A DNA stretch of 60,950 bases from Alphaproteobacteria bacterium (lineage in GTDB: Bacteria > Pseudomonadota > Alphaproteobacteria > SP197). The translations under genes were made by a program, and so were the position numbers. The notes under the pieces are model-generated. The model was given only the letters and a program-made list of their open reading frames with translations, ran no database searches and was not told where the DNA came from. This document shows, piece after piece, positions 1 to 60,950 of this stretch. Location of the stretch: NCBI GenBank assembly GCA_028277285.1, contig JANQGO010000162.1, positions 1 to 60,950 of the forward strand, written 5' to 3'. The number at the start of each line of letters is the position of its first letter. Within the stretch, counting starts at the first letter, position 1.

Positions 1-1031
1 GGGCAGTTCATCGGCTTGATCGCGTAGATGCGGCCGTCCTCGGTCTCGGTCGTGTACATATGCTCGCGGAACGTATCCCAATGGCCCGATGTCTCCCACA
101 TGCCGCGGTCCATGATCGTGGGCGTCGAGATCTCGACATAACCGGCGCGGTCCTGGCGCCTGCGCATGTAGTCGATCAGGGTGCGAAACAGCGTCCAACC
201 GTTGGGGTGCCAGAAGACGGCGCCGGGTGCCTCATCCTGGAAGTGGAACAGGTTCATCTCGCGCCCGAGCCGGCGGTGGTCGCGCTTCTCGGCCTCTTCC
301 AGGCGATGCAGATAGGCCTTCAGTTCGTCCTTGTTGCGCCACGCGGTGCCATAGACGCGCTGCAGCATCTCGTTCCTGCTGTCGCCGCGCCAATAGGCGC
401 CGGCCAGCTTCATCAGCTTGAACGCCTTGGGCAGCTTGCCGGTCGACGGCAGATGCGGCCCGCGGCACAGATCGGTGAATCCGCCCTGGGTGTAGATCGA
501 GATGACCTCGTCGTCGGGCAGGTCGCGGATAATCTCGGCCTTGTAGGCCTCGCCGATCGACTCAAAATACGCGACCGCCTTGTCGCGGTCCCAGACCTCG
601 CGTTCGATCGGCTCGTCGCGCTCGACGATCTCGGCCATGCGCTTTTCCATGGCTTCAAGGTCTTCCGGCGTAAACGGCTTCTCGCGGGCGAAGTCATAGT
701 AGAAGCCGTCTTCGACCACCGGGCCGATGGTGACCTGGCAATCGGGGAACAGCTCCTTGGCGGCTTCCGCAAGCACATGGGCGGCGTCGTGGCGGATCAG
801 CTCCAACCCGTCGTCATCCTTGGCGGTGATCAGCGCGACCTCGGCGTCATGATCGATCGGCGTCTTCAGGTCGATCAGATCGCCGTTGACGCGAATGGCG
901 AGCGCCGCCTTGGCGAGCCCCGGCCCGATGGACTCGGCGATCTCCACGCCGGTGGTCGGCGCGGCATAACGGCGCTCGGATCCATCGGGCAGTGTGATCG
1001 CGACTTCCGCCGCCTGGACTTCAGCACTCAT
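1..1031 (-). CDS. thrS: threonine--tRNA ligase, N-terminal ~343 codons (the rest lies beyond the window start)
   Basis: My reverse-complement translation from the ATG (complement of 1029-1031) reads [22 protein letters not shown]...[12 protein letters not shown]...VEDGFYYDF...[13 protein letters not shown]...[18 protein letters not shown]...FWHPNGW...ETSGHWDTF. This is the TGS, editing-region and class II core start typical of ThrRS. It is missing from the ORF track because it has no stop inside the window. The + ORF 60..1154 is its antisense shadow. Confidence 0.93.
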
Positions 1032-1109
1032 GGTCGGTGCGACTCCGTGATTTCATTGGCTTTTTGTTGTCGGGAACTTTGGCGCAACGTAGTGCGAATC
1101 GCCCGCCTG

Positions 1110-2033
1110 TCAAGCCACGGCGGGCGTGACGGCGATTACCTCCTCGACCGTTAGGTCGCCCAAGCGGTCGCGCTGCAGGATCGCGACGTCAGGCCCGCGC
1201 GGGGCGGTCAGCGCCGGATTGGACGCCGCGGAGAACAGCACGACCGAGGGCGCGCCGGCGGTCGCCAGAAGATGCATCGGGCCGGTGTCGTTGCCGACGG
1301 CCAGGCGCGCCCGGCGCCCGATGGCGGCAATCTGCTCAAACGATGTGCGCCCACAGAGGTTGAGCGCCTGGGGACAGGCGGCCGCGATCGACTGCAACAC
1401 ATCGGCTTCCGCGTTCGATCCCAACAAGACGGGCACATCGCCGCGGTCGGCGAGACAACGGGCCAGTTCGCCGTATGAGGCCGCCGGCCATCGTTTGTCA
1501 GGCCGGTGCGGTGCGCTGCCCGGCACGAGCACGGCGAACCTCTCCGGCAGGCCGAGTGCATCGAGGTCCGCATCGATCATCGAGAGATCGGGTGCCGGAA
1601 CCGGCGCGATGCCGGCGACGGCAAGCTGGTCGGCTTGGCGCTCGACCGTGTGCATGTGATCCCGGTCCGCGCGCGTCTGGCGGTGGGAGGCGCCGGCCGC
1701 GATGCCCGACCACTCGGGCTTCGGATCGGTGAACAGGCGGTAATAGGAACTGGAGCGGTCGGACGTCTGGAGGTCGTAGACACGGGCGAACCGGCCACCG
1801 CGCAACCGGCGCTTCAGCGCGGCGATGCGTCCGAGCTGCCAAAGGCGTGGGCGTTGATCCAGCCAGACCTCGTCGAACCAGCCGCCGGCCTTTGCCAGAC
1901 CTTCGTAGGGCGCCGTCGTCAGCAGAACGAGATGGGCATCCTTGTGTGCCTCGCGGATCGCCTGGAACGGGCCGGTCGACAAGACAAAATCGCCCAGCGC
2001 GCCGAGGCGGATGACGAGGATGGCCTCGCTCAA
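1110..2033 (-). CDS. glycosyltransferase family 9 protein (LPS heptosyltransferase-like)
   Basis: This is the C-terminal 307 aa of track ORF 1110..2384. It reads LVIRLGALGDFVLSTGPFQAIRE...LLTT...GNDTGPMHLLATAGAPSVVLF, a GT9 signature. The TTG at 2031-2033 overlaps the upstream gene's TGA (TTGA). The longer R/G-rich N-terminus overlaps the upstream CDS and is not credible. Confidence 0.8.
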   Translation of the reverse strand: MSEAILVIRLGALGDFVLSTGPFQAIREAHKDAHLVLLTTAPYEGLAKAGGWFDEVWLDQRPRLWQLGRIAALKRRLRGGRFARVYDLQTSDRSSSYYRLFTDPKPEWSGIAAGASHRQTRADRDHMHTVERQADQLAVAGIAPVPAPDLSMIDADLDALGLPERFAVLVPGSAPHRPDKRWPAASYGELARCLADRGDVPVLLGSNAEADVLQSIAAACPQALNLCGRTSFEQIAAIGRRARLAVGNDTGPMHLLATAGAPSVVLFSAASNPALTAPRGPDVAILQRDRLGDLTVEEVIAVTPAVA

Positions 2034-3211
2034 GGCCAATCGATCAGCTCGCGATAGACGGCGAGCGTGTCCGCACACATGCGCGGCTTGGTGAAGTGTT
2101 CGGCGACCCGGGCGCGCGCCAGCGCCGAGAGACGCGCACGGGCGTCTGCCCCCAGTTCCAGGGCATGCTTGATGCCGTCGGCCAGCGCCGTCGCGTCGTC
2201 CGGCGGCACCAGCCAGCCGGTCACGCCGGGATCGACCGTCTCGATCGCACCGCCGTGGCCGGTCGCTACAACCGGGACGCCCATCGCCTGGCCCTCGACC
2301 GCGACCCGTCCGAAACCTTCCGGTTCGATCGACGCCGACACCACCACATCGGCCAGGCGATAAGCGGCGGCCATGTCCGTGCAAACGTCGATCAGCACCA
2401 CCTTGGCCGCCAGACCGAGCTCCTGGATCTTCTTTTCGAGCTCGCGGTAAAGCCCCTCGCGGCCCGATCCGACGCCGACCATCAGGCAGATGACGTCGCG
2501 CTCGGCCAGTTGCGCCATGGCATCGACCATGACCATCTGGCCTTTCCAGCGGGCCAGGCGGCCGGGCAGCATGACGACAGGCTGACCGTCCGGCAGGTTC
2601 CAGCGTGTCGCCAGGTTGGCGACACGGTCGGGCGATACGGCGGCCGGATCGAAATCGACGATATCGATGCCGCGCGGCACCACGCGCAGACGATCATCGC
2701 CGATGCCGTAGTTGTCGCGCACGTGTTGACCGATGAACTCGGAGATCGCGATGACCCTGTCGCCCTTGGCCATCACCGCGTTGTAGCGCTTCTTCAGCGC
2801 GTTCGAATAGTTGTAGGGCGCATGAAACGTCGTCACGAACGGGCAGCCGACTCGCTGCGTCGCGTGATAGGCGGACCACGCCGGCGCGCGCGAGCGCGCG
2901 TGCACCAGATCGACACCTTCGGTGCGGATCAGTTGCGCCAGCTTGCGCGCGTTGCGGCGGATCACCAGCGGGTTCTTGCTGGCGACCGGCAGCGTGACCA
3001 GTTCGGCCTTGGTACGCAGCAGGTTGGGCGCCAGCTCGCCGCCCGCCGACGCGACAATCGCGCGGCCGCCAATCTCGATTACCGCGCGGGCCATGTCGAT
3101 CGTCGCCCGCTCGGCACCGCCGATCGCAAGCTCCGGCACGACCTGCAGGATCACCGGACGGCGCTGTTCGGCAGGCGCCTCGTCGGTGTTAGGATCGGCT
3201 TCATCGTTCAT
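2030..3211 (-). CDS. glycosyltransferase family 4 (GT-B, group 1) protein
   Basis: Track ORF 2030..3763 trimmed to the ATG at 3209-3211 (MNDEADPN...). It reads ILQVVPELAIGGAERATIDMA...HARSRAPAWSA...PGRLARWKG...EPEGFGRVAVEGQAMGVPVVATGHGGAIETV, the EX7E-type GT4 C-terminal motif. It diverges from the hydrolase gene at 3230. Confidence 0.85.
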   Translation of the reverse strand: MNDEADPNTDEAPAEQRRPVILQVVPELAIGGAERATIDMARAVIEIGGRAIVASAGGELAPNLLRTKAELVTLPVASKNPLVIRRNARKLAQLIRTEGVDLVHARSRAPAWSAYHATQRVGCPFVTTFHAPYNYSNALKKRYNAVMAKGDRVIAISEFIGQHVRDNYGIGDDRLRVVPRGIDIVDFDPAAVSPDRVANLATRWNLPDGQPVVMLPGRLARWKGQMVMVDAMAQLAERDVICLMVGVGSGREGLYRELEKKIQELGLAAKVVLIDVCTDMAAAYRLADVVVSASIEPEGFGRVAVEGQAMGVPVVATGHGGAIETVDPGVTGWLVPPDDATALADGIKHALELGADARARLSALARARVAEHFTKPRMCADTLAVYRELIDWP

Positions 3212-3229
3212 GGCGGCGGAACCTAGCGC

Positions 3230-3979
3230 ATGTATGACGGGGAAACGACACCACAATGGCTCGACCGGGCCGATGGCGTGCGAATTGCCTATCAAAAGCG
3301 CGACGGCGACGGCCCGGGCGTCGTTTTCCTGGGCGGATATGCCTCCGACATGACGGGAACCAAGGCCAGTTACTTGGACGACTGGTGCCGCCAAAGAAAC
3401 CGCGCCTTCCTGCGGTTCGACTATCAGGGACATGGTCAATCCAGCGGTACGTTCGCCGACGGCACCATTGGATTGTGGACCGATGACGCGCTGGCGGCTT
3501 TCGATGCCCTGACAGAAGGACCGCAAATCGTCATCGGCTCCAGCATGGGCGGCTGGATCATGCTGATCCTGGCCCTGGCCCGTCCCGAACGGATCGCCGG
3601 GCTGATCGGTATCGCGGCGGCACCCGATTTCAGCCAGGACCTGTGGTTGAGCCTGGACGAGGATCAGCGCGAAACGGTTCGCCGCGACGGCGTCATCGAG
3701 CTCAGCGACGACGGCCAGCCCTACCGGGTCACGAGCGCCTTCTTCGACGACGGCCGGCAGCATCTGATGCTGCGCGGGTCACTGGCCATCAGCTGTCCCG
3801 TGCGCCTGTTGCAGGGCATGCAGGACACCGCCGTGCCCTGGTCGACGGCGGTGACGCTGGCCGACCGCCTGCAAGGTACCGACGTTGCCCTGACGGTGAT
3901 CAAGGATGGCGACCACCGCCTATCGCGTGATCGGGACCTCACCCGTCTCGGCGCGACGATCGACGAACTCACGGGCTAG
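3230..3979 (+). CDS. alpha/beta hydrolase
   Basis: 249-aa ORF. It has the nucleophile elbow GSSMGGW, then later D and H (KDGDHRL), with spacing typical of the alpha/beta-hydrolase fold. Confidence 0.8.
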   Translation: MYDGETTPQWLDRADGVRIAYQKRDGDGPGVVFLGGYASDMTGTKASYLDDWCRQRNRAFLRFDYQGHGQSSGTFADGTIGLWTDDALAAFDALTEGPQIVIGSSMGGWIMLILALARPERIAGLIGIAAAPDFSQDLWLSLDEDQRETVRRDGVIELSDDGQPYRVTSAFFDDGRQHLMLRGSLAISCPVRLLQGMQDTAVPWSTAVTLADRLQGTDVALTVIKDGDHRLSRDRDLTRLGATIDELTG

Positions 3980-6454
3980 ATGAGCGACCGCGTGCCGCCC
4001 TTGCCACGACTCCTTCGCCTTGTCCTCGCGGCGGTCTTTGTCGCGTTGCTTGTTCAGACGTCGGGCGGCCGCGCGGCGTCGGCGGACGACAATGTCAGTC
4101 AGCGCGCGACCTCCGACCTCAGCGCTTCGTGGAGCCTCACGCTCGACGCCGCCGAAGCGTACATGCAGCAGACCGGCAACACGCCTGAGGAAACGACCTA
4201 CTATCTGGAGCAAGCGCGGCGCGTCGACAAGGAGGTCGACTTCGTCGCGGCGAATGCCCAGACGCGGATCGAGCAAATCGACGAATTGCTGGCGACGATC
4301 GACGACGAGCGCCGGGGCACGGTCGGCGACCAAAGTCTGATCGATCAAGCACGCGCGGACCTCGAGCTCGAGCGCTCGGACCGGCTGAACCGGCTGGCGG
4401 TCGCCGCCATCATGAACGATCGCGCGGAGAGAGTTATTGAGGAGCTGGCGAGCGACGAATGGCTGGCATCCGGTCTTTGGACACGCTCATCGTTCTCCCC
4501 GTCGTTGACGACCTTCACGCAGGCGATGCCGGCCGCCGGCTCCATTGTTGCCAGCATTCTGCGCTCACCGCTGATCTGGATTTCCGAATTCGACCAGCAG
4601 CCGGTGGCGGGTGAAGAGACGGTGCTCGGCCTTCTTGGCCTGATTGTCGCGGTCGGCCTGGGCTGGGTCGCACGTCACTACATTCTCAAACGGTTTGGCC
4701 GCGATCCCGCGATCACCGAACCCACCTATTCCCGCCGCTTCATCGCGGCACTGGCAATCGGTTTTGCCGGCGGCATTATCCCGGCCTTGGTGGTCGGCCT
4801 CTTTATCTACGACCTCTCCAGAACCCAAGCGATTCTGACCGGCGACTTTGCCGCCGCCCTGCAAGGGGCCGGCTACGCCGTCACGTTCCTGTTCCTGGCC
4901 TTCGCCCTGATCAGGGGCGCGCTGTCGCCCGAACTGACGACGTGGAAGATCACGGCGCTGACGCCGGAATCCGCGCGACGTTTGAGTTGGCGGTGTCAGG
5001 TGCTGGCGGTCGTGATCGCGATCGATATCTTCTTTACCATCGCCGGCAACGCCAGCAGCGTCGGTCCGGCATTACGCGCCGTCGAGACCTTTGTCACCAC
5101 CTTCATCGAGGGCCTTATTCTGTTGTCGCTTGCCTCGCCGAGCGTGTGGCAACGCGAGGCATCGGATAAAGAGACCGGTGCCATCGAAGGCGATCGCGGC
5201 GTCATCTCCAACCGCATGTGGCGTTGGATCCGCCGCGCGACGGCGCTGATCGTTGTTCTGGGCCTCGCCAGCTCCCTTCTCGGCTACATCGAACTCGGTG
5301 CTTTCCTGGTCAAGAACATGCTGTCGACGGCGATCGTCATCGCGATCATGTTTCTGCTGCGCGAGGTTCTGCGCGAATCGATTGGTCTGGTCACCCGCTC
5401 CTATCTGATGCGCGAAAGGCTGCGCGCCAGCCATCGCACCCGAAGAACGCTGAAGTTCTGGCTGCGCTTGATCCTGGACCCGCTCCTGATCGTCCTGACC
5501 ATCCTGATCCTGGCCAACATTTGGGGCGTGCCGTTCAACCGTCTGGCCGCATGGACAGGCGAAGCCCTGGACGGATTCAATGTCGGCAACGTGCAGATCT
5601 CGTTGATCGACGTCGCCTTGGGGCTTGTCACCTTCGTCGTCGTCATCGTGATCGTGCGCCTGGTCCAAACCGTGTTGCAGGATCACATCCTGCCCGAGAG
5701 CGGTTGGGACGAAGGCACGCAGCATTCGGTTCTGTCGGTGCTCAGTTATGTCGGCTTCACCCTGGCGACGGTCCTGGGCATTGCCGTCATCGGCGTCGAC
5801 ATGACGACCATCGGCCTGATCGCCGGCGGCCTATCCATCGGCATCGGTCTCGGGCTGCAGGGTATCGTCAACAACTTCATCTCCGGCATCATTCTGTTGA
5901 TCGAGCGGCCGGTGAAGGTCGGCGACTGGGTCATCGTCGGCATGCATGAGGGTTTCGTGAAGCGGGTCAACATCCGCGCCACCGAAATCGAAACCTGGCA
6001 ACGCGCCAGCGTCATCGTCCCGAATGCCGAACTGTTGAACACGTCGGTCACCAACTGGACCCACCACGACCGCATCGGCCGCATGGAAATCAGGCTGCGC
6101 GTGCCGCGCGGCACCGATGTCGATCTGGTGCAGGAGATCATGCTGGAATGCGCGCAGAAGCACCCCAGCGTCGCGTCCTGGCCCGAACCGTCGGCGTTGT
6201 TCATGGATTTCGGCGAGAACGGCCTGGATTTCGAACTGCGCTGCTTCACGTCCGACAACGTGTGGGTCTATTTCATCGGCAGCGATCTGCGCTTTGCCAT
6301 CAACCGTCGCCTACGCGAAGAGGGTATCGAAATGGCCTTGCCGCAACGCGTCATCCACATGGCTGAAGACGAACCGCTGCCGCGGCCGCCGCGCGACAAG
6401 GCCGACGACGAGACGGACGCAGGTCAACCGGACAAGACGAGCCCGGCGACATAG
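3980..6454 (+). CDS. mechanosensitive ion channel family protein (large MscK/KefA-like MscS homologue)
   Basis: 824-aa ORF. It has an N-terminal signal/TM and a coiled-coil periplasmic region, then multiple TM helices, then the MscS core FISGIILLIERPVKVGDWV...G.V..V..R.T and a C-terminal beta domain. The ATG follows the previous stop directly. Confidence 0.88.
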   Translation: MSDRVPPLPRLLRLVLAAVFVALLVQTSGGRAASADDNVSQRATSDLSASWSLTLDAAEAYMQQTGNTPEETTYYLEQARRVDKEVDFVAANAQTRIEQIDELLATIDDERRGTVGDQSLIDQARADLELERSDRLNRLAVAAIMNDRAERVIEELASDEWLASGLWTRSSFSPSLTTFTQAMPAAGSIVASILRSPLIWISEFDQQPVAGEETVLGLLGLIVAVGLGWVARHYILKRFGRDPAITEPTYSRRFIAALAIGFAGGIIPALVVGLFIYDLSRTQAILTGDFAAALQGAGYAVTFLFLAFALIRGALSPELTTWKITALTPESARRLSWRCQVLAVVIAIDIFFTIAGNASSVGPALRAVETFVTTFIEGLILLSLASPSVWQREASDKETGAIEGDRGVISNRMWRWIRRATALIVVLGLASSLLGYIELGAFLVKNMLSTAIVIAIMFLLREVLRESIGLVTRSYLMRERLRASHRTRRTLKFWLRLILDPLLIVLTILILANIWGVPFNRLAAWTGEALDGFNVGNVQISLIDVALGLVTFVVVIVIVRLVQTVLQDHILPESGWDEGTQHSVLSVLSYVGFTLATVLGIAVIGVDMTTIGLIAGGLSIGIGLGLQGIVNNFISGIILLIERPVKVGDWVIVGMHEGFVKRVNIRATEIETWQRASVIVPNAELLNTSVTNWTHHDRIGRMEIRLRVPRGTDVDLVQEIMLECAQKHPSVASWPEPSALFMDFGENGLDFELRCFTSDNVWVYFIGSDLRFAINRRLREEGIEMALPQRVIHMAEDEPLPRPPRDKADDETDAGQPDKTSPAT

Positions 6455-6464
6455 ACGTCACCAG

Positions 6465-6635
6465 GTTCTCCCTCTCCCCAGCGAGGGAGAGGGATGCGCA
6501 GGCTTGGGATCGTAAGATCCCTAGCCGTAGCTGGGTGAGGGGGGCTGGCGCGATGCCCTGGTCTAGATGTCTTTTTGCGCGCTGGCGCGCGACCCCTCAC
6601 CCCGGCCATCTCCCTCAAGGGGAGAGGGAGTCGAT
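6465..6635. repeat. cluster of REP-like GC-rich hairpins between convergent genes (see finding)
   Basis: Perfect 10-bp stem 6469-6478/6485-6494 (tccctctccc/gggagaggga). Stem 6506-6511/6516-6521 closes a GTAA loop, with outer ggct/agcc pairing. Long-range inverted repeat gggtgagggg 6533-6542 / cccctcaccc 6593-6602. Stem ctccctc 6610-6616 / gagggag 6624-6630. Confidence 0.55.
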
Positions 6636-7513
6636 GAGCCGCTGCCAGCGGTCGCGGCCAGATCCGCAGGTATGCCGTCGCGATAGCTGGGGTAGCGCAA
6701 ACGCACGCCCAGCTCGTCCTTGATCCGGCTGTTATCGACCCGCTTGTTGTCGCGATAGAAACTCTTCGCCATGTCCGACAGGTCGGCCTCGTCGAAGGGG
6801 ATTTCCGGCGGCGGTTCCAGGCCGAGCAGGTCGCATACATAGGCGACAACCTTGTCGGGCGCTTCCGCTTCGTCGTCGCAGACATTGTAGATACGACCGG
6901 GGTGAACATGCGTCATCGACGCGCGCACGACCTGGACGATATCGTCGACATGAATGCGCGAGAAAACCTGACCGGGTTTGACGACCCGCCTGGCGCGGCC
7001 CGATTGCACCTGACGCAACACGCCGCGGCCCGGACCGTAGATACCGGCGAGCCGGAAGATGTGGACGGGCATGCCGTAGCGTTCGGCCATCATCAGCCAC
7101 ATCTCTTCGGCCTCGGCGCGCCGGCGGCTGCGATCCATGGTCGGCGCGGCCGGTGTCTCCTCGTTCACCCAGCCGCCACCGTGGTCGCCATAGACGCCGG
7201 TCGTCGACAGATAACCCGCCCATTCGAGATCCTCGAGCGCGGCAAAGTCGCCGCCGTGCCAGAAGACCGGCGGTGCCGGCATGTCCGGTTGCGGCGGGAT
7301 CGAGTCGAGCAGATGGGTCGTGCCGGCGAGCGCCTCTGCCCCGTTCTCCATGGCCGCCGTCCCGTCGAAGACGTGAGCCTCGATACCCTCATCGGTCAGC
7401 GCCGCCTGCTTGCCGGCTGAACGGACCGTACCGGCAACCGTCCAGCCTTCGGCCTTGAGCGCCCGGGCGAGCGCGAGCGCGCTGTAGCCCAGACCAAAAC
7501 AGAAAAGCTTCAT
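6563..7513 (-). CDS. SDR family NAD(P)-dependent oxidoreductase / epimerase-like protein
   Basis: Track ORF trimmed to [19 protein letters not shown] (Rossmann GxGxxA). The ATG 7511-7513 overlaps the queG stop (ATGA). The last ~35 codons (..PSPLEGDGRGEGSRA..) read through the hairpin repeat, so the true C-terminus is uncertain. Confidence 0.72.
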   Translation of the reverse strand: MKLFCFGLGYSALALARALKAEGWTVAGTVRSAGKQAALTDEGIEAHVFDGTAAMENGAEALAGTTHLLDSIPPQPDMPAPPVFWHGGDFAALEDLEWAGYLSTTGVYGDHGGGWVNEETPAAPTMDRSRRRAEAEEMWLMMAERYGMPVHIFRLAGIYGPGRGVLRQVQSGRARRVVKPGQVFSRIHVDDIVQVVRASMTHVHPGRIYNVCDDEAEAPDKVVAYVCDLLGLEPPPEIPFDEADLSDMAKSFYRDNKRVDNSRIKDELGVRLRYPSYRDGIPADLAATAGSGSSTPSPLEGDGRGEGSRASAQKDI

Positions 7514-8643
7514 CAGGCAGCGTCCTCCCAATCAGGGCTTTGCCACTCGCCCCGTACATCCGCGTCGTCTTCATCCGGCAAGTGACGCGCGCGCAAGGTC
7601 TCGAACCGGTCGGCCGGCGCCAATCGGGACAGCGCCCAGACCGCCATCGCGCGCACCAGGGGCGAGACATCGTCAAGGCGCGCCGCCGCCACATCGGCCA
7701 GCGCCGGATCGCTACTGTTGCCGATCGCGATCAGCACGTTGCGCACGAAGCGGTCCCGTCCTGTCCGCTTGATCGGCGAGCCGCTGAACAAGCTACGGAA
7801 GCCCGCGTCATCGAGAGCGGCCAGGTCGGCCAGGCGCGGCGCGGTCAGTTCGACGCGCGGCAGGAAAGCCGGTTCCCTTGCGGCAGCGGCGAACTTGTTC
7901 CACGGGCAGACCGCCAGGCAATCGTCGCAGCCATAGATCCGGTTACCCATGGGCACGCGAAACTCACGCGCGATGTGGCCCTTGTGTTCGATCGTCAAAT
8001 AGGAAAGGCAGCGTCGTGCGTCCAGACGGTAGGGCGCGGGGAACGCATCGGTCGGGCAGATATCCAAACACGCCCGGCATGAGCCGCAGTGGTCGGCCTC
8101 CGCTTCGTCGGGCGCAAGGTCCAACGTGGTGAAGATCTCGCCGAGGAACAGCCAGGAGCCGAACTGCCGCGACACCAGATTGGTGTGCTTGCCCTGCCAG
8201 CCGACCGGCGTGCGCGCGGCAAGCGGCTTTTCCATCACCGGCGCGGTGTCGACGAACACCTTGACCTCGCAACCCGTCGCGTCGACCAGACGCCGTGCCA
8301 CCGCCTTCAAGCGCTTCTTCATGACGTCGTGATAGTCGCGGCCCTGGGCATAGACGGAGATCACCGCGCGATCGCGGTTGCCGAGCCGTGCCATCGGGTC
8401 GATCGCCGGTCCATAGTTCGCGCCGACAACCAGAACGCTGCGCACCGCTGGCCAAAGCGTCGTCGGCGCGGCGCGCTCGTCGATACGGCGCTCGAGCCAG
8501 TCCATGTCGCCCGCATAGCCGGCCGACAAGAAGCTATCCAGACGCGCGCGGCCGACTGCTTCCGGTGCGGCGATGCCGGCCGTATCGAACCCGGCCTCGC
8601 GGGCATAAGTAAGAAGGGTGTCCCGGCGCGCCTCGGCGTCCAT
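7513..8643 (-). CDS. queG: tRNA epoxyqueuosine(34) reductase
   Basis: Trimmed to [11 protein letters not shown].. at 8641-8643 (ATGA overlap with the gst stop). It has the two 4Fe-4S motifs [13 protein letters not shown] and [13 protein letters not shown], followed by a HEAT-like C-terminus (VRAMAVWAL). Confidence 0.9.
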
Positions 8644-9311
8644 CAAAAGTCGAGGTCGTCGTAATGCGACGACGGCCTGAGGCCCGGAATGCGGTCCTCC
8701 AGCAGGGGCTGGAACGACGGCCGCGACTTCACCCGGGCATACCAGTCGCGCGCGGCGTCCTGGTGCGACCACGGCACGTCGCCGATGTAGTCGATCGAGG
8801 AAAGCTGCGCCGCCGCCGCGACATCGGCCATGGAGAAACGCTCGCCGGCAAGCCAGGCCCGGCGTTCGGTCAGATAGGCGATATAGTCCAGGTGGACGCG
8901 GATGTTGGCGAGACCAGCGCGTACCGTCGCGGAGTCCGGTTCGCCGCGCCCCAGAAAACGCTTCATCACTTTCTCGCCGAACACGTTGCGCGTCGCTTCC
9001 TGATAGAACTTGTCGTCGAACCAGGCGATCAAGCGTCGGGTCTCCGCCCGCTCGGCCGGCGTCGCGCCCATCAGATCGGGCTGCGGCTGAACTTCATGAA
9101 GGTATTCGGCAATCGCGGAACTGTCGGCAATCGCCGTGTCGTCAGCCTCGACAAGCACCGGCACGCAGCCGGCGGGATTGAGACTGAGAAACGCGTCGCG
9201 ACGCTCCCAAACGTTCTCGCCGCGCAGCTCGAACGGCAGCCCTTTTTCCTTCAGGGTAATGCGAACCTTGCGGCAGAACGGCGAGAGCGGCATGTGATAG
9301 AGAATGCGCAT
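8643..9311 (-). CDS. glutathione S-transferase family protein
   Basis: 222-aa [31 protein letters not shown] is a thioredoxin-like GST N-domain, followed by a helical C-domain. Confidence 0.85.
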
Positions 9312-9441
9312 GCCGCGAAGCTACTTGATGGCGCCGACGGCGCAAAGGGAGAGATTGACGCGGGCCGATCAAACGTCAGTTGACCGGCGAGCCTGGGACT
9401 TGTGCGTTGGCTGAGACCGCCTTAAAGGCGGATCGGAAGGG

Positions 9442-10143
9442 CTAAGCGAGGAAGTCCGATTCCGGACTGTTCACCGACAGGTCGATGTACTCCACATACT
9501 GTCCCGGCGGCACGCGCTTCAGGCTGTCGTGGCTGACGCAGGCCTCGACCAGCGCCTGCACCGGCCCGCGGGCGCCCTTCTTGCGATCGATGTGGATGGC
9601 GGACGCGCCGCCGGCGGCCAGCGGAAAGACATCCGCGCAACCGACCGGCCGGACGGCAAGGTCGTAACCCAACGCGACCTGGTCTTCCGACAGCAGCTCA
9701 AAACGATCCTGCGCATGGCGGCCGCGCGCCGACACGATCCAGTTGCTGGCCTCGTCCGGCAGGATCAGGTTCATGGTCGCGAAACACGACGCCGACGGCC
9801 CACTGCCCCACTCGACGCCTTCCGGCACGGTGAGCGACAGGCACATGGCGACGGCACCGGGCAGCGACACGCAGTCGACCGGCACCGGCGCCAAGGTCAG
9901 ATGCACGTTGTGGGTCGATGCGTCGACATCCTTGCGGGATGTCGCGACCTCGGCCAGTTCCATATCGGAAAGGCAACCGCGCCTGACCAGGATGGAGGCC
10001 AAACGCCCACCATTGGCGGCCTGGGTCTGGAGCGCATCGAACAGCTGGTGGTCGTTGATCAGGCCGTATTCCTGCAACATCCGGCCCAACCGAATATCGG
10101 TTGCCTGGATGGTTGCGCCCGCGCCAGCAGTGCTTGTAGCCAT
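9442..10143 (-). CDS. MshEN (T2SS-E N-terminal, putative c-di-GMP-binding) domain protein with an uncharacterised C-terminal domain
   Basis: 233-aa ORF. Residues 18-41, RLGRMLQEYGLINDHQLFDALQTQ, fit RLGxx(L)(x)xxG(L)(I)xxxxLxxxLxxQ. A 5-aa spacer (AANGG) follows, then a second, weaker copy RLASILVRRGCLSDMELAEVATSR. There is no ATPase domain. Confidence 0.6.
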   Translation of the reverse strand: MATSTAGAGATIQATDIRLGRMLQEYGLINDHQLFDALQTQAANGGRLASILVRRGCLSDMELAEVATSRKDVDASTHNVHLTLAPVPVDCVSLPGAVAMCLSLTVPEGVEWGSGPSASCFATMNLILPDEASNWIVSARGRHAQDRFELLSEDQVALGYDLAVRPVGCADVFPLAAGGASAIHIDRKKGARGPVQALVEACVSHDSLKRVPPGQYVEYIDLSVNSPESDFLA

Positions 10144-10258
10144 GTCAGCCCCTCACCTCGCGACATACCGGACGATCAAAAGGATCATCCGCACTACCCA
10201 TTTTAGTTAGGGCTTTTGGGCTTTCCTGTGATGCCGCGCACAGTTCAGCGGTCGAACA

Positions 10259-10284
10259 GGGCCGGAACGGTGGATAACCGGCCC
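10259..10284 (-). terminator. possible terminator hairpin downstream of gltB
   Basis: A 7-bp stem gggccgg/ccggccc with a 12-nt loop lies about 70 nt after the gltB stop. On the minus strand it is followed by tgttcg, a weak U-tract. Confidence 0.3.
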
Positions 10285-10354
10285 AATTGTGACGCTTGCC
10301 GGCTAGATCGGTCTCCGCTCACGCGGATGCCGCGCCAATCAGAACGGTAACGCC

Positions 10355-14887
<4,533 letters not shown>

Positions 14888-14897
14888 GGCGTTCCCC

Positions 14898-16346
14898 TTA
14901 GCCTGCGGCCCGCAACGATGCGGCGTCGGCGCCGACCTTGGCCTGCAGATATTGATGAATGCCTTCTGCCGCGTCGCGCCCGTCGCGCACGGCCCACACG
15001 ACGAGCGAGGCGCCCCGCACGATGTCGCCCGCCGCGAACACGCCATCCAGGTTCGTCGCGCCGGTCGCCAGCTGGGACTTCACCGTACCCCAGCGAGTCG
15101 TCACCAGATCGGGCACATCGAACTGCGCGGGAATGTCGTCGGGATCGAAGCCGAGCGCTTTCAGGACAAGCTGGGCGTCGAGACGGTACTCCGAGCCGGG
15201 CACCGGCTGGGGCGTCAGCCGCCCGCTTGAGTCCGGTTCGCCGAGCCGCATCTTGACCGCGCGCACGGCGTCGACATGACCGTCACCCTGGAACGCCTCG
15301 GGCAGCGCCAGGAACTCGAAGGTCACGCCCTCTTCCATGGCATAGGCGACCTCGCGCTGGCTGCCGGGCATGTTGCCGCGGTCGCGCCGGTAAAGGCAGG
15401 TCACCGCGTTGGCGCCCTGACGCACCGCCGTGCGCACGCAGTCCATCGCGGTGTCGCCGCCACCGATGACGACAACGTCTTTGCCGGCCGCGTTCAACGC
15501 ACCGCTGTCGAACGCCGGGACCGCATCGCCCAGGCCTTTGCGGTTGCTGGCGATCAGGTAATCGAGTGCCGGCACGATGCCGTCCAAACCGACACCGGGC
15601 GCCTTGATGTCGCGTGCCGTATAGACGCCGGTCGCGATCAGCACGGCGTCGTGGCGCTCCCGCAGGTCGGCGAATGACACGTCACGGCCGACATCGGTGT
15701 TGGGGTGAAGACTGACGCCGCCCTCGGCCAACAGGTCGACGCGGCGCGCAACGACATGTTTCTCCAGCTTGAAGTTGGGAATGCCGTAAACCATCAGACC
15801 GCCCAGGCGGTCGTGCCGGTCGTAGAGCGCCACCTGGTAGCCACGCCGGCGCAGCATTTCGGCCGCCGCCATGCCGGCGGGCCCGGCACCGATGATGCCG
15901 ACCGACTGCTCGCGCTCGCGCCGCGGGCTGGGTGGCTTGACCCAGCCGTTCGCGAAGGCGGTTTCGGTGATGTACTTCTCGACCGAACCGATGGTGACGG
16001 AATCAAACCCCTTCTCGATGACGCAATTGCCTTCGCACAAGCGGTCCTGGGGGCAGATGCGGCCACAGATTTCCGGGAAGTTGTTGGTCGCCGAAGCGAC
16101 CTCATAGGCCTCCTCGAGCCGGTCCTCGGCGGTCAGCATCAGCCAGTCGGGGATGTTGTTGTGCAGCGGGCAATGCACCTGGCAGAACGGAATGCCGCAC
16201 TGGGAGCAACGCGACGCCTGTTCCGCGGCGAACTCGCTCTGGAATTCGTCGAAGATTTCCTCGAAGTCGTCGCGCCGCTCGCTGGCGTCGCGCTTGGGTG
16301 GCCGGCGCTGCGCCGTATCCACGAATTTCAGCAGTTTCGCTGACAT
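14898..16346 (-). CDS. gltD: glutamate synthase small subunit (NADPH)
   Basis: 482 aa. Fe-S cysteine clusters CSQCGIPFCQVHCP and CGRICPQDRLCEGNC. Two dinucleotide folds, GIIGAGPAG and VVVIGGGDTAMD. Its stop lies 10 nt upstream of the gltB start. Confidence 0.95.
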   Translation of the reverse strand: MSAKLLKFVDTAQRRPPKRDASERRDDFEEIFDEFQSEFAAEQASRCSQCGIPFCQVHCPLHNNIPDWLMLTAEDRLEEAYEVASATNNFPEICGRICPQDRLCEGNCVIEKGFDSVTIGSVEKYITETAFANGWVKPPSPRREREQSVGIIGAGPAGMAAAEMLRRRGYQVALYDRHDRLGGLMVYGIPNFKLEKHVVARRVDLLAEGGVSLHPNTDVGRDVSFADLRERHDAVLIATGVYTARDIKAPGVGLDGIVPALDYLIASNRKGLGDAVPAFDSGALNAAGKDVVVIGGGDTAMDCVRTAVRQGANAVTCLYRRDRGNMPGSQREVAYAMEEGVTFEFLALPEAFQGDGHVDAVRAVKMRLGEPDSSGRLTPQPVPGSEYRLDAQLVLKALGFDPDDIPAQFDVPDLVTTRWGTVKSQLATGATNLDGVFAAGDIVRGASLVVWAVRDGRDAAEGIHQYLQAKVGADAASLRAAG

Positions 16347-16603
16347 CGCAATCCCCTGGGATGGCCCCGCCGTAGGGCCGGACGGGGTCTATAGGTCAAA
16401 ACAGCGGGCAGTGCGAGGGAAATCGACCATTTAGGACAGAATACTTGTCTTAAAGGAATCTGACTTTTCACAATTCCATAATGGGCGCCGGAATTCGCAG
16501 CTCAGGTCCGGCTCTTTAGGTCTATAATACTTACCTATTTATTCCCCACCTATCCACCGCAGGGGGGTGCTAGGATGGCCGCGCAGCCGGTCGGAGGGCG
16601 CGT
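16347..16603. promoter_or_regulatory. AT-rich divergent intergenic region (gltDB / uppP promoters presumed)
   Basis: This is the only clearly AT-rich non-coding stretch in this part of the window. It contains a perfect TATAAT at 16523-16528. No -35 element or operator could be assigned with confidence. Confidence 0.3.
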
Positions 16604-17392
16604 TTGACACTATTCCAGCTTGCGGTGCTGGCGGTTATCCAGGGTATCACCGAGTTTCTGCCCATCAGCTCCTCAGGCCACCTGATCCTGGTTCCCGAAC
16701 TGACCAGTTGGCCCGATCAAGGGCTGCTGATCGACGTTGCCGTCCACGCGGGCTCCCTGCTGGCGGTGGTGCTCTATTTCATACGCGACATCTGGCAGCT
16801 CACACGCGGCCTGGTGGCGCGCGGCAGCGCCAGCACCCGGCCCCAGGTCGGCATGCTGATCGCCGCGACCATCCCCGTCGGTATCGCCGGCTTCGCCCTG
16901 CACGAGGTCGGTCAGGAGAACCTGCGCGATCCCCAGGTCATCGCCTGGGCTACCATCATCTTCGGCATCCTGCTCTATGTCGCCGACCGCGTCGGCATGA
17001 CGCTGCGCCGCATGGAACACATGACATGGGGCGCGGCGATGACGATCGGCTTCGCCCAGGTCCTGGCGCTGATCCCCGGCACCAGCCGTTCGGGCATCAC
17101 CATGACCGCCGCCCGGATGCTGGGTTTCGAACGCGCCGATGCCGCGCGCTTCTCCATGCTGTTGTCAATCCCGGTCATCCTGGCGGCCGGCCTGCTTGCC
17201 GGGATCGACCTCTACAAAGCCGGCGACGCCAGCTTGACCACCGCCGCGCTGGTCGCCGGCGGCCTGGCCTTCGTCGCCGCCTATATCGCGATCTGGGGCC
17301 TGATGGCGTGGCTGCGCCGCGCGAGCTTCACGCCCTTTGTCATCTATCGCCTGGTGCTCGGCACCGGCCTGCTGATCTGGATCTATACCTGA
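16604..17392 (+). CDS. uppP: undecaprenyl-diphosphate phosphatase
   Basis: 262 aa, TTG start. It has the BacA/UppP signature VIQGITEFLPISSSGHL and a later PGTSRSG motif, and is polytopic. Confidence 0.92.
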   Translation: MTLFQLAVLAVIQGITEFLPISSSGHLILVPELTSWPDQGLLIDVAVHAGSLLAVVLYFIRDIWQLTRGLVARGSASTRPQVGMLIAATIPVGIAGFALHEVGQENLRDPQVIAWATIIFGILLYVADRVGMTLRRMEHMTWGAAMTIGFAQVLALIPGTSRSGITMTAARMLGFERADAARFSMLLSIPVILAAGLLAGIDLYKAGDASLTTAALVAGGLAFVAAYIAIWGLMAWLRRASFTPFVIYRLVLGTGLLIWIYT

Positions 17393-17420
17393 GCCACCCG
17401 CGGCTTCGGCCTGGACGGCC

Positions 17421-18371
17421 CTAACCGAATTTGGGCCGGCCCTTAAGGCCGCCGCGCCGGTATTGGGCGAGGTAGGTCGGCACGATCACCTCGACGGTCG
17501 TCGGGTTGATGCCCAGTTCCGCCAGCCCCGGCTTGTCGCCCGTCACCACGTTGTCGATCTGCATCAAGCGCACCTGGTCCGGCGTCACCAGGGGCACCGG
17601 CATGAACTGCAGGAATAGCGCCTGCAGGTGGGCGACCGCATAGGGCAGCGGCAGCAGCGCGCAACGGCGCCGTGTCTCGCGCACGACGATCTTCATGAGG
17701 TCGCGGAAGCTGTAGACGGTGGGTCCACCGAGTTCGAAGGTCTGCCCCCGCGTCGCCGGATCGTCCAGACAGGCAACGATGGCCGAGGCGACATCGCAGA
17801 CATAGACCGGCTGGAACCGTGTCTTGCCGCCGCCGAAGAGCGGCAGAAACGGCGACAGCACCGCCAGCTTGGCGAACAGGTTGAAGAACCCGTCCTCGGG
17901 CCCGAAGACGATGCTGGGCCGGATGATCGTCGCGGCCGGAAAGGTCTCGGAGACAATCTTCTCGGCCATCGCCTTCGATTTCGCGTAGGTCGACGGCGAG
18001 CTTTCCGAGGCGCCGATCGCCGAAATCTGGATCAGACGCTCCACACCGTGGGTCTTGGCCGCGTTGGCGATATGGCGCGCCGCCTCCACATGGGTGCGCG
18101 CGAAGTTCTGTCGCCCGCGCTCATAGAGAATCCCGACCAGGTTGATGACCGCCTCGGAGCCATGGATGGCCGCGTCGACCGACGCCTGGTCACCGACATT
18201 GGCGGCAACCGGGACGATCTGGCCGACATCGCCAAGCGGTTTCAAGAACAGGGCCGCTTCCGGGTCGCGGCCCGCGACGACGATACGCCAGCCGTCGTCG
18301 GCCAAGCGCTGGACGACATAGCGTCCGATGAAGCCGGAACCGCCGAAGATCGTGATCTGACGTGGAACCAT
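17421..18371 (-). CDS. complex I NDUFA9-like NAD(P)H-binding SDR family protein
   Basis: Trimmed to MVPRQITIFGGSGFIGRYVV (ATG 18369-18371, preceded by GGAGA). It has an atypical-SDR Rossmann motif GGSGFIG and a length of ~316 aa. Confidence 0.82.
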   Translation of the reverse strand: MVPRQITIFGGSGFIGRYVVQRLADDGWRIVVAGRDPEAALFLKPLGDVGQIVPVAANVGDQASVDAAIHGSEAVINLVGILYERGRQNFARTHVEAARHIANAAKTHGVERLIQISAIGASESSPSTYAKSKAMAEKIVSETFPAATIIRPSIVFGPEDGFFNLFAKLAVLSPFLPLFGGGKTRFQPVYVCDVASAIVACLDDPATRGQTFELGGPTVYSFRDLMKIVVRETRRRCALLPLPYAVAHLQALFLQFMPVPLVTPDQVRLMQIDNVVTGDKPGLAELGINPTTVEVIVPTYLAQYRRGGLKGRPKFG

Positions 18372-18490
18372 AGGTTTCTCCAGGCGCGGGCGCTGCCGCG
18401 TGGCGCGCATACTATCGCCGGATTCGGGTCAGGCAAGCGCGCACGAAGCCGTTGACAGCGACGGGCCGTGCGCATAGTGACACACCCCGA

Positions 18491-18577
18491 GCCCAGGTGG
18501 CGGAATTGGTAGACGCGCAGGTTTCAGGTACCTGTGGGGGAAACCCCGTGGAAGTTCGAGTCTTCTCCTGGGCACCA
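18491..18577 (+). tRNA. tRNA-Leu (anticodon CAG), CCA encoded
   Basis: Folded by hand. The acceptor GCCCAGG pairs with CCTGGGC. The anticodon stem is CAGGT/ACCTG with loop TTCAGGT, giving anticodon CAG. It has a long variable arm (GGGGGAAACCCC), a T-arm GAAGT-TCGAGTC-TTCTC, and ends in A-CCA. Confidence 0.93.
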
Positions 18578-18644
18578 AGTTCTCGGATCGTGCGCCAAGG
18601 TGGCGCGATCACAGGCCGGCATCCTGCGGCAGAACGGTTCCTTT

Positions 18645-19256
18645 ATGGCGCATATTCTCTATCAAGGTGACTTGCCGGACGATCTCGACCTCGGCCCGGT
18701 CGTCGCCATCGATACGGAAACCATGGGGCTTGATCTCAGCCGCGACCGGCTGTGTCTGGTGCAGCTATCGTCAGGCGACGGCAACGCCCACCTCGTCCAG
18801 TTCAAGAAAGGCGAGTATGACGCGCCCAATCTGAGCGCGCTGTGCACCAACCCGGATGTCCTGAAACTCTTTCATTTCGCCCGTTTCGACCTGGCCGCGC
18901 TGTATCGTTACCTGGGCATCGTTTGCGCCCCGGTCTACTGCACCAAGATCGCCTCGAAGTTCGTGCGCACCTTTACCGATCGGCACGGTTTGAAGGATCT
19001 GTGCAAGGAGCTTCTGGACGTCGATATCTCCAAGCAGCAGCAGAGCTCGGACTGGGGTGCCAAAGAGCTCACCAACGATCAGTTGAAGTACGCGGCGTCG
19101 GATGTGCTGCACCTCCACCGTTTAAGGGAACGACTGGACGAAATGTTGGTCAGGGAGGGACGTGACGGCTTGGCGAAGGCATGTTTTGATTTCCTGCCCT
19201 ATCGCGCCCAGCTCGATCTCTTGAACTGGGACGAGCCGGACATCTTTTCTCACTGA
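18645..19256 (+). CDS. rnd: 3'-5' exonuclease / short-form ribonuclease D
   Basis: Trimmed to MAHILYQGDLP.. (ATG 18645). It has the DEDD motifs VAIDTETMGL, ..KLFHFARFDL.. and YAASDVLHL. The upstream part of the track ORF overlaps the tRNA. Confidence 0.85.
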   Translation: MAHILYQGDLPDDLDLGPVVAIDTETMGLDLSRDRLCLVQLSSGDGNAHLVQFKKGEYDAPNLSALCTNPDVLKLFHFARFDLAALYRYLGIVCAPVYCTKIASKFVRTFTDRHGLKDLCKELLDVDISKQQQSSDWGAKELTNDQLKYAASDVLHLHRLRERLDEMLVREGRDGLAKACFDFLPYRAQLDLLNWDEPDIFSH

Positions 19257-19310
19257 TCAAAGGGCAGGGCTTGCGCCGGTTACCGGCGGCCCCACCTATG
19301 TGGTAAGTTA

Positions 19311-20045
19311 TTGAAACAAAAAGACGCGCTGCGCTTTTCGGGAGGCTGCCACGCCCCCCGGTTCGGAGTGATTGTGACGACAGAGCAGATTGATAGCCGC
19401 CAGGCTGGCTCACACGGCTGGGTGGTAACGCCCAATGTCCGCCGTGCCCGTCTGACCGGCGGCTACAGCCGTTTTGTCGGCTTTATGCGTTGGTCGCTGC
19501 CGATTGGCGCCGTGGCGCTGGCCGCTGCATTGATTGCATGGCCCTACTTGGAATCGCGCGATCAGGGCTTCACCTTGATGATGTCGGACCTTGAGGTCGA
19601 CGACGCCGGACGCCTTGTCATGGATAACGCCCGTTTTCTGGGCACCGACGACAAGGGCCAGCCCTATACGGTTACCGCGATCGCGGCCTGGCAGGACCCC
19701 AACGAGGACGAAATCATCAATCTGGAGACGCTGCAGGGCGACATCACCCTGCAGTCCGGTGCCTGGATCGCGGTCAGCGCGGCGACCGGACGTTATGACC
19801 GGCCGGCCGAAAGGCTGATCCTGGAGCGCGATGTCAGCGTGTTCACCGATGAAGGTTATGAGCTTCATACCGAGATCGCCGAATTTGACCTGAGTAAGGG
19901 TACCGGTTGGGGCGACAAACCGGTCTCCGGTCAGGGCCCGGCAGGCTTGCTGGAAGCCCAGGGCTTTCGCATGTCCGAAGGGGACGGCAAGCTCCACTTT
20001 GTCGGCCCGGTCCACATGACGCTGTTCCCCGGAGCCGCCGAATGA
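19311..20045 (+). CDS. lptC: LPS export system protein LptC (start uncertain; GTG 19368/19374 are alternatives)
   Basis: It has a single N-terminal TM (WSLPIGAVALAAALIAWPY) followed by a beta-jellyroll-type region. It lies directly upstream of lptA-lptB, with an ATGA overlap to lptA. Confidence 0.75.
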   Translation: MKQKDALRFSGGCHAPRFGVIVTTEQIDSRQAGSHGWVVTPNVRRARLTGGYSRFVGFMRWSLPIGAVALAAALIAWPYLESRDQGFTLMMSDLEVDDAGRLVMDNARFLGTDDKGQPYTVTAIAAWQDPNEDEIINLETLQGDITLQSGAWIAVSAATGRYDRPAERLILERDVSVFTDEGYELHTEIAEFDLSKGTGWGDKPVSGQGPAGLLEAQGFRMSEGDGKLHFVGPVHMTLFPGAAE

Positions 20046-20566
20046 AGCAGACATTCGCAGGCCTGACACTGGGCGCGCTGCTGTTCGCCGCGCCGGTTTA
20101 TGCACAGGTTGTCGATTCAGGATCCCACGACACGTCGCTGCCGATCGCCATCACGGCCGACGCCATGGAGGTCGAGCAGGAATCCCAGCGGGCGATTTTC
20201 CTGGGCGCGGTCGACGTCGAGCAAGGCGATCTGCGGCTCAAAGCCGATGAGCTGATCGTCTATTACCGCGACAAGGAAGCCCAGGACGACAACGCGATCT
20301 ACCGCATCGAGGTGACCGGCAACGTGACATTCGCCGCGCCAAACGAGACTGCAAAAGGCGACATAGGAGTCTATGATGTCGATGTCGGTACCATCACACT
20401 GTCGGGCAATGTCGTGCTGACCAGCGGCGATAACGTCATCCGTGGCAACGAAGCCATCATGCATCTGGAAACGGGCAAGAGCGAAGTGCGCGGCGGCGCC
20501 GGCGGCGATGGCCGCGTCGAGGGCTTGTTCGTGCCCGACAAGTCCGAGGAGGAGGGAACGGAATGA
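20042..20566 (+). CDS. lptA: LPS transport periplasmic protein LptA
   Basis: Trimmed to MKQTFAGLTLGALLFAAPVYAQ, a signal peptide. It has an OstA-like repeat pattern (IAITADAMEV...AIFLGAVDVEQGDLRLKADELIVYY...). Its stop overlaps the lptB ATG. Confidence 0.85.
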   Translation: MKQTFAGLTLGALLFAAPVYAQVVDSGSHDTSLPIAITADAMEVEQESQRAIFLGAVDVEQGDLRLKADELIVYYRDKEAQDDNAIYRIEVTGNVTFAAPNETAKGDIGVYDVDVGTITLSGNVVLTSGDNVIRGNEAIMHLETGKSEVRGGAGGDGRVEGLFVPDKSEEEGTE

Positions 20567-21351
20567 CCGACTCTTCGTTGACCACCCTGACGCAAGCCGC
20601 CAACGCCGGGCCGCAGCTCGTCACCGACAATATCGGGCTGGTGGCCGAGAACCTGGGCAAGAGCTATCACAAGCGCCCGGTGCTGCGTGACGTCAGCGTA
20701 AGCGTCGAACGCGGCGAGGCGGTCGGTCTGCTGGGCCCCAACGGCGCCGGCAAGACGACGTGCTTCTATCTGATTACCGGCCTGATCACCGCTGACTCCG
20801 GCACCATCTCGCTGGATGGTGACGACATCACCGAACTGCCGATGTACCGGCGCGCCCGGATGGGTATCGGTTACCTGCCCCAGGAAGCGTCGATCTTTCG
20901 CGGCATGACCGTGGAAGCCAACATCCGCGCCGTGCTCGAAGTCGTCGAAAAGAACCGCGAGATCCGCGAGCACATGCTGGACGAGCTGTTGGCGGAGTTC
21001 TCGATCTCTCATTTGCGCCGCGCGCCCGCCCTGGCGCTGTCCGGCGGTGAGCGGCGGCGTGTCGAGATCGCCCGCGCGCTCGCCTCGCGCCCCAGCTTCA
21101 TGCTGCTGGACGAACCGCTGGCCGGCATCGACCCCATCGCGGTCGGCGAAATCCGCGAACTTGTCTCGCACCTCAAAGATCGCGGCATCGGCGTCCTGAT
21201 CACCGATCACAACGTTCGCGAGACACTGGATATCATTGATCGCGCTTACATCCTCCATGAGGGTACACTGATGATGGAGGGCGCTCCCTCCGAGATTGTC
21301 GCCCACGAGGGCGTCCGTCGAGTCTATCTGGGCGACCGCTTCCAGCTTTAG
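20563..21351 (+). CDS. lptB: LPS export ABC transporter ATP-binding protein
   Basis: Walker A GPNGAGKTT, signature LSGGERRRVEIARAL, Walker B FMLLDEP, and the position between lptA and rpoN. Confidence 0.95.
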   Translation: MTDSSLTTLTQAANAGPQLVTDNIGLVAENLGKSYHKRPVLRDVSVSVERGEAVGLLGPNGAGKTTCFYLITGLITADSGTISLDGDDITELPMYRRARMGIGYLPQEASIFRGMTVEANIRAVLEVVEKNREIREHMLDELLAEFSISHLRRAPALALSGGERRRVEIARALASRPSFMLLDEPLAGIDPIAVGEIRELVSHLKDRGIGVLITDHNVRETLDIIDRAYILHEGTLMMEGAPSEIVAHEGVRRVYLGDRFQL

Positions 21352-21360
21352 GCATTCATC

Positions 21361-22851
21361 ATGGCAATGTCCGCCAAACTCGATCTTCGGCAGTCACAGA
21401 CGCTTGTCATGACGCCGCAGCTGCAGCAGGCCATCAAGCTGCTGCAGCTGTCGAACATCGAGTTGGCGGCGTTTGTCGAACAGGAACTGGAACGCAATCC
21501 GCTCTTGGAGCGCGGCCAACCCGACGCCGAAACCGGCGAAACACAGCCTGAACAAGCAGAGGAACCGCCGGCGGATAACGGCGCCGCGGCAGCCGACTTC
21601 AACAGCACCGAACGGACGACCGGCGAACCCGCCGAAGGCGGTGATGACGTCGCCGAAAGCTCCTACGATTCCAGCCCCTTGTGGCAGGGATCGATGTCCG
21701 GCGGGCGCTTTGACGGCGAGGATCTGGCCGGCGTCGAACAGACCGTCGCCACGACCGCGTCGCTCTACGACCATCTGGCGCGCCAGATCTATCTGGAGAT
21801 CACCGAACCGGCGGAACGGATCGCGGCGACCTACCTGCTCGATCTGCTCGACGAGGCCGGTTACCTGGCGGGCGACCTGGACGAGGCCGCGCGCCACCTG
21901 GGCTGCACGCGCGCCTTCCTGGATCGCGTGGTCGACAAGGTCCAGCACTTCGACCCGCCGGGCATCTTCGCCCGCGACCTCAAGGAGTGCCTGGCACTGC
22001 AGCTGGCCGATCTGAACCGGCTGGACCCGGCCATGCAGGCGCTGCTCGACAATCTCGAACTTGTCGCGCGCCGCGACATGACCGAACTCAAGAAATGCTG
22101 CGGCTGCTCCGACGACGATATCGCCGACATGCTGGGCGAACTGAAGGCGCTCGACCCCAAGCCTGGTCTGGCCTTCGACGCCGAGCCGTCGCAAACCGTC
22201 ATTCCCGACGTCAACGTCAGGCCCAAACAGGGCGGCGGCTGGCAGGTCGAGCTGAACAGCGACACCCTGCCGAAGGTGCTGACCAACCAGCGCTACTACG
22301 CGGAGATCAGCGACGGCGCGCGCAACAAGGCGGACAAGGAGTTTCTTGCCGAGAAGTGGAACTCCGCCAACTGGCTGGTCAAGGCGCTCGACCAGCGCGC
22401 CCGCACCATCCTGCGTGTGGCGCGCGAGATCGTTCGCCAGCAGGACCTGTTCTTGATCAAGGGCGTCGAGCACTTGCGCCCGCTCGTGCTGCGCGACATC
22501 GCCGAGGTTCTGGAACTGCACGAAAGCACCGTCAGCCGCGTCACCAGCAACAAATACATGGCCACGCCGCGCGGTATCTTTGAGTTGAAGTATTTCTTCA
22601 CCGCCTCCATCGGCAGCACCGGTGACGGCCCCGCCCACTCCGCGGAGGCGGTCCGTCACCGTATCAAGGCGCTGATCGACGCCGAACCACCGGATAAGGT
22701 GCTTTCCGATGACGGTCTGGTCGAAATTTTGAAGGCCGACGGCATTGATATCGCCCGGCGCACGGTCGCGAAGTATCGCGAATCCATGCGGATTCCGTCC
22801 TCCGTGCAACGTCGTCGTGACAAGAAAATACACTCAAAATCAAAGAGTTAG
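21361..22851 (+). CDS. rpoN: RNA polymerase sigma-54 factor
   Basis: 496 aa. It has the N-terminal Q-rich region I (LRQSQTLVMTPQLQQAIKLLQLSN), a HTH region, and the RpoN box ARRTVAKYRE. Confidence 0.96.
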   Translation: MAMSAKLDLRQSQTLVMTPQLQQAIKLLQLSNIELAAFVEQELERNPLLERGQPDAETGETQPEQAEEPPADNGAAAADFNSTERTTGEPAEGGDDVAESSYDSSPLWQGSMSGGRFDGEDLAGVEQTVATTASLYDHLARQIYLEITEPAERIAATYLLDLLDEAGYLAGDLDEAARHLGCTRAFLDRVVDKVQHFDPPGIFARDLKECLALQLADLNRLDPAMQALLDNLELVARRDMTELKKCCGCSDDDIADMLGELKALDPKPGLAFDAEPSQTVIPDVNVRPKQGGGWQVELNSDTLPKVLTNQRYYAEISDGARNKADKEFLAEKWNSANWLVKALDQRARTILRVAREIVRQQDLFLIKGVEHLRPLVLRDIAEVLELHESTVSRVTSNKYMATPRGIFELKYFFTASIGSTGDGPAHSAEAVRHRIKALIDAEPPDKVLSDDGLVEILKADGIDIARRTVAKYRESMRIPSSVQRRRDKKIHSKSKS

Positions 22852-23039
22852 GTGCAAAATTCGACCCAACTTGCAACCGCGCTTGAGTCGGGCCACATCC
22901 AGCGTTATATGTGCGCTCCCCAAATTGGGGCCGGGACACCGGGCGGGCGCGCCGGTGTTCTGAGAAGACCGAAGACGACCGGTCGCCCGATGCATCCGCA
23001 TCGACCAGATGACGCTGCGTTTACGACACAGGAACCAAC

Positions 23040-23336
23040 ATGAAGATCGCCGTAACCGGGCATCAGATTGATATTGGCGATGCCCTGAGACAGCACGTGG
23101 CCGAACGTTTGGAACATGGCGTCAGCAAGTACTTCGAGGATGCGATCGAGGCGCACATCCGCTTCTCGCGCGAGGGCAATCTCTATCGCGCGCACGTCTC
23201 GGCCCATGTCGGCAAGGATATCTCCGCCGAAGGCCAGGCCGACGACGCGGACATTTACGCGAGCTTCAACGCCGCGGCCGAACACGTGGAAAAACAACTG
23301 CGGCGCTTCAAGCGCAAACTGCGGGACCATCATTGA
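23040..23336 (+). CDS. hpf: ribosome hibernation promoting factor (short, sigma-54 modulation protein family)
   Basis: 98 aa, MKIAVTGHQIDIGDALRQHVAERL...ADDADIYASFNAAAEHVEKQLRRFKRK. This is the classic S30AE/HPF pattern, and it follows rpoN. Confidence 0.88.
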   Translation: MKIAVTGHQIDIGDALRQHVAERLEHGVSKYFEDAIEAHIRFSREGNLYRAHVSAHVGKDISAEGQADDADIYASFNAAAEHVEKQLRRFKRKLRDHH

Positions 23337-23387
23337 GGTGATGCCCGCCGTTCAAGCATGGCCGGTGGGCTTGCCCAAAGGAAGACC

Positions 23388-23852
23388 ATGGAGATAACCG
23401 ATATTCTGAAGCAAGACGCTGTCGTCGCCCATTTGAAGGCCGGCAGCAAGAAACAAGCGCTTCAGGAATTGGCGCATCACGCCGCCGGTTTGGTCGGCCT
23501 GGATGAGCGCGCGATCTTCGATGCCCTGCTGGAGCGCGAGCGGCTCGGCACGACGGGCGTCGGCCTGGGCATCGCCATTCCGCACGCCAAGATGCCCAAT
23601 CTGGACCGGCTGCACGCGCTCTTCGCGCGGCTCGACACGCCGGTCGATTTCGAGGCGATCGACGAACAGCCGGTCGATCTCATGTTCCTTCTGCTGGCGC
23701 CTGAATCGGCCGGCGCCGATCATCTGAAGGCGCTCGCCCGCGTCTCGCGCCTGCTGCGCAACCAGGTGGTCTGCGAGAAACTGCGCGGCGCCGACAGCGC
23801 CGAGGCGATCTTCGCCCTGCTTTCCGACACCGAGGCCAGCCAGGCCGCCTGA
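23388..23852 (+). CDS. ptsN: PTS IIA-like nitrogen regulatory protein PtsN
   Basis: Trimmed to MEITDIL.. (RBS AAAGGAAG upstream). It has the EIIA(Ntr) active-site region GVGLGIAIPHAK. Confidence 0.9.
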   Translation: MEITDILKQDAVVAHLKAGSKKQALQELAHHAAGLVGLDERAIFDALLERERLGTTGVGLGIAIPHAKMPNLDRLHALFARLDTPVDFEAIDEQPVDLMFLLLAPESAGADHLKALARVSRLLRNQVVCEKLRGADSAEAIFALLSDTEASQAA

Positions 23853-23858
23853 TCCCCG

Positions 23859-24308
23859 ATGTCCTTGATCCATGGCACCTCGATCCTTGTGGCGGGTGCT
23901 GGTGTTTTGCTCCGGGGCCCGTCGGGCAGCGGCAAATCGGATCTGGCGTTTCGCATGATCGAGGCCAGCCAGGCCATTCTGGTGGCCGACGATCAGACCG
24001 ATCTGCGGCCCGTCGACGGCCAGCTCCACGCGGCCTGCCCGTCCAAGCTGGCCGGTCTGATCGAGGTTCGCGGGATCGGTATTCTGCGCCGCCCCCACAG
24101 GACAGAAGTGACGATCGGCCTTGTCATCGACCTTGTCCCCCATGACGAGGTGCCGCGTTTGCCCGATGCCCCGACGACCTCGCTGGAAGGAATCACCCTG
24201 CCGCATGTGAGCCTGTGCGCGTTCGAGGCTTCTGCACCGGCCAAGGTCATGGTGGCCGCCGAGGGTATTGCCGCGGCGCGCAGCAAATCCCGCATCGCCC
24301 ATGTCTAA
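23859..24308 (+). CDS. hprK: HPr kinase/phosphorylase, short kinase-domain-only form
   Basis: 149 aa. It has the P-loop GPSGSGKSDLA and the IEVRGIGI motif. The short form is typical of alphaproteobacteria. Confidence 0.85.
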   Translation: MSLIHGTSILVAGAGVLLRGPSGSGKSDLAFRMIEASQAILVADDQTDLRPVDGQLHAACPSKLAGLIEVRGIGILRRPHRTEVTIGLVIDLVPHDEVPRLPDAPTTSLEGITLPHVSLCAFEASAPAKVMVAAEGIAAARSKSRIAHV

Positions 24309-25260
24309 CGACAACAGCCCTAACGACAACAGCCCTGACGACAACAGTCCTGGCAGCGACAACGGCGTCTTGCCGCTGGTGCTGGTCAGCGGTCTCTCCG
24401 GCGCCGGGCGCAGCACGGCCCTGCGCGCTCTGGAGGACGAGGGGTATGAAGCCGTCGACAACCTGCCGATGTCGTTGCTGGAGACGCTGATCACGGCCGA
24501 GACCCAGCCGCCCCACGGCCTGGCCATGGCGGTCGACGTGCGTTCGCGGAACTTCGACGCCACGGCGTTTGTCGCCATCGTCGAGCGCTTGCGCAAACGG
24601 CCGGGCCTGGCGCTCAAGCTGATCTTCCTGGACAGCGACACCGACGTCCTGCAGCGCCGCTACACGGAAACCCGGCGCACCCATCCCTTGGCCGGCGAAC
24701 GCTCGGTCACCGCCAGCATCGAGCTCGAGCGGGGCCTGATGGCCGTCGTGCGCGATGCCGCCGACCTGGTGATCGATACCGGCGACCTGAGCGGGGCGGA
24801 TCTCAAGCGGATCATCGTCGGCCAACTCGCCTTGCAGGAAAGTGGCCGTCTCGGCCTGTTCGTCACGTCGTTTTCCTATCGCCTGGGCCTGCCGCGCAAC
24901 GCCGACCTGGTGTTCGATGTTCGTTTCCTGTCCAATCCCCACTATGTCGAGGCCCTCAACCCGCTCACCGGCCGCGACGGGCCGGTCGGCGCGTTTATCG
25001 AGCAGGATCCGTCATTCCAGCCCTTTTTCGACCGGTTGAGCGCTCTTTTGGCCGATTTGCTGCCGGCCTACGAGCGCGAAGGCAAGTACTACCTGACCAT
25101 CGCCATCGGCTGTACCGGCGGTCAGCACCGCTCGGTTTTTGTTGCCGAGCGCCTTGCCGCTCTGTTAAGCGAAGACCATCGCGTCCATCTGGAGCACCGC
25201 GACCTGGCTTCGGCACTGGCGCGCAACAGGGACGCCAACAAGAACAGCGGCGCATCATGA
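24301..25260 (+). CDS. rapZ: RNase adapter protein RapZ
   Basis: Trimmed to the ATG at 24301, which overlaps the hprK end. It has the Walker A LVSGLSGAGRSTALRALED, ..DVRF.., and a C-terminal IGCTGGQHRSV motif. Confidence 0.9.
   Translation: MSNDNSPNDNSPDDNSPGSDNGVLPLVLVSGLSGAGRSTALRALEDEGYEAVDNLPMSLLETLITAETQPPHGLAMAVDVRSRNFDATAFVAIVERLRKRPGLALKLIFLDSDTDVLQRRYTETRRTHPLAGERSVTASIELERGLMAVVRDAADLVIDTGDLSGADLKRIIVGQLALQESGRLGLFVTSFSYRLGLPRNADLVFDVRFLSNPHYVEALNPLTGRDGPVGAFIEQDPSFQPFFDRLSALLADLLPAYEREGKYYLTIAIGCTGGQHRSVFVAERLAALLSEDHRVHLEHRDLASALARNRDANKNSGAS
24307..24366 (+). repeat. 15-bp in-frame tandem repeat (3 good copies plus 1 degenerate) encoding (N/D)DNSP at the RapZ N-terminus
   Basis: aacgacaacagccct occurs twice exactly (24307-24336), then gacgacaacagtcct, then the degenerate ggcagcgacaacggc. 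Confidence 0.85.
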
Positions 25261-25661
25261 TTGGTTTGGTACTGGTCACTCACGGGCGGTTGGCCGAGGA
25301 GTTCGTCGCCGCTACGGAACACGTGGTTGGCGAACAGCGCAACGTCAAAACCGTCTGTATCGGCCCGGATGACGATATGGAACAGCGGCGCAAGGACATC
25401 CTGGCGGCGATCGCCAAGGTCGATGACGGCGACGGTGTCATCCTGCTGACCGACATGTTCGGCGGCACGCCATCGAACCTGGCGATATCGGTCATGGATA
25501 CCGGCAATGTGGAGGTGATTGCCGGCATCAACCTGCCGATGCTGATCAAACTGGCGGGCGCCCGCGAGACCGAGACCTTGGCCAGCGCCGTTGCCCAGGC
25601 GCAGGAGTCAGGGCGCAAGTACATCAATGTTGCGAGCAGCTTGCTGAACGCACGAGGTTAA
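25257..25661 (+). CDS. PTS mannose-family EIIA component
   Basis: 134 aa, MIGLVLVTHGRLAEEF...LLTDMFGGTPSN. This is the EIIA-Man fold signature with the active-site His in VTHG. Confidence 0.88.
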   Translation: MIGLVLVTHGRLAEEFVAATEHVVGEQRNVKTVCIGPDDDMEQRRKDILAAIAKVDDGDGVILLTDMFGGTPSNLAISVMDTGNVEVIAGINLPMLIKLAGARETETLASAVAQAQESGRKYINVASSLLNARG

Positions 25662-25667
25662 GCGGCC

Positions 25668-25958
25668 ATGTCCGGCCGGAAGACAGGGGCCGGGGGAATG
25701 GGCCTTCAACTGTTGATTATCAACGAGCGCGGTCTTCACGCCCGCGCCGCCGCAAAGTTCGTTGCGACGGTGCAGGAGTTCGAGGCCGACGTCGAGGTCA
25801 GCAAGGACGGCATGTCGGTCTCCGGGCGGTCAATTATGGGATTGATGATGTTGGCGGCAGCACCAGGCACCACGATCGACGTCACCGCTGATGGGCCGGA
25901 CGCACTGGCCGTTTTGGCGGCGCTGCAGGTCCTGGTCGACAACCGGTTCGATGAGTAG
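25668..25958 (+). CDS. ptsH: HPr family phosphocarrier protein (start could be 25698)
   Basis: INERGLHARAAAKFV contains the catalytic His motif. There is also a regulatory-Ser region GRSIMGLMML. Confidence 0.88.
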   Translation: MSGRKTGAGGMGLQLLIINERGLHARAAAKFVATVQEFEADVEVSKDGMSVSGRSIMGLMMLAAAPGTTIDVTADGPDALAVLAALQVLVDNRFDE

Positions 25959-27723
25959 GCAACGCAAGACATCGCGCTCGAACGTCATCCTTCGCGGGTT
26001 GGGCGTCGCGCGCGGCATCGCCATCGGACCGGCGCATATCGCCGAAAGCGGCACGCTCGACGTCCCGACCCACGAACTCGCCAAATCCGCGATCGCCGGC
26101 GAGATCGAGCGCTTCCACGCCGCCATCGCGGAGGCCGGGACGCAAATCGACAAGCTCAGGCGCAAGGCCTCGTCCTTGCCGGAGAGTGCCGCCGAGGAGC
26201 TCGGCTACCTGCTCGACGCTCACAACCACATGCTGGAAGGCTCGCGCCTGGTGCGCGGCGTCGACAAGCGCATTCGTGACGATCGCCTGAATGCGGAGGC
26301 CGCTGTCTCCCAGGAAGTCTCCGAAATCGCGCTGGTCTTCTCGCAGATGGAAGACAGTTATCTCGCCGCGCGTGCGCGCGACGTGCGCGACGTCGGCCAG
26401 CGCCTGTTGCGCTGTCTGATGAAGACGCCGTACCAGGCCTTCACGGACCTGCCGGAGGGTTCGGTGATCGTCGCCGACGAGCTGACGCCGGCCGACACCG
26501 CGCTGCTTGACCCGCACAAGGTCGCCGGCTTCGTGACCGCCACCGGCGGCGCCCAGGACCACACGGGTATCATGGCGCGGTCGCTCGGCCTGCCCGCCGT
26601 CGTCGGCATGGCCGAACTGTTGCAGCAGGCGCGGCCCGGCGACACGGTGATCGTCGACGGCGGCGCGGGACAGATCATCCTGAACCCCGACGCCCAGACG
26701 ATGTCGCGCTATCAGGAGCGCCGCGCCGAGTTGCTGCGTCAGGCCCGCAAGCTCGACCGCCTGCGCAACGTGCCCGCGATCACCCGCGATCAGGAACTGG
26801 TCAAGCTGCAGGCCAATATCGACCTGCCCAACGAGATCGACGCCGCACTCTCATCCGGCGCCGAGGGCATCGGCCTGTTCCGGACCGAATACGTCTTCAT
26901 GAACCGCGACGACCTGCCCGACGAAGACGAGCAGTATGTCCAGCTGCGCAGCATCGTCGAGGGCATGGAAGGCCGGCCGATCACCATCCGCACCCTGGAT
27001 GTCGGCAACGACAAGCTGCCCTATTCGCTGGACGAACATCTGGGCGCCAGCCCCAACCCCGCCATGGGCCTGCGCGCCATCCGTCTGTCGCTGAAGTTCC
27101 AGAAACTCCTGGACACGCAGCTTGCCGCCATTCTGCGCGCCGGCGCCCACGGTCCCGTGCGCATCCTGCTGCCGATGATCAGCAGCCCCCAGGAGGTGCG
27201 CGAGGTGCGCGACGCCATGCGCAAGGTCGTCAGGCGTTTGAAGCGTCGCAAGGTCGCGATCGCCGATCCGCTGCCGCCCATCGGCGCCATGATCGAGATC
27301 CCCGGTGCCGCGCTCGCCGCCGACAGCCTGGCGCGCGACTGCGAGTTCTTCTCCATCGGCACCAACGACCTCACCATGTACACGCTCGCCATCGACCGCG
27401 GCGACGATCAGGTGGCCCATCTCTATAGCCCGCTTCACCCGGCGGTCTTGCGCCTGATCCAGTTCACCACCGCGGCGGCGCTCAGGGCGCGCATCCCGAT
27501 CAATGTGTGCGGCGAGATGGCCGGTGACGAGCGCATGACCGCGCTGTTGCTGGGGCTGGGCATCCGCGACCTCTCGATGACCGCGACGGCGCTGCCCCGG
27601 GTCAAGCAGCGTATCCGCTCGCTCGACCTCAACGAGGCGACAAAACGCACCCAGGCGATCATGGATCAGTCCGATCCCGGCATGGTTGCCGTGCTTTTGG
27701 ACGACTTCAACGCGCTGGCATGA
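25951..27723 (+). CDS. ptsI: phosphoenolpyruvate--protein phosphotransferase (Enzyme I, no GAF domain)
   Basis: Trimmed to MSRQRK.. (ATG 25951 overlaps the HPr end). It has TGGAQDHTGIMARSLGLPAVVG (phospho-His region) and a PEP-utilising TIM-barrel with FFSIGTNDLTMYTLA. About 590 aa. Confidence 0.92.
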   Translation: MSRQRKTSRSNVILRGLGVARGIAIGPAHIAESGTLDVPTHELAKSAIAGEIERFHAAIAEAGTQIDKLRRKASSLPESAAEELGYLLDAHNHMLEGSRLVRGVDKRIRDDRLNAEAAVSQEVSEIALVFSQMEDSYLAARARDVRDVGQRLLRCLMKTPYQAFTDLPEGSVIVADELTPADTALLDPHKVAGFVTATGGAQDHTGIMARSLGLPAVVGMAELLQQARPGDTVIVDGGAGQIILNPDAQTMSRYQERRAELLRQARKLDRLRNVPAITRDQELVKLQANIDLPNEIDAALSSGAEGIGLFRTEYVFMNRDDLPDEDEQYVQLRSIVEGMEGRPITIRTLDVGNDKLPYSLDEHLGASPNPAMGLRAIRLSLKFQKLLDTQLAAILRAGAHGPVRILLPMISSPQEVREVRDAMRKVVRRLKRRKVAIADPLPPIGAMIEIPGAALAADSLARDCEFFSIGTNDLTMYTLAIDRGDDQVAHLYSPLHPAVLRLIQFTTAAALRARIPINVCGEMAGDERMTALLLGLGIRDLSMTATALPRVKQRIRSLDLNEATKRTQAIMDQSDPGMVAVLLDDFNALA

Positions 27724-27824
27724 CGTATCTTGCCTGGACGGCCGGGGTCTCCATTTGATAAGCCGTGCCCGCCGCCCTTCCGATGGTTTCCGCCACGGGC
27801 TTTCTAGAGAGAATGGATCGAAGC

Positions 27825-29116
<1,292 letters not shown>

Positions 29117-29120
<4 letters not shown>

Positions 29121-30640
29121 GCGCTTTCGCCGCCAAGCTTCTTGGCGTCGAGACACAGAGCCAGAACCAGGCCGAGGACCGCAAAGGCGAGCGCGAGCCA
29201 ATAGGCCTGCTGCAGGCCGGCGGCGAAGGCGTCGCCGAGTGCCGCCTCAATCTTCTGGGCGGCATCGGTACCGTACCTCGCGAGGATGGTCTGCGCCGCC
29301 TCGCCATGGGCGCTGGCCGCGTTAAGCGCGGCCTGGTCCGCCGCCGACACGTTGAGGCCCGCTGTCGCAAGGCCCTGCTTGAGCGCACTCCGGCTCGTCT
29401 CGTACATGATCGCTGTCGCGCCGCCGACGCCGATAGCGCCGAGCCCAAGATGGAACATGTAAGCAAGGCCGCCCGCCAGCCCGGCGCGCGACGGATCGGC
29501 TGCGCTGACTGATGCGGTGCCGGCGGGGCTGAAGATCAAAGCACCGCCGAACGCCATCACGATCATCGGCGGTAGCGTGCCCGGATAGCCCCACGACGCC
29601 GGCGCAAAAATCATCCAGATCGAGGCGATCACGGCGAGCCCGTAACCCCAGGCGAGCAGCCGCCTGGGTCCGACGCTATTGTAGAACCGGCCCGTGACCA
29701 TGTTGCCGACCGCCATGATGACGAGAACTGGCAGAATGCCGATCGCCGACCACATGGCCGACCAGCCGAACGCCTTGTGATAGTACTGCGGCAGATAGAG
29801 AAACATCAGGAAGACCGGCGGCGACATCAGGCCGTTCATGGAAAGCGCGATCACCAATTGATGGTTCTTCATCATCGGGATCGGCACCATCGGATCAGCG
29901 ACACGGCCCTCGACGACGGGAAAAACGGCGAACATCACCAGGCAGAAGACGAAGAGGCCGATCACCGGCGCCGACGTCCACCCCCAATCGGCGCCGACGT
30001 CCAGGCCATAGAGCAGGCCGAACACGGCGAGCGACAAGACGATCATGCCGATCACGTCGACACGTTCGTCCGTACGCTCGGCACTGTCCTTCGGGACGAT
30101 GCGCCACAACAAGAGTGCGGAGATTGCCGCCAGGACGACATTGATCAAGAAGAACAGGCGCCATTCGCCGAGCCCGGCCAGAACGCCGGCAAGGAACGGC
30201 GCAATGGCGTTGCCGGTCGCGATAGCGCCCAGGAGCACGCCCATGACGATTCCGAACTTGTCCTTGGGCACCGACAAGGCGGCGACGGCGAGCATTGAGG
30301 GCCAAGCGATTGCCGACCCGATACCCTGGAACACACGCGCGCCGATAAGAAAGCCGATAGAGGGCGCCAAGGTGCAAGCGAGCGAGGCCAGAAAGAAGAC
30401 GCCAAGCCCGATCTGCAGGAAGCGCTTATGGCCGAACATATCGCCCAACCGGCCACCGGCAACCAGCATCATGGCCAGCGCCAACGCGTAGACGTTGAGC
30501 ACCCACTGGCTGGTCGTGATGTTGACCGCGAACTCCTGCTCGATCGGGATGACCAGGAGCATGGCGCCGGTAAAGTCCGTCCCGAGCATGAAGGACGGAA
30601 TGCAAAGCGCGGCGACGATGACCTTGGTGTGTCTGTCCAC
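29117..30640 (-). CDS. MFS transporter, DHA2 (EmrB/QacA-like, 14-TMS) family
   Basis: 507 aa and about 14 hydrophobic segments. It has the motif-A-like [12 protein letters not shown] and is convergent with ahcY (4-nt overlap). Confidence 0.85.
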
Positions 30641-30867
30641 AGTGCCCCCTTACACCAGCGGCGATACTAGACCGGATGGCGCGTGCCTACAGGCATCAAA
30701 CCATCGTCCGCCGCCTCCTCCCAGGCTGGGGGTTGAAATGCGGACAAGAAGACTGCTACCCCAAGTTATGGGTTGCCAATCAGCAGCAAACACAACCACT
30801 AGTGGTGACAACAGAACCCGCGGAGCCTAGACTTGTCCACGAATAGGTCGACAGCTTGGGGGCTCGC

Positions 30868-32190
30868 ATGTCGATTATTCGTCTCTTGATTACTGTTGTC
30901 GCCGTTGCACTGCTCTGGGGGTGCGGCGCAAACAACAATTCGATCTTCCGCACGACCGATGCGGATGACAACGACATCATCTTGGTCGACGCCAAGCAGC
31001 GCGGCATTCTGACGCAGACCGTCCGGATGCGGGAAGACGATGGTTTTCGTCAGCAACGCATCATTGCTTGTGCCGAACCCAGCCCGGATGTCTTCTCCGT
31101 CCTGAGCGCGGCTTTGACGACCAGCGCGACAATCGACCTTTCAAGCGGCGATAGTGCCGCTGGTGAATTGGCGACGGCGATCAGTGAAGCCGGAGGAAGC
31201 ATTGGGCTTCGCACTCAGACTATTCAAGTGCTTCGCGACATGATGTTTCGGCTATGCGAACGCTACTACAACAACGCCATTACGGGAGACGAGTTCGAAC
31301 AACAAGCTGCTCGAGACCAACGGTTGATCGCTTCTGTTCTCGCCATCGAACAGCTCACGGGTGCCGTCGTCCCCGCCCCCGTCACCGTTTTTGCCGCAGC
31401 TGAAGTCGACACCGGCGAAAGCCTCGTTGCCGCACAAAAGCTGCTTGATGAAGAGCGAGCAAAACTCGCTGAACTCGAAGCAACCGCATCCAAAAGCAGG
31501 GAAGCTGCCGATGCAGCAAAGAACAGCTATGAGACCAAGCTGAAGGCCAGAGAAGAAGGCGACACCACGATCTCAGACAGCGATCTCGAGGCGCTCAAGA
31601 ACCAGGCAGACACCACGGAGAATACCGCCGTTGATGACCGCAAGAGGGCCGAGGAAGCACAGGCTAACGTCGCGGCGCTAGAAGCGCGTCGTGACGCGGC
31701 TAGGGTCACAGCAGCAACGGGGAGCGCTGCCGGTCAGACTGGTGAAGTCGTCTACCAAAGCACGCTTGACCAGCACACAGCCGACGCCATCAGCGATGCT
31801 GTGGTCAACATCGTGGCGCTGGTGTTCGAGGACGACGAAGTCGCGAGGTCATGCATCAAGAAACTCAACGAACTCGAAGATGCAAGGGATCTTAACCAGT
31901 TCTGCCAAACCTATCTGAATGAAAAGAGAAAACTGGATGAAGCATTGAGGCTGGAGTTTACCGGCGCCGTCATGTCGACCGAGGACGTCGAGTCGATGCG
32001 CGGAGAGTACGGATCACTCCTTAACACCTTGTTCTTGGCCAACCCTGCCCGCGTCCAGCAACTGTTTAGCGAGTGGCTTGCGCGCGAAGGCCTTTCGCCC
32101 ACTCCAATAAGTATTTTCGTCAATTCTGCCTCGGGCGAGGAAAAGAAGTCGGCATACCTTTATGTTTCACAACGTCTCCAGGGAGCTTGA
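30868..32190 (+). CDS. hypothetical lipoprotein with central coiled-coil region
   Basis: MSIIRLLITVVAVALLWGC carries a lipobox (LWGC). Residues ~190-290 are heptad-like and rich in A/E/K. I recognised no domain. The local GC is lower (~52-53% on spot-counted lines). A TTG at 30856 is an alternative start. Confidence 0.6.
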   Translation: MSIIRLLITVVAVALLWGCGANNNSIFRTTDADDNDIILVDAKQRGILTQTVRMREDDGFRQQRIIACAEPSPDVFSVLSAALTTSATIDLSSGDSAAGELATAISEAGGSIGLRTQTIQVLRDMMFRLCERYYNNAITGDEFEQQAARDQRLIASVLAIEQLTGAVVPAPVTVFAAAEVDTGESLVAAQKLLDEERAKLAELEATASKSREAADAAKNSYETKLKAREEGDTTISDSDLEALKNQADTTENTAVDDRKRAEEAQANVAALEARRDAARVTAATGSAAGQTGEVVYQSTLDQHTADAISDAVVNIVALVFEDDEVARSCIKKLNELEDARDLNQFCQTYLNEKRKLDEALRLEFTGAVMSTEDVESMRGEYGSLLNTLFLANPARVQQLFSEWLAREGLSPTPISIFVNSASGEEKKSAYLYVSQRLQGA

Positions 32191-32195
32191 ATACG

Positions 32196-32402
32196 ATGCC
32201 AAACAACTCTGAAGACAAAAGCTCAAAGAGTGGATCTTTCGAGTCGGGTGCGATTGGAGAGAACGTTCACGACTTTGGTCCCATGGACAATCAAGCGACT
32301 GAGGACTTCATAAAAACATTCATCTTTGATGAGAACATTGACGGCATTCTCTTGGTGCGCCCTCAAACAAACGCATGGCTGATCAAAGTTCGACCCAAAT
32401 GA
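32196..32402 (+). CDS. hypothetical small protein (68 aa)
   Basis: The ATG lies 5 nt after the lipoprotein stop, on the same strand and in the same lower-GC islet. It is the inner part of track ORF 32073..32402. No motif was recognised. Confidence 0.4.
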   Translation: MPNNSEDKSSKSGSFESGAIGENVHDFGPMDNQATEDFIKTFIFDENIDGILLVRPQTNAWLIKVRPK

Positions 32403-32506
32403 GTAGCTGAACTGTCGCGTGCCACCGAGCGGCTCTTCGACGTCAAGACGTCCGCTCAGTATGTCAAAAAAGGAACACCCCTGGGCAGAACGCACAGATG
32501 AGTAGA

Positions 32507-33526
32507 TCACCCCGCCCCCGGCAGGCCCTTCGTCGTCGAGTATTCGAAGTGCAGTTCCTCGTCGGGATAGACCAGCGGGCGGATGGCGTGCGCCGCCATG
32601 GCGGCTTCGGAGAAGCCTGAGAGGATCAGCTTCAGCTTGCCCTGATAGGTCACGATATCGCCGATGGCGTAGATGCCGGGCTCGCTGGTCGCCGACGTCG
32701 CGGGGTCGGTGGTGATCAGATTGCGGTCGAGGTTGAGGCCCCAACCGGCGATTGGGCCGAGTTCCATGCGCAAGCCATAAAACGGCAGCAGCACGTCGGC
32801 GTCGAGCCGGCGTTCGTTGCCGTCGAGATCGGCGACGATGACCGCGTCGAGCTTGCCCTCCGATCCGTCGAGGCCATGGAGCTGATAGGGCACGACCATC
32901 TCGATCGCGCCGTCCTCGGCCAGCTTGTTCATGCGGTTCACGCTCTCGGGCGCGGCGCGGAACTTGGCGCGCCGGTGGACGACCATCAGCTTGTCGGCGA
33001 CCTCGGCCAGCGACAGCACCCAGTCGACCGCTGAATCGCCGCCGCCGGCGATGACGACCTTCTTGCCGCGATAGGTCTCGCGCCGGGTGACGTAGTAGGC
33101 GACGGCGCCGGAATCCTCGTAGGCCTCGATGCCTTCCATCGGCGGCCGGTTGGGACCGAACGAGCCGCAGCCCGCGGCGATGACGACCGCGCGGCAGGTG
33201 ATGACGGCGCCCTTCGATGTCTCGACCCGCCAGTCGTCGCCGTCGCGGGCCAGGGACACGACCTGCTGGTCCAAATGATAGACCGGGTCGAACGGCGCGG
33301 CCTGTTCGGCGAGCTTGTCGACGAGGTCCTGGGCCATGATCTCCGGGTAGCCCGGGATGTCATAGATCGGTTTTTCCGGATAAAGCGCCGTGCATTGGCC
33401 GCCGACCGCCTCCAGCGTGTCGACGACATGACAGCGCATGTCCAGCATGCCCGCCTCGAAGATCTGGAACAGCCCGACCGGACCGGCGCCGACCACCACA
33501 ATGTCGGTCTTGAACGCTTCGCTCAT
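32507..33526 (-). CDS. ferredoxin--NADP(+) reductase, thioredoxin-reductase-like type
   Basis: Trimmed to MSEAFKTDIVVVGAGPVGLF (FAD GxGxxG). It reads ..GGQCTALYPEKPIYDIPGYP.., has a second dinucleotide fold VVIAGGGDSAVDW, and is about 339 aa. Confidence 0.88.
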   Translation of the reverse strand: MSEAFKTDIVVVGAGPVGLFQIFEAGMLDMRCHVVDTLEAVGGQCTALYPEKPIYDIPGYPEIMAQDLVDKLAEQAAPFDPVYHLDQQVVSLARDGDDWRVETSKGAVITCRAVVIAAGCGSFGPNRPPMEGIEAYEDSGAVAYYVTRRETYRGKKVVIAGGGDSAVDWVLSLAEVADKLMVVHRRAKFRAAPESVNRMNKLAEDGAIEMVVPYQLHGLDGSEGKLDAVIVADLDGNERRLDADVLLPFYGLRMELGPIAGWGLNLDRNLITTDPATSATSEPGIYAIGDIVTYQGKLKLILSGFSEAAMAAHAIRPLVYPDEELHFEYSTTKGLPGAG

Positions 33527-33619
33527 AACAAACCCTGCCTGTTCGGCCTTGACATAACGAAGCCGCCGCCGGCTTGGCAAACCCTTTCCTATTGGGGGGC
33601 GGTGGGGCTACAAAGCGCC

Positions 33620-34099
33620 ATGAGTGCCTCGCCAAGCCCGGCGGCTACCCGCGACATGATGCTGGCCGCCGAATCCATGACCCACACCCTGGCCGGTCAG
33701 ATCGCCGGCCTCGCCAAGCCGGGCGATCTCATCGCGCTATGGGGTGATTTGGGCAGCGGCAAGACGAGCTTCGCGCGCGGGTTCATCAACGCGTTGACCG
33801 GCGAGACCGAGGTGCCGAGCCCCACCTTCAGCCTGGTGCAGACCTATGACGCGCCGGACTTCGTCGTCTGGCATTTCGACCTCTACCGGATCGACCAGCC
33901 GCGCGACGTGCTGGAGCTCGGTTTCGACGATGCGTTGGATGACGACGTCGTCCTGGTCGAATGGCCGGATCGGCTTGGCGATCTCTTGCCCGACGACCGT
34001 CTCGACCTGCGTTTCCGCATGGTCGCCGCGGGCGGACGGTTCGTGCGCCTGGAAGGTCACGGCAGTTGGGCCGAGCGGCTGAACGATTTGGCGTCATGA
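33620..34099 (+). CDS. tsaE: tRNA t6A37 biosynthesis ATPase TsaE
   Basis: Trimmed to MSASPS.. It has the P-loop LWGDLGSGKTSFARG, ..SPTFSLVQ.Y.., ..HFDLYR.. and ..LVEW. Confidence 0.88.
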   Translation: MSASPSPAATRDMMLAAESMTHTLAGQIAGLAKPGDLIALWGDLGSGKTSFARGFINALTGETEVPSPTFSLVQTYDAPDFVVWHFDLYRIDQPRDVLELGFDDALDDDVVLVEWPDRLGDLLPDDRLDLRFRMVAAGGRFVRLEGHGSWAERLNDLAS

Positions 34100-35082
34100 A
34101 CAACCGCGAGGCGCTTATCACGACGTTCCTGGAACGGCACGGCTGGGCAGATGCCGAACGAGGCGTGCTGGCGGGCGATGCGTCGTTCCGCCGCTACGAC
34201 CGGCTTCGCCGCGACGGCGAGACCATGGTGCTGATGGATGCGCCGCCGCCGCACGAGGATGTCCGCCCGTTCGACCAGATCGCCCGGCACCTGCGACACC
34301 TGGGCCTGGGCGCGCCCGCGATCGTCGCAGCCGACGCGCCAGCCGGCCTGCTGCTGATCGAGGATCTGGGCGACGACCTCTTCAGCCGGGTGCTGCGCGA
34401 CGGTGCGGTCGACGAGCGGGAATTGTATGAAGCCGCCATCGACGTTCTGGTCGCCCTGCACCGGGCCGGCGCCAAGGTCGATCTGCCGGCCTATGACGAT
34501 ACGGTCATGCTGGACCGCGCCGTCCTGCTGCTCGACTGGTTCATGCCCCTGGCCGGCCTCGACGTTCCCGACGCGGCGCGCGCCGATTACATCGAGGCTT
34601 GGCAAACCGTTCTGCCGCTGGCGCATGACGGGCCGGACACGGTCATCCTGCGCGACTATCACGCCGACAACCTGATCTGGCTGCCGGACCGGAACGACAT
34701 CCACAAGGTCGGTCTGCTGGACTTTCAGGACGCCATGATCGGGCCGGCGGCCTATGACATCGTCTCGCTTCTGGAAGACGCCCGGCGCGACGTGGCGCAC
34801 GAGACCGTCGCGGCCGCCAAGGCGCGTTATCTCGCGGCCTTTCCCGACCTCACGCCGGCGGCGTTCGAAACCAACTATGCCGTCTGCGGCGCGCAACGCA
34901 ACTGCCGCATCATCGGTGTCTTCTGCCGCCTTTTGACCCGCGACGGCAAGCCCGGCTACCAGGATTGGATGGACCGCGTGTGGCGTCACCTGTCGCGCGA
35001 TCTCGAGCATCCGGCCAACGCGCCGCTCGCCGCCTGGTTCGACCGCTGGGTGCCGCGGGACAAACGGACGCGGGCCGCATGA
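34096..35082 (+). CDS. amgK: aminoglycoside-phosphotransferase-fold kinase, AmgK-like (anomeric MurNAc/GlcNAc kinase)
   Basis: Trimmed to MNNREALI.. (ATGA overlap with tsaE). It has GDASFRRYDRL, the Brenner-like motif RDYHADNLIW and DFQDA, and pairs with a MurU-like gene downstream. Confidence 0.75.
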   Translation: MNNREALITTFLERHGWADAERGVLAGDASFRRYDRLRRDGETMVLMDAPPPHEDVRPFDQIARHLRHLGLGAPAIVAADAPAGLLLIEDLGDDLFSRVLRDGAVDERELYEAAIDVLVALHRAGAKVDLPAYDDTVMLDRAVLLLDWFMPLAGLDVPDAARADYIEAWQTVLPLAHDGPDTVILRDYHADNLIWLPDRNDIHKVGLLDFQDAMIGPAAYDIVSLLEDARRDVAHETVAAAKARYLAAFPDLTPAAFETNYAVCGAQRNCRIIGVFCRLLTRDGKPGYQDWMDRVWRHLSRDLEHPANAPLAAWFDRWVPRDKRTRAA

Positions 35083-35792
35083 TAACGGTCAAACGCGCGA
35101 TGGTCCTGGCGGCAGGGCGCGGCGTGCGCCTGAAACCCGTGACCGATACGACACCCAAGCCGCTGGTCGAGGTCGCCGGGCGAACCCTGCTCGACCGCGC
35201 CCTCGATCGCTTCGCAGCGATGGAACTGGTGGTCGTCAACGCCCATCACCTGGCCGGTCAGGTGGCGGCAAGCCTGCAGCGACGGGCGCAACCGCCGAGC
35301 AGGTTGTCGCGTGAAACCGAACTGTTGGACACCGGCTTGGGTGTCAAGAACGCGCTTGGCCATTTGGGGCCGTGGCCCTTCTTTATCTCCAGCAGCGACA
35401 TTCTGATGACCGAAGGCCCGGGCGGTGACCCGCTGCAACGCCTGGCCGCCGCCTGGGATGATGACGCCATGGACGCGCTCTTGCTGGTGCAGCCGCGCGC
35501 CAAGGCCGGCGGTTTCGTCGCGCCCGGCGATTTCAATCTCGACCCCGAAGGCCGGCCAAGCCGCCGCGGCGATGCGCCTGCCGCCGACTACGTCTACACC
35601 AGTACGCAGTTGGTGCATCCGCGTCTCTTCGCCGACAGTCCCGACGCACCGTTTTCGTTCAATCTTCTTTGGGACAAGGCGATCGCCACCCGCCGCCTCT
35701 TCGCCATCGTGCACGATGGCGGCTGGTTCACTGTTGATACGCCGGAGAACCTGACCGCCGCGCCAGACTGGCTCGCACGCCATGGCGGCTAA
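35079..35792 (+). CDS. murU: nucleotidyltransferase, MurU-like (MurNAc-1-P uridylyltransferase)
   Basis: Trimmed to MITVKRAMVLAAGRGVRLKPVTDTTPKPLV, the sugar-nucleotidyltransferase G-loop. It has an ATGA overlap with amgK. Confidence 0.78.
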   Translation: MITVKRAMVLAAGRGVRLKPVTDTTPKPLVEVAGRTLLDRALDRFAAMELVVVNAHHLAGQVAASLQRRAQPPSRLSRETELLDTGLGVKNALGHLGPWPFFISSSDILMTEGPGGDPLQRLAAAWDDDAMDALLLVQPRAKAGGFVAPGDFNLDPEGRPSRRGDAPAADYVYTSTQLVHPRLFADSPDAPFSFNLLWDKAIATRRLFAIVHDGGWFTVDTPENLTAAPDWLARHGG

Positions 35793-38700
35793 GCTCTTCA
35801 CGATCGCGCCGGGCACGTCGTTCGTCGATGCGCTCGCAGCCGGTCTCTTGGAGCGGCACCGCGATCAGCCCGAACGGCTCGGCGAGACGCTGATCCTGGT
35901 GCCGACGCGTCGCGCCAGCCGCGCGTTACAGGAAGCCTTTGTGCGCCAAAGCGACGGAGCCGCGCTGATCTTGCCCGCCATGCAGCCGCTCGGTGATGTC
36001 GACGAAGACGACCTGATCGCCGACCTGCTGGAGATGGGCGAAGACGTCATCGACCTGCCGCCGGCCATTCCCATCCTGCAACGCCAGCTCTTGCTGACCT
36101 CCCTGGTGCGCCAGGCCGGCACCCAGGTCGGTGCCGGCAACGACGAACAGGCCGCGCGTCTGGCCCGCGATCTCGCCCATTTGCTCGACGAAGTTGAGAC
36201 GGCGGAGCTCGACTTCGATGCACTCGACGGCCTCGTCGAGGGCGATCTGGCGCGCCACTGGCAGACGACGCTCGCTTTCCTGCGCATCATCACCGAACAA
36301 TGGCCGCGGATTCTGCAGGAACGTGGTCTTGTCGATCCGGCGCAACGGCGCAGCGCCCTGATCGACGCGTTGGCCGCGCGCTGGACGCAGCAGCCGCCGG
36401 CGACACCGGTGATCGCCGCGGGCTCGACCGGCACCATACCGGCAACGGCACGTCTGATGGCAACCATCTTGGATCTACCCGAAGGCGCGGTGATCCTGCC
36501 CGGCCTCGACCGGCATCTTGCCGAGGACACCTGGGACGCCATCGACGACACCCATCCGCAGGCCGCGATCAAGGCGCTGCTCGGTCAACTCGACACGTCC
36601 CCCGCGGACGTCGCCGATTGGCCCTACCCCGATACGGCCGGGGTACCGCGCGGCGATGCGGGCCGTCAGGTCTTGCTGTCGGATGCCATGCTGCCGGCGG
36701 TGGCGACGACCGCGTGGCAGCGCCTGGACCCCGCCGCTGACAGCGTGTTTGACGGCCTGAACCTGATCGTCTGCGCGCACCAGCGCGAGGAGGCGCAGGT
36801 CGCCGCGCTCATCATGCGCCACGCCCTGCTGACGCCGGCCAAGACCGCCGCGCTGGTCACGCGCGATCGTGGCGTGGCACGCCGTGTGGCGGCGGAGCTG
36901 AAGCGCTGGGGGATCGAGGTCGACGATTCCGCCGGCATGCCGCTCGCCGAAAGCGTGCCCGGCACCTTCCTGCGCCTGATCGCCGAGGTCGCGGTCGAAC
37001 GCGCCGCGCCGATACCGCTGTTGGCGCTCTTGAAACACCCGCTTGCCGCACTCGGCCGCGAGCCCGCGCACCTGCGCACCCAGATCCGCCAGATCGAACG
37101 GCTGGCCCTGCGCGGCCCGCGGCCGGGCTCCGGCTTGTCCGGACTGCGCGACGCGCTGACCCGCCGGCCGGTCGATGCCGACCTCGTCGCCCTGATCGAC
37201 GACATGGCGGAAGCCTTCACGCCGCTCGAGGCCGCGCTCGCCAACCGCCGGGGTTCGCTGCGCGACATGGTCAAGGCCCACATCGCCTGCGCCGAGCGTC
37301 TGGCGACACGCGACAACGAGACCGGCGCTGCGGTGTTGTGGTCGGGCGACGCCGGTGAGGCAGCCCACCGGTTCGTCCAGGAACTGCTGGATCAGGCGGA
37401 CATTCTGACCGGGGCCGAGGGCAACACCTATGCCGGCCTCTTCACCACCTTGATGCAGGGCCATGTGGTCCGGCCCCGCTTCGGGCGTCACCCCCGGCTA
37501 TACATCTGGGGGCCGCTCGAGGCGCGCATGCAGCACGCCGACCTCGTCCTGATCGGCGGATTGAGCGAAGGCAGCTGGCCGCCCGAGGTTCCGGCCGATC
37601 CCTGGATGAGCCGGCCGATGCGCGCGGCCTTCGGCCTGCCGTCTCAGGAACGGCGGATCGGACAGGCGGCGCACGACTTTGCCCAGGCCGCGGCCGGCGC
37701 CGAGGTCGTGATGCTGCGTTCCGACAAGGTCGCCGGCTCGCCCGCGGTTCCCGCGCGCTGGTTGATGCGTCTGGAGACCCTGTTGGACGCCTGGGGCAAA
37801 CGCCACCTGCTGGATCACGACGCCGGCCTGTGGCGCGCCCGCGCCGCGCTGATCGACCGTCCCGCCCTGATCGAACCCGCCAAGCCGCCGCAGCCGGCGC
37901 CGCCGGTCGCCGACCGGCCACGCCGCCTTTCCGTCACCCAAGTCGATACCTGGCTGCGCGATCCATATGCGATCTACGCCCGGTTCGTGCTGGGACTGAA
38001 GGCGCTCGACCCGCTGGACGAGGACCCGGCCGCCGCCGAGCGCGGCACCTTCGTCCACGAGGCGCTCGACCGCTTCGTCAAGACCTGGCCGGACACCCTG
38101 CCCGACGACGCGCTCGAGCAATTGTTGGCGATCGGCCGCGACGTGCTCGGCCCGACGCTCAGCCAACCGGCGGTCGCCGGATTCTGGTGGCCGCGGTTCG
38201 AACGGGCCGCCGCCTGGTTCATCGAACGCGAACACGAACGCCGCCACGAGCTCACCGCCATCGTGACGGAGTCGAAAGCGGAACTCAGTCTCGACGCGCC
38301 AGCCGGCCCGTTCACCCTCTCCGCCAAGGCCGACCGCCTGGAGCGGCGCGCCGACGGCACGGTCGGCGTCATCGACTACAAGACCGGCACCGCGCCCAGC
38401 ACGACGTTACTCAAGGCGGGCGGCGCGCCGCAACTGCCGCTGGAGGCGGCGATGATCCGCGAGGGCGCGTTCGACGCGCTGCCGGAACGCACCATCGCCG
38501 CGCTTGAACACTGGCAGCTCCAGGGCGGCGACCCGCCGGGTCAGATCAAGCGGCTCGCCGGCTCCGACGCCGACGACCTGGCGGCGGAGTCCCTGGCCAA
38601 CCTGAGCGACCTCGTGGCGGCCTTCGACCGGGCAGAGACCGCCTATCTCGATCACCCCGACGGCGCCGACGCCAGGGCCTATGACGACTATCTGCTGGTC

Positions 38701-41700
38701 GCGCGCACGGACGAACATCGCTTGGGCGCTGAATCGGCGCTGCCCGATTTGGAGGTCGCGCCACCGACGCGCGAGGGTGTTTCGCTGATGCCGGCCGACG
38801 ACGTGCAGAGGCTCTTGTCGGACCCCGAAACATCCGTCTGGGTGGCGGCCTCGGCGGGCACCGGCAAGACCAAGGTGCTGACCGATCGCGTGCTGCGGCT
38901 GTTGCTGAAGGGCGTCGCGGCCGACCGCATCCTCTGTCTGACGTTCACCCGCGCGGCGGCGGCGGAAATGGCCGTGCGCATCCAGCGTTCCCTTGGCGCC
39001 TGGGCTATGCTTAACGAGCCCGACCTCGCGACCGCGCTCGAAGGCCTGACCGGCCGGCCGCCGGATGAGGAAACTCTGATCCGCGCGCGCACCCTGTTTG
39101 CCGCGACGCTCGACACGCCGGGCGGCCTTCAGATCGCCACCATCCACGCCTTCTGCCAGTCGCTCCTGGGCCGGTTCCCGTTGGAGGCGCGCGTCGCGCC
39201 GCACTTCGACCTGGCCGATGAACGCACGGCGGCGGAACTGCTGCGCGATGCCCGCGACCGCGTGTTGTCGTCGGTCGCCCGAGGCGGCGGCGATGCGTTG
39301 ACCGACGCGCTCGCCGTTGTCGCCGCCAATGCCGCCGAAGGCACGTTCGATTCGATCATCCAAGAGATCTGCGGCGGCGCCGGACGCTTCGATGCGAACC
39401 TTGCGCGCCATGGCGGTCTCGACGGCACGCTGGATGCGGTCGCCAATGCGTTGGGGATCGCGCGCGGTGTCAATGCAGAGCATGTCCTGCGCCAAGCCGC
39501 GACCTCGGGCGCGCTCGACGAGCCCGGCCTGCGTCAAGCGGTCGCTGCCATGGAAGGCGGCAAGACCACGGACAAGAAAGCGGCGGCGTCGATCGATACG
39601 TGGCTGGCGGGCGATGATGACGCCCGCGTTGCCGGGTTCGCCGACTATTGCCTTGCCTTTCTGACCAAGGAAGGGTCGCCCCGCGCCAACCTGCCGACCA
39701 AGGACGTCGCCGCAGCCTTACCGGCAGCCGCCAGGGCGTTCGCGAACGAGCAGGCACGGCTGATCGGCATTACGGATACGCTCAAGGCCGTGCACGTCTT
39801 CGAACGCACCGCCGCTGTCCTGAGGCTGGGCCACGCCGTGCTGCAACGGTTCCGCGACAACAAGACACGCCGCGCCCTGCTTGACTATGACGATCTGATC
39901 AACCAGACGAACGCGTTGTTGGCCCAGCCGGACATCACGCCGTGGGTGCTCTACAAACTCGACGGCGGTATCGATCACGTGATGGTCGACGAAGCCCAGG
40001 ACACCAGCCCGGCGCAGTGGCAGATCGTCATCGAACTGGTGCGCGAGTTCTTCGAGGGCGAGACATGGGACGACGACATTCGGACCCTGTTCGTCGTCGG
40101 CGACGAGAAACAATCGATCTTCAGTTTCCAGGGAGCGGACCTCGACGCCCTGCGCAACGTGCACGACCGGCTGGAGGCGCTGGCCACGGGCGAACAGGGC
40201 CGCTGGCGCGAAGACGATCTGAACCGTTCTTTCCGTTCGGTGTCGGCCGTGTTGACCGTGGTCGACAAGGTCTTCGAACAGACGAACGCGCGCGCCGGCG
40301 TTGTCGACGATGGCGCCATGCTGGAGCACCTGGTGCAGCGCGCCGGCCATGGCGGCCTGGTCGAGCTGTGGCCGGTGGTCGGGGATCTCGACGACGAGGC
40401 GCCCGATCCCTGGCAGGCACCGCTCGGCTATCACGAGCCGGAAGACCGCAGCACGCGGCTTGCGCGCGAAATCGCCGCGACGATCTATAGTTGGATCGAA
40501 CGCGACGAGTTGCTGGTTTCCAAGGGCAGGCCGATCACGGCCGGCGACATCATGGTGCTGGTGCCGCGACGCACGCGTTTTGTCCACGCGCTCGTGCGCG
40601 AGCTCAAACAGAAGAACGTGGCGGTCGCCGGTGTCGACCGCATGGACCTGACCGGCCAGATCGCCGTGCGCGATCTGATGATGCTGGGTTACGCCTGCCT
40701 TATGCCCGAGGACGATCTGGCCCTGGCCGCCGTGCTCAAAGGTCCGCTGGCGGATTTCGACGACGACCTGCTCTATGACCTCGCCCGCAACCGGCAGGGC
40801 TGGACGCGCGACGGGCGCGGCGACGAACCGCTCGAAAGCCTGTGGTCGGCCTTGCGAAAGCGCGCGAACGACGATCCCGCGTTTCGCGCCGCCCATGATT
40901 GGTTCGCGAGCCAACTGGCTCAGGCCGACTTCGAGCGGCCGTTCGAGTTCTATAGCCGCATCCTGTCGCAGACCTGTCCGGCACCACGTGGCGACATGGT
41001 GGGACCACGGCTGAGCGGGCGCGAGGCGATGTTGCGCCGCCTTGGCATCGAAGCCGAGGACCCGCTCGACGAGTTTCTCGCCGCGAGCCTGGACTATGAG
41101 CGCGAGCATGCGGCGTCACTGCAAGGTTTCCTCGCCTGGCTCGAGGCCGGCAGCGCGGAAATCAAGCGCGAGATGGAAGCCCGTCACGACATGGTGCGCA
41201 TCATGACCGTGCACGGCGCCAAGGGTCTGCAGGCGCCGATCGTCTTTCTGGTCGACGACATGGCGACCCGGCCGCCACGCACCGACAACCTCGTCTGGCT
41301 CGACGGCGGTCAGCTGCCGATCTGGCCCGGCAGCGCGGGCAAGCGCGACCGCGTGTCCGATGAGGCCATCGAGGATCGCAACGCGCGCCAGGACGAGGAG
41401 CGCCGCCGGCTTCTCTACGTCGCTCTGACGCGCGCCGAAGACCGGCTTTATGTCACAGCGGCCTCCAGCACCGGCGAGAGCAAGGCCGAAAGTTGGCACG
41501 GCATGGTCGAGGCAGGCATGGCGGAGATCGCCGAGCCCTTCGACTTCGAAGCCGCCAGCGATCCCGCATGGAAAGGGCAGGCGCTGCGTTATCAGACCCC
41601 GCAGGCAGCAGTCGCGGCGGCGAAACCAAGCAAGACAGACGACGGTGACATCGCCGCGAAACTGGAAGCCGAGCTCCTTGAGATCCCCCCGGTCGAACGG

Positions 41701-42276
41701 GACACGGAGCGTCCGGTCAATCCGTCGCGCCTGGGCGGCAACGACCGCGCTCCGGATTCGCCGTTGGGCAAGTCCGGTGGCAAGGCCGCGGCACGCGGCC
41801 GCGTCATCCATCGCCTGCTGGAACGCCTGCCGGATGTTCCACCGGACGGGCGCGCGATTGCCGGTCAACGCCTGCTCGACCACGTGGCGCATGATTGGCC
41901 GGCGGCAGACAAAGCCGAGGCGCTCGTCTCGGTCATGGCGATCCTGGACGATCCTGCGTTCGGCGCCCTTTTCGGACCCGGCAGCCGGGCCGAGGTGCCG
42001 ATCATCGGGCGGGTCGGCGAGTTGGTTATCGCGGGTCAGGTGGACCGCCTGATCGTCGGTGACGGCATGGTTGATATTGTCGACTACAAAACCAACCGTA
42101 CGCCGCCAGAGGAAGCACGAGCGGCGCCCGAGGCCTATTTGCGCCAAATGGCCGCTTATCGGGCCGTTTTGCGCCAGATTTACCCGGATTTTGTGGTGAA
42201 TTGCCTGCTTTTGTGGACGGCCGGACCGGTTATGCAGACGCTTCCACAAGACCTTCTGGATGCATATGCGCCATGA
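35782..42276 (+). CDS. addB-addA: double-strand break repair AddB and AddA modules encoded as one continuous 2164-codon ORF
   Basis: Residues 1 to ~1000 are alphaproteobacterial-type AddB (MAAKLFTIAPGTSFVDALA...; nuclease motif GVIDYKTGTAPS). From ~1003 onward it is AddA: UvrD-type Walker A AASAGTGKTKVLT, ..VDEAQDTSP.., ..MTVHGAKGLQAP.. and the C-terminal nuclease DIVDYKTNR. There is no in-frame stop at the junction. An internal ATG at 38788 with GAGGG upstream could start AddA separately. Confidence 0.85.
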   Translation: MAAKLFTIAPGTSFVDALAAGLLERHRDQPERLGETLILVPTRRASRALQEAFVRQSDGAALILPAMQPLGDVDEDDLIADLLEMGEDVIDLPPAIPILQRQLLLTSLVRQAGTQVGAGNDEQAARLARDLAHLLDEVETAELDFDALDGLVEGDLARHWQTTLAFLRIITEQWPRILQERGLVDPAQRRSALIDALAARWTQQPPATPVIAAGSTGTIPATARLMATILDLPEGAVILPGLDRHLAEDTWDAIDDTHPQAAIKALLGQLDTSPADVADWPYPDTAGVPRGDAGRQVLLSDAMLPAVATTAWQRLDPAADSVFDGLNLIVCAHQREEAQVAALIMRHALLTPAKTAALVTRDRGVARRVAAELKRWGIEVDDSAGMPLAESVPGTFLRLIAEVAVERAAPIPLLALLKHPLAALGREPAHLRTQIRQIERLALRGPRPGSGLSGLRDALTRRPVDADLVALIDDMAEAFTPLEAALANRRGSLRDMVKAHIACAERLATRDNETGAAVLWSGDAGEAAHRFVQELLDQADILTGAEGNTYAGLFTTLMQGHVVRPRFGRHPRLYIWGPLEARMQHADLVLIGGLSEGSWPPEVPADPWMSRPMRAAFGLPSQERRIGQAAHDFAQAAAGAEVVMLRSDKVAGSPAVPARWLMRLETLLDAWGKRHLLDHDAGLWRARAALIDRPALIEPAKPPQPAPPVADRPRRLSVTQVDTWLRDPYAIYARFVLGLKALDPLDEDPAAAERGTFVHEALDRFVKTWPDTLPDDALEQLLAIGRDVLGPTLSQPAVAGFWWPRFERAAAWFIEREHERRHELTAIVTESKAELSLDAPAGPFTLSAKADRLERRADGTVGVIDYKTGTAPSTTLLKAGGAPQLPLEAAMIREGAFDALPERTIAALEHWQLQGGDPPGQIKRLAGSDADDLAAESLANLSDLVAAFDRAETAYLDHPDGADARAYDDYLLVARTDEHRLGAESALPDLEVAPPTREGVSLMPADDVQRLLSDPETSVWVAASAGTGKTKVLTDRVLRLLLKGVAADRILCLTFTRAAAAEMAVRIQRSLGAWAMLNEPDLATALEGLTGRPPDEETLIRARTLFAATLDTPGGLQIATIHAFCQSLLGRFPLEARVAPHFDLADERTAAELLRDARDRVLSSVARGGGDALTDALAVVAANAAEGTFDSIIQEICGGAGRFDANLARHGGLDGTLDAVANALGIARGVNAEHVLRQAATSGALDEPGLRQAVAAMEGGKTTDKKAAASIDTWLAGDDDARVAGFADYCLAFLTKEGSPRANLPTKDVAAALPAAARAFANEQARLIGITDTLKAVHVFERTAAVLRLGHAVLQRFRDNKTRRALLDYDDLINQTNALLAQPDITPWVLYKLDGGIDHVMVDEAQDTSPAQWQIVIELVREFFEGETWDDDIRTLFVVGDEKQSIFSFQGADLDALRNVHDRLEALATGEQGRWREDDLNRSFRSVSAVLTVVDKVFEQTNARAGVVDDGAMLEHLVQRAGHGGLVELWPVVGDLDDEAPDPWQAPLGYHEPEDRSTRLAREIAATIYSWIERDELLVSKGRPITAGDIMVLVPRRTRFVHALVRELKQKNVAVAGVDRMDLTGQIAVRDLMMLGYACLMPEDDLALAAVLKGPLADFDDDLLYDLARNRQGWTRDGRGDEPLESLWSALRKRANDDPAFRAAHDWFASQLAQADFERPFEFYSRILSQTCPAPRGDMVGPRLSGREAMLRRLGIEAEDPLDEFLAASLDYEREHAASLQGFLAWLEAGSAEIKREMEARHDMVRIMTVHGAKGLQAPIVFLVDDMATRPPRTDNLVWLDGGQLPIWPGSAGKRDRVSDEAIEDRNARQDEERRRLLYVALTRAEDRLYVTAASSTGESKAESWHGMVEAGMAEIAEPFDFEAASDPAWKGQALRYQTPQAAVAAAKPSKTDDGDIAAKLEAELLEIPPVERDTERPVNPSRLGGNDRAPDSPLGKSGGKAAARGRVIHRLLERLPDVPPDGRAIAGQRLLDHVAHDWPAADKAEALVSVMAILDDPAFGALFGPGSRAEVPIIGRVGELVIAGQVDRLIVGDGMVDIVDYKTNRTPPEEARAAPEAYLRQMAAYRAVLRQIYPDFVVNCLLLWTAGPVMQTLPQDLLDAYAP

Positions 42277-42379
42277 CCGCGGCGCGGGGATGTGCCGGTT
42301 GACGCACCCCCATCCGGTTCCTAGATTCTGGTCTCAGCGAGCGCCCTGAAGAGGCGAACCGCCGCATTGAACAGGAGAT

Positions 42380-42706
42380 TTGCCGACTATGACCCAACAC
42401 GTCACCGACGACTCCTTCGAGACCGATGTCTTGAAGTCCGAAGGGCCGGTTCTGGTCGATTTCTGGGCCGAATGGTGTGGACCGTGCAAGCAGATCGCCC
42501 CGGCGTTGGAGGATCTATCCAACGAAATGGGCGACCGCGTTCGCGTGGTCAAAGTCAACATTGACGAAAACCCGATGACCCCCTCGAAGTACGGTGTCCG
42601 CGGCATCCCAACAATGATGCTGTTCAAGGACGGCGAGGTCAGCGCCATGAAAGTCGGCGCCATGCCGAAGAGCAAGATCTTCGAATGGGTCGAACAGTCG
42701 ATCTAA
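42380..42706 (+). CDS. trxA: thioredoxin
   Basis: 108 aa with the WAEWCGPCK active site. Confidence 0.96.
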   Translation: MPTMTQHVTDDSFETDVLKSEGPVLVDFWAEWCGPCKQIAPALEDLSNEMGDRVRVVKVNIDENPMTPSKYGVRGIPTMMLFKDGEVSAMKVGAMPKSKIFEWVEQSI

Positions 42707-42745
42707 ACGACAGCACGACACAAGCGACAACCGCAACCAAGGACG

Positions 42746-42783
42746 GCCCCGTCATGACTGATAATCGGCGGGGCTGTTTCGTT
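42746..42783 (+). terminator. possible rho-independent terminator after trxA
   Basis: Stem gccccg (42746-42751) / cggggc (42769-42774), followed by tgtttcgtt. The loop is long (17 nt), so this is weak. Confidence 0.35.
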
Positions 42784-42800
42784 GCGCGTTGGGTGCCGGC

Positions 42801-44180
42801 ATGACAGACGGCGGTCACACCGGCGGCGCTGACGAGGTCGCGGCGTTTCTGGAGCATTATCCGGAAACCCGCTGGGTCGATGCGATCATCCCCGACCTCT
42901 GCGCCATTCCGCGCGGCAAGCGGCTCGACGTCTCCGGCCTGAAGAAGGTCTTCGAGACGGGCATGGGACTGCCCGGCTCGACCTATGTCATGAACATCCT
43001 GGGCGAGAACGTCGACAGCACGGGGCTCGGACCGCCGGACGGCGATCCCGACTACCCATGTTTCGGCGTGCCCGGCACGCTGGCACCGGTGCCGTGGGTC
43101 GGGCCGGAGCAGGCCCAGGTGCTGATGACCATGAAGAACGATGCCGGCGAGCCCTATTGGCTCGATCCGCGCGTCATCGCCGGGCGCATGGTCGATCGGA
43201 TTGCCGCGCTGGGCTACACACCCGTCGTCGCGATCGAGTTGGAGTTCTACCTGATCGATCCGGAGACCGACGAGCTCGGCCGCCCCAAGCTGGCGCGCTC
43301 ACCCTTAACCGGCAAGCGCCCGCGCGAGACCCAGGTCTATCTGATGGACGAGCTCGACGCGTTCGCGCCGGTCCTGAACGACATCATCGATACCTGCCGC
43401 CAGCAGAACGTGCCGGCCGATGTCGCGACCATCGAATACGCGCCCGGCCAGTTCGAGATCAATCTGAACCACGTATCCGATCCGGTCGTCGCGTGCGATC
43501 ACGCGTTCCTGATGAAACGCGCGGTCAAGGGTGTGGCCGCGCGTCATGGCCTGGTCGCGACCTTCATGGCGCGGCCGTTCCGCAAGACCTCGACCAATGG
43601 CACGCACATTCATCTGAGCCTGTTGGACGGCGACGGCAGAAACGTCTTCGATGACGGCGGCAAGGACGGCAGCGATCTGTTGCGCCACGCCATCGGCGGC
43701 CTTGCCGAGACCATGGCCGAGGCCATGCCGATCTGGGCGCCGAACGCCAACTCCTATCGGCGCATCAGCCCGGTCGGCTGGGTGCCGCTGGCGCCGACCT
43801 GGGGCTACAACAACCGCTCCGTGGCGATCCGCGTGCCGAGCGGTGAGCCGACGTCACGGCGTTTGGAGCACCGCCCCGCCGGCGCCGACGCCAATCCCTA
43901 TCTGGTCATGGCGGCGACACTGGCCGGCGTGCACCACGGCCTCACGAACAAGGTCGATCCCGGCAAGCCGATCGTCGGCGATGCCGCCCAGCAGGTGCCA
44001 CCCAGCCTGCCGGCGATCTGGGTCGACGCGCTGCGCGCCTTCGACGACGCCAAGATCCTTCCGGATTACTTCGGTGCCGAATACTGGGATATCTACAGCA
44101 AGATCCGCTGGTCGGAGTTCCACGAGTTCAACGACCACATCTCCGCGCTCGAATACGACCGCTTCCTGCGCCTGGTTTGA
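42801..44180 (+). CDS. glutamine synthetase family protein (type I-like, gamma-glutamyl-amine synthetase/PuuA-like)
   Basis: About 459 aa from the ATG at 42801 (TTG 42789 is possible). It has the GS catalytic-domain pattern ..EYAPGQFEINL.., ..KPF....NGTHIHLSL.. and ..NSYRR..P...AP....WGYNNRSVAIRVP. Confidence 0.85.
   Translation: MTDGGHTGGADEVAAFLEHYPETRWVDAIIPDLCAIPRGKRLDVSGLKKVFETGMGLPGSTYVMNILGENVDSTGLGPPDGDPDYPCFGVPGTLAPVPWVGPEQAQVLMTMKNDAGEPYWLDPRVIAGRMVDRIAALGYTPVVAIELEFYLIDPETDELGRPKLARSPLTGKRPRETQVYLMDELDAFAPVLNDIIDTCRQQNVPADVATIEYAPGQFEINLNHVSDPVVACDHAFLMKRAVKGVAARHGLVATFMARPFRKTSTNGTHIHLSLLDGDGRNVFDDGGKDGSDLLRHAIGGLAETMAEAMPIWAPNANSYRRISPVGWVPLAPTWGYNNRSVAIRVPSGEPTSRRLEHRPAGADANPYLVMAATLAGVHHGLTNKVDPGKPIVGDAAQQVPPSLPAIWVDALRAFDDAKILPDYFGAEYWDIYSKIRWSEFHEFNDHISALEYDRFLRLV
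44031..44180 (+). repeat. left copy of a direct repeat (the 3' end of the glutamine-synthetase-like gene; att-like)
   Basis: 44082-44180 matches 45753-45851 with 6 mismatches in 99 nt. 44105-44170 is identical to 45776-45841 (66 nt). Weaker in-frame similarity extends back to 44031 / 45703. Confidence 0.9.
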
Positions 44181-45702
44181 CTGCTGTTTGGCATAGTCGG
44201 TTTTCGGTCGGAAGTGCCCAGCACTGACTGTGGCCAACGAATAGAGCTGGCCATGATTGGCCTTCGTGTTTATGTGTGCATAGTATTGTTTGTTCTAGAC
44301 CAATAGTGTTCAACTAATGGTTGCCATTCTTGTAAGAGGGGCTAAGACTGTAGTTGCTCAAAAGTCCTCTACTGTAGGTGTAGCAGAGCCAATATCCTGA
44401 ATGCCTATGCGCTCGGCAATCACAGCTAGACTGGATCACTAGGTTGGCCAGCCGGAAACACGACCTTCTATTCTGCGACAAAGACCTAAGTATGCTCATC
44501 CGCAGCTACGAACCTGCCATTCGGAGCGAAGTTGACGGATGGGAGCGAAATCGAGTCTTGTCTTCTAGTGAACCTGACTTGATCGCTTACTTGGTAGACA
44601 AGTACACGCTTGATCCTCCTCGGCTGCACCGGGACCAAATACACATCGAGGATGAAGGGGAGCGGAAGATCGACGTAAGTGGTCGATTCGACTACGGTGC
44701 AGCTTACGGAGATGGCGGGCCACATTTCGTGCCCGGATCTTACGTTACCGTCGCCGTTCCTTTTGAAGGCGACCCAGACTTATTCGAGTTTCGAGCCTCA
44801 ACATACACCCTCAATCCACCTCGCGGTCGAATCTCCGCTCCACATTTGCTTATCTCGTTTTCCGACGTGAAGCTTGAACCTGAACGCTTAACTCAAGAGA
44901 TTGACCGCAATCTAGACAGCATTGAACAGCATCTAGGATGGATCACTAGCGACTGTGAACAGTGGAACAGTCGTGTCGAGAACATCGCTCGTCAGTGCTT
45001 AGACACTCGCAAGGGTCGCCTTCTAGAACAAGCTGACATGGTTAGCGCCCTTGGAATCCCGATTAGGAAACGGGCCGATAGTCCCGGTAGCGTGTCGATT
45101 CCCGTTAGTCGAAAAAAACGTCCAATCGAACTACCAAGTGTACCAACTGAAGCGTTCAAGCCCGAGCCTGCGCTTCCCAATGAAGACTACGATTTCATTC
45201 TCGATGTCATCGACCGATTGGCTCTTTCAATTGAACGAAGCCCAAGCACGTTCGTTCACATGAACGAAGAACAGATCCGCGACTTCATACTCGTAAGCCT
45301 AAATGGCCACTACGAAGGAGATGCCACCGGAGAAACGTTCAATTCTGAAGGAAAAACTGACATTCTGATTCGGGCAAATGGCAAAAACGCATTCATCGCA
45401 GAGTGCAAGATTTGGCAAGGGCCGCGAGCATTCCATTCAGCAATTGATCAAGTGCTCGGATACCTAACCTGGAGGGACACCAAGGCGGCAGTGGTGGTGT
45501 TCAGCAAGAACGCAGATTTCACCAATGTACTGACGAGCATCGCGTCAACCGTTCCTGAACACACGCATTTCAAGCAAGAACTTCGCAGGATTAGCGATAC
45601 GCACGTTCGTTACTTGTTTCGCCAGAAAGCGGACCCGGCCAGAGATCTATACTTAGCAGTACAGGTCTTCAACATACCGCGACCAAGCGCCAGTTAGGAC
45701 GT
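44181..45702. mobile_element. AT-richer insertion (islet) without mobility genes, bounded by the duplicated gene 3' end
   Basis: Spot-counted lines give ~45-50% GC against ~68% in the flanking gene. The repeat period is 1671 bp. It carries a single ORF, and no integrase or transposase ORF appears in any frame. Confidence 0.6.
44444..45697 (+). CDS. hypothetical protein with C-terminal PD-(D/E)xK-type nuclease motif (candidate defence/nuclease protein)
   Basis: 417 aa from the TTG at 44444 (ATG 44492 is an alternative). The C-terminus reads EEQIRDFILVSLNGHYEGDATGETFNSEGKTDILIRANGKNAFIAECKIWQGPRAFHSAIDQVLGYLTWRD. D306, E320-x-K322 and a following Q-helix fit the restriction-endonuclease-like core. 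I did not recognise the N-terminal ~280 aa. Confidence 0.7.
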   Translation: MASRKHDLLFCDKDLSMLIRSYEPAIRSEVDGWERNRVLSSSEPDLIAYLVDKYTLDPPRLHRDQIHIEDEGERKIDVSGRFDYGAAYGDGGPHFVPGSYVTVAVPFEGDPDLFEFRASTYTLNPPRGRISAPHLLISFSDVKLEPERLTQEIDRNLDSIEQHLGWITSDCEQWNSRVENIARQCLDTRKGRLLEQADMVSALGIPIRKRADSPGSVSIPVSRKKRPIELPSVPTEAFKPEPALPNEDYDFILDVIDRLALSIERSPSTFVHMNEEQIRDFILVSLNGHYEGDATGETFNSEGKTDILIRANGKNAFIAECKIWQGPRAFHSAIDQVLGYLTWRDTKAAVVVFSKNADFTNVLTSIASTVPEHTHFKQELRRISDTHVRYLFRQKADPARDLYLAVQVFNIPRPSAS

Positions 45703-45851
45703 CTAACTGCTTCGACGACACTAACGCCCGGCCATTCAATCTCAGCAGCGAGTGCTGGGACATCTACAGCAAGAGCCGCTGGTCGGAGTTCCACGAGTTC
45801 AACGACCACATCTCCGCGCTCGAATACGACCGCTTCCTGCGATTGGTGTGA
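45703..45851 (+). pseudogene. orphan 3' fragment of a glutamine-synthetase-like gene (right copy of the direct repeat)
   Basis: In frame it reads ..CFDDTNARPFNLSSECWDIYSKSRWSEFHEFNDHISALEYDRFLRLV*. The intact gene has ..AFDDAKILPDYFGAEYWDIYSKIRWSEFHEFNDHISALEYDRFLRLV*. It has no start and no upstream GS sequence. Confidence 0.85.
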
Positions 45852-45858
45852 ATCTGCT

Positions 45859-46470
45859 CTAGCGTGTCGCAATCGCGACGCCGGAGCCGATCAGCACCGT
45901 GCCCGTCACCTGCTGCAGGCGCCGCATGGCCTTTGCCGACGCCATGAAGCGGCGCGCCCGGTCGACCAGCAGGACCGCGGCGCCATAGATCAGGTAAGAA
46001 ACCCCGGCGACCACCGCGGCCAGGACGACGAAATCGCCGGCGCCGACTTGAGTGATGTCAATGAAGGTCGGCAAGAGCGCGCCGAAGAACAGGATGGCCT
46101 TCGGGTTGCCCAGCGTGGCCAGCATGCCCATCGCCAGGTCGCGCCACAGGACGCCGCGTGTTTGCGTACCCACCGCATAGGCGCCTTCCTTGCCAATGAT
46201 GGCGCGGTAGCCGCGCCAAATCAGGTAAGCGGCGCCGGCATACTTCACGACCTCGAACAGCGGTCCCATGGTCGCCGCGATCGCCAGCAGGCCGACGAAG
46301 GCAATGCCGAGGAAAACGATGTCGGCCAAGGCAAGGCCGGTGATGACCGCAACGCCCGCCTTGGGGCCGCCACCCAGCGTGCGCGAGACGACAATCGCCA
46401 GCCCCGGGCCGGGCAAGAGCGTCCACAAGAACATGCTGACGGCAAAGATGACGAGGTCGTCAAAGTGCAT
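45859..46470 (-). CDS. LysE/RhtB family amino-acid translocator
   Basis: 203 aa and about 6 TMS. The N-terminal pattern FLWTLLPGPGLAIVVSRTL.GG is typical of LysE-family exporters. Confidence 0.85.
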   Translation of the reverse strand: MHFDDLVIFAVSMFLWTLLPGPGLAIVVSRTLGGGPKAGVAVITGLALADIVFLGIAFVGLLAIAATMGPLFEVVKYAGAAYLIWRGYRAIIGKEGAYAVGTQTRGVLWRDLAMGMLATLGNPKAILFFGALLPTFIDITQVGAGDFVVLAAVVAGVSYLIYGAAVLLVDRARRFMASAKAMRRLQQVTGTVLIGSGVAIATR

Positions 46471-46638
46471 AGCGCCGTGTCTCCGTTAGGACCGTCATGC
46501 CGATCGCAGGCAAGTTTGTCCATAGGAAAGGGTCTGTTACGGTGTTGCGGATGATCGCGGCGGTCGGATCAAATAGCGGACACCGGAACCGACCGCGAGA
46601 CTGGCGCGCGCTGGGCCGCCAGGTGGAGGCTTGGGGCG

Positions 46639-47412
46639 ATGGGGTCAGATCCGGGTATCGATATCGCGTGGTTCGTGGCGCTTTTCGCCGCCATCCCGGT
46701 CGTGACGGCAATCGTGTTGCAGTGGCTCAGTCAACACTCGCCGCTCACCCCGGCACTGGCGTCCTACAGAGGCGTGGTCGCACCGTTCTTTGTCTCGGTC
46801 GCGCTCTTGTTTGGCCTGTTCGCCACGTTCCTGGCGGCCGAGATCTGGGAACGGGTCAACGACAGCAGCCACAGCCTGGAGCACGAAATCGGTGCCATAA
46901 GGACCATTAGTCAAATCGCCGACGCGCTCGGCGAGCCGGGCTACCCCATCGCCAACGCCGTGGCCGAATACACCTCGGTCGTCATCGACGAAGAACAGAA
47001 CATTACGTCGGGCATCCGATCGGCGGCCGCGGAGGCCGCGCTGCGCAAACTGATGCAGGGCATTCTCGCGCTCGAGGGTGCCGAGCCACAGCATGACGCG
47101 GCCTTGAACGCGCTGTTGACGTCGTTCCGCGATCTGCGTCAAGCCAGGGCGACACGTATCCACATCGCGGCGACCCACAGCGATCCCTACAAGTGGATTA
47201 CGGTGATTGTCCTGGGCATCGTGACCCAGATCGCGCTCGTCTTTTGTCACGTCGACAACCGCAAGGCCCAGGCGGCCGCGCTTGCCATTTTCACGTTGGG
47301 CTTTGTCGTGACCCTGATTGCGCTCGGCATCCACGAACGCCCGCTGACCGATCCGCAGCTCACCGAAATGAGTTTCCTCTATCACGGGGGTACAACGAAC
47401 CAGTCACCCTGA
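46639..47412 (+). CDS. membrane protein, DUF4239-like
   Basis: 257 aa. It has two N-terminal TMS, a central soluble helical region (EIWERVNDSSHSLEHEIGAIRTI) and two C-terminal TMS. The family assignment is from memory only. Confidence 0.5.
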   Translation: MGSDPGIDIAWFVALFAAIPVVTAIVLQWLSQHSPLTPALASYRGVVAPFFVSVALLFGLFATFLAAEIWERVNDSSHSLEHEIGAIRTISQIADALGEPGYPIANAVAEYTSVVIDEEQNITSGIRSAAAEAALRKLMQGILALEGAEPQHDAALNALLTSFRDLRQARATRIHIAATHSDPYKWITVIVLGIVTQIALVFCHVDNRKAQAAALAIFTLGFVVTLIALGIHERPLTDPQLTEMSFLYHGGTTNQSP

Positions 47413-47420
47413 CGCCGCCA

Positions 47421-48731
47421 TCATGATGGCGAGGTCGAGACCTCCTTCGCTTCGTCGGCCGCCAGAACCCTGCCGGCGAGATAGAGCGATCCGCAAAGCA
47501 GGATGCGCGAGGGACCGTCTTGAGCGAGGTCCCTGATCGCGTCCTCGATACCGGTGCCGATACGGGCGTCGATCCCGACATAGTTCAAGATGTCGGCCGC
47601 CTCTTCGCCGGGCAGCGTGTTCTTTTCGCCGGGTATGGAGAGGCAGACGGCACGGCGCACGAAGGGCGCCAGAGGCCGCGCGAAACCGGCGGGGTCCTTG
47701 GTGATCATCATGCCGACGACAAGATCCAGCGGACGGTCGCCCCAGTGCCGGCAAACATCCGCCAGCGCCTGGCCGGCGGACGGATTATGGCCGCCGTCGA
47801 GCCACAGCTCGACACCGGGTCCGGCAAGCGTCGCCAGATACCCGCCCGGAAGCTGTTGCAGGCGGGCCGGCCATTCGACATCGCGCAGACCAATCGCCAC
47901 GTCGTCCTGACTGACGCTGAAGCCTTTGAGGTGTCGCAGGCACGCGATAGCGGTTGCCCCGTTGTCGACCTGGTGTGTGCCCGGCAACCGGGGAAGCGGC
48001 AGGGACCAGGTCGCTGAGGCATCGCGGTAGACGAGCTCGTCTCCATGCGTCTGCACAAAGAAATCGCGGTCGCGGACGATCGTCGGCGACCCAAGGTCGC
48101 CTGCCCGATCCTCCATCACCGCGAGCGCGGCAGCCGGCTGTGGACCGATGACCAGCGGCACGCCGGGTTTGATGATGCCGGCTTTCTCCCCGGCGATCGC
48201 TTCGATCGTGTCGCCCAGGAAGTGCTGGTGATCCAACCCGATCGGCGTGATCGCGGTCAGCAGCGGTTGATCGATGACGTTCGTCGCATCAAGCCGGCCG
48301 CCCAGGCCGGTTTCCAACAGCACGATATCCGCGGGCTCGCGGGAAAACGCGAGAAAGGCGGCGGCCGTCGTGATCTCGAAGAATGTGATGGGCTCGCCGC
48401 CGTTTGCCCGTTCGCACTCGTCCAACAGGTCGGCCAGGTCCGGCTCGTCGATGGCCTTGCCATTGATTTCGATACGTTCATGAAAACGGACCAGATGGGG
48501 CGAGGTGTAGACGTGGACACGATAACCGGCGGCGATCAGGGCGCGGCGCATATAGGCGATCAGCGAGCCCTTGCCGTTGGTGCCGGCGACGTGAAACACC
48601 GGCGGCAGTTTGCGATGCGGGTTGCCGAGTGCGTCGAGCACCCGGTAGAGCCGGTCCAGCGAAAGGTCGATCAGCTTGGGATGGAGCTCAAGCAGCCGAT
48701 CGAGCAGGACGTCACTGGTCGGCTTGGACAC
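47421..48731 (-). CDS. folC: bifunctional folylpolyglutamate synthase / dihydrofolate synthase
   Basis: 436 aa with the Mur-ligase P-loop HVAGTNGKGS and ..LETGLGGRLDATNV.. It overlaps the accD end, consistent with accD-folC synteny. Confidence 0.93.
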   Translation of the reverse strand: MSKPTSDVLLDRLLELHPKLIDLSLDRLYRVLDALGNPHRKLPPVFHVAGTNGKGSLIAYMRRALIAAGYRVHVYTSPHLVRFHERIEINGKAIDEPDLADLLDECERANGGEPITFFEITTAAAFLAFSREPADIVLLETGLGGRLDATNVIDQPLLTAITPIGLDHQHFLGDTIEAIAGEKAGIIKPGVPLVIGPQPAAALAVMEDRAGDLGSPTIVRDRDFFVQTHGDELVYRDASATWSLPLPRLPGTHQVDNGATAIACLRHLKGFSVSQDDVAIGLRDVEWPARLQQLPGGYLATLAGPGVELWLDGGHNPSAGQALADVCRHWGDRPLDLVVGMMITKDPAGFARPLAPFVRRAVCLSIPGEKNTLPGEEAADILNYVGIDARIGTGIEDAIRDLAQDGPSRILLCGSLYLAGRVLAADEAKEVSTSPS

Positions 48732-49641
48732 GCGTGCCGGACCCTTCTTCGGGATCGTTGGCGGGACTGGGCAGGGCCGGCGCCGGCTCGCCGCGCCCGG
48801 CCATCAGGAGCCGTAGCACGGCCGCCAAACGGTCGCGCATCTCCGCGCGCGGCACGACCATATCCAGCATGCCGTGGTCCAGCAGGTATTCCGCGCGCTG
48901 GAAACCTTCCGGCAGGGTTTCGCGGATGGTTTCTTCGATCACGCGCTGTCCGGCAAAGCCGATAATGGCGCCGGGTTCGGAGATCGCGATGTCGCCGATC
49001 ATGGCGAAAGATGCGGTAACGCCACCCGTCGTCGGGTTGGTCAGCACCGCGATGTACGGCAACCGCGCTTCCTTCAATTCCGAGATGGCGGCGGTCGTGC
49101 GCGCCATCTGCATCAGCGACAGAATGCCTTCCTGCATGCGCGCGCCGCCGGATGCGGTGAAAATGATGTACGGGCTTTCCTGCAGGATCGCCAGGCGCGC
49201 GCCGGCGACCACCGCCTCGCCGACGGCGGCCCCCATGGAACCGCCCATGAAGTCGAAGTTGAAGACGGCACTGACCGCGTGAATACCGTCAATCTCGCCG
49301 TGGGCGACGATAATCGCGTCCTTCTCGCCGGTCTTCGACTGCGCCTCGCGCAGGCGTTCGGAGTAACGCTTGCGGTCGCGAAAACGCAAGGGATCGGCCG
49401 CGACCTCGGGCAGTTCGATGCGGGTGTATTCGCCGTTGTCGTAGAGATTGGCGAGGCGCGCCTGGGGCTCGATGCGCATGTGGAATCCGCAATGGGGGCA
49501 GACATGCATCGCCGCTTCGAGGTCGCGGTGAAACACCATCTGCTCACACTGCGGGCACTTGTCCCACAGGTTCTCCGGCGTGTCCGCCTTGCGGACGAGA
49601 TCGCGGATCTTCGGCAGCGACAGGTTCGATAGCCAACTCAT
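48712..49641 (-). CDS. accD: acetyl-CoA carboxylase carboxyltransferase subunit beta
   Basis: Trimmed to [12 protein letters not shown].. It has the Zn ribbon [13 protein letters not shown]...CPHCGFH and the carboxyltransferase core GGSMG...SGGARMQEG. Confidence 0.95.
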
Positions 49642-50477
49642 GACCGCGCCTCCCGGACGCCCTTGGCCAATGCGCGCGTCAGATCGAGAACGCCGTCGAC
49701 GCAAGCCTGGGATGGCGACCCGTCCGCCGTAAAGCCGTCCGCCACTTCCTGGCAGAAGGCACTGCCGACCACGGCAGCATCGGCAACACGCGCGACATCA
49801 GCGGCATCGTCCGGCGTCTTGATGCCGAACCCGACGGCAACCGGCAGGTCGGTGTGGCGTTTCAGCCGTTCGACAGCCGCCTTGGTATCGGCGGTCGCCG
49901 CCCCCGCCGCGCCGGTGATGCCGGCGATGGCGACGTAATAGACGAATCCGGAGGTGTTCATCAGCACCTGGGGCAGACGTTTGTCATCGGTCGTCGGCGT
50001 CGCCAGGCGGATCCAGTTGAGACCGGCGTCGAGAGCGGGCAGGCACAGCTCCCCATCCTCTTCCGGCGGCAGATCGACGATGATCAGCGCGTCGACCCCG
50101 GCGTCGCGGGCGTCCTTCAGGAACGCTTCGTTGCCGTAGCTGTAGATGGGGTTGTAGTAGCCCATCAAAACGACCGGCGTCGCGTCGTCGCGCTCGCGCA
50201 GTTCGCGCACCAGGGCAAGCGTCTTCTTCAGCGTCGTCCCCGCCTTCAGCGAACGCTGGCCCGCGGTCTGGATGGTCGGGCCGTCAGCCATGGGATCGGT
50301 GAACGGCATGCCGAACTCGATGAAATCGGCGCCGGCCTCGGGCAGGCCCAGCAGGATCTCCCGCGACAGCTCGTAGTTCGGGTCGCCCGCCATGACATAG
50401 GTCACCAGGCCGGCGCGTCCCTCCTCGGCCAGCGCGGCGAAACGAGCGTCGATGCGCCCCGCGCCGTTGGCGCTCAT
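49638..50477 (-). CDS. trpA: tryptophan synthase alpha chain
   Basis: Trimmed to [13 protein letters not shown].. It reads ..[22 protein letters not shown].. and ..[13 protein letters not shown].. It has ATGA overlaps on both sides. Confidence 0.95.
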
Positions 50478-51688
50478 AGCTTCACCCCCAGCACATCGGC
50501 GACGGCGAAGACGTCCTTGTCGCCGCGCCCGCACATGTTCATGACGATCAGGTGGTCACTGGGCAGGTCCGGCGCGATTTTCATGACATGGGCCAGTGCG
50601 TGGGACGGCTCCAGCGCCGGGATGATGCCTTCCAGGCTACAACAGAGCTGAAACGCCTCCAGCGCCTCGTCGTCGGTCGCCGACACGTAATTGACCCGGC
50701 CGGCTTCGGCGAGCCAGGCGTGTTCCGGTCCGATGCCCGGATAGTCCAGGCCCGCCGAGATCGAGTGCGGCTCGATGATCTGTCCGTCGTCGTCCTGCAG
50801 CAGATAGGTGCGGTTGCCGTGCAGCACGCCGGGCCTGCCGCCGGTGATCGATGCCGCGTGCTCTCCGGTCTCCAGACCGTGACCCGCCGCCTCGACGCCG
50901 TAGATCGTGACATCCGTATCATCCAGGAACGGGTGGAACAGGCCCATGGCGTTCGACCCGCCGCCGATGCACGCGACCAGGGTGTCGGGACCGCGTCCTT
51001 CGGCCTCGATCATCTGTTCGCGCGTCTCCCGGCCGATGACCGACTGGAAATCGCGCACCAGTTCCGGATAGGGGTGCGGGCCGGCGACCGTGCCGATGAT
51101 GTAGAACGTCGTCTCCACGTTGGTGACCCAGTCGCGCAGGGCCTCGTTCAGCGCATCCTTCAACGTGTGCGAGCCGGACGTCACCGGAATGACCTCGGCA
51201 CCCAGCAGTTTCATGCGGAAGACGTTGGGCGCCTGGCGTTCGATGTCCTTGGCGCCCATGTAGACGACGCAAGGCAGGCCCACCTTGGCGCACACCGTCG
51301 CGGTGGCGACGCCGTGCTGGCCGGCGCCGGTCTCCGCGATGATGCGCCGCTTGCCCATGCGCTGGGCGAGCAGGATCTGGCCGACCGTGTTGTTGATCTT
51401 GTGCGAGCCCGTGTGATTGAGCTCGTCGCGCTTGAAGTAGATCTTGGCGCCGCCCAGATGCTCGGTCAGCCGCTCGGCAAAGTACATGGGGCTCGGACGC
51501 CCGACATAGTGCTTGGCCCAGTGATCGAGTTCGGCCTGAAAGCTGGGGTCGTTCTTGGCCTCGTTCCAGGCCTTCTCCAGGTCCAGAATCAGAGGCATCA
51601 GCGTTTCGGCCACATAGCGCCCGCCGAACATGCCGAAATGGCCCTGCTCGTCCGGTCCGCTACGGTACGTGTTCACCGGTTCCATCAT
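50474..51688 (-). CDS. trpB: tryptophan synthase beta chain
   Basis: Trimmed to [30 protein letters not shown] (AAGGA RBS). It has the PLP site [11 protein letters not shown] and GGGSNAMG. Confidence 0.96.
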
Positions 51689-52013
51689 GTGTCCTTTTTG
51701 TTCAGGAGCCAGGAACATGCCGTTTTCCGCCCGCCTCTGCAACGCCAGAACGCCACATATGATCGCTGGCGGCACGCGTGTCCGCCATAAACGCGACAAC
51801 CCGTTTTTCGCCAGACGTTACGCAGATCGCATCCGACTGCTAATGCTCTGTTTTCAAACGACTTTACGCCTTCAACGCTGTCTTTTCGGCCACAAGTCTC
51901 CCCTCCGGTTAAGACTGATCGGAAGAAATTTTCGCGGCCCAGGGAAGAAAACCGCGACCGGCGCGTTGTCATGGCGGGAAGGGAGTTCATCAGAAACGAA
52001 AGGATGCATTGAG

Positions 52014-52391
52014 ATGACCAGAACTCGCCAAAAAGACACCGGCAACACAGAAGAGGTCTCGCTGGCACGCCGTACTGCCCTGCGACGCCTCGGACTGGCG
52101 CTGGCCGTCGGCTATGCCGCGCCAACCCTCATGACTCTCAGCGAGGCCCGCGCCAGCGGTGGTGGCTCTGGCGGCGGTGGCGGTGGTTCCGGCGGCGGCG
52201 GCGGTGGACGCGGCGGCAGTGGCGGCGGTTCCGGCGGCAGTGGTGGCGGCTCGGGCGGCGGCAGCGGTGGCGGCTCCCGAGGCGGATCCAAGGGTGGCAG
52301 CCGTGGCGGTTCGCGAGGCGGATCCAAGGGCGGCAGCCGTGGCGGTTCGCGAGGCGCCTCGCGCGGTACCAGCTACGGCCCCTCTCACTGA
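52014..52391 (+). CDS. secreted(?) Gly/Ser/Arg-repeat protein with twin-arginine-like signal/leader (candidate modified-peptide precursor)
   Basis: Inner part of track ORF 51630..52391, with the ATG at 52014 preceded by AAGGA. The translation is MTRTRQKDTGNTEEVSLARRTALRRLGLALAVGYAAPTLMTLSEARA / SGGGSGGGGGGSGG...GGSRGGSKGGSRGGSRGGSKGGSRGGSRGASRGTSYGPSH. The leader has an RR motif, a hydrophobic core and an A-x-A site. The remainder is low complexity. Confidence 0.6.
   Translation: MTRTRQKDTGNTEEVSLARRTALRRLGLALAVGYAAPTLMTLSEARASGGGSGGGGGGSGGGGGGRGGSGGGSGGSGGGSGGGSGGGSRGGSKGGSRGGSRGGSKGGSRGGSRGASRGTSYGPSH
52278..52349 (+). repeat. 36-bp in-frame tandem duplication (RGGSKGGSRGGS x2) within a longer GGN-rich repeat tract (about 52140-52380)
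   Basis: Unit 52278-52313 differs from unit 52314-52349 at 1 of 36 positions. Confidence 0.9.
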
Positions 52392-52414
52392 CGTCCAGCG
52401 ATCCCATGACAGGA

Positions 52415-52449
52415 GCCCGCCGGCCGGTCCTCAACCCCGGCCGGCGGGC
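52415..52449 (+). promoter_or_regulatory. perfect 13-bp GC-rich intercistronic stem-loop
   Basis: gcccgccggccgg (52415-52427) pairs with ccggccggcgggc (52437-52449) across a 9-nt loop. It lies 24 nt after the repeat-protein stop and 5 nt before the downstream ATG. There is no U-tract. Confidence 0.7.
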
Positions 52450-52454
52450 ACGTC

Positions 52455-53726
52455 ATGGAACCTGCCAAGAGGGAGATTTGCGTTTTGCAGCACAACCCAG
52501 CAGACAGGACGTTCGTTCGGTTCGGTCGCCTCGCGCGGCCTGTTGCCTTTGTCGGCTGCCACCACCTGACCCATGATCTTCCTGATTACTTTCGCGGATG
52601 GTCGATCGCACAGGTTTCGGGGCAAGCGGTGCCGGATCCCATCATCACCGTCGCCAGGACGGCACGAGGCTACAGCCTGACCGCGTCGTGGCTGGATGAG
52701 CCGCTTCAGCGTCGCGATGAGGTCGACTGTGTTTGCGCCCTCATTGCCGAACTTGTCCGTGCCAGCGTCGACAGCGATCCCGGAAGCCTGTGCCTTCATG
52801 CCGCCGCGGCGCGGATTGCCGGGCATCTGGTCGTGTTCCCCAATCGGTACCGAGCCGGCAAGTCGCTGCTTTCCGCATGCCTGGCGGCGCACGGCGCACG
52901 CCTTCTCGCCGACGATGTGGTGCCGCTTGGGGCTCAAGACGGCCATGCCCTGGCGTCAGGTATCTTGCCCCGCCTTCGCCTGCCGCTGCCGGACAATCTC
53001 GAGCGGCGCACGCGGGCCTTTATCGCGCGCCATCGTGGACCCAGGAACGACCACTACGCCTATCTGGACCTGCCGCCCAGCCGTCTTGCGCCCCGCGGCG
53101 AAAGTGCGGCGATCGACGGCATCGTCCTGCTCGATCGACGGGACGGCGGTGCTGCCAGCTTGGAGGCAATCGGACAAAGCGAAGCTCTGCGTCAGATCAT
53201 TCTACAGAATTTCGCCCGCGAGCCTGACGCCGGGCAGATCCTGGAGCGGCTGCAGCGGATCGTCGGCCAAGCGACGTGCCACCGCTTGACCTATGCTCGC
53301 GCCGATGACGCCGCACGGCTGCTCCTCGACATCTTTTCTCAACCCGCCGCGGCGTCAGAGCAGGCACCGACGCCCGCGCAGGCCCGATCGATCGGCACAA
53401 CCGTTGACGTTGGGGCCGGGCGTGGCAGCTTCGTTCGCCGCGACGGCTTGCGTGAGACCCACATTGACGGCGAACACTATCTGGCGGACGCCCGGAACGG
53501 CGCGATCCACCACCTCGATCCGATCGCGACCGCCATCTGGCGGCTTCTGGACGAAGCGACCGGCGAAGACGAGGTCGTCGCGGCCCTTACCGACGCCTTT
53601 CCTGGCGTGCCCGGCGAAACCGTAGCCCGCGATGTCGCGGCGCTGCTCGACGACCTTCGCCAACGCGACCTGATCGTTGCCATGGACGAGAACGTCGATG
53701 CGCATTGCCGCAGCTTGCGACCTTAG
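52455..53726 (+). CDS. HprK-related kinase-like domain fused to a C-terminal PqqD-family (RRE-type) domain
   Basis: 423 aa. LCLHAAAARIAGHLVVFPNRYRAGKSLLSACLAAHGARLLADDVVPL resembles the HAxxV...GxSGxGKS(T)L...G..L..DD core of HPr-kinase-related kinases, and GKS is retained at residues 135-137. The C-terminus HYLADARNGAIHHLDPIATAIWRLLDEATGEDEVVAALTDAFPGVPGETVARDVAALLDDLRQRDLIV fits the PqqD pattern (LN..a..iW.l.dG..t..ei...l......e...Dv..fl..L...gli). Confidence 0.65.
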   Translation: MEPAKREICVLQHNPADRTFVRFGRLARPVAFVGCHHLTHDLPDYFRGWSIAQVSGQAVPDPIITVARTARGYSLTASWLDEPLQRRDEVDCVCALIAELVRASVDSDPGSLCLHAAAARIAGHLVVFPNRYRAGKSLLSACLAAHGARLLADDVVPLGAQDGHALASGILPRLRLPLPDNLERRTRAFIARHRGPRNDHYAYLDLPPSRLAPRGESAAIDGIVLLDRRDGGAASLEAIGQSEALRQIILQNFAREPDAGQILERLQRIVGQATCHRLTYARADDAARLLLDIFSQPAAASEQAPTPAQARSIGTTVDVGAGRGSFVRRDGLRETHIDGEHYLADARNGAIHHLDPIATAIWRLLDEATGEDEVVAALTDAFPGVPGETVARDVAALLDDLRQRDLIVAMDENVDAHCRSLRP

Positions 53727-54568
53727 CCGCGTTTTCGCGCCAGAATCTCGACCGGAACGGTGCGCCCTTCGGCAACCGCACGTGAGGAGTTGGCCATCAT
53801 GACGGCCGCTCCCTCGCCATGGATCAGGGGAACCGAGCGGTGCGGCGGCTTTTCGCCGCGTTCAACAAGCGCCTTGGAACGTGCCCCGAAATCTTTGGAT
53901 TCGGCGGCCGTGTCACGGACCTGGACGATCAGGAATCCGGCGGCTTCCAGGCCGGACCGGGTCGCCTCCACGCTCGTCAGAAAGTTTGTCTCGGCCGTCT
54001 GTGCCCAAGGCAGCGGGTAATCCGGCTCCGGGCCGTCGCCGCGCGCGAACTCCGACAAGACCAGCCGGGCACCTGGTTTCAGGACCCGCGCGAACTCGGC
54101 GTAGAGGCCGTCCTTGTCGGCGATGTTCATCGAGACGTTCATGGTGTAGGCGGCATCGAACGTGCCGTCGGCGAACGGCATCGCCAGCGCGTCGCCGACC
54201 TCGAACGACACGCGGTCGTCCAAACCGAGCAGCGTTGTGAGCGAGCGCGCGACCTCGCAGAACACCGGCGTCAGATCGACACCCGTTACCCGGCAACCGA
54301 ACCGGTCGGCCACGTAACGCGCCGGCCCGCCGATACCGCTGCCGACATCCAGGACATGGTCGGAGGCGAGGAGCGACAGCAGGTTGGCGACATCCTCGGT
54401 CGCCTCAAGCCCACGACCGTGAAACTGGTCATAGGGCGCAAGTGCGGCGATGGTCGGCCGGTCCGGGTCGGCGCCGTCATCCCGCAATGCCGCCGCCAGC
54501 CGGTCGAAGAGATCGCCGCTGGTGTAGTGGCTTGTGACGTCTTTGCTCATGGCGAGAACGTCATACAA
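53723..54568 (-). CDS. class I SAM-dependent methyltransferase
   Basis: 281 aa. It has motif I VLDVGSGIGGPARYVA and post-I CRVTGVDLT, followed by ..FDAAYTMNVSMNI.. It is convergent with the kinase-like gene, and the stop codons overlap (53723-53726). Confidence 0.85.
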   Translation of the reverse strand: MYDVLAMSKDVTSHYTSGDLFDRLAAALRDDGADPDRPTIAALAPYDQFHGRGLEATEDVANLLSLLASDHVLDVGSGIGGPARYVADRFGCRVTGVDLTPVFCEVARSLTTLLGLDDRVSFEVGDALAMPFADGTFDAAYTMNVSMNIADKDGLYAEFARVLKPGARLVLSEFARGDGPEPDYPLPWAQTAETNFLTSVEATRSGLEAAGFLIVQVRDTAAESKDFGARSKALVERGEKPPHRSVPLIHGEGAAVMMANSSRAVAEGRTVPVEILARKRG

Positions 54569-54956
54569 ATCAATTGCTCCGAAAACCCCAAAAGCTGTTC
54601 CTTCGATGAATCCTAGGTACCAGCGCTAATCCGACATAACTCGATATTTTGGTGCATCACGCTCTGGCTAGAATGACCAACAGGCCCCGTGGCACGAGCT
54701 CCTTTAACCCAGGAAGTGTTCGATCAGTCGAACAGCCGGCAGCTTTCAGGCGGACCAAGCCAAAGGCTTCTAATCACGCGCCATCTAGACCACGACAGAT
54801 TTGACGCACCCACTGGACCTTCCGCCAAGCCTAAGCGTAACATTAGTTATTGAACCATCGAGTGTAGTAGGTCTGGCGTGAGTATGAATTTGCGAGAATT
54901 ACTTGAACGAGTCGCCATTCGATAGCTTTGCTTACACCATTTGAGAGGGGGATCAG

Positions 54957-55121
54957 ATGCGGAATTGGTCTCGAAGCAGATTTTTTGGCCTGATTGCAGC
55001 AATAGCGCTGAGCTTCGCAGTTTCTTCTTGTGACGATGACGGATCGGGAGACTCGGGCTCGTCCGACGAAGTGCTACAATTAGATGGTGGCCATGGAACT
55101 GGAGGTGGCAGTGGTGATTAG
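54957..55121 (+). CDS. putative 54-aa acidic mini-lipoprotein
   Basis: Not in the ORF track (under 60 aa). A strong RBS (GAGGGGG) lies 7 nt upstream. The translation is MRNWSRSRFFGLIAAIALSFAVSSC/DDDGSGDSGSSDEVLQLDGGHGTGGGSGD, i.e. a positive n-region, a hydrophobic core, the lipobox VSSC, and a D/G/S-rich mature part. Its stop is 6 nt before the next ATG. Confidence 0.5.
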   Translation: MRNWSRSRFFGLIAAIALSFAVSSCDDDGSGDSGSSDEVLQLDGGHGTGGGSGD

Positions 55122-55127
55122 AGTTAG

Positions 55128-56129
55128 ATGAAGTTACCGCTTACATTCGGAAACAGGCTGCTTTTAAGGTTCTTGTTACCGGGGGCTATAGTAGCCACTG
55201 GCTTAAGTCCACTTCTACACCTTCTCGCTGGAAGATTAAATGTTCCAGTCGATAGTTTATACTTGTTTCCTGCAACAACATTGATTTCCGGTTGGATACT
55301 CTCTCTATTTGATATGCCGATTTACATGATCATGGAAGGCCGCGCTCTTTGGCCTAAGTGGCTGAAAGAACGATGCATGAAAACACAAAGAAAAAAGCTA
55401 GATAGATGGATTTCCAAGGCTCGCAATTACGAGAAAAATGGCAATGAAGCTGAAGCAACCGAGATGGAAGTCAAAGCATACCGATATCCTATAGGTAATG
55501 GAAAATACAATTCAAACTCCGGCGTTCCTACAGTCGTATTGCCTACTGAACTTGGCAATGTAATCTACGGATATGAAACTTACTCGATGGTCAAGTACGG
55601 CGCAGATGGAGTTTTCTTCTGGGAGCGCATTTGGATGGGCTTGGACGCGGACCTCAGAAGGGAAATAGATGAGAGACAAGCAATTTGCGACAGCGCTGTT
55701 TACTCAAGCTTCTCCTGCTTTGTTAATACTATTCTTTTCTTGATTTTCTCAATTTTTCTTATGTTGTCATCTATTTTCAGTTTGGATTTGGCGAGCAATC
55801 TCACGGCCTGGCAGCGCGCCGTGGAGTTTTTGGTCGTGTCGCTGTTCTTTCTTGTTCTTTGGGGGGTGTTCTATCGAGCTGCAGTCAGCACAAACTTCCA
55901 ATTCGGAGAACGCTTGAAGGCTATGTTTGATTCTAATCTTGATAAGCTGGCGATAAGCGATGCATTACTTATGGTTAGCAAGCGAACGGGTGCCATATAC
56001 ACGACTACGTCCTTCGATCCTGACAATGTAATGGCAGCGTGGAGATACCTTCGTTGGCACAAATTCCGCCCACCTCAGGCCAAGTCGAACATAAATATTG
56101 AACACGCGAAAAAACAAAACAATAAATGA
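55128..56129 (+). CDS. hypothetical 4-TM membrane protein
   Basis: 333 aa in a ~40% GC islet (two spot-counted lines gave 38-40%). It has two N-terminal TM helices, a ~130-aa soluble loop (..PTELGNVIYGYETYSMVKYGADGVFFWERIW..), two more TM helices and a basic C-terminal tail. No domain was recognised. Confidence 0.65.
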   Translation: MKLPLTFGNRLLLRFLLPGAIVATGLSPLLHLLAGRLNVPVDSLYLFPATTLISGWILSLFDMPIYMIMEGRALWPKWLKERCMKTQRKKLDRWISKARNYEKNGNEAEATEMEVKAYRYPIGNGKYNSNSGVPTVVLPTELGNVIYGYETYSMVKYGADGVFFWERIWMGLDADLRREIDERQAICDSAVYSSFSCFVNTILFLIFSIFLMLSSIFSLDLASNLTAWQRAVEFLVVSLFFLVLWGVFYRAAVSTNFQFGERLKAMFDSNLDKLAISDALLMVSKRTGAIYTTTSFDPDNVMAAWRYLRWHKFRPPQAKSNINIEHAKKQNNK

Positions 56130-56274
56130 GTTAAGTTCCTATCCGAAAAAAAAACAATGCGGAATGCGTTGGCCATGAATGCGAGTATTCCAATAGTTCA
56201 ACATTTGGAGCACCAATTCAAGGTTCACGATTCTTCATGGCCTTGTCCAAAATTTCTTTGCTATCGTGTTCAGC

Positions 56275-56916
56275 TTACAGTCTTCGCACTTTGTCCAGGA
56301 AGATTCTGACTTTCTCTGGGTCCTTGACGCCGGGCGCGGACTCGACGCCGCTCGACACGTCGACGCAGCGCGCGCCCGTCAGGTTCACGGCCTCAGCCAC
56401 ATTCTCGGGGTCCAGGCCACCCGCCAGCATCCACGGCCTCCTGAAGCTGCGCCCCGCCATAAGCCGCCAATCGAAGGCGATCGCGTTTCCGCCCGGCAGG
56501 GTCGCGCCCTTGGGCGGTTTGGTATCGAACATCAACCATTCGGCCACCGGTTCGTAACCGGCCACGGCCTCCAGGTCGTCGGCCTCGCTGACCTTGATCA
56601 CCTTCATGATATCGACGCCGAAACGCGTCCGGATATCGGCGGCGCGCTCGGGCGCTTCCTGCCCGTGGAGCTGCACCATCGACAAACCAGCGGCCGCGAT
56701 GGCGCCTTCCAGCAGCATGTCGTCGGGATCGACAAAGACACCGACCTTGCCGACGGCGCCAGGCACGCGGGCGGCGAGCGCGCGCGCCTCCTCCATGCTC
56801 ACGAAGCGTGGGCTCTTCTCAAAGAAGTTGAGGCCGACGAAGCGCGCGCGATGGGCGACCGCCGCGTCCAAGGCTTCGGCACTCGTGATGCCGCAGATCT
56901 TTGTATCAACCGCCAT
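56275..56916 (-). CDS. trpF: phosphoribosylanthranilate isomerase
   Basis: 213 aa. It reads MAVDTKICGITSAE.., ..VQLHG.. and ..AGGLDPENVAEAV....GVDVSSGVE. Confidence 0.94.
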   Translation of the reverse strand: MAVDTKICGITSAEALDAAVAHRARFVGLNFFEKSPRFVSMEEARALAARVPGAVGKVGVFVDPDDMLLEGAIAAAGLSMVQLHGQEAPERAADIRTRFGVDIMKVIKVSEADDLEAVAGYEPVAEWLMFDTKPPKGATLPGGNAIAFDWRLMAGRSFRRPWMLAGGLDPENVAEAVNLTGARCVDVSSGVESAPGVKDPEKVRIFLDKVRRL

Positions 56917-56964
56917 CGAACGCCTTATGTGGGTCGTGGACGCCTTCGCGCCAAGGAGTGCGCG

Positions 56965-57687
56965 CTAGACCGCCATCTCTTCGATGATGCGCCCGGTGGC
57001 CTCGACCGGGTTGCGGGCCTGGGTAATGGGCCGGCCGACCACCAGGTAATCGGCGCCCTCGTTCATGGCTTCCGACGGCGTGATGATCCGCTTCTGGTCG
57101 TGCGCCGTCGACCAGGCCGGGCGAATGCCGGGCACGACAAGCAGGAAATCGTCGCCGCAGCGCCGGCGCAGCTCGCGGATCTCATGGGCCGAACAGACGA
57201 CGCCGTCGACGCCGCATTCCTGGGCCAGATCGGCCAGCTTCAGGACCTGGTCGGCAACCGGGCTTTGCACGCCGACCGTCGCGAGATCGTTGTCGTCGAA
57301 GCTGGTCAGAACGGTCACGGCGATCACCTTGGGGCGGCGTCCGCCATGCTGCTCGCCCGACCTGACGGCCGCCGCCATGGCGCCGCGCATCATGGCCGAG
57401 CCGCCGGTCGCATGAACGGTGGTCATGAACGGCATGATGTCGGCCATGCCGCGGATGGCGCCGGCGACCGTGTTCGGGATGTCATGAAGTTTAAGGTCGA
57501 GAAACAGCGGGTGCCGGTCCGCGACGACCTGACGGACACCGTCAGATCCATGCGAACTGAAGAACTCCAGACCCAGCTTCACACCGCCGACTTTGCCGGA
57601 GAGGCTTTTCGACAACGCAATCGCCAGGTCCAGATCGGTCGTGTCAATCGCGCACAGCAGGCGAGACACGGCGTTTGGCTGCGCCAT
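56965..57687 (-). CDS. pyrF: orotidine 5'-phosphate decarboxylase
   Basis: Trimmed to MAQPNAVSRLLCAIDTTDL.. It has the motifs ..FLDLKLHDIPNTV.. and ..VVGRPI.. Confidence 0.93.
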   Translation of the reverse strand: MAQPNAVSRLLCAIDTTDLDLAIALSKSLSGKVGGVKLGLEFFSSHGSDGVRQVVADRHPLFLDLKLHDIPNTVAGAIRGMADIMPFMTTVHATGGSAMMRGAMAAAVRSGEQHGGRRPKVIAVTVLTSFDDNDLATVGVQSPVADQVLKLADLAQECGVDGVVCSAHEIRELRRRCGDDFLLVVPGIRPAWSTAHDQKRIITPSEAMNEGADYLVVGRPITQARNPVEATGRIIEEMAV

Positions 57688-57801
57688 GACATCTTCCCCC
57701 ATATCCACATTGCAACGGCGCTTCTCAGCGGGCGCCTGTCTTGGCCGATCTTATAGCAGATTGGCGGGGCCGACGGCAGCCCCATCACGAAAGGCGGACG
57801 G

Positions 57802-58758
57802 TCAGGCGTTTTGACCGAACCGCTCGACCAACAGCCGGGCGACGCCCAGATCCAGGTGGCCGCCGCCGCCGTTCTTGAACAACGTGATCTCATCGGCGGT
57901 TTGGCGCCCTGAAACCGTACCCCGGCTGAGCTCGAACAGATCGCCGACAATCCCGTCTTCGGTCATGACGCCGTTGTCGACGGGTGTCTTGATGTCGCCG
58001 ACCTTGCCGACGGTAAACCAGCGGGAATCGACATAGACCCTCGCCCGTCGTACGCACTCGTCGTCGGCTTCGCGCATTTCCGGCTGATAGCCGCCGACCA
58101 GATCCAGATGGGCGCCGGGCTTGAGCCACGCGCCCTCGATCAGCGGCTCTTGCGCCATCGTCGCGCACGAGATGACGTCGGCCTCGCGTGTTGCCGCCTC
58201 CAGGTCCGACGTCGCGCGAAGGGTGATGCCGTCAAGCTTAAGCGTTTCCGCCAGTTTCTCCGCGCGCGCGCCCGTTCGGTTCCACACCCAGACCTCGCGG
58301 ATCGATGGTCTGATGGCCGTATGGGCCATGATCAGATGGGGCGCCATGGCACCGGCGCCGGCCATCACCATGACCCGGGCGTCGTCGCGTGCCAGGAAGC
58401 TGGCCCCGGTCGCCGAATCGCCGGCGGTCTTGCGCAAGGTCAGCGCCGTACCGTCGATGATCGCGGTCGGCTCGCCCGTGGCGCCGTCGAACAGCGCATA
58501 CACGCCCTGCACGGTCGGCAGGCCGGTGTCGGTTCGCTCGTTCTCCGGGAAAACGCTCACCAGCTTGACGCCGATCGCCTGACCGCGCTGCCAGGCCGGC
58601 AGCAGCAGGAAGCCGTCGGTGCCGGCGGCCTGGTTCGGTTGGGTCATGTAGACGTCGCGGATGTCGTCGATGTCCTGGCGGTGGAAGGCCTTCAGGCCCT
58701 CAACGACACCAGGGTAATCGAGCAAGGCATGCACCGCGTCAGCGGCGATGTGTTTCAT
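57802..58758 (-). CDS. ornithine cyclodeaminase / mu-crystallin family protein
   Basis: 318 aa. It has the Rossmann MVMAGAGAMAP and the overall OCD/mu-crystallin pattern (..TALRTAA-like TLRKTAGDSA..). Confidence 0.82.
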   Translation of the reverse strand: MKHIAADAVHALLDYPGVVEGLKAFHRQDIDDIRDVYMTQPNQAAGTDGFLLLPAWQRGQAIGVKLVSVFPENERTDTGLPTVQGVYALFDGATGEPTAIIDGTALTLRKTAGDSATGASFLARDDARVMVMAGAGAMAPHLIMAHTAIRPSIREVWVWNRTGARAEKLAETLKLDGITLRATSDLEAATREADVISCATMAQEPLIEGAWLKPGAHLDLVGGYQPEMREADDECVRRARVYVDSRWFTVGKVGDIKTPVDNGVMTEDGIVGDLFELSRGTVSGRQTADEITLFKNGGGGHLDLGVARLLVERFGQNA

Positions 58759-58770
58759 GGATCCGGGGTG

Positions 58771-59142
58771 TCAGGCAGCGGGCAACTGGTCGACGGGCGC
58801 GCTTTTCTGGCCCGACGACGGTGCCGGCAGCGCCGGCTCTTCAGCCTTTTTCAAGCGCTGCTCGACGTCCTTGAGCGTTGTTTCGAGCTCGTTCACCCGC
58901 CGGCGGCGTTCGCGTGACCGTCGCCGGGCGCCGTGGCCGGCCATCCAGCCCAACAGGCCGCCGACCCCGACGCCGATGACAAAGATGGCGAAGACCAGCA
59001 GAAACAGCGGGATCGACATCTCGAACGGCAGCGGCGAGAACGAGACGAGGACGCCATCCCGGTTCGAGACGGAAAAAACGATAAGAATCAACCCGATAGG
59101 AAGCGCGATCAGCCAGTAGAGCAGTTTCGATGCCGGCTGCAC
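58771..59142 (-). CDS. LapA-family (DUF1049) inner-membrane protein
   Basis: 123 aa. It has two TM helices, then a basic stretch RRRSRERRRR and a coiled tail. It sits downstream of ihfB, as is common in alphaproteobacteria. Confidence 0.75.
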   Translation of the reverse strand: MQPASKLLYWLIALPIGLILIVFSVSNRDGVLVSFSPLPFEMSIPLFLLVFAIFVIGVGVGGLLGWMAGHGARRRSRERRRRVNELETTLKDVEQRLKKAEEPALPAPSSGQKSAPVDQLPAA

Positions 59143-59149
59143 GGCGACG

Positions 59150-59443
59150 TCAGGCCTCCGACGAAGCCTTGTTCAGGCGCTCCCGCAATTCCTTGCCCGT
59201 CTTGAAGAACGGCAGGAACTTTTCAGCGACGCTGACGGTTTCGCCGGTGCGCGGATTGCGGCCGATGCGGGCGTTGCGCTTACGCACGGAAAATGAGCCA
59301 AAACCGCGCAATTCGACCCTGTCACCCCGTGACAGGGCGCCCGAGATCTCATCGAACACGGTGTTCACGATACGCTCGACATCGCGCTGATAGAGATGCG
59401 GATAGCGTTCCGACAAGCGCGCGATCAGTTCTGATTTGGTCAT
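59150..59443 (-). CDS. ihfB: integration host factor subunit beta
   Basis: 97 aa, [33 protein letters not shown]...[24 protein letters not shown]....[10 protein letters not shown]. Confidence 0.95.
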
Positions 59444-59520
59444 CCGGCACCCTAGTCTCTGACCCAGCCTTTAGAGAGATGGTGGGACCGGTTGCCTAGA
59501 GACCCGCCGCCATCGCCTCG

Positions 59521-60435
59521 TCAGTGCAGGTCAGGTTGCCAGACGGCAACCAGACCGTCAAGTGTAAGTGGTTCTGGCAACAGGCTTTTTCCAGTTTCCT
59601 TGAACATGGCGACAAGCCAGCTTTCGTCCTCGCCATAGGTCACGTCGACCACCGGCAGGTTACCGTTGATGCCGTGTTCGTCGCTGAGCCAGGCAAGCGC
59701 GTCCGGCTCGCCGCCGATCGCATCGATCAGGCCGTTGTCGACCGCTTGGCGGCCGGTGAAGACGCGGCCATCGGCCAGGACCGAAAGGGCCTCGTCGTCC
59801 AGATTGGGCCGGCCCGTCTGGACCATGCCGACAAAGATCGTCTGCATCTCATCGACGATGACCTGGGACCAGGCTCTCGCCGCCGGCAAGGTGTCCTCGA
59901 ACGGCGACGGCTGGCCCTTCAGCGGGTCGCTCTTGATTGCTTCGGGCTCGATACCGATGCTTTCCAGCAGGCCAACCACGTTGGCCGACTGCATGATGAC
60001 GCCGATCGAGCCGGTCAAGGTACCTTCGCGGGCGACGATGTGATCGCCCGCGACGGCGACCATGTAGCCGGCGCTGGTCGCCAGACCTTCCATGACGGCG
60101 ACCACCGGCTTCTGTTCGGCGACTTCGGCAATCGCGTGATAGAGCGCCTCGCCGCCGACAAACGTGCCGCCGGGACTGTCGATGCGGATGACCAGCGCCT
60201 TGACCCCGTCATCGGTGGCGAGGTCGCGGACCGCGTTGTCGCGATCGGTGTCGTTCGCGATCACGCCGATCACCGACAACCGCGCGATGCGGTCGCCGGT
60301 CTCGTCATTGACGAGCTTTTCGGCAAACACCAGGTAAACCGCCACGGCAACGGCAATCACGAACAGCGCCTGCCAGAAGCGGACGCGGCGCTTAAGCCGC
60401 TGGCGCGAAATCAGGCGTTGTGTGTCCATCACCAT
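59521..60435 (-). CDS. sppA: signal peptide peptidase SppA, 36K type
   Basis: 304 aa. It has an N-terminal TM, ..IDSPGGTFVGGE.., the catalytic Ser region LATSAGYMVA and a downstream K. Confidence 0.88.
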   Translation of the reverse strand: MVMDTQRLISRQRLKRRVRFWQALFVIAVAVAVYLVFAEKLVNDETGDRIARLSVIGVIANDTDRDNAVRDLATDDGVKALVIRIDSPGGTFVGGEALYHAIAEVAEQKPVVAVMEGLATSAGYMVAVAGDHIVAREGTLTGSIGVIMQSANVVGLLESIGIEPEAIKSDPLKGQPSPFEDTLPAARAWSQVIVDEMQTIFVGMVQTGRPNLDDEALSVLADGRVFTGRQAVDNGLIDAIGGEPDALAWLSDEHGINGNLPVVDVTYGEDESWLVAMFKETGKSLLPEPLTLDGLVAVWQPDLH

Positions 60436-60455
60436 GGCGGTGCTACCTCGTTGCC

Positions 60456-60950
60456 TCAGGCGTCCTTCTTGGCGGTATCGTCATCACCGTCGGCGTCACC
60501 TTCTCCGGCTTCTTCCGCGGCGGGCTCCGCATCGGCCTCGCCGTCACCGTCGCTCGCCGCCTCGGCGTCTGCTTCGGCTTCAGGCTCGGCGTCGCTTGCC
60601 TCCGGCTCGGGCTCGGGCTCGGGCTCGCCGGCGCCGGACGCTTCCTTGGCCGACAACGCCGCGCCAAGAATGTCGCCCAAGGTGGCGCCGCTGTCGGCGG
60701 AGCCGTATTCCTTCATCGCCTTCTTTTCCTCGTCGATCTCAAGACCCTTGATGGTCAGGCTCAGCTTGCGCGTCGCCTTGTCCACCGAGGTGATCTTGGC
60801 ATCGACGCGGTCGCCGGCGGCGAAGCGGTCGGGCCGCTGTTCGCTGCGTTCGCGCGACAGATCGCCCTTGCGGATGAAGCCCTGAACGGCGTCGTTGACC
60901 AGAACCTCGATGCCGTTCTCCATGATCCGCGTCACCTTGCAGGTCACGAT
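60456..60950 (-). CDS. rpsA: 30S ribosomal protein S1, C-terminal part (the 5' end lies beyond the window end) with a long acidic tail
   Basis: It reads ..VTCKVTRIMENGIEVLVNDAVQGFIRKGDLSRERSEQRPDRFAAGDRVDAKITSVDKATRKLSLTIK, the last S1 OB-fold repeat. A ~65-aa E/D/A/P-rich tail follows. The reading frame is open to the window edge. Confidence 0.88.
   Translation of the reverse strand: MVTCKVTRIMENGIEVLVNDAVQGFIRKGDLSRERSEQRPDRFAAGDRVDAKITSVDKATRKLSLTIKGLEIDEEKKAMKEYGSADSGATLGDILGAALSAKEASGAGEPEPEPEPEASDAEPEAEADAEAASDGDGEADAEPAAEEAGEGDADGDDDTAKKDA
60604..60627. repeat. hexanucleotide tandem repeat (ggctcg x4), coding for (EP)n on the minus strand
   Basis: Four exact tandem copies lie within the rpsA acidic tail. 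Confidence 0.85.

Follow-up and report, generated by a model that had tools for sequence, protein, structure and literature searches.

In the window, that is, the whole 60,950-nt stretch of alphaproteobacterial DNA that was analysed, an intact glutamine-synthetase-family gene (GS-like) is followed by a short islet with one gene of note, referred to here as the cargo, and then by the convergent gene of a LysE-family exporter (Table 1). The GS-like product counts 463 residues from a TTG start codon and 459 as called in databases. An exact-protein look-up returned no record of it. The gene is 94% identical to the L006 orthologue, with the addAB-trx-GS synteny of the flank kept. LysE shows 80–88% identity to its relatives, in line with the 79–81% that these relatives show between their own lineages; its divergence thus tracks phylogeny, and its arrival as a foreign gene together with the islet is ruled out. 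For the spacer between GS and the cargo, no homologous sequence turned up in relatives, at the GS loci, at the loci of cargo homologues or in the rest of the window. It holds one weak terminator-like hairpin (44249–44262), within chance expectation, and a promoter and terminator scan gave nothing above chance, with no sigma-70-like promoter in the spacer. On the other side, 51 nt separate the end of the cargo from the distal repeat copy. The one hit of the Rfam and tRNA scans, a tRNA-Leu at 18491, has no connection with the islet. A second low-GC islet is present at 54.6–56.3 kb of the window; no ends shared between it and the islet at the GS end were found.

Table 1. Features at the 3' end of the GS-like gene, in window coordinates
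Feature	Position	Strand	Evidence or remark
GS-like gene, intact, product ending ...RFLRLV*	42789..44180	+	Pfam Gln-synt_C, E 3e-97
Proximal repeat copy, copy 1 (attL-like)	44078..44180	+	Functional 3' end of the GS-like gene; core 44105-44170
Non-coding spacer, 263 nt, 47.5% GC, left part of foreign DNA	44181..44443	.	No homology found
Cargo gene, 417 aa (401 aa from the start at 44492)	44444..45697	+	PADLOC PDC-S54 match
Distal repeat copy, copy 2 (attR-like)	45749..45851	+	Untranslated GS 3' fragment; core 45776-45841
7-nt junction ATCTGCT, distal-copy stop to LysE stop codon	45852..45858	.	Homology to relatives resumes at 45855-45859
LysE-family exporter gene, convergent right flank, vertically inherited	45859..46470	-	Pfam LysE, E 6e-27

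The final 103 nt of the GS-like gene recur on the far side of the islet, with 96 of the 103 positions identical (93%) and a start-to-start spacing of 1671 nt. A preliminary description of this DNA had taken the last ~150 nt of the gene to be duplicated; the duplication and its spacing stand, and its robust length is about 103 nt. In the stretch left of these 103 nt, 22 of 47 positions agree in register (empirical p of about 0.001–0.005), a weak trace carried by one 9-mer, TTCGACGAC, which lies at 45711–45719, left of copy 2; the remaining 29 nt match at 11 positions (p = 0.10), and BLAST against real GS genes picks up copy 2 only from ~45745 onward. Inside the repeat, the perfectly identical 66-nt core was recovered exactly as described, with just two occurrences in the window against none expected from shuffles. 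Leftward of it mismatches rise stepwise, from 0/66 in the core to 4/27 and then 25/47, which bears out the divergence reported for this arm; since the repeat is ungapped, the reading frame of the arm is kept as a matter of course. To the right of the core, the three differences already described within the last 10 nt (CGC CTG GTT TGA in copy 1 vs CGA TTG GTG TGA in copy 2) proved to be synonymous without exception, both copies encoding the same ...RFLRLV* end. Beyond the stop codon the similarity is lost at once, with mismatches at 14 of the next 20 positions.

The two copies differ in character. Copy 1 diverges from same-genus relatives by ~5–7%, the same as the remainder of the GS gene, and its tail is at least as near to theirs (CGT CTG GTT TGA in L006) as is the tail of copy 2. 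In copy 2 no start codon yields an ORF of at least 50 aa, and just left of the core there are two unique non-synonymous changes, TAC>TGC (Y->C) and ATC>AGC (I->S), at residues that the surveyed GS orthologues have in common. Against the genus consensus, unique substitutions number four in copy 2 and one in copy 1. The core itself is lineage-typical, matching at 65/66 positions in L006, 64/66 in L167 and L168, 60–62/66 in relatives at 78–81% identity and at most 52/66 in those at 72%. An origin of copy 2 as a piece of a distant, real GS gene is ruled out: its right part is genus-specific, and its left arm fits no GS orthologue, with only 1–5 of 16 residues matching recognisable GS ends.

The islet DNA is compositionally foreign and unameliorated. 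GC in 300-nt windows is 0.47–0.54 in the islet and 0.62–0.72 in the flanks, which confirms by computation the AT-richness first seen in spot counts, and GC3 is 0.52 in the cargo compared with 0.86 in GS and LysE. The repeat is no assembly artefact, because the contigs of a second assembler reproduce both junctions: Logan contig L086 (44141–45805) spans the passage from the copy-1 tail into the islet and from the islet into copy 2, and L001 (45812–47200) runs from the copy-2 tail into LysE, both at 100% identity to the window. They stop 30 nt inside the core, which a k=31 graph makes unavoidable.

By its profile match, the cargo is a member of PDC-S54, a candidate anti-phage family: residues 6–412 of 417 align with positions 4–407 of 410 of the PADLOC profile PDLC05036 at E 2.2e-146. 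The PDC set of PADLOC comprises 145 systems, all of them candidate defence systems proposed through 'guilt-by-embedding' (bioRxiv 10.1101/2024.01.29.577857). A literature search found no paper on PDC-S54. Homologues of the cargo number over 4000, and apart from the cargo itself the best reaches 70%; the cargo has no match in Pfam and nothing informative in PHROGs, and a sequence profile search of the PDB gave nothing below E 0.46. In its C-terminal domain, D306...E320-x-K322, a predicted nuclease motif of the D...(D/E)xK type, is invariant in 42 homologues, and the predicted order of secondary-structure elements would fit the alpha-beta-beta-beta-alpha-beta core of PD-(D/E)xK nucleases. AF2 models of the full-length protein and of the C-terminal part reached pLDDT values of 79 and 81.5, and Foldseek searches of the PDB with them yielded nothing below E 0.02, only weak matches to YaeQ, SfsA and McrC. 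Homologues are found beside type I R-M genes in L004, within a prophage in L003 and in an integron-like cassette in L133, contexts that suit a mobile defence gene, and also between two HsdS-C-terminus-like fragments (L165; 81 nt, 79%). The L133 homologue is flanked by attC-like repeats (GCCTAAC...GTTAGGC), and the family therefore travels as cassettes elsewhere.

The same locus was traced in relatives by a GTDB scan with the GS protein, which gave 80 loci, cluster members adding two same-genus contigs. The three same-genus relatives all have a single GS end, with neither islet nor cargo, and in all three DUF1330, with or without HxlR, lies directly after GS, between it and LysE. Relatives free of islet and duplication exist, but none of those examined has the strictly empty junction, with GS abutting LysE, that had been looked for. 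The wider GS–folC interval differs in every lineage examined, holding changing selections of DUF1330, HxlR, LysE, bestrophin and GST across the genus, a PLP-decarboxylase and a monooxygenase in L170, ACPS in L169 and nothing in the relatives at 72%. Because DUF1330, alone or with HxlR, occupies this position in same-genus relatives and yet other genes do so in more distant ones, the interval downstream of GS is a plastic spot, a hotspot of gene flux. No remnants of DUF1330, HxlR or GST were found in the window, and the segment swapped with respect to the relatives is bounded exactly by the GS and LysE stop codons. Copy 2 had been proposed to be the ancestral gene end; since no relative has GS abutting LysE, and all three of the same genus have DUF1330 after GS, this does not hold unless an extra, unobserved deletion is added. 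The observations named beforehand as refuting the insertion, namely an islet present in all relatives, a normal composition or an artefact of assembly, were not made in any of the three cases.

Mobility functions were sought within the islet and beyond it. Neither the islet nor the 38 ORFs scanned across the 61-kb contig yielded a domain of an integrase, a transposase or any other recombinase, and the cargo, the only ORF of note in the islet, has no recombinase, relaxase or T4SS domain, so that the reported absence of an integrase is upheld. The 263 nt adjoining copy 1 are non-coding, with no integrase gene beside the att-like site. A second GS C-terminus was present at none of 73 GS loci (tblastn of the C-terminal 49 aa of GS against 68 hit loci and L167–L170). 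The survey of cargo homologues for the same insertion target, suggested earlier, came out negative, with no GS fragment beside the cargo in 83 loci, to which the nucleotide homology of the islet is limited to the ORF. An exact 35-nt pattern from the core had no match in IMG/VR or the JGI metagenomes; plasmid and phage databases returned only weak ORF-internal matches in actinobacterial plasmids and protein matches of 28–30% in two gut phages. A literature search on elements that integrate at the glnA end gave nothing relevant. The islet is not a transposon or insertion sequence, as the duplication is 103 nt long and follows a gene end, no transposase is present and, of inverted repeats near the ends, there is just one match of 9 nt, no more than chance would give. 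It is not an integron cassette either, a pattern scan of both strands of 44101–45900 having found no attC (RYYYAAC ... GTTRRRY).

With slightly better than even confidence, the islet is regarded here as a recent acquisition of 1.67 kb with a single gene, brought in by a Campbell-type crossover in the GS 3' end. The partner would have been a circular DNA bearing a GS gene end of the same genus, as the incoming GS-like segment has a lineage-typical core. One reciprocal crossover inside the final ~100 nt of the gene would have left, ahead of the islet, a functional GS gene whose recombinant end is synonymous, and, on the far side, a displaced untranslated GS 3' fragment adjoining LysE. Both tails probably evolved in functional GS genes, since the right edge of the repeat is the GS stop and the differences right of the core are synonymous, and the left part of copy 2 would have been borne untranslated on the element, since conserved residues are changed there before similarity collapses. 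The crossover is placed in the core because copy 2 has non-synonymous changes to its left and only synonymous ones to its right. The attB junction would consist of the left part of GS, the core, CGATTGGTGTGA, ATCTGCT and LysE, and the attP junction of the left arm of copy 2, the core, CGCCTGGTTTGA and the spacer. The DUF1330/HxlR genes of the spot would have been lost in a separate event.

This crossover is favoured by the foreign composition, by the absence of the islet from three same-genus genomes and by the junctions in the second assembler's contigs. Against it count the lack of a recombinase in the islet and the 38 ORFs, the lack of a sister element at the GS and cargo loci surveyed, the core that goes unmatched in IMG/VR and JGI data, the homology to cargo loci that does not extend beyond the ORF, and a copy-1 tail as host-like as that of copy 2. 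The predicted attB context, GS next to LysE, occurs in no relative, which makes a second event necessary. That a site-specific recombinase drove the crossover, acting in trans or since lost, takes up the larger share of this confidence and is itself put forward tentatively; the islet would then be CIME-like or a decayed integrative element. The cargo stop lies only ~50 nt from the robust repeat, and an arm-type attP would hardly fit into this gap. Of the site-specific integration into a gene 3' end claimed in the preliminary description, the footprint of recombination at the gene end persists and the type of enzyme does not: RecA-dependent Campbell recombination over 66–103 nt gives an identical structure and accounts for it just as well, and site-specific integration is therefore a candidate mechanism only. 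Nor, for the same reason, can membership among CIMEs, as then suggested, be claimed; a partner integrase or element was found neither in the 38 ORFs nor in the 73 GS loci, IMG/VR or the JGI metagenomes.

A less probable course, to be taken seriously nonetheless, is that no integrase was ever involved and that RecA recombined a circle carrying the cargo and a same-genus GS 3' fragment homologously at the GS end. Such a circle could have looped out of another strain via the repeats and entered by transformation, transduction or a gene-transfer agent, and the islet would again be losable or movable through its 66–103-nt repeats. The minimal pairing length of RecA is roughly 25–30 nt, which 66 identical nt within 103 nt at 93% exceed. 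An identical block with mismatches on both sides is expected of a crossover between diverged partners, the stepwise decay on the left suits variable end-points of crossover or conversion, unlike a fixed 6–8-bp overlap, and recombinase and sister elements are absent from all searches. However, a circular double-stranded intermediate is required, the first event linking the cargo to a GS fragment goes unexplained, no second example was found, and a repeat that ends at a stop codon with silent differences is also classic of integrase-borne mimics of gene ends. An improbable extension of this course would make the islet an integrase-free, homology-anchored defence cassette, composed of a gene and a decoy host gene end, which RecA alone would insert by a Campbell crossover that spares the gene, and later loop out. 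The cargo homologue between HsdS-like fragments at L165 would be a possible second instance of such a cassette.

It is unlikely, though less so than such a cassette, that the whole arrangement originated elsewhere in the genus, in a different strain or species, and came in as one piece through a double homologous exchange in the conserved flanks (GS to the left, LysE or sequence beyond it to the right), with DUF1330/HxlR replaced in one step. This would be the usual route by which the contents of hotspots are swapped; it agrees with the differing content of the interval in each of the lineages examined and with a segment delimited precisely by both stop codons, and it accounts for the missing DUF1330/HxlR remnants. 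Yet LysE and GS have diverged as in vertical descent, with no foreign tract visible, and the origin of the duplication is merely shifted to the donor and left unexplained. Duplication in situ is a doubtful option: an illegitimate or replication-based joining, by template switching or staggered breaks, would have copied ~100–150 nt of the GS end, and the distal copy would have drifted as a pseudogene fragment. The excess of unique substitutions in copy 2 agrees with such drift, as do the lack of a mobility gene and of a second example, but drift should be even, and the differences are none in the core and 25/47 further left. Moreover, the stop codon marks the precise end of the repeat, and three synonymous tail differences out of three with the stop kept are unlikely under neutral decay (roughly 0.02 by our own estimate). 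Least credible by far is a mis-resolved repeat, in which case the chromosome would in reality be empty at this site and the 1671 bp would form a separate circle. A k=31 graph is indeed ambiguous at the 66-nt core, where the Logan contigs break; every junction is nevertheless found at 100% identity in the other assembler's contigs from two runs, reads of at least 100 nt would span the core, the differing tails show that the copies are no collapsed or expanded identical repeat, and a 1.67-kb one-gene circle without replication function is implausible as a replicon.

One of the closest known systems is the cryptic prophage e14 of Escherichia coli. According to one account (PMC13626634), icd runs into this prophage and a C-terminal pseudogene, icdC, lies at its far end; the same account, citing Hill et al. 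1989, has recombination between the two icd copies restore a chimeric functional gene. As with e14 and phage 21 in icd of E. coli K-12, the target is protein-coding and the functional gene would end in element-supplied sequence, the end differences are mainly silent or conservative, and a displaced C-terminal fragment sits at the far side: at GS, the reading frame continues unbroken to the end of copy 1, the fragment that forms copy 2 is untranslated and the three changes after the core are silent. In contrast, e14 has 15 kb with its own integrase and excision functions and the islet 1.67 kb with one non-recombinase gene, and the target is icd in the former and a GS-family gene in the latter.

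CIMEs have lost integration and transfer genes and retain attL and attR (PMC5704250). [quoted passage not shown] The fda repeats of S. thermophilus CIMEs measure ~27 bp. CIMEs are, however, recognised through their relationship to ICEs or IMEs that use the same att site and whose integrase acts on them, whereas for the islet no partner, integrase or accretion was found. It is also like the defence islets of hotspots, with a single low-GC defence-type gene in a variable interval between conserved housekeeping flanks; hotspot turnover by flanking homologous recombination does not of itself duplicate a gene end, though, and what the islet has in addition is the 103-nt repeat. Finally, no defence system surrounds this PDC-S54 cargo, which stands alone behind a metabolic gene.

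The islet neatly exemplifies an event of a known kind; it is no new system and by itself reveals no new mechanism. The target is a GS-family gene end in an uncultured alphaproteobacterial lineage, and no other case of such a target was found in the loci surveyed or the literature searched. If the favoured crossover is right, it is a minimal and cleanly delimited case in which a single candidate anti-phage gene came to lie at the 3' end of a metabolic gene of essential type and left it undamaged. If the homology-anchored cassette were true instead, it would constitute a general route for embedding defence genes next to or inside conserved genes. With two 103-nt repeats in 1.7 kb, the islet offers a compact substrate for testing the mobility of integrase-less islets, by an integrase in trans vs RecA. 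PDC-S54, occurring as a cassette, in a prophage, adjacent to R-M genes and stand-alone, appears to be a highly mobile family that is worth a functional test.

The 3' end of the glutamine-synthetase-family (GS) gene occurs twice in the window, as a direct repeat of 103 nt with 93% identity whose copies lie 1671 nt apart; copy 1 is the end of the gene itself, and copy 2, beside LysE, is an untranslated GS fragment. The repeat is real. Two Logan contigs (independent assembler, run SRR20820740) match window 44141-45805 and 45812-47200 at 100% identity and span every islet junction, breaking 30 nt inside the core as forced by the k=31 graph, which rules out at the k-mer level the assembly artefact considered in the preliminary description. 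The identical 66-nt core described there is confirmed; it has just two occurrences in 60,950 nt, a count never matched in shuffles. The three differences to its right also hold: CGC CTG GTT TGA in copy 1 is CGA TTG GTG TGA in copy 2, each change is synonymous, both copies encode ...RFLRLV*, and their similarity ends precisely at the stop codon. The duplication and its spacing thus stand as first described, but not its length of about 150 nt with a progressively diverging left arm. Left of the 103 nt, the in-register identity of 22/47 (empirical p about 0.001-0.005) hinges on one 9-mer, TTCGACGAC, the remaining 29 nt matching at 11/29 (p = 0.10), and in BLAST with real GS genes the match to copy 2 begins only at about 45745; therefore, the robust repeat is about 103 nt.

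Features of the window and of loci carrying cargo homologues
Feature	Coordinates	Size	Remarks
GS gene	42789-44180		Pfam Gln-synt_C, E 3e-97; 3' end is copy 1
Copy 1	44078-44180	103 nt	
Core	44105-44170 = 45776-45841	66 nt	exact
Spacer		263 nt	first of four islet parts; non-coding
Cargo ORF	44444-45697	417 aa	only ORF in islet
Gap, cargo ORF to copy 2		51 nt	
Copy 2	45749-45851	103 nt	fourth islet part
LysE gene	45859-46470		convergent; stop 7 nt past end of copy 2
ORF beside MFS transporter gene	30856-32190 (+)	444 aa	no Pfam domain
Methyltransferase-like ORF	53723-54568 (-)		flanks second islet
Second low-GC islet	54570-56270		GC 0.40-0.52 vs about 0.65
ORF in second islet	55128-56129 (+)	333 aa	several hydrophobic segments
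trpF-like ORF	56275-56916 (-)		flanks second islet
L003			closest cargo homologue; in prophage
L004			homologue beside type I R-M genes and IS3 element
L133 repeats	403-532 and 1793-1922	130 nt each	attC-like (GCCTAAC...GTTAGGC), on both sides of homologue as integron cassette
L165 repeats	948-1024 and 2292-2371	81 nt, 79%	HsdS-C-terminus-like fragments, homologue between them

In its composition the DNA separating the two copies is foreign, with a GC content of 0.47-0.54 against 0.62-0.72 in the flanks and a GC3 of 0.52 in the cargo gene against 0.86 in GS and LysE, which bears out its earlier description as AT-richer. No homologue of the spacer was found anywhere searched. The cargo ORF, in which no Pfam domain was found, matches the PADLOC model PDC-S54 end to end (E 2.2e-146). 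PDC designates 145 untested systems, called "phage defence candidates", whose prediction relied on genes lying within BREX, DISARM and type I R-M loci (bioRxiv 10.1101/2024.01.29.577857); a literature search found no mention of PDC-S54 by name. The family has >4000 relatives, the top non-self match being 70% identical, and D306, E320 and K322 are invariant in 42 homologues. AlphaFold models (pLDDT 79 for the whole protein and 81.5 for the C-terminal domain) show an alpha-beta-beta-beta-alpha-beta order around these residues, which suggests that the protein may be a PD-(D/E)xK nuclease, an assignment that stays inferential because Foldseek against the PDB gave no significant match.

Elsewhere in the window lies a second low-GC islet of similar size, with no flanking direct repeat of at least 16 nt and no similarity to the first; its ORF has no PADLOC or PHROG match. 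The adjoining methyltransferase-like ORF has a partial match to PADLOC mad2 (E 1.4e-19, residues 46-178), probably a generic SAM-methyltransferase similarity. The ORF beside the MFS transporter gene, in a region of mildly low GC (30000-33000, 0.57-0.60), may be another acquired gene.

Homologues of the cargo gene are found in widely differing mobile contexts (table), and the attC-like sites of L133 indicate that the PDC-S54 family also moves as integron gene cassettes. L165 is a second case of a PDC-S54 gene bracketed by a duplicated gene end, its copies encoding the peptide LRDALLPKLMKGEIRV; both may be fragments, since the upstream one belongs just to a 92-aa ORF. Repeats that are not attC-like occur in L132, where 381 nt (90%; 5003-5383 / 8804-9184) surround a 3.8-kb segment with the homologue and membrane-protein ORFs, and in L099 (5905-8950), where a ~50-nt repeat (...TTTTTCGCAAAATAAATAGTCGCTGA...), present five times, separates the homologue and three small ORFs. 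The L003 prophage encodes a 1167-aa product (5055-8558, -) with precomputed matches to Phage_portal_2, HNH_4, RuvC_III and, weakly, Cas9_a, an unusual fusion if real. A shared insertion target, for which such a survey had been proposed, did not emerge: a GS fragment is present at 0/83 cargo-homologue loci, and nucleotide homology of the islet to them is limited to the ORF (44495-45678).

Relatives were taken from a GS-protein scan, with one genome per species, and from members of the GS 90% cluster. The three same-genus genomes, L006 (OZ245842.1), L167 (GCA_039028155.1) and L168 (ERZ25073760), have flanks of 83-96% nucleotide identity and lack the islet, the cargo gene and the second GS end; a second GS C-terminus is found at 0/73 GS loci examined. 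Homology of the window to these genomes ends at 44176-44180 and restarts at 45855-45859. All three carry DUF1330 between the GS and LysE stops, with HxlR in addition in L006 and L168, and no trace of DUF1330, HxlR or GST is left in the window. Sites with a single GS end and no islet therefore exist, but none has GS abutting LysE, so that copy 2 as the ancestral gene end finds no support among relatives and, whether integrase or RecA made the crossover, needs an extra DUF1330/HxlR deletion. Comparison of window 44181-47420 with L006, L167, L168, L169, L170, L007-L011 and L036 shows that the GS-folC interval holds varying subsets of DUF1330, HxlR, LysE, a bestrophin-like gene (truncated in L006) and GST within the genus, HxlR being lost in L167 relative to its sister L168. 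The post-GS interval contains a phosphopantetheinyl transferase (ACPS) in L169 and PLP-decarboxylase and FMO-like monooxygenase genes in L170, and in the 72% relatives GS is directly convergent on folC with nothing between. As contents differ among relatives, the interval after GS is a gene-flux hotspot, in which LysE, whose divergence tracks phylogeny, is vertically inherited. The L168 GS orthologue (7001-7760 of this ENA contig) is split into two called ORFs (141 + 115 aa) despite unbroken nucleotide homology, which most likely reflects a frameshift error from long-read assembly and not a pseudogene.

The core matches L006 at 65/66, L167 and L168 at 64/66, the 78-81% relatives at 60-62/66 and the 72% relatives at <=52/66; being lineage-typical, it traces the right part of copy 2 to a GS gene from this genus. 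Immediately to the left of the core, two substitutions are unique to copy 2, TAC>TGC (Y>C) and ATC>AGC (I>S), both at sites conserved across the GS orthologues surveyed, while the unique change of copy 1 is silent. Judged from these substitutions, the pattern is consistent with a boundary lying at or within the core, to the right of which copy 2 would until recently have belonged to a working gene and to the left of which it would be sequence long carried untranslated. The silent/non-silent contrast does not, by sequence, say which tail is the host's, and the host tail is not assignable because that of copy 1 is as near as that of copy 2 to those of L006 (CGT CTG GTT TGA), L167 (CGC CTG GTG TAA) and L168 (CGG CTG GTG TAA). 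A perfect 9-nt inverted repeat near both islet ends (44217-44225 / 45751-45759; CCCAGCACT / AGTGCTGGG; 12/14 over 14 nt), its distal arm made complete by TAC>TGC, is a chance expectation in 1.7 kb and is assigned no meaning.

The model given somewhat better than even credence proposes a single, Campbell-type reciprocal crossover within the GS 3' end, the partner being a circle with a copy of the GS end. The larger part of that credence goes to an integrase-dependent version, CIME-like or decayed, which by itself is less likely than not. The structure is the product expected of such a crossover. The site-specific integration at a gene end proposed initially is only partly supported, and no evidence of a site-specific recombinase was found: the islet contains none, as already reported, nor do the 38 ORFs scanned over the contig, which outside the islet is otherwise housekeeping. 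Other GS ends yielded no sister element, and the core has no match in IMG/VR and JGI metagenomes. Recombination by RecA over 66-103 nt of homology, a separate and rather unlikely alternative, predicts the same product and would also account for the stepwise leftward loss of similarity (0/66, 4/27 and 25/47 mismatches). That the islet is an integrase-free, homology-anchored defence cassette is less probable again.

Had the whole arrangement come in from another strain via flanking recombination, DUF1330/HxlR would have been replaced in one step, but such an import only shifts the question of how the duplication arose to another place. A duplication made in situ that then drifted is disfavoured, as the differences are unevenly spread and every tail difference is silent.

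The proposed crossover in the GS end would be a known kind of event, a gene-end replacement like that of e14 in E. coli: there the icd gene continues into the prophage, with a C-terminal pseudogene, icdC, at the far end (PMC13626634). e14/icd is the best documented parallel; the replacement would here be reduced to one defence-candidate gene, at the end of a GS-family gene.

Follow-up and report, generated by a model that had tools for sequence, protein, structure and literature searches.

The only gene supported on a small low-GC islet in a contig of an Alphaproteobacteria bacterium (GenBank assembly GCA_028277285.1, contig JANQGO010000162.1) probably encodes a self-contained, single-protein immune nuclease that arrived on a foreign cassette. 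The whole stretch analysed, 60,950 nucleotides long, is called the window below. Judged by its sequence, the gene is a member of PDC-S54, a family already catalogued in PADLOC as a candidate, and the family is not new. Its 417-aa product matched the PADLOC PDC-S54 model with an E value of 2.2e-146 and 486 bits (residues 6 to 412 against model positions 4 to 407 of 410). A preliminary description of the window had proposed a candidate one-gene defence system that could be placed in no named family. The full-length match to a single-gene candidate family agrees with the former point and overturns the latter, and the window protein also has the length and the single-gene organisation of PDC-S54.

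PDC-S54 is one of 145 PADLOC "phage defence candidates" (Payne et al. 2024, bioRxiv 10.1101/2024.01.29.577857), and PDC systems are defined by their embedding in BREX, DISARM or Type I R-M systems (10.1101/2024.01.29.577857). Our literature search found the name PDC-S54 in no searchable paper, and the family is not among the PDCs tested in a later validation study (PMC12881386). Pfam and NCBIfam searches with the whole 417-aa protein returned no match, and no PDB sequence match was found.

The open reading frame was confirmed in the sequence together with every peptide quoted for it in the preliminary description, and the residue numbers given there (D306, E320, K322 and Q336) are right when counted from the TTG start codon. 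This TTG is the earliest possible start downstream of the preceding stop. In an alignment of 127 diverse homologues, which share 32-49% identity with the query, L9 and F10 are conserved in at least 90% of the members; because both residues depend on the TTG, we consider this start to be needed. The public gene call (P0001, 401 aa) starts with an ATG at codon 17 and would lose both. More than 4,000 homologues were found at 90% clustering, with 6,095 representatives at 50% clustering, nearly all of them about 410 aa long and full length, and they are spread patchily over bacteria, archaea, plasmids and phages. Given their numbers and near-uniform length, the reading frame is, by this comparison of sequences, a real gene. 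The features of the locus are listed in Table 1.

Table 1. Positions in the window of the PDC-S54-family gene, its predicted domains and the borders of the islet.
Feature	Position	Strand	Description
Left direct-repeat copy	44078..44180	+	103 nt; attL-like border; functional 3' end of glnA-like gene
Low-GC leader of islet	44181..44443	+	263 nt; terminator-like hairpin (44249-44262) and T-tail after glnA-like gene
PDC-S54-family gene	44444..45697	+	417 aa; TTG start; stop at 45695-45697
N-terminal alpha/beta domain	44444..44878	+	Residues 1-145; three helices, then a five-stranded sheet (AlphaFold)
Single long helix	44879..45052	+	Residues 146-203; AlphaFold helix 146-203
Linker	45053..45178	+	Residues 204-245; predicted disordered, conserved; basic R-K-K-R-P patch, PEPxLP motif
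C-terminal PD-(D/E)xK-type domain	45179..45694	+	Residues 246-417; from conservation and AlphaFold model
Candidate active site	E275 45266-68; D306 45359-61; E320 45401-03; K322 45407-09; Q336 45449-51; Y340 45461-63		
Spacer	45698..45748	+	51 nt; PDC-S54 stop codon to right repeat
Right direct-repeat copy	45749..45851	+	Displaced, non-functional glnA-like 3' end; attR-like border

The islet is 1.57 kb in size and has a GC content of 50% versus 65% in its flanks, the drop from about 0.65 to 0.50 spanning roughly 44.2 to 45.7 kb. The two 103-nt direct-repeat copies at its borders are 93% identical. The left copy consists of the last 33 codons and the stop of a glnA-like gene (42789-44180), and its peptide is identical to that of a relative, L003. 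The right copy carries two amino-acid changes (Y to C and I to S), is 94% identical to the glnA-like 3' end of L003, and stops 7 nt short of a lysE-like gene (45859-46470, minus strand). In L003, which is the closest relative found (87% nucleotide identity), both the islet and the repeat are absent, and two other genes, DUF1330-like and HxlR-like as assigned by eye, occupy the same spot. The islet is thus flanked by repeats that duplicate its target and is missing from a close relative; with the GC contrast, these observations bear out the small foreign cassette in a housekeeping neighbourhood that had been described earlier.

The islet carries no integrase, recombinase or excisionase gene. 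A DNA search of it against plasmids gave weak coding similarity only, an Rfam scan gave no match, and a promoter scan found no sigma-70 consensus promoter. It resembles integrase-less, att-flanked islets (CIME-like remnants) in its foreign GC content and in the long direct repeat on either side, by which the target's 3' end is duplicated and the glnA-like target gene stays intact; neither an integrase nor an excisionase was seen anywhere on it. We infer that a foreign cassette carrying the PDC-S54 gene integrated by recombination at the 3' end of the glnA-like gene, and that the islet was mobilised in trans or decayed from a larger element. On another reading, the gene would be a decaying relic of a larger integrated element and would have lost its expression or function in this genome. 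The short islet with neither an integrase nor a recognisable promoter is in line with this, as is the right repeat copy, which is already degenerating. Such a relic is nevertheless distinctly improbable, since the reading frame is intact over 417 codons, the family-invariant residues are present, and the N-terminal LLF, which depends on the TTG start, is retained.

We next consider the C-terminal domain, for which the preliminary description had claimed a textbook PD-(D/E)xK core. E264, E275, R279, E297, D306, Q336, Y340 and D345 were invariant in the alignment of 127 members, and E320, C321 and K322 were conserved in at least 90% of them. The AlphaFold model of the domain (pLDDT 92.8, pTM 0.89) predicts a helix at 275-290, strands at 298-300, 307-311 and 314-323, a helix at 327-340 and a strand at 347-354 (full-length numbering). 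This is the alpha-beta-beta-beta-alpha-beta order of the PD-(D/E)xK nuclease core, on whose presence in a structural model the earlier reading had been staked. The motifs also follow the order typical of the fold, with an acidic residue in helix 1, D306 starting the second predicted strand, and E320 and K322 on the third.

Foldseek searches with the whole model against the PDB and BFVD sets, and with the C-domain model against PDB alone, gave nothing below E 1e-3. The best E values were 0.02-0.04, and the weak matches included McrC (E 0.038, prob 0.80), NucS (E 0.055, prob 0.57), YaeQ, BsaWI, SfsA and Mrr-like proteins; those with a low rmsd were mostly PD-(D/E)xK nucleases. Matches to polymerase beta/lambda, TUT7 and acetyl-CoA carboxylase had an rmsd of 12-19 Å and were dismissed as 3Di artefacts, and a nucleotidyltransferase reading was ruled out by the absence of the GS...DxD motif. 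Among 27 C-terminal domains, sub-threshold Pfam matches recurred in PD-(D/E)xK families (HSDR_N four times, pPIWI_RE_REase three times and Vsr twice), with further ones to PDDEXK_15, HSDR_N_2, NucS_C, Mrr_cat and NERD. When the whole protein, the C-terminal domain or the N module was searched against PDB by sequence and by profile, only chance-level matches appeared, for example MvcA, beta-glucosidase and coiled coils. As no structural or profile match to known nucleases was significant, the PD-(D/E)xK assignment rests on motif, predicted topology and sub-threshold matches. The residues named in the preliminary description stand and the predicted topology agrees with the core named there, but the word "textbook" says too much.

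The QxxxY motif (Q336-xxx-Y340), which follows the ExK strand and is invariant in the 127 members, resembles that of RecB/Cas4-type nucleases. On this basis the protein might be imagined as a housekeeping nuclease of DNA repair or recombination, and one plasmid homologue does lie beside umuDC. When the C-terminal domain was compared by hhalign with the RecB-type nuclease domains of AddA and AddB from the window and of their relatives, the probability was below 1%; at that level, the AddB alignment placed D306 and ExK in register with the D and DYK of AddB. RecB/Cas4 membership thus stays a motif-level lead, and we did not file the domain there. This lack of profile similarity, the absence of the gene from the closest relative found, its foreign GC content and the patchy distribution of the family make a repair role hardly credible.

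The front of the protein varies much more than its back. Mean pairwise identity among the 127 members was 25% in the N domain, 33% in the linker and 50% in the C-terminal domain; as read from the alignment, the front module is variable and the back module, to which it is joined, is conserved. The N domain contains the conserved motifs LLF, PFxGDxxLF and NPPRG. Searches of Pfam, PDB and Foldseek with this domain or with the N module, which comprises the domain and the long helix, found no match to a known fold or modified-DNA reader. The helix is probably a coiled-coil or oligomerisation element, and its weak Pfam and PDB matches were all to coiled-coil families (SlyX, Myc-LZ, LPP and apolipoproteins among them). 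In the linker, pLDDT falls below 50 at residues 205-227. Standalone homologues of the N module end exactly where the helix ends. What had been called an unknown N-terminal region accordingly keeps that description as far as Pfam, PDB and Foldseek are concerned, but it is now recognised as an autonomous module, alpha/beta with a coiled coil, which other candidate systems carry as a protein of its own.

Both halves of PDC-S54 turn up again in other candidate immune systems, among them Hachiman-related caspase-helicase fusions. Alone, the N module forms a protein of about 200 aa, which was found directly upstream of a caspase-HamB-like helicase fusion at 14 of 20 metagenome loci as well as at L090 and L093; the helicase beside it matched the HamB1 model at E 5e-35. 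One such pair of N module and caspase-helicase is found in Bosea vestrisii (WP_284173129/WP_284173131). The N module also occurs in a DUF6650 operon beside PDC-S31. On an E. coli plasmid, the C-terminal domain alone is joined to another N-terminus, and this gene lies beside a retron and upstream of a helicase.

These arrangements invite comparison with Hachiman, which consists of the PD-(D/E)xK nuclease HamA and the Ski2-like helicase HamB (Tuck et al. 2024, PMC12278908). The D-ExK effector of Hachiman is thought to be kept inactive until its sensor fires, and we propose the same for PDC-S54. In addition, the standalone N module takes the position of HamA upstream of HamB-like helicases, and a C-domain relative precedes another helicase. 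The systems differ in that the helicase-linked relatives of PDC-S54 carry a caspase fused to the helicase in place of a nuclease, and no helicase gene adjoins the PDC-S54 gene in the window, nor does one directly adjoin any of the full-length homologues examined (the L087 island does contain UvrD-type helicases, at other places). Identity with HamA (DUF1837) was rejected, there being no Pfam or PADLOC HamA match at E up to 10.

Shedu (SduA, DUF4263) and Cap4-type proteins combine in one polypeptide an N-terminal region that varies and serves sensing or regulation with a conserved PD-(D/E)xK nuclease at the C-terminus. The single-chain layout proposed for PDC-S54 is the same, but its N module and its arrangement of coiled coil and linker differ. 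Neither identity was kept, as no Pfam DUF4263 match and no PADLOC Shedu or Cap4 match was obtained.

A lone nuclease gene with no methyltransferase is also the classic layout of Type IV systems such as Mrr and McrBC. PDC-S54 could then be a solitary restriction endonuclease, either Type IV-like or specific for a sequence or structure, in which the N module reads DNA and neither autoinhibition nor abortive infection takes place. Its weak neighbours are of the restriction type (McrC, Mrr-like, HSDR_N, BsaWI and Vsr), and Type I R-M operons are neighbours of some homologues, just as they are of Mrr and McrBC in E. coli. We nevertheless regard such an enzyme as rather unlikely. Type IV identity was rejected because PADLOC mREase_IV gave no match even at E up to 10, and PDC-S54 differs from Type IV systems in having no significant similarity to them, no GTPase or AAA+ partner and no known modified-DNA reader domain. 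The N module likewise matched no DNA-binding fold, and its occurrence as a separate protein beside protease-helicase fusions and in the DUF6650 operon fits a regulator or sensor better.

The defence reading had been tied in the preliminary description to homologues that lie near defence genes, and about 9 of the 13 contexts of full-length homologues were defence islands, Type I R-M operons, plasmids or prophages. One homologue is embedded in a Type I R-M operon (HsdM, X, HsdS, TIR..., HsdR; L086) and another adjoins a Type I R-M system (L001). Two follow immediately after Abi_2 (L002 and L110), two are in islands with ThsB_TIR, Type III R-M, TIR-STAND or AbiJ (L087 and L111), and one lies within an element that is rich in transposons and holds a DruA fragment (L088). 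Plasmid homologues were seen beside HigBA and R-M genes, and others in phages or prophages. Whereas L086 lies within a defence operon and L001, L002, L087, L110 and L111 adjoin defence genes, the window copy sits alone between the glnA-like and lysE-like housekeeping genes, a situation shared by 2 of the 13 contexts (L089 and L112). The local context of the window gene therefore lends no support to a defence role.

No conserved partner, methyltransferase or antitoxin gene was found in the window, in agreement with the earlier account, or across the 13 homologue contexts. PDC-S54 therefore behaves as a single-gene unit, and a toxin-antitoxin pair was ruled out. The mobile surroundings might still point to a selfish, addiction-type nuclease of mobile elements (toxin-like, serving maintenance) or to a phage-encoded weapon, with no immune benefit to the host: plasmids and the genomes of phages or prophages carry homologues, some homologues neighbour transposases, and toxin-antitoxin genes such as HigBA, HicB and PIN are often adjacent. 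We find this improbable, since the contexts share no antitoxin or other partner gene and many copies lie inside defence operons rather than in element backbones; moreover, a location on mobile elements is typical of true defence genes too.

Returning to the single-protein immune nuclease that we favour, we propose the following working model. The C-terminal domain would be the effector, a metal-dependent PD-(D/E)xK nuclease with E275, D306, E320-x-K322 and Q336-xxx-Y340 as its candidate active site. The N-terminal alpha/beta domain and the long coiled-coil helix would act as a sensor or regulator, evolving fast and bringing the protein into oligomers; the sensor role of this module, the trigger and the substrate are pure inference. 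Together with the conserved, disordered basic linker, the N module would hold the nuclease silent until a cue from infection appears. The nuclease would then cut invading DNA, host DNA or both and stop phage replication, the outcome being either restriction or abortive infection.

A wider reading can be offered tentatively. The N module of about 200 residues could perhaps be a portable unit of a kind not described before, which senses infection or works as a safety catch and serves at least three different outputs. These would possibly be the fused PD-(D/E)xK nuclease of PDC-S54, the caspase-HamB-like helicase fusion in which it replaces HamA, and the DUF6650 operon. On this reading the conserved, disordered linker, with its R-K-K-R-P ... 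PEPxLP stretch, might be where the nuclease is let go, perhaps by proteolysis or by displacement. If this is true, PDC-S54 would be a mechanistic bridge from Hachiman-like protease-helicase systems to single-chain nucleases.

The anatomy proposed here for PDC-S54 is concrete and testable: a sensor/regulator module is followed by a coiled coil, then by a basic linker and finally by a D-ExK-QxxxY nuclease. The window copy offers a clean, minimal example of the family, with one gene on a 1.57-kb cassette that suits cloning and testing. Should the proposal fail, the window gene would be an ordinary accessory gene; if it is validated, the known set would gain a widespread defence system that consists of a single protein, along with a new regulatory module that is portable.

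Searches of Pfam and NCBIfam with the 417-aa islet protein returned no match, and in PADLOC-DB we found one strong end-to-end match, PDC-S54 (E 2.2e-146, model positions 4-407 of 410). The preliminary description had been unable to name a family; one was already catalogued in PADLOC. Payne et al. released, as untested, 145 "phage defence candidates" (PDC) that "guilt by embedding" had singled out within BREX, DISARM and Type I R-M systems (10.1101/2024.01.29.577857). A later study assayed several PDCs, PDC-S54 not among them (PMC12881386), and we found no paper naming PDC-S54 in the searchable literature. Homologues formed more than 4,000 clusters at 90% identity and 6,095 representatives at 50% identity (2,304 with E < 1e-30). 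Nearly all of the 6,095 are about 410 aa long and matched over their full length, and no source annotated family members beyond "hypothetical protein". By tblastn, members were found on plasmids of Proteobacteria, Planctomycetes, Actinobacteria, Cyanobacteria, Deinococcus, Spiroplasma and haloarchaea, as well as in two phage records, and twelve IMG/VR viral contigs encode relatives. The islet gene is a new member of a catalogued, uncharacterised candidate family, not a new kind of system.

The ORF listing of the window contained the 417-aa ORF as first proposed, and its translation held every peptide quoted for it. The first possible start codon past the upstream stop is the TTG at 44444. As judged from the alignment, this TTG is the real start: after it, the ATG at codon 17 is the next usable one, homologues align with residues 6-16, and L9 and F10 recur in at least 90% of 127 family members. 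The public 401-aa gene call (P0001) is probably too short, and with the TTG start the earlier numbering of D306, E320, K322 and Q336 is correct.

The AlphaFold model of the whole protein (pLDDT 77) has four parts, listed in the table. Modelled alone, the C domain reached a pLDDT of 92.8 and a pTM of 0.89, with a predicted core of helix 275-290, strands 298-300, 307-311 and 314-323, helix 327-340 and strand 347-354. In this model, D306 lies at the start of the second strand, E320-x-K322 on the third, and Q336 and Y340 in the next helix. Across the 127 members, which share 32-49% identity with the islet protein, G109, E264, E275, R279, E297, F299, D306, W324, G326, Q336, Y340 and D345 were invariant, and E320, C321 and K322 were at least 90% conserved. 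An inactive relic, as one reading of the gene, we consider very unlikely. By sequence comparison, PDC-S54 proteins have a variable front and a conserved back.

The motif order and predicted topology of the C domain fit a PD-(D/E)xK nuclease, at a statistical similarity below significance. With the whole model, Foldseek gave weak matches including McrC (7vsr_M, E 0.038, prob 0.80; 6ut7_G), YaeQ and BsaWI. Against viral models it listed several "restriction endonuclease" and Mrr-domain proteins and one Vsr-type endonuclease, and the C domain model had NucS and SfsA among its matches. Most of the remainder (polymerase beta/lambda, TUT7 and acetyl-CoA carboxylase) had rmsd values of 12-19 Å and were discarded, and PDB profile searches were empty. 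When 27 diverse C domains were each scanned against Pfam at a loose threshold, eight of the 24 families obtained had a restriction-endonuclease fold: HSDR_N (4 members), pPIWI_RE_REase (3), Vsr (2), PDDEXK_15, HSDR_N_2, NucS_C, Mrr_cat and NERD. Since the restriction-endonuclease-fold clan makes up less than 1% of Pfam, such a concentration is unlikely to have arisen by chance, though the matches are not independent because the members are related to each other.

We also aligned the C domain by hhalign with RecB-type nuclease domains, taken from AddA/AddB of the window and their relatives. The probability was below 1%; in the AddB alignment, D306 and ExK fell opposite the D and DYK motifs of AddB. 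In the window, the addB-like and addA-like sequences read as one uninterrupted ORF, which holds both nuclease motifs (GVIDYKT and VDIVDYKT...QMAAY). Despite the non-significant scores, the fit of motif order and topology and the Pfam concentration make it likely that the C domain belongs to the PD-(D/E)xK superfamily, without subfamily assignment. Of the "textbook" nuclease core first described, the motifs and the alpha-beta-beta-beta-alpha-beta order held in the model; a significant Foldseek, PDB or hhalign match was not obtained.

Around the gene, GC falls from about 0.65 to about 0.50 over 44.2-45.7 kb, and a 103-nt direct repeat (93% identical), which is the 3' end of the upstream glnA-like gene, flanks the low-GC stretch. 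The right copy stops 7 nt short of a lysE-type gene on the opposite strand. In a scan with the GlnA-like protein that took one genome per species, the closest relative found was L003, an alphaproteobacterial MAG (94% protein and 87% nucleotide identity), collinear with the window on either side of the islet site. Its glnA-lysE interval has normal GC and holds DUF1330-like and HxlR-like regulator genes (named by eye), and the 103-nt repeat is absent there. In more distant relatives, the glnA-like gene is followed directly by folC, without DUF1330-like, HxlR-like or lysE genes. Because the relatives differ in this interval, the region 3' of the glnA-like gene is variable in this lineage and the islet is an insertion. 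A 103-nt duplication with the target gene kept intact is the expected product of site-specific integration into a gene's 3' end. No integrase gene was found on the islet, so it would be either left over from a larger element or mobilised in trans. A 14-nt inverted repeat near both islet ends, whose right arm spans the boundary between islet and direct repeat, is short enough that it may be chance.

The window holds a second low-GC islet, between a 281-aa ORF and a trpF-like gene. Its single 333-aa ORF had no Pfam or PADLOC match, and a direct repeat of at least 25 nt flanking it was not found; the ORF may be another lone foreign cargo gene.

Coordinates of features in the window, the islet protein and related loci
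Feature	Position	Strand	Remark
addB/addA-like ORF	35782-42276	+	2,164 aa
glnA-like gene	42789-44180		Pfam Gln-synt_C, E 3e-97
Left repeat copy	44078-44180	+	completes glnA-like gene; encoded peptide same as in L003
Islet	44181-45748		1,568 bp
14-nt inverted repeat	44217-44230 and 45746-45759		imperfect, 86% complementary
PDC-S54-family ORF	44444-45697	+	417 aa, TTG start
Right repeat copy	45749-45851		displaced glnA-like 3' fragment, two amino-acid changes
281-aa ORF	53723-54568	-	methyltransferase-like by eye
Second low-GC islet	54650-56230		GC 0.45 vs 0.65
333-aa ORF	55128-56129	+	hydrophobic or membrane-like by eye
N-terminal alpha/beta domain	helices 15-54; five strands between 67 and 141		mean pairwise identity 25%
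Long helix, 58 residues	residues 146-203		mean pairwise identity 24%
Linker, low confidence	residues ~204-245		mean pairwise identity 33%
Compact C domain	follows linker		mean pairwise identity 50%
glnA-lysE interval of L003	L003:7447-8650
Cas9-type/portal ORF	L107:5055-8558	-	1,167 aa; Logan SRR21120499_65946
Defence-island edge with homologue	L111:8001-16942		homologue 59% identical
N module + caspase-helicase	L090:6986-10700; L093:8001-11749; L094:8001-11627; L113-L131
DUF6650 operon	L136:443-3887; L138:3440-5483
Loci of 344-aa C-domain protein	L091:6473-10898; L109:5467-6501		E. coli plasmid pEC_CBJ3C; Pantoea plasmid

Full-length homologues were found beside defence genes at six loci. These are L086 (HsdM, homologue, HsdS, TIR_2, LD_cluster2, ThsB_TIR, AIPR, HsdR), L001 (IS3, homologue, unknown gene, Type I R-M), L002 and L110 (Abi_2 directly upstream, with KAP NTPase or HsdR nearby), L087 (ThsB_TIR, UvrD helicases, Type III-like R-M) and L111 (an island edge with TIR-STAND, AbiJ, IS and resolvase, abutting trpA...accD-folC). 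In two others (L089, L112), as in the window, the homologue is solitary among housekeeping genes. Further contexts include transposases, a DruA fragment, resolvase and ParA (L088), phage head and portal genes (L107), HsdS, HigBA and a restriction endonuclease on a Thauera plasmid, umuDC, a PD-(D/E)xK gene and a methyltransferase on a Paludisphaera plasmid, and a position near one genome end in phage NatCom_35866. A repair enzyme is the least probable reading of the gene, hardly to be expected, and a selfish or addiction nuclease is improbable. Because no neighbour recurs across these contexts, the gene behaves as a one-gene unit, in agreement with the proposal of a single-gene system without a partner.

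Two of these loci drew separate attention. The island of L111, in another genome, abuts trpA-trpB...trpF-accD-folC. The same housekeeping genes closely follow the islet in the window; insertions may recur in this neighbourhood, or the agreement may be coincidental. At L107, near a 70%-identical homologue, one ORF joins Cas9-type domains (Cas9_a; HNH_4, E 4e-21; RuvC_III, E 3e-24) to a lambda-family phage portal (PF05136, E 5e-91), which may be a genuine fusion or may have arisen in assembly or gene calling.

The N module (residues 1-203) matched nothing in Pfam, PDB or Foldseek, as the preliminary description had anticipated, and its weak matches, all to the long helix, were limited to coiled-coil families (SlyX in 8 of 26 members, Myc-LZ, LPP). 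It is also found as a separate protein of about 200 aa, in at least 124 clusters, and is an autonomous unit. A 201-aa Bosea plasmid protein matches PDC-S54 model positions 10-199 (E 1e-32) and ends exactly at the long-helix end. The next gene downstream overlaps it or starts at most about 15 nt away; its product, of about 1,000-1,040 aa, fuses a caspase domain (Peptidase_C14) to a DEAD-box helicase best matched by Hachiman HamB models (E 5e-35). The pair recurred in a Caballeronia chromosome and, in convergent orientation, in another contig; the N module lay directly upstream of the fusion in 14 of 20 metagenome loci with enough downstream sequence and in two genomes, and two more metagenome loci retain a 33-aa remnant. 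We regard the pair as a candidate Hachiman-like two-gene system, with a protease in place of the nuclease. Additionally, a 48%-identity N-module subgroup sits in a four-gene operon (288 aa, N module, DUF6650 with E 7e-20, 464 aa) adjoined by a PDC-S31/DUF2971 gene, and another variant adjoins a 1,710-aa methylase-helicase on rhizobial plasmids.

The C domain was reused as well. On E. coli and Pantoea plasmids, a PDC-S54-type C domain (E 9e-38) is joined to a different N-terminus in a 344-aa protein; on the E. coli plasmid the gene of this protein lies upstream of a 1,020-aa ResIII/Helicase_C helicase, beside a retron St85/PtuA locus; the two form a putative, unnamed nuclease-helicase pair. Since N module and C domain each occur in other arrangements, both halves of PDC-S54 are shuffled among candidate immune systems.

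The evidence at hand comprises membership in PDC-S54, conservation of catalytic-type residues, the fold prediction, reuse of both modules, and homologues in defence or mobile contexts. We propose that the C domain would be a metal-dependent nuclease effector, that the N module and coiled coil would sense or regulate and oligomerise the protein, and that the conserved basic linker would help keep the nuclease off until a phage cue frees it and DNA is cut. As a whole, this reading is moderately favoured. The main rival, in which the protein would be a Type IV-like enzyme that restricts DNA directly and reads it through the N module, is appreciably less probable; by test, the islet gene is not a recognisable Type IV enzyme. 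Nor is it Hachiman (helicase and DUF1837 both absent), and, matching neither model, it is not Shedu or Cap4. In its proposed working, the protein resembles in outline Shedu and Cap4-type single-chain nucleases and, as effector, Hachiman HamA. The feature first described as a candidate one-gene defence system is real, and with the PDC-S54 match, the motifs and the contexts its interpretation is essentially right. PDC-S54 is a large family without a structure, of which the window copy is a minimal, clonable example; to it our analysis adds the domain anatomy and the link of the N module to caspase-HamB-like helicase systems.

Follow-up and report, generated by a model that had tools for sequence, protein, structure and literature searches.

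A predicted HprK-like kinase–PqqD fusion protein is encoded next to a serine-rich protein with a conserved, export-signal-like head in many proteobacteria

Described systems related to the locus

Modification guided by a RiPP recognition element (RRE) is known from small natural-product pathways. The closest described relatives of the gene pair examined here are the lasso-peptide precursor kinases that act together with a discrete RRE, namely BsfK and BsfB1 of Bradymonas sediminis, along with the paeninodin-cluster kinase, ThcoK, SyanK and the pseudomycoidin kinase. BsfK is an HprK-type P-loop kinase that phosphorylates Ser3 of its linear ribosomal precursor, and this reaction is strongly accelerated by BsfB1 both in vivo and in vitro (PMC10368454). 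The conserved leader element of lasso precursors is a YxxPxL motif (PMC6784204; PMC10368454). The characterised lasso kinases are regioselective, modifying Ser3 in the case of BsfK and the C-terminal Ser in the case of the paeninodin-type (Firmicutes) and proteobacterial kinases, although the proteobacterial lasso kinases add several phosphates. In lasso clusters a K (kinase) gene is often accompanied by an N gene, which adds hexoses to the phosphate.

Three further systems are relevant for comparison. The NCBIfam HPr-rel-A system comprises HprK-related kinase A (TIGR04352) and a PqqD family peptide chaperone (TIGR04353), and is not mentioned by any paper in the literature library we searched. 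HPr kinase/phosphorylase (HprK/P) and ATP-dependent PEP carboxykinase share a P-loop fold. Finally, Tat-leader-binding chaperones (REMPs such as TorD, DmsD and NapD) offer a functional analogy, since these cytoplasmic proteins bind a specific twin-arginine signal peptide and hold the substrate until a cytoplasmic maturation step, cofactor insertion, is finished.

A conserved gene pair and its genomic neighborhood

We analysed a 60,950-nt stretch of alphaproteobacterial DNA (the window), for which the initial annotation had described a peptide with a twin-arginine-like head and a Gly/Ser/Arg tail, followed by a perfect 13-bp hairpin and by a gene fusing an HprK-like kinase to a PqqD domain. This observation is confirmed, and all of the described features are present (Table 1). 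The peptide reads MTRTRQKDTGNTEEVSLARRTALRRLGLALAVGYAAPTLMTLSEARA followed by SGGGSGG...SRGTSYGPSH. Three small corrections are needed. The annotation counted more than 20 Ser in the tail, which is a slight overstatement, as the tail has 18 and the whole peptide 20; the hairpin has a second, lower stem that buries the start codon of the fusion gene; and a gene caller elsewhere started the same protein (entry P0001) at an alternative TTG codon, giving 413 aa, so the start codon is not settled.

Table 1. Features of the gene pair, with positions in the 60,950-nt window
Position	Strand	Feature	Evidence
52001..52004	+	Shine-Dalgarno-like AGGA (within AAGGA), 9 nt before the ATG of the peptide gene	Read directly from the sequence
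52014..52391	+	Presumed substrate (precursor) gene, ATG 52014, stop 52389-52391: 125 aa, with a conserved 47-aa head and a 78-aa Gly/Ser/Arg/Lys tail	Head HMM 57 bits, E 4e-16
52068..52073	+	Twin arginine (R19 R20) of the head	Invariant columns in both head alignments
52113..52130	+	Y34-A-A-P37-T-L39, a YxxPxL motif and presumed RRE-binding element	P invariant, Y at least 90% conserved, last position mostly L, with V, M, F or T also seen
52146..52154	+	A45-R-A47, AxA motif (signal-peptidase-type site) at the head-tail boundary	A small-x-small AxA ends nearly all heads; cleavage is inferred, not shown
52155..52388	+	Low-complexity tail of 78 aa with GGS and (R/K)GGS units, presumed phospho-acceptor region	46 Gly, 18 Ser, 1 Thr, 9 Arg/Lys; nucleotide repeats
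52404..52458	+	Intergenic stem-loop: perfect 13-bp GC stem (52415-52427 / 52437-52449, 9-nt loop) on a 7-bp lower stem (52404-52410 / 52452-52458) that includes the ATG at 52455	-47.2 kcal/mol, z = -5.3; 0 of 200 shuffles fold as well
52455..53726	+	423-aa HprK-like kinase::PqqD (RRE) fusion; alternative start TTG 52485	Family of 328 representatives at E<=1e-30 among 50%-identity clusters
52503..53342	+	Kinase-like module (about residues 17-296): N-terminal beta domain plus P-loop domain	TIGR04352 at residues 111-290, E 5.7e-12; Foldseek to PEPCK, E 5e-6, and HprK/P, E 7e-5 to 9e-4; hhalign to BsfK, E 1.2e-12; full-length orthology to stand-alone 286-298-aa kinases, E 4e-53
52797..52916	+	Catalytic motif block: H115, P-loop F128-PNRYRAGKS-137 (NRYRAGKS at residues 130-137), D153-D154	H115, G135, K136, S137, D153 and D154 invariant in 70 sequences
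53343..53429	+	Flexible interdomain linker (about residues 297-325)	pLDDT about 67 over residues 300-320; variable and gapped in the alignment
53472..53675	+	PqqD/RRE domain (Pfam match at residues 340-407)	PF05402, E 6.4e-16, 58.9 bits (cutoff 23.4); PDB profile search to TbiB1, E 3.4e-10; Foldseek to TbiB1 (5v1v/5v1u), TM 0.83-0.84, rmsd 1.4-1.7 A, 31% identity; hhalign to BsfB1, E 3.2e-9
53723..54568		Methyltransferase gene, convergent	

In order to determine whether the association of the two genes is conserved, which the initial annotation had named in advance as a point on which its idea could fail, we examined the neighborhoods of homologs of the fusion gene. (An alignment of 21 homologs lacked a conserved block, and the profile scan was made with 8 sequences.) In 30 of 38 genome loci a gene encoding the same head (RR..L.RLG....YxxPxL....AxA) and a Ser/Thr-rich tail lies directly upstream on the same strand, and in most of the remaining loci it is nearby or the locus is cut by a contig end. 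The adjacency is therefore not due to chance. The head is conserved across Alpha- and Gammaproteobacteria, in sequence and in its position next to homologs of the fusion gene, and a head HMM hits the six-frame translation of the window exactly once, at the peptide ORF, so that this ORF is not a chance frame in GC-rich DNA.

The head-bearing gene is the only gene family shared across the loci; no further family is shared by more than 8 of them, although ECF sigma/anti-sigma genes occur in at least 10 loci, which is among the support for export. In the window, the pair is flanked by trpB, trpA, accD and folC on one side and by a methyltransferase, an unknown ORF, trpF and pyrF on the other, with no cyclase, protease or transporter nearby. 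A tblastn search with BsfB2 found no B2-like leader peptidase in the window or in 49 loci, and no cyclase-like or ABC-exporter family is shared among the loci, although the cyclase was not searched with its own model. By these searches the locus lacks the gene content of a lasso-peptide cluster, and the peptide lacks the properties of a lasso precursor: heads end in AxA with R, H, K or Q at position -2, where lasso precursors have Thr or Ile, and the tail in the window has no Asp or Glu at all, whereas the 7-9-residue ring-forming core of a lasso precursor has Gly, Ala, Ser or Cys at position 1 and Asp or Glu at position 7-9. The convergent methyltransferase is not supported as part of the system, since it resembles the TPR-methyltransferases of related loci only generically (33% over 108 aa) and recurs next to the fusion gene in no other locus. 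A search with defense-system models gave no hit for the fusion or for the low-GC ORF, and only a generic methyltransferase-domain hit (mad2) for this neighboring gene.

Strong, near-perfect hairpins occupy the same intergenic position in most of 31 loci examined, with no sequence conservation, and some are followed by T-runs. The hairpin in the window gave only a sub-threshold match to a known RNA element (PtaRNA1, 21.8 against 47 bits). A scan for sigma-70 promoters and intrinsic terminators gave nothing above background, and a pattern scan upstream of the peptide genes revealed no consistent ECF-type promoter.

The same kinase also occurs unfused, next to an 89-aa PqqD protein and the same kind of substrate gene. 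These split orthologs are always paired with a PF14907 nucleotidyltransferase, whereas no PF14907 homolog is present in the window or in any of the 38 fused loci. No additional domain was found in longer members of the fusion family (entries P0252, P0271 and P0313), which are probably gene-calling artefacts.

Predicted folds, catalytic residues and substrate heads

Support for the kinase and PqqD folds was the other computational test named by the initial annotation, and both folds are supported (Table 1). The AlphaFold2 model of the fusion protein has a pLDDT of 91.4, its N-terminal part matching PEPCK/HprK-P and its C-terminal part, in keeping with the winged-helix fold with a three-stranded sheet of PqqD domains, the lasso RRE TbiB1. 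Comparison by hhalign links the two halves to BsfK (97.8% probability) and BsfB1 (96.1%). By contrast, sequence similarity to HprK chains in the PDB is marginal (E 0.005-0.04), and the protein differs from HprK in its extra N-terminal beta domain and its RRE; its substrate is not HPr. TIGR04352 is the best NCBIfam match for the kinase part, and TIGR04353 is the third match for the PqqD part, after NF033530 (lasso_PqqD_Strm), but the scores are far below the curated cutoffs (45.3 against 200 bits and 27.5 against 35 bits). The split orthologs, which have the HPr-rel-A gene order of kinase followed by small PqqD, also score only 33-53 bits. Membership in the HPr-rel-A families was thus rejected on score, and these proteins form a separate, diverged clade.

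The residues used for phosphotransfer in HprK and BsfK are retained, with spacing identical to that of BsfK H148, K169-S170 and D186-D187 (PMC10368454), and 226 of 228 family members with a recognizable P-loop keep GK[ST]...DD. The P-loop itself is unusual, as the initial annotation noted when it called activity uncertain, having NRYRAGKS where GxSGxGKS was expected. It lacks two of the three Gly residues of GxxGxGKS (these are N130 and R133 here and are replaced throughout the family), and N takes the place of the first Walker-A [AG], so catalysis could be altered. The sequence agrees with the BsfK-type motif H-x14-G-x2-G-x-G-K-S-x15-D-D in its remaining positions and spacing, which does not settle whether it should be counted as an instance of that motif. 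However, FP[NS]xxRAGKS is conserved across the family, FPNRYRAGKS being its commonest variant, indicating that the atypical P-loop is the family consensus and not a sign of decay.

The head combines two kinds of feature. It carries the lasso-type YxxPxL motif, and it has the anatomy of a twin-arginine (Tat) signal peptide, with R19-R20, an 18-residue uncharged stretch (L26-S43) and an AxA site. The initial annotation had offered a Tat signal as an alternative to a leader, but this is probably not an either/or choice. Curated Tat-signal models (TIGR01409, PF10518) do not recognize the peptide in the window, and related heads give only sub-threshold hits (TIGR02811, 14-25 bits against 48; TIGR01409, 13 against 16.7), although these models are short and insensitive. 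The same head, with a Ser-rich segment, precedes S8 protease, PepSY and dihaem cytochrome c domains in related loci, which is indirect evidence for export; one partner protein is a c-type cytochrome whose head lacks RR, which would require Sec rather than Tat. The head is not exclusive to kinase systems, as very similar heads occur on small Cys-containing proteins that sit next to a TPR-methyltransferase or next to no modifying enzyme at all. In a chimeric AlphaFold2 model, in which enzyme and peptide were joined in one chain, the enzyme part was unchanged and the head was placed only at low confidence (pLDDT 49-60, with a 3-residue strand at L39-T41); together with the conserved YxxPxL, which fits lasso-type recognition, this leaves leader binding by the PqqD domain undecided.

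In terms of composition, the tails are otherwise unrelated. Across 25 loci only their Ser/Thr richness is conserved (18-52%, mean 30%, median 21 Ser+Thr per tail), while Gly ranges from 2 to 68% and net charge varies. Ser-rich low-complexity sequence is, however, also what a passive linker looks like.

A possible leader-guided phosphorylation module and alternative readings

The initial annotation proposed leader-guided, possibly multi-site Ser phosphorylation, and our comparative and structural results support this interpretation. We consider it somewhat more likely than not that the locus is a two-gene, leader-guided protein-phosphorylation module. Each step of this model is inferred rather than shown, binding from homology in particular, and export is the more speculative part; neither phosphorylation nor binding nor export has been measured. 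In this view, the small gene would be expressed well above the enzyme gene, as the hairpin would attenuate read-through and bury the enzyme's start codon. In the cytoplasm, the PqqD domain would bind the YxxPxL segment of the head, as lasso B1 proteins bind their leaders, and the head would stay tethered while the tail reaches the P-loop domain, which would transfer phosphate from ATP or another NTP to Ser (or Thr) hydroxyls, probably at several sites. After modification the protein would probably be exported and the head removed, releasing a disordered, phosphorylated Gly/Ser-rich polypeptide into the envelope. Given the heads that precede folded domains, the enzyme probably serves a small family of exported proteins and not only a free peptide.

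We found no description of this pair. The initial annotation held that it fits no known RiPP class, but it is not without relatives, and is a fused, stand-alone derivative of the lasso kinase and B1 pair. It differs from BsfK/BsfB1 in that kinase and RRE form one polypeptide, in its P-loop, in the signal-peptide anatomy of the head, and in that the substrate has no lasso core but a Ser-rich low-complexity tail of 30-150 aa or a folded passenger domain. It differs from the REMPs in fold (a PqqD winged helix rather than an all-helical protein) and in that the maturation step would be phosphorylation, and Tat dependence is not shown. Here the logic of RRE-guided modification appears detached from any natural-product scaffold and applied to long disordered tails and to linkers of exported enzymes. 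If confirmed, the system would add a stand-alone RRE-guided kinase for making secreted, multiply phosphorylated proteins, for which the nearest eukaryotic analogy is casein- or SIBLING-type proteins made by secretory-pathway kinases, and it would show a signal peptide being read by an RRE, linking protein export with RiPP-type leader recognition. The family is large and occurs in cultured marine and soil strains, in which it can be tested directly (Litoreibacter arenae DSM 19593, Yoonia sp. R78084, Mesorhizobium sp. KR9-304, Seohaeicola saemankumensis, Ruegeria arenilitoris, Aliiroseovarius sp. S253 and Halomonas pelophila). The fused kinase-RRE is also a compact candidate tool for leader-directed peptide phosphorylation.

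The data leave room for a more far-reaching scenario, which we put forward only tentatively, in which a signal peptide doubles as a RiPP-style leader. The enzyme would grip the h-region (YxxPxL) of a twin-arginine-type signal peptide, load the following disordered segment with many phosphates and only then release it for export. This would create a family of bacterial secreted poly-phosphoserine proteins, comprising free tails and linker-bearing S8 protease, PepSY and cytochrome proteins, with a sister branch handled by TPR-methyltransferases.

Among the alternatives, it is possible, though less likely, that the enzymology is the same but that a single defined site is phosphorylated, either a Ser just after the head, as with BsfK, or a C-terminal Ser, as with the paeninodin-type kinases, the tail being only a spacer. 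This would agree with the regioselectivity of characterised lasso kinases, with the Ser that follows AxA in about two thirds of heads, and with some split-system substrates that end in ...KKS. On the other hand, no single Ser position after the head is invariant, the peptide in the window ends in ...GPSH, the one property conserved among the tails is a high Ser/Thr count, and proteobacterial lasso kinases already add several phosphates.

It seems unlikely that the fusion protein is instead a signal-peptide-binding export chaperone or proofreading factor, with its P-loop domain acting as an NTPase switch, no covalent modification being added and the peptide being simply an exported disordered protein. 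The Tat-like head, the extracytoplasmic domains that follow it, the non-canonical P-loop and the existence of dedicated Tat-leader chaperones (TorD/DmsD) are consistent with this reading, but the invariant phosphotransfer residues and the peptide kinase activity of the closest characterised homolog argue against it, and the conserved Ser/Thr richness of the tails would be left unexplained. Less likely still, phosphorylation might be only an intermediate, with the phospho-Ser being further decorated (by glycosyl or nucleotidyl transfer, as in pseudomycoidin) or eliminated to dehydroalanine by an enzyme encoded elsewhere. The nucleotidyltransferase of the split orthologs and the N genes of lasso clusters would suggest this, but PF14907 is absent from the fused loci and nothing else is conserved next to the fused gene.

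That the pair is a decaying remnant of a lasso-peptide cluster, with a pseudokinase and a relic precursor, or that the peptide ORF is a chance frame, is effectively refuted by the comparative data in spite of the atypical P-loop and the absence of cluster genes nearby, as the family has hundreds of diverged members with invariant catalytic residues and a conserved head, and, with no B2-like sequence found by tblastn with BsfB2 in any locus and no cyclase-like family shared among the loci, its architecture is the norm and not a local loss.

The peptide gene and the predicted kinase-PqqD fusion protein

The initial annotation had described a Gly/Ser/Arg-rich, leader-bearing peptide followed by a hairpin and a gene for an HprK-like kinase fused to a PqqD domain, and the sequence does show this arrangement. 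The first gene encodes 125 aa, composed of a 47-aa head (...SLARRTALRRLGLALAVGYAAPTLMTLSEARA) and a 78-aa tail with 46 Gly, 18 Ser, 1 Thr and 9 Arg/Lys, which is built from 9-15-nt GGS-type units and ends in SRGTSYGPSH. The perfect 13-bp GC hairpin that follows has a folding energy of -47.2 kcal/mol (z = -5.3) and sits on a lower stem that pairs CCATGAC with GTCATGG, and so includes the start codon of the fusion gene. The fusion protein is 423 aa long, although a gene caller elsewhere started the identical protein (P0001) at a downstream TTG, giving 413 aa.

Coordinates of features in the window and in related loci (L numbers denote individual loci holding relatives of the fusion gene or of the head)
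Feature	Sequence	Position	Strand
Peptide gene, ATG to stop	window	52014-52391	
Perfect 13-bp hairpin	window	52415-52449	
Kinase-PqqD fusion gene (ATG)	window	52455-53726	
Alternative TTG start	window	52485	
Class-I SAM methyltransferase, 281 aa	window	53723-54568	-
Low-GC island	window	54600-56250	
Predicted membrane protein, 333 aa	window	55128-56129	+
trpB	window	50474-51799	-
trpF	window	56275-56916	-
Insert between trpB and trpF	window	51800-56274	
PD-(D/E)XK nuclease and UvrD-helicase ORF, 2164 aa	window	35782-42276	+
S8 subtilase with head	L048	862-2376	-
S8 subtilase with head	L036	3963-5456	
S8 subtilase with head	L018	1481-2812	
S8 subtilase with head (inferred)	L044	2607-3905	
Head, Gly/Ser linker and PepSY-like domain	L015	1284-2060	
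Head, Gly/Ser linker and PepSY-like domain	L026	7140-7739	
Head, Gly/Ser linker and PepSY-like domain	L037	7172-7771	
Head-like and dihaem cytochrome c	L023	5345-5890	-
Head-like and dihaem cytochrome c	L024	1049-1738	-
Head-bearing Gly/Ser-rich protein with C-terminal motif	L001-L003, L019	about 8590-9290	
Head-bearing Gly/Ser-rich protein with C-terminal motif	L009	4407-4847	
Sister family of Cys-containing head proteins with TPR-methyltransferase	L039-L043, L047	genes at 6001 or 4001	
Sister family of Cys-containing head proteins with TPR-methyltransferase	L033	4549-5613	
Sister family of Cys-containing head proteins with TPR-methyltransferase	L038	4374-5405	
Substrate gene out of frame in its repeat	L049	4631-4987	

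Whether profile and structure searches would support the two folds had been set in advance as a test of the annotation, and both folds are supported. Pfam identifies PqqD at residues 340-407 (58.9 bits against a cutoff of 23.4), while NCBIfam identifies HprK-related kinase A at residues 111-290 (E 5.7e-12), although at 45 bits this is far below the 200-bit cutoff, as well as lasso-type PqqD chaperones. An AlphaFold2 model built from a 70-sequence alignment is confident (pLDDT 91.4, pTM 0.88), with a softer linker around residues 300-320. Foldseek searches of the PDB match the N-terminal two thirds of this model to ATP-dependent PEP carboxykinase and HprK/P, and its C-terminal domain to TbiB1, the lasso RRE crystallised with its leader (TM 0.83-0.84, rmsd 1.4-1.7 A, 31% identity). 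A sequence profile searched against the PDB agrees (TbiB1 E 3.4e-10, HprK E 0.005).

In order to relate the protein to a characterised system we translated the published genes of BsfK and BsfB1. The HPr-kinase homologue BsfK phosphorylates Ser3 of the lasso precursor BsfA, a reaction greatly accelerated by the discrete RRE BsfB1 both in vivo and in vitro, and its motif is defined as H148-G163-G166-G168-K169-S170-D186-D187 (PMC10368454). The family profile aligns to BsfK with 97.8% probability (E 1.2e-12, 174 columns) and to BsfB1 with 96.1% (E 3.2e-9, 93 columns). In the window protein H115, G135-K136-S137 and D153-D154 are invariant across 70 homologues and keep the BsfK spacing exactly (His to Lys 21, Lys to Asp 17). 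The first two P-loop glycines are replaced by N130 and R133, which leaves agreement with the full BsfK motif undecided; this is not local decay, however, as FP[NS]xxRAGKS is the family consensus, FPNRYRAGKS is its commonest form (37 of 250), and GK[ST]...DD is kept in 226 of 228 members with a recognisable loop.

Relatives of the fusion gene and the head-bearing ORFs beside them

A word-indexed search found 113 relatives, and an exhaustive HMMER search with the kinase part found 1486 representatives at E<=1e-3, 627 at E<=1e-10 and 328 at E<=1e-30. Of the 250 sequences collected, 192 are fused (at least 370 aa) and 41 are stand-alone kinases of 260-330 aa. A scan of one genome per GTDB species gave 38 loci in Alphaproteobacteria and Gammaproteobacteria, the alphaproteobacterial ones coming from Kiloniellales, Rhodospirillales, Hyphomicrobiales and Rhodobacterales. 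The annotation would also have been contradicted if homologues of the fusion were never adjacent to such repeat ORFs, and we therefore ran an HMM of the peptide's head on six-frame translations of these 38 loci, which shows that they usually are.

Position of the head-bearing ORF relative to the fusion gene in 38 loci
Situation	Loci
Ends within about 300 nt upstream, same strand	30
1.5 kb upstream	1
Adjacent, opposite strand	3
Cut by a contig end	3
None found (the kinase gene there looks truncated)	1

The three loci retrieved by protein look-up that hold a fused gene (L044, L048 and L049) show the same arrangement, although in L049 the substrate gene goes out of frame inside its GGGS repeat, unlike its close relative in L048, which is either an assembly slip or repeat-length variation in the low-complexity region. 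All-against-all clustering of the neighbouring ORFs shows that this is the only gene family shared across the loci, and the head HMM hits the whole 60,950-nt window once.

Alignment of 25 heads gives invariant R-R, L(+3), G and P and near-invariant R and Y, with the consensus RRxALxRLGLxxxAAYAAPxLxTLSxAxA, and two readings of this head both fit. In the first it is a RiPP-type leader, as Y34-x-x-P37-x-L39 is the YxxPxL motif conserved in lasso leaders, where it spans -17 to -12 (PMC10368454; also PMC6784204), and the PqqD domain of this enzyme is closest to the lasso B1 proteins. The link between this motif and B1 binding is our inference and is not quoted from those papers, and binding was not assayed, but such sequence conservation inside a hydrophobic region is unusual for a generic signal peptide. 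In the second reading it is a Tat-type signal peptide, as it has RR, an 18-residue uncharged stretch and AxA, and as the same head precedes domains that work outside the cytoplasm, followed where read by a Gly/Ser-rich stretch.

These domains are S8 subtilases, PepSY-like domains in proteins encoded just downstream of the fusion gene, and a dihaem cytochrome c divergent from it, the head of which lacks RR. The subtilase heads were confirmed by sequence in L018, L036 and L048, where the linker reaches about 90 aa in L048, while that of L044 is inferred from 65% identity to L018, including the N-terminus; these proteases may process the substrates or may themselves be substrates. Curated Tat models give only sub-threshold hits for related heads and none for the window peptide. 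Further head-bearing Gly/Ser-rich proteins in five loci end in a conserved C-terminal motif of unknown meaning, S/I-S-x-D-E-E-A-x-x-(I/V)-x-x-G-W(Q).

The tails differ completely between lineages, examples being GGS, SEASM, PS(A/D/E)PS, TSGG, KSNKSG, RPT/RPS and RS-rich repeats. Across 25 fused-type loci Gly ranges from 2 to 68% and net charge runs from acidic to strongly basic, whereas Ser+Thr stays at 18-52% (mean 30%, median 21 residues). Ser/Thr richness is the only shared property, and is what a kinase substrate would conserve, although a passive linker would look similar.

Interpretation and comparison with lasso peptide kinases

The annotation's reading of the pair as a leader-guided, possibly multi-site Ser phosphorylation system is supported by these comparisons, although phosphorylation itself was not measured. 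We consider a signal peptide that is also read by the RRE to be the best synthesis of the two readings of the head, with export unproven. Computation shows both folds, the conserved catalytic residues, homology to an RRE-dependent peptide kinase, fusion and fission with a PqqD protein, near-obligate adjacency to a head-bearing Ser-rich ORF, the YxxPxL motif and the conserved hairpin. That the RRE binds the head and that the kinase phosphorylates tail Ser/Thr, probably at several sites, is inferred; a chimeric AlphaFold2 run left the enzyme unchanged and gave the head only pLDDT 49-60, with a short strand at L39-T41, which does not decide the matter. It is speculative that export follows modification, that the head is then cleaved at AxA and that the product functions in the envelope.

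On this reading the system would work like the lasso K + B1 pair, but it is not a lasso cluster. No B2 was found and no cyclase-like family is shared among the loci, although the cyclase was not searched with its own model, and the system also lacks a ring-forming core and a residue like Thr(-2). On score it is not a member of the curated HPr-rel-A families. Full-text searches, which did not extend to subscription journals, found nothing on HPr-rel-A, TIGR04352/3, or kinase-RRE fusions with Ser-rich substrates, and the RRE-Finder paper mentions no kinase. What is already known is an RRE-dependent peptide kinase within lasso biosynthesis, and what we regard as new is a variant of it, a kinase-RRE fusion paired with a Ser-rich substrate gene outside a lasso cluster.

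Genomic neighborhoods

A strong, near-perfect hairpin lies between the substrate and enzyme genes in most of 31 loci, without sequence conservation and sometimes with a T-run, which is the arrangement expected when the substrate must greatly outnumber the enzyme. Genes for an ECF sigma factor and a zf-HC2-type anti-sigma factor accompany the pair in at least 10 loci (L001-L003, L009, L018, L019, L036, L044, L048 and L049), including the closest relatives of the window enzyme. This hints at envelope-signal-dependent expression, although no shared ECF-type promoter was found by a simple regex. The window contains neither these genes nor a head-bearing S8 protease.

Split orthologues have the order substrate, 286-304-aa kinase, 89-aa PqqD and a convergent PF14907 nucleotidyltransferase, and their kinases are 36-39% identical to the fused N-part (E 4e-53). 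This echoes the K + N genes of phosphoglycosylated lasso peptides, but no PF14907 homologue occurs in the fused loci or in the window. Very similar heads (...AYxAPTxxHLDRSANA) also occur in a large sister family of 55-80-aa proteins with Cys/Lys/Gly tails, which sit beside hldE and an MmcB-like gene and are mostly followed by a TPR + methyltransferase protein of roughly 360 aa. In L033 and L038 that protein, the substrate and the kinase-PqqD gene are contiguous, and this may be a parallel system, a binder fused to an enzyme, acting on the same kind of head.

In the window the pair lies in a 4.4-kb insert between trpB-trpA-accD-folC and trpF-pyrF, and trpB and trpF are usually adjacent in Alphaproteobacteria. 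No protease, cyclase, radical-SAM enzyme or transporter gene is present. The class-I methyltransferase in the insert converges on the fusion gene, the ends overlapping by 4 nt, but it is not conserved next to the fusion elsewhere, so a link to the system is unsupported but not excluded. The predicted membrane protein between the methyltransferase and trpF (ORF GC 42-49%) has no significant match, with nothing in PADLOC and only weak hits (E 0.05 or worse) in Pfam and NCBIfam, and lies in an island of 42-50% GC against about 66% around it that looks horizontally acquired, whereas the kinase/peptide pair has host-like GC. Elsewhere in the window, a single ORF combines PD-(D/E)XK nuclease and UvrD-helicase domains, resembling AddB plus AddA in one frame, and is either a real fusion or the result of a missing stop codon.
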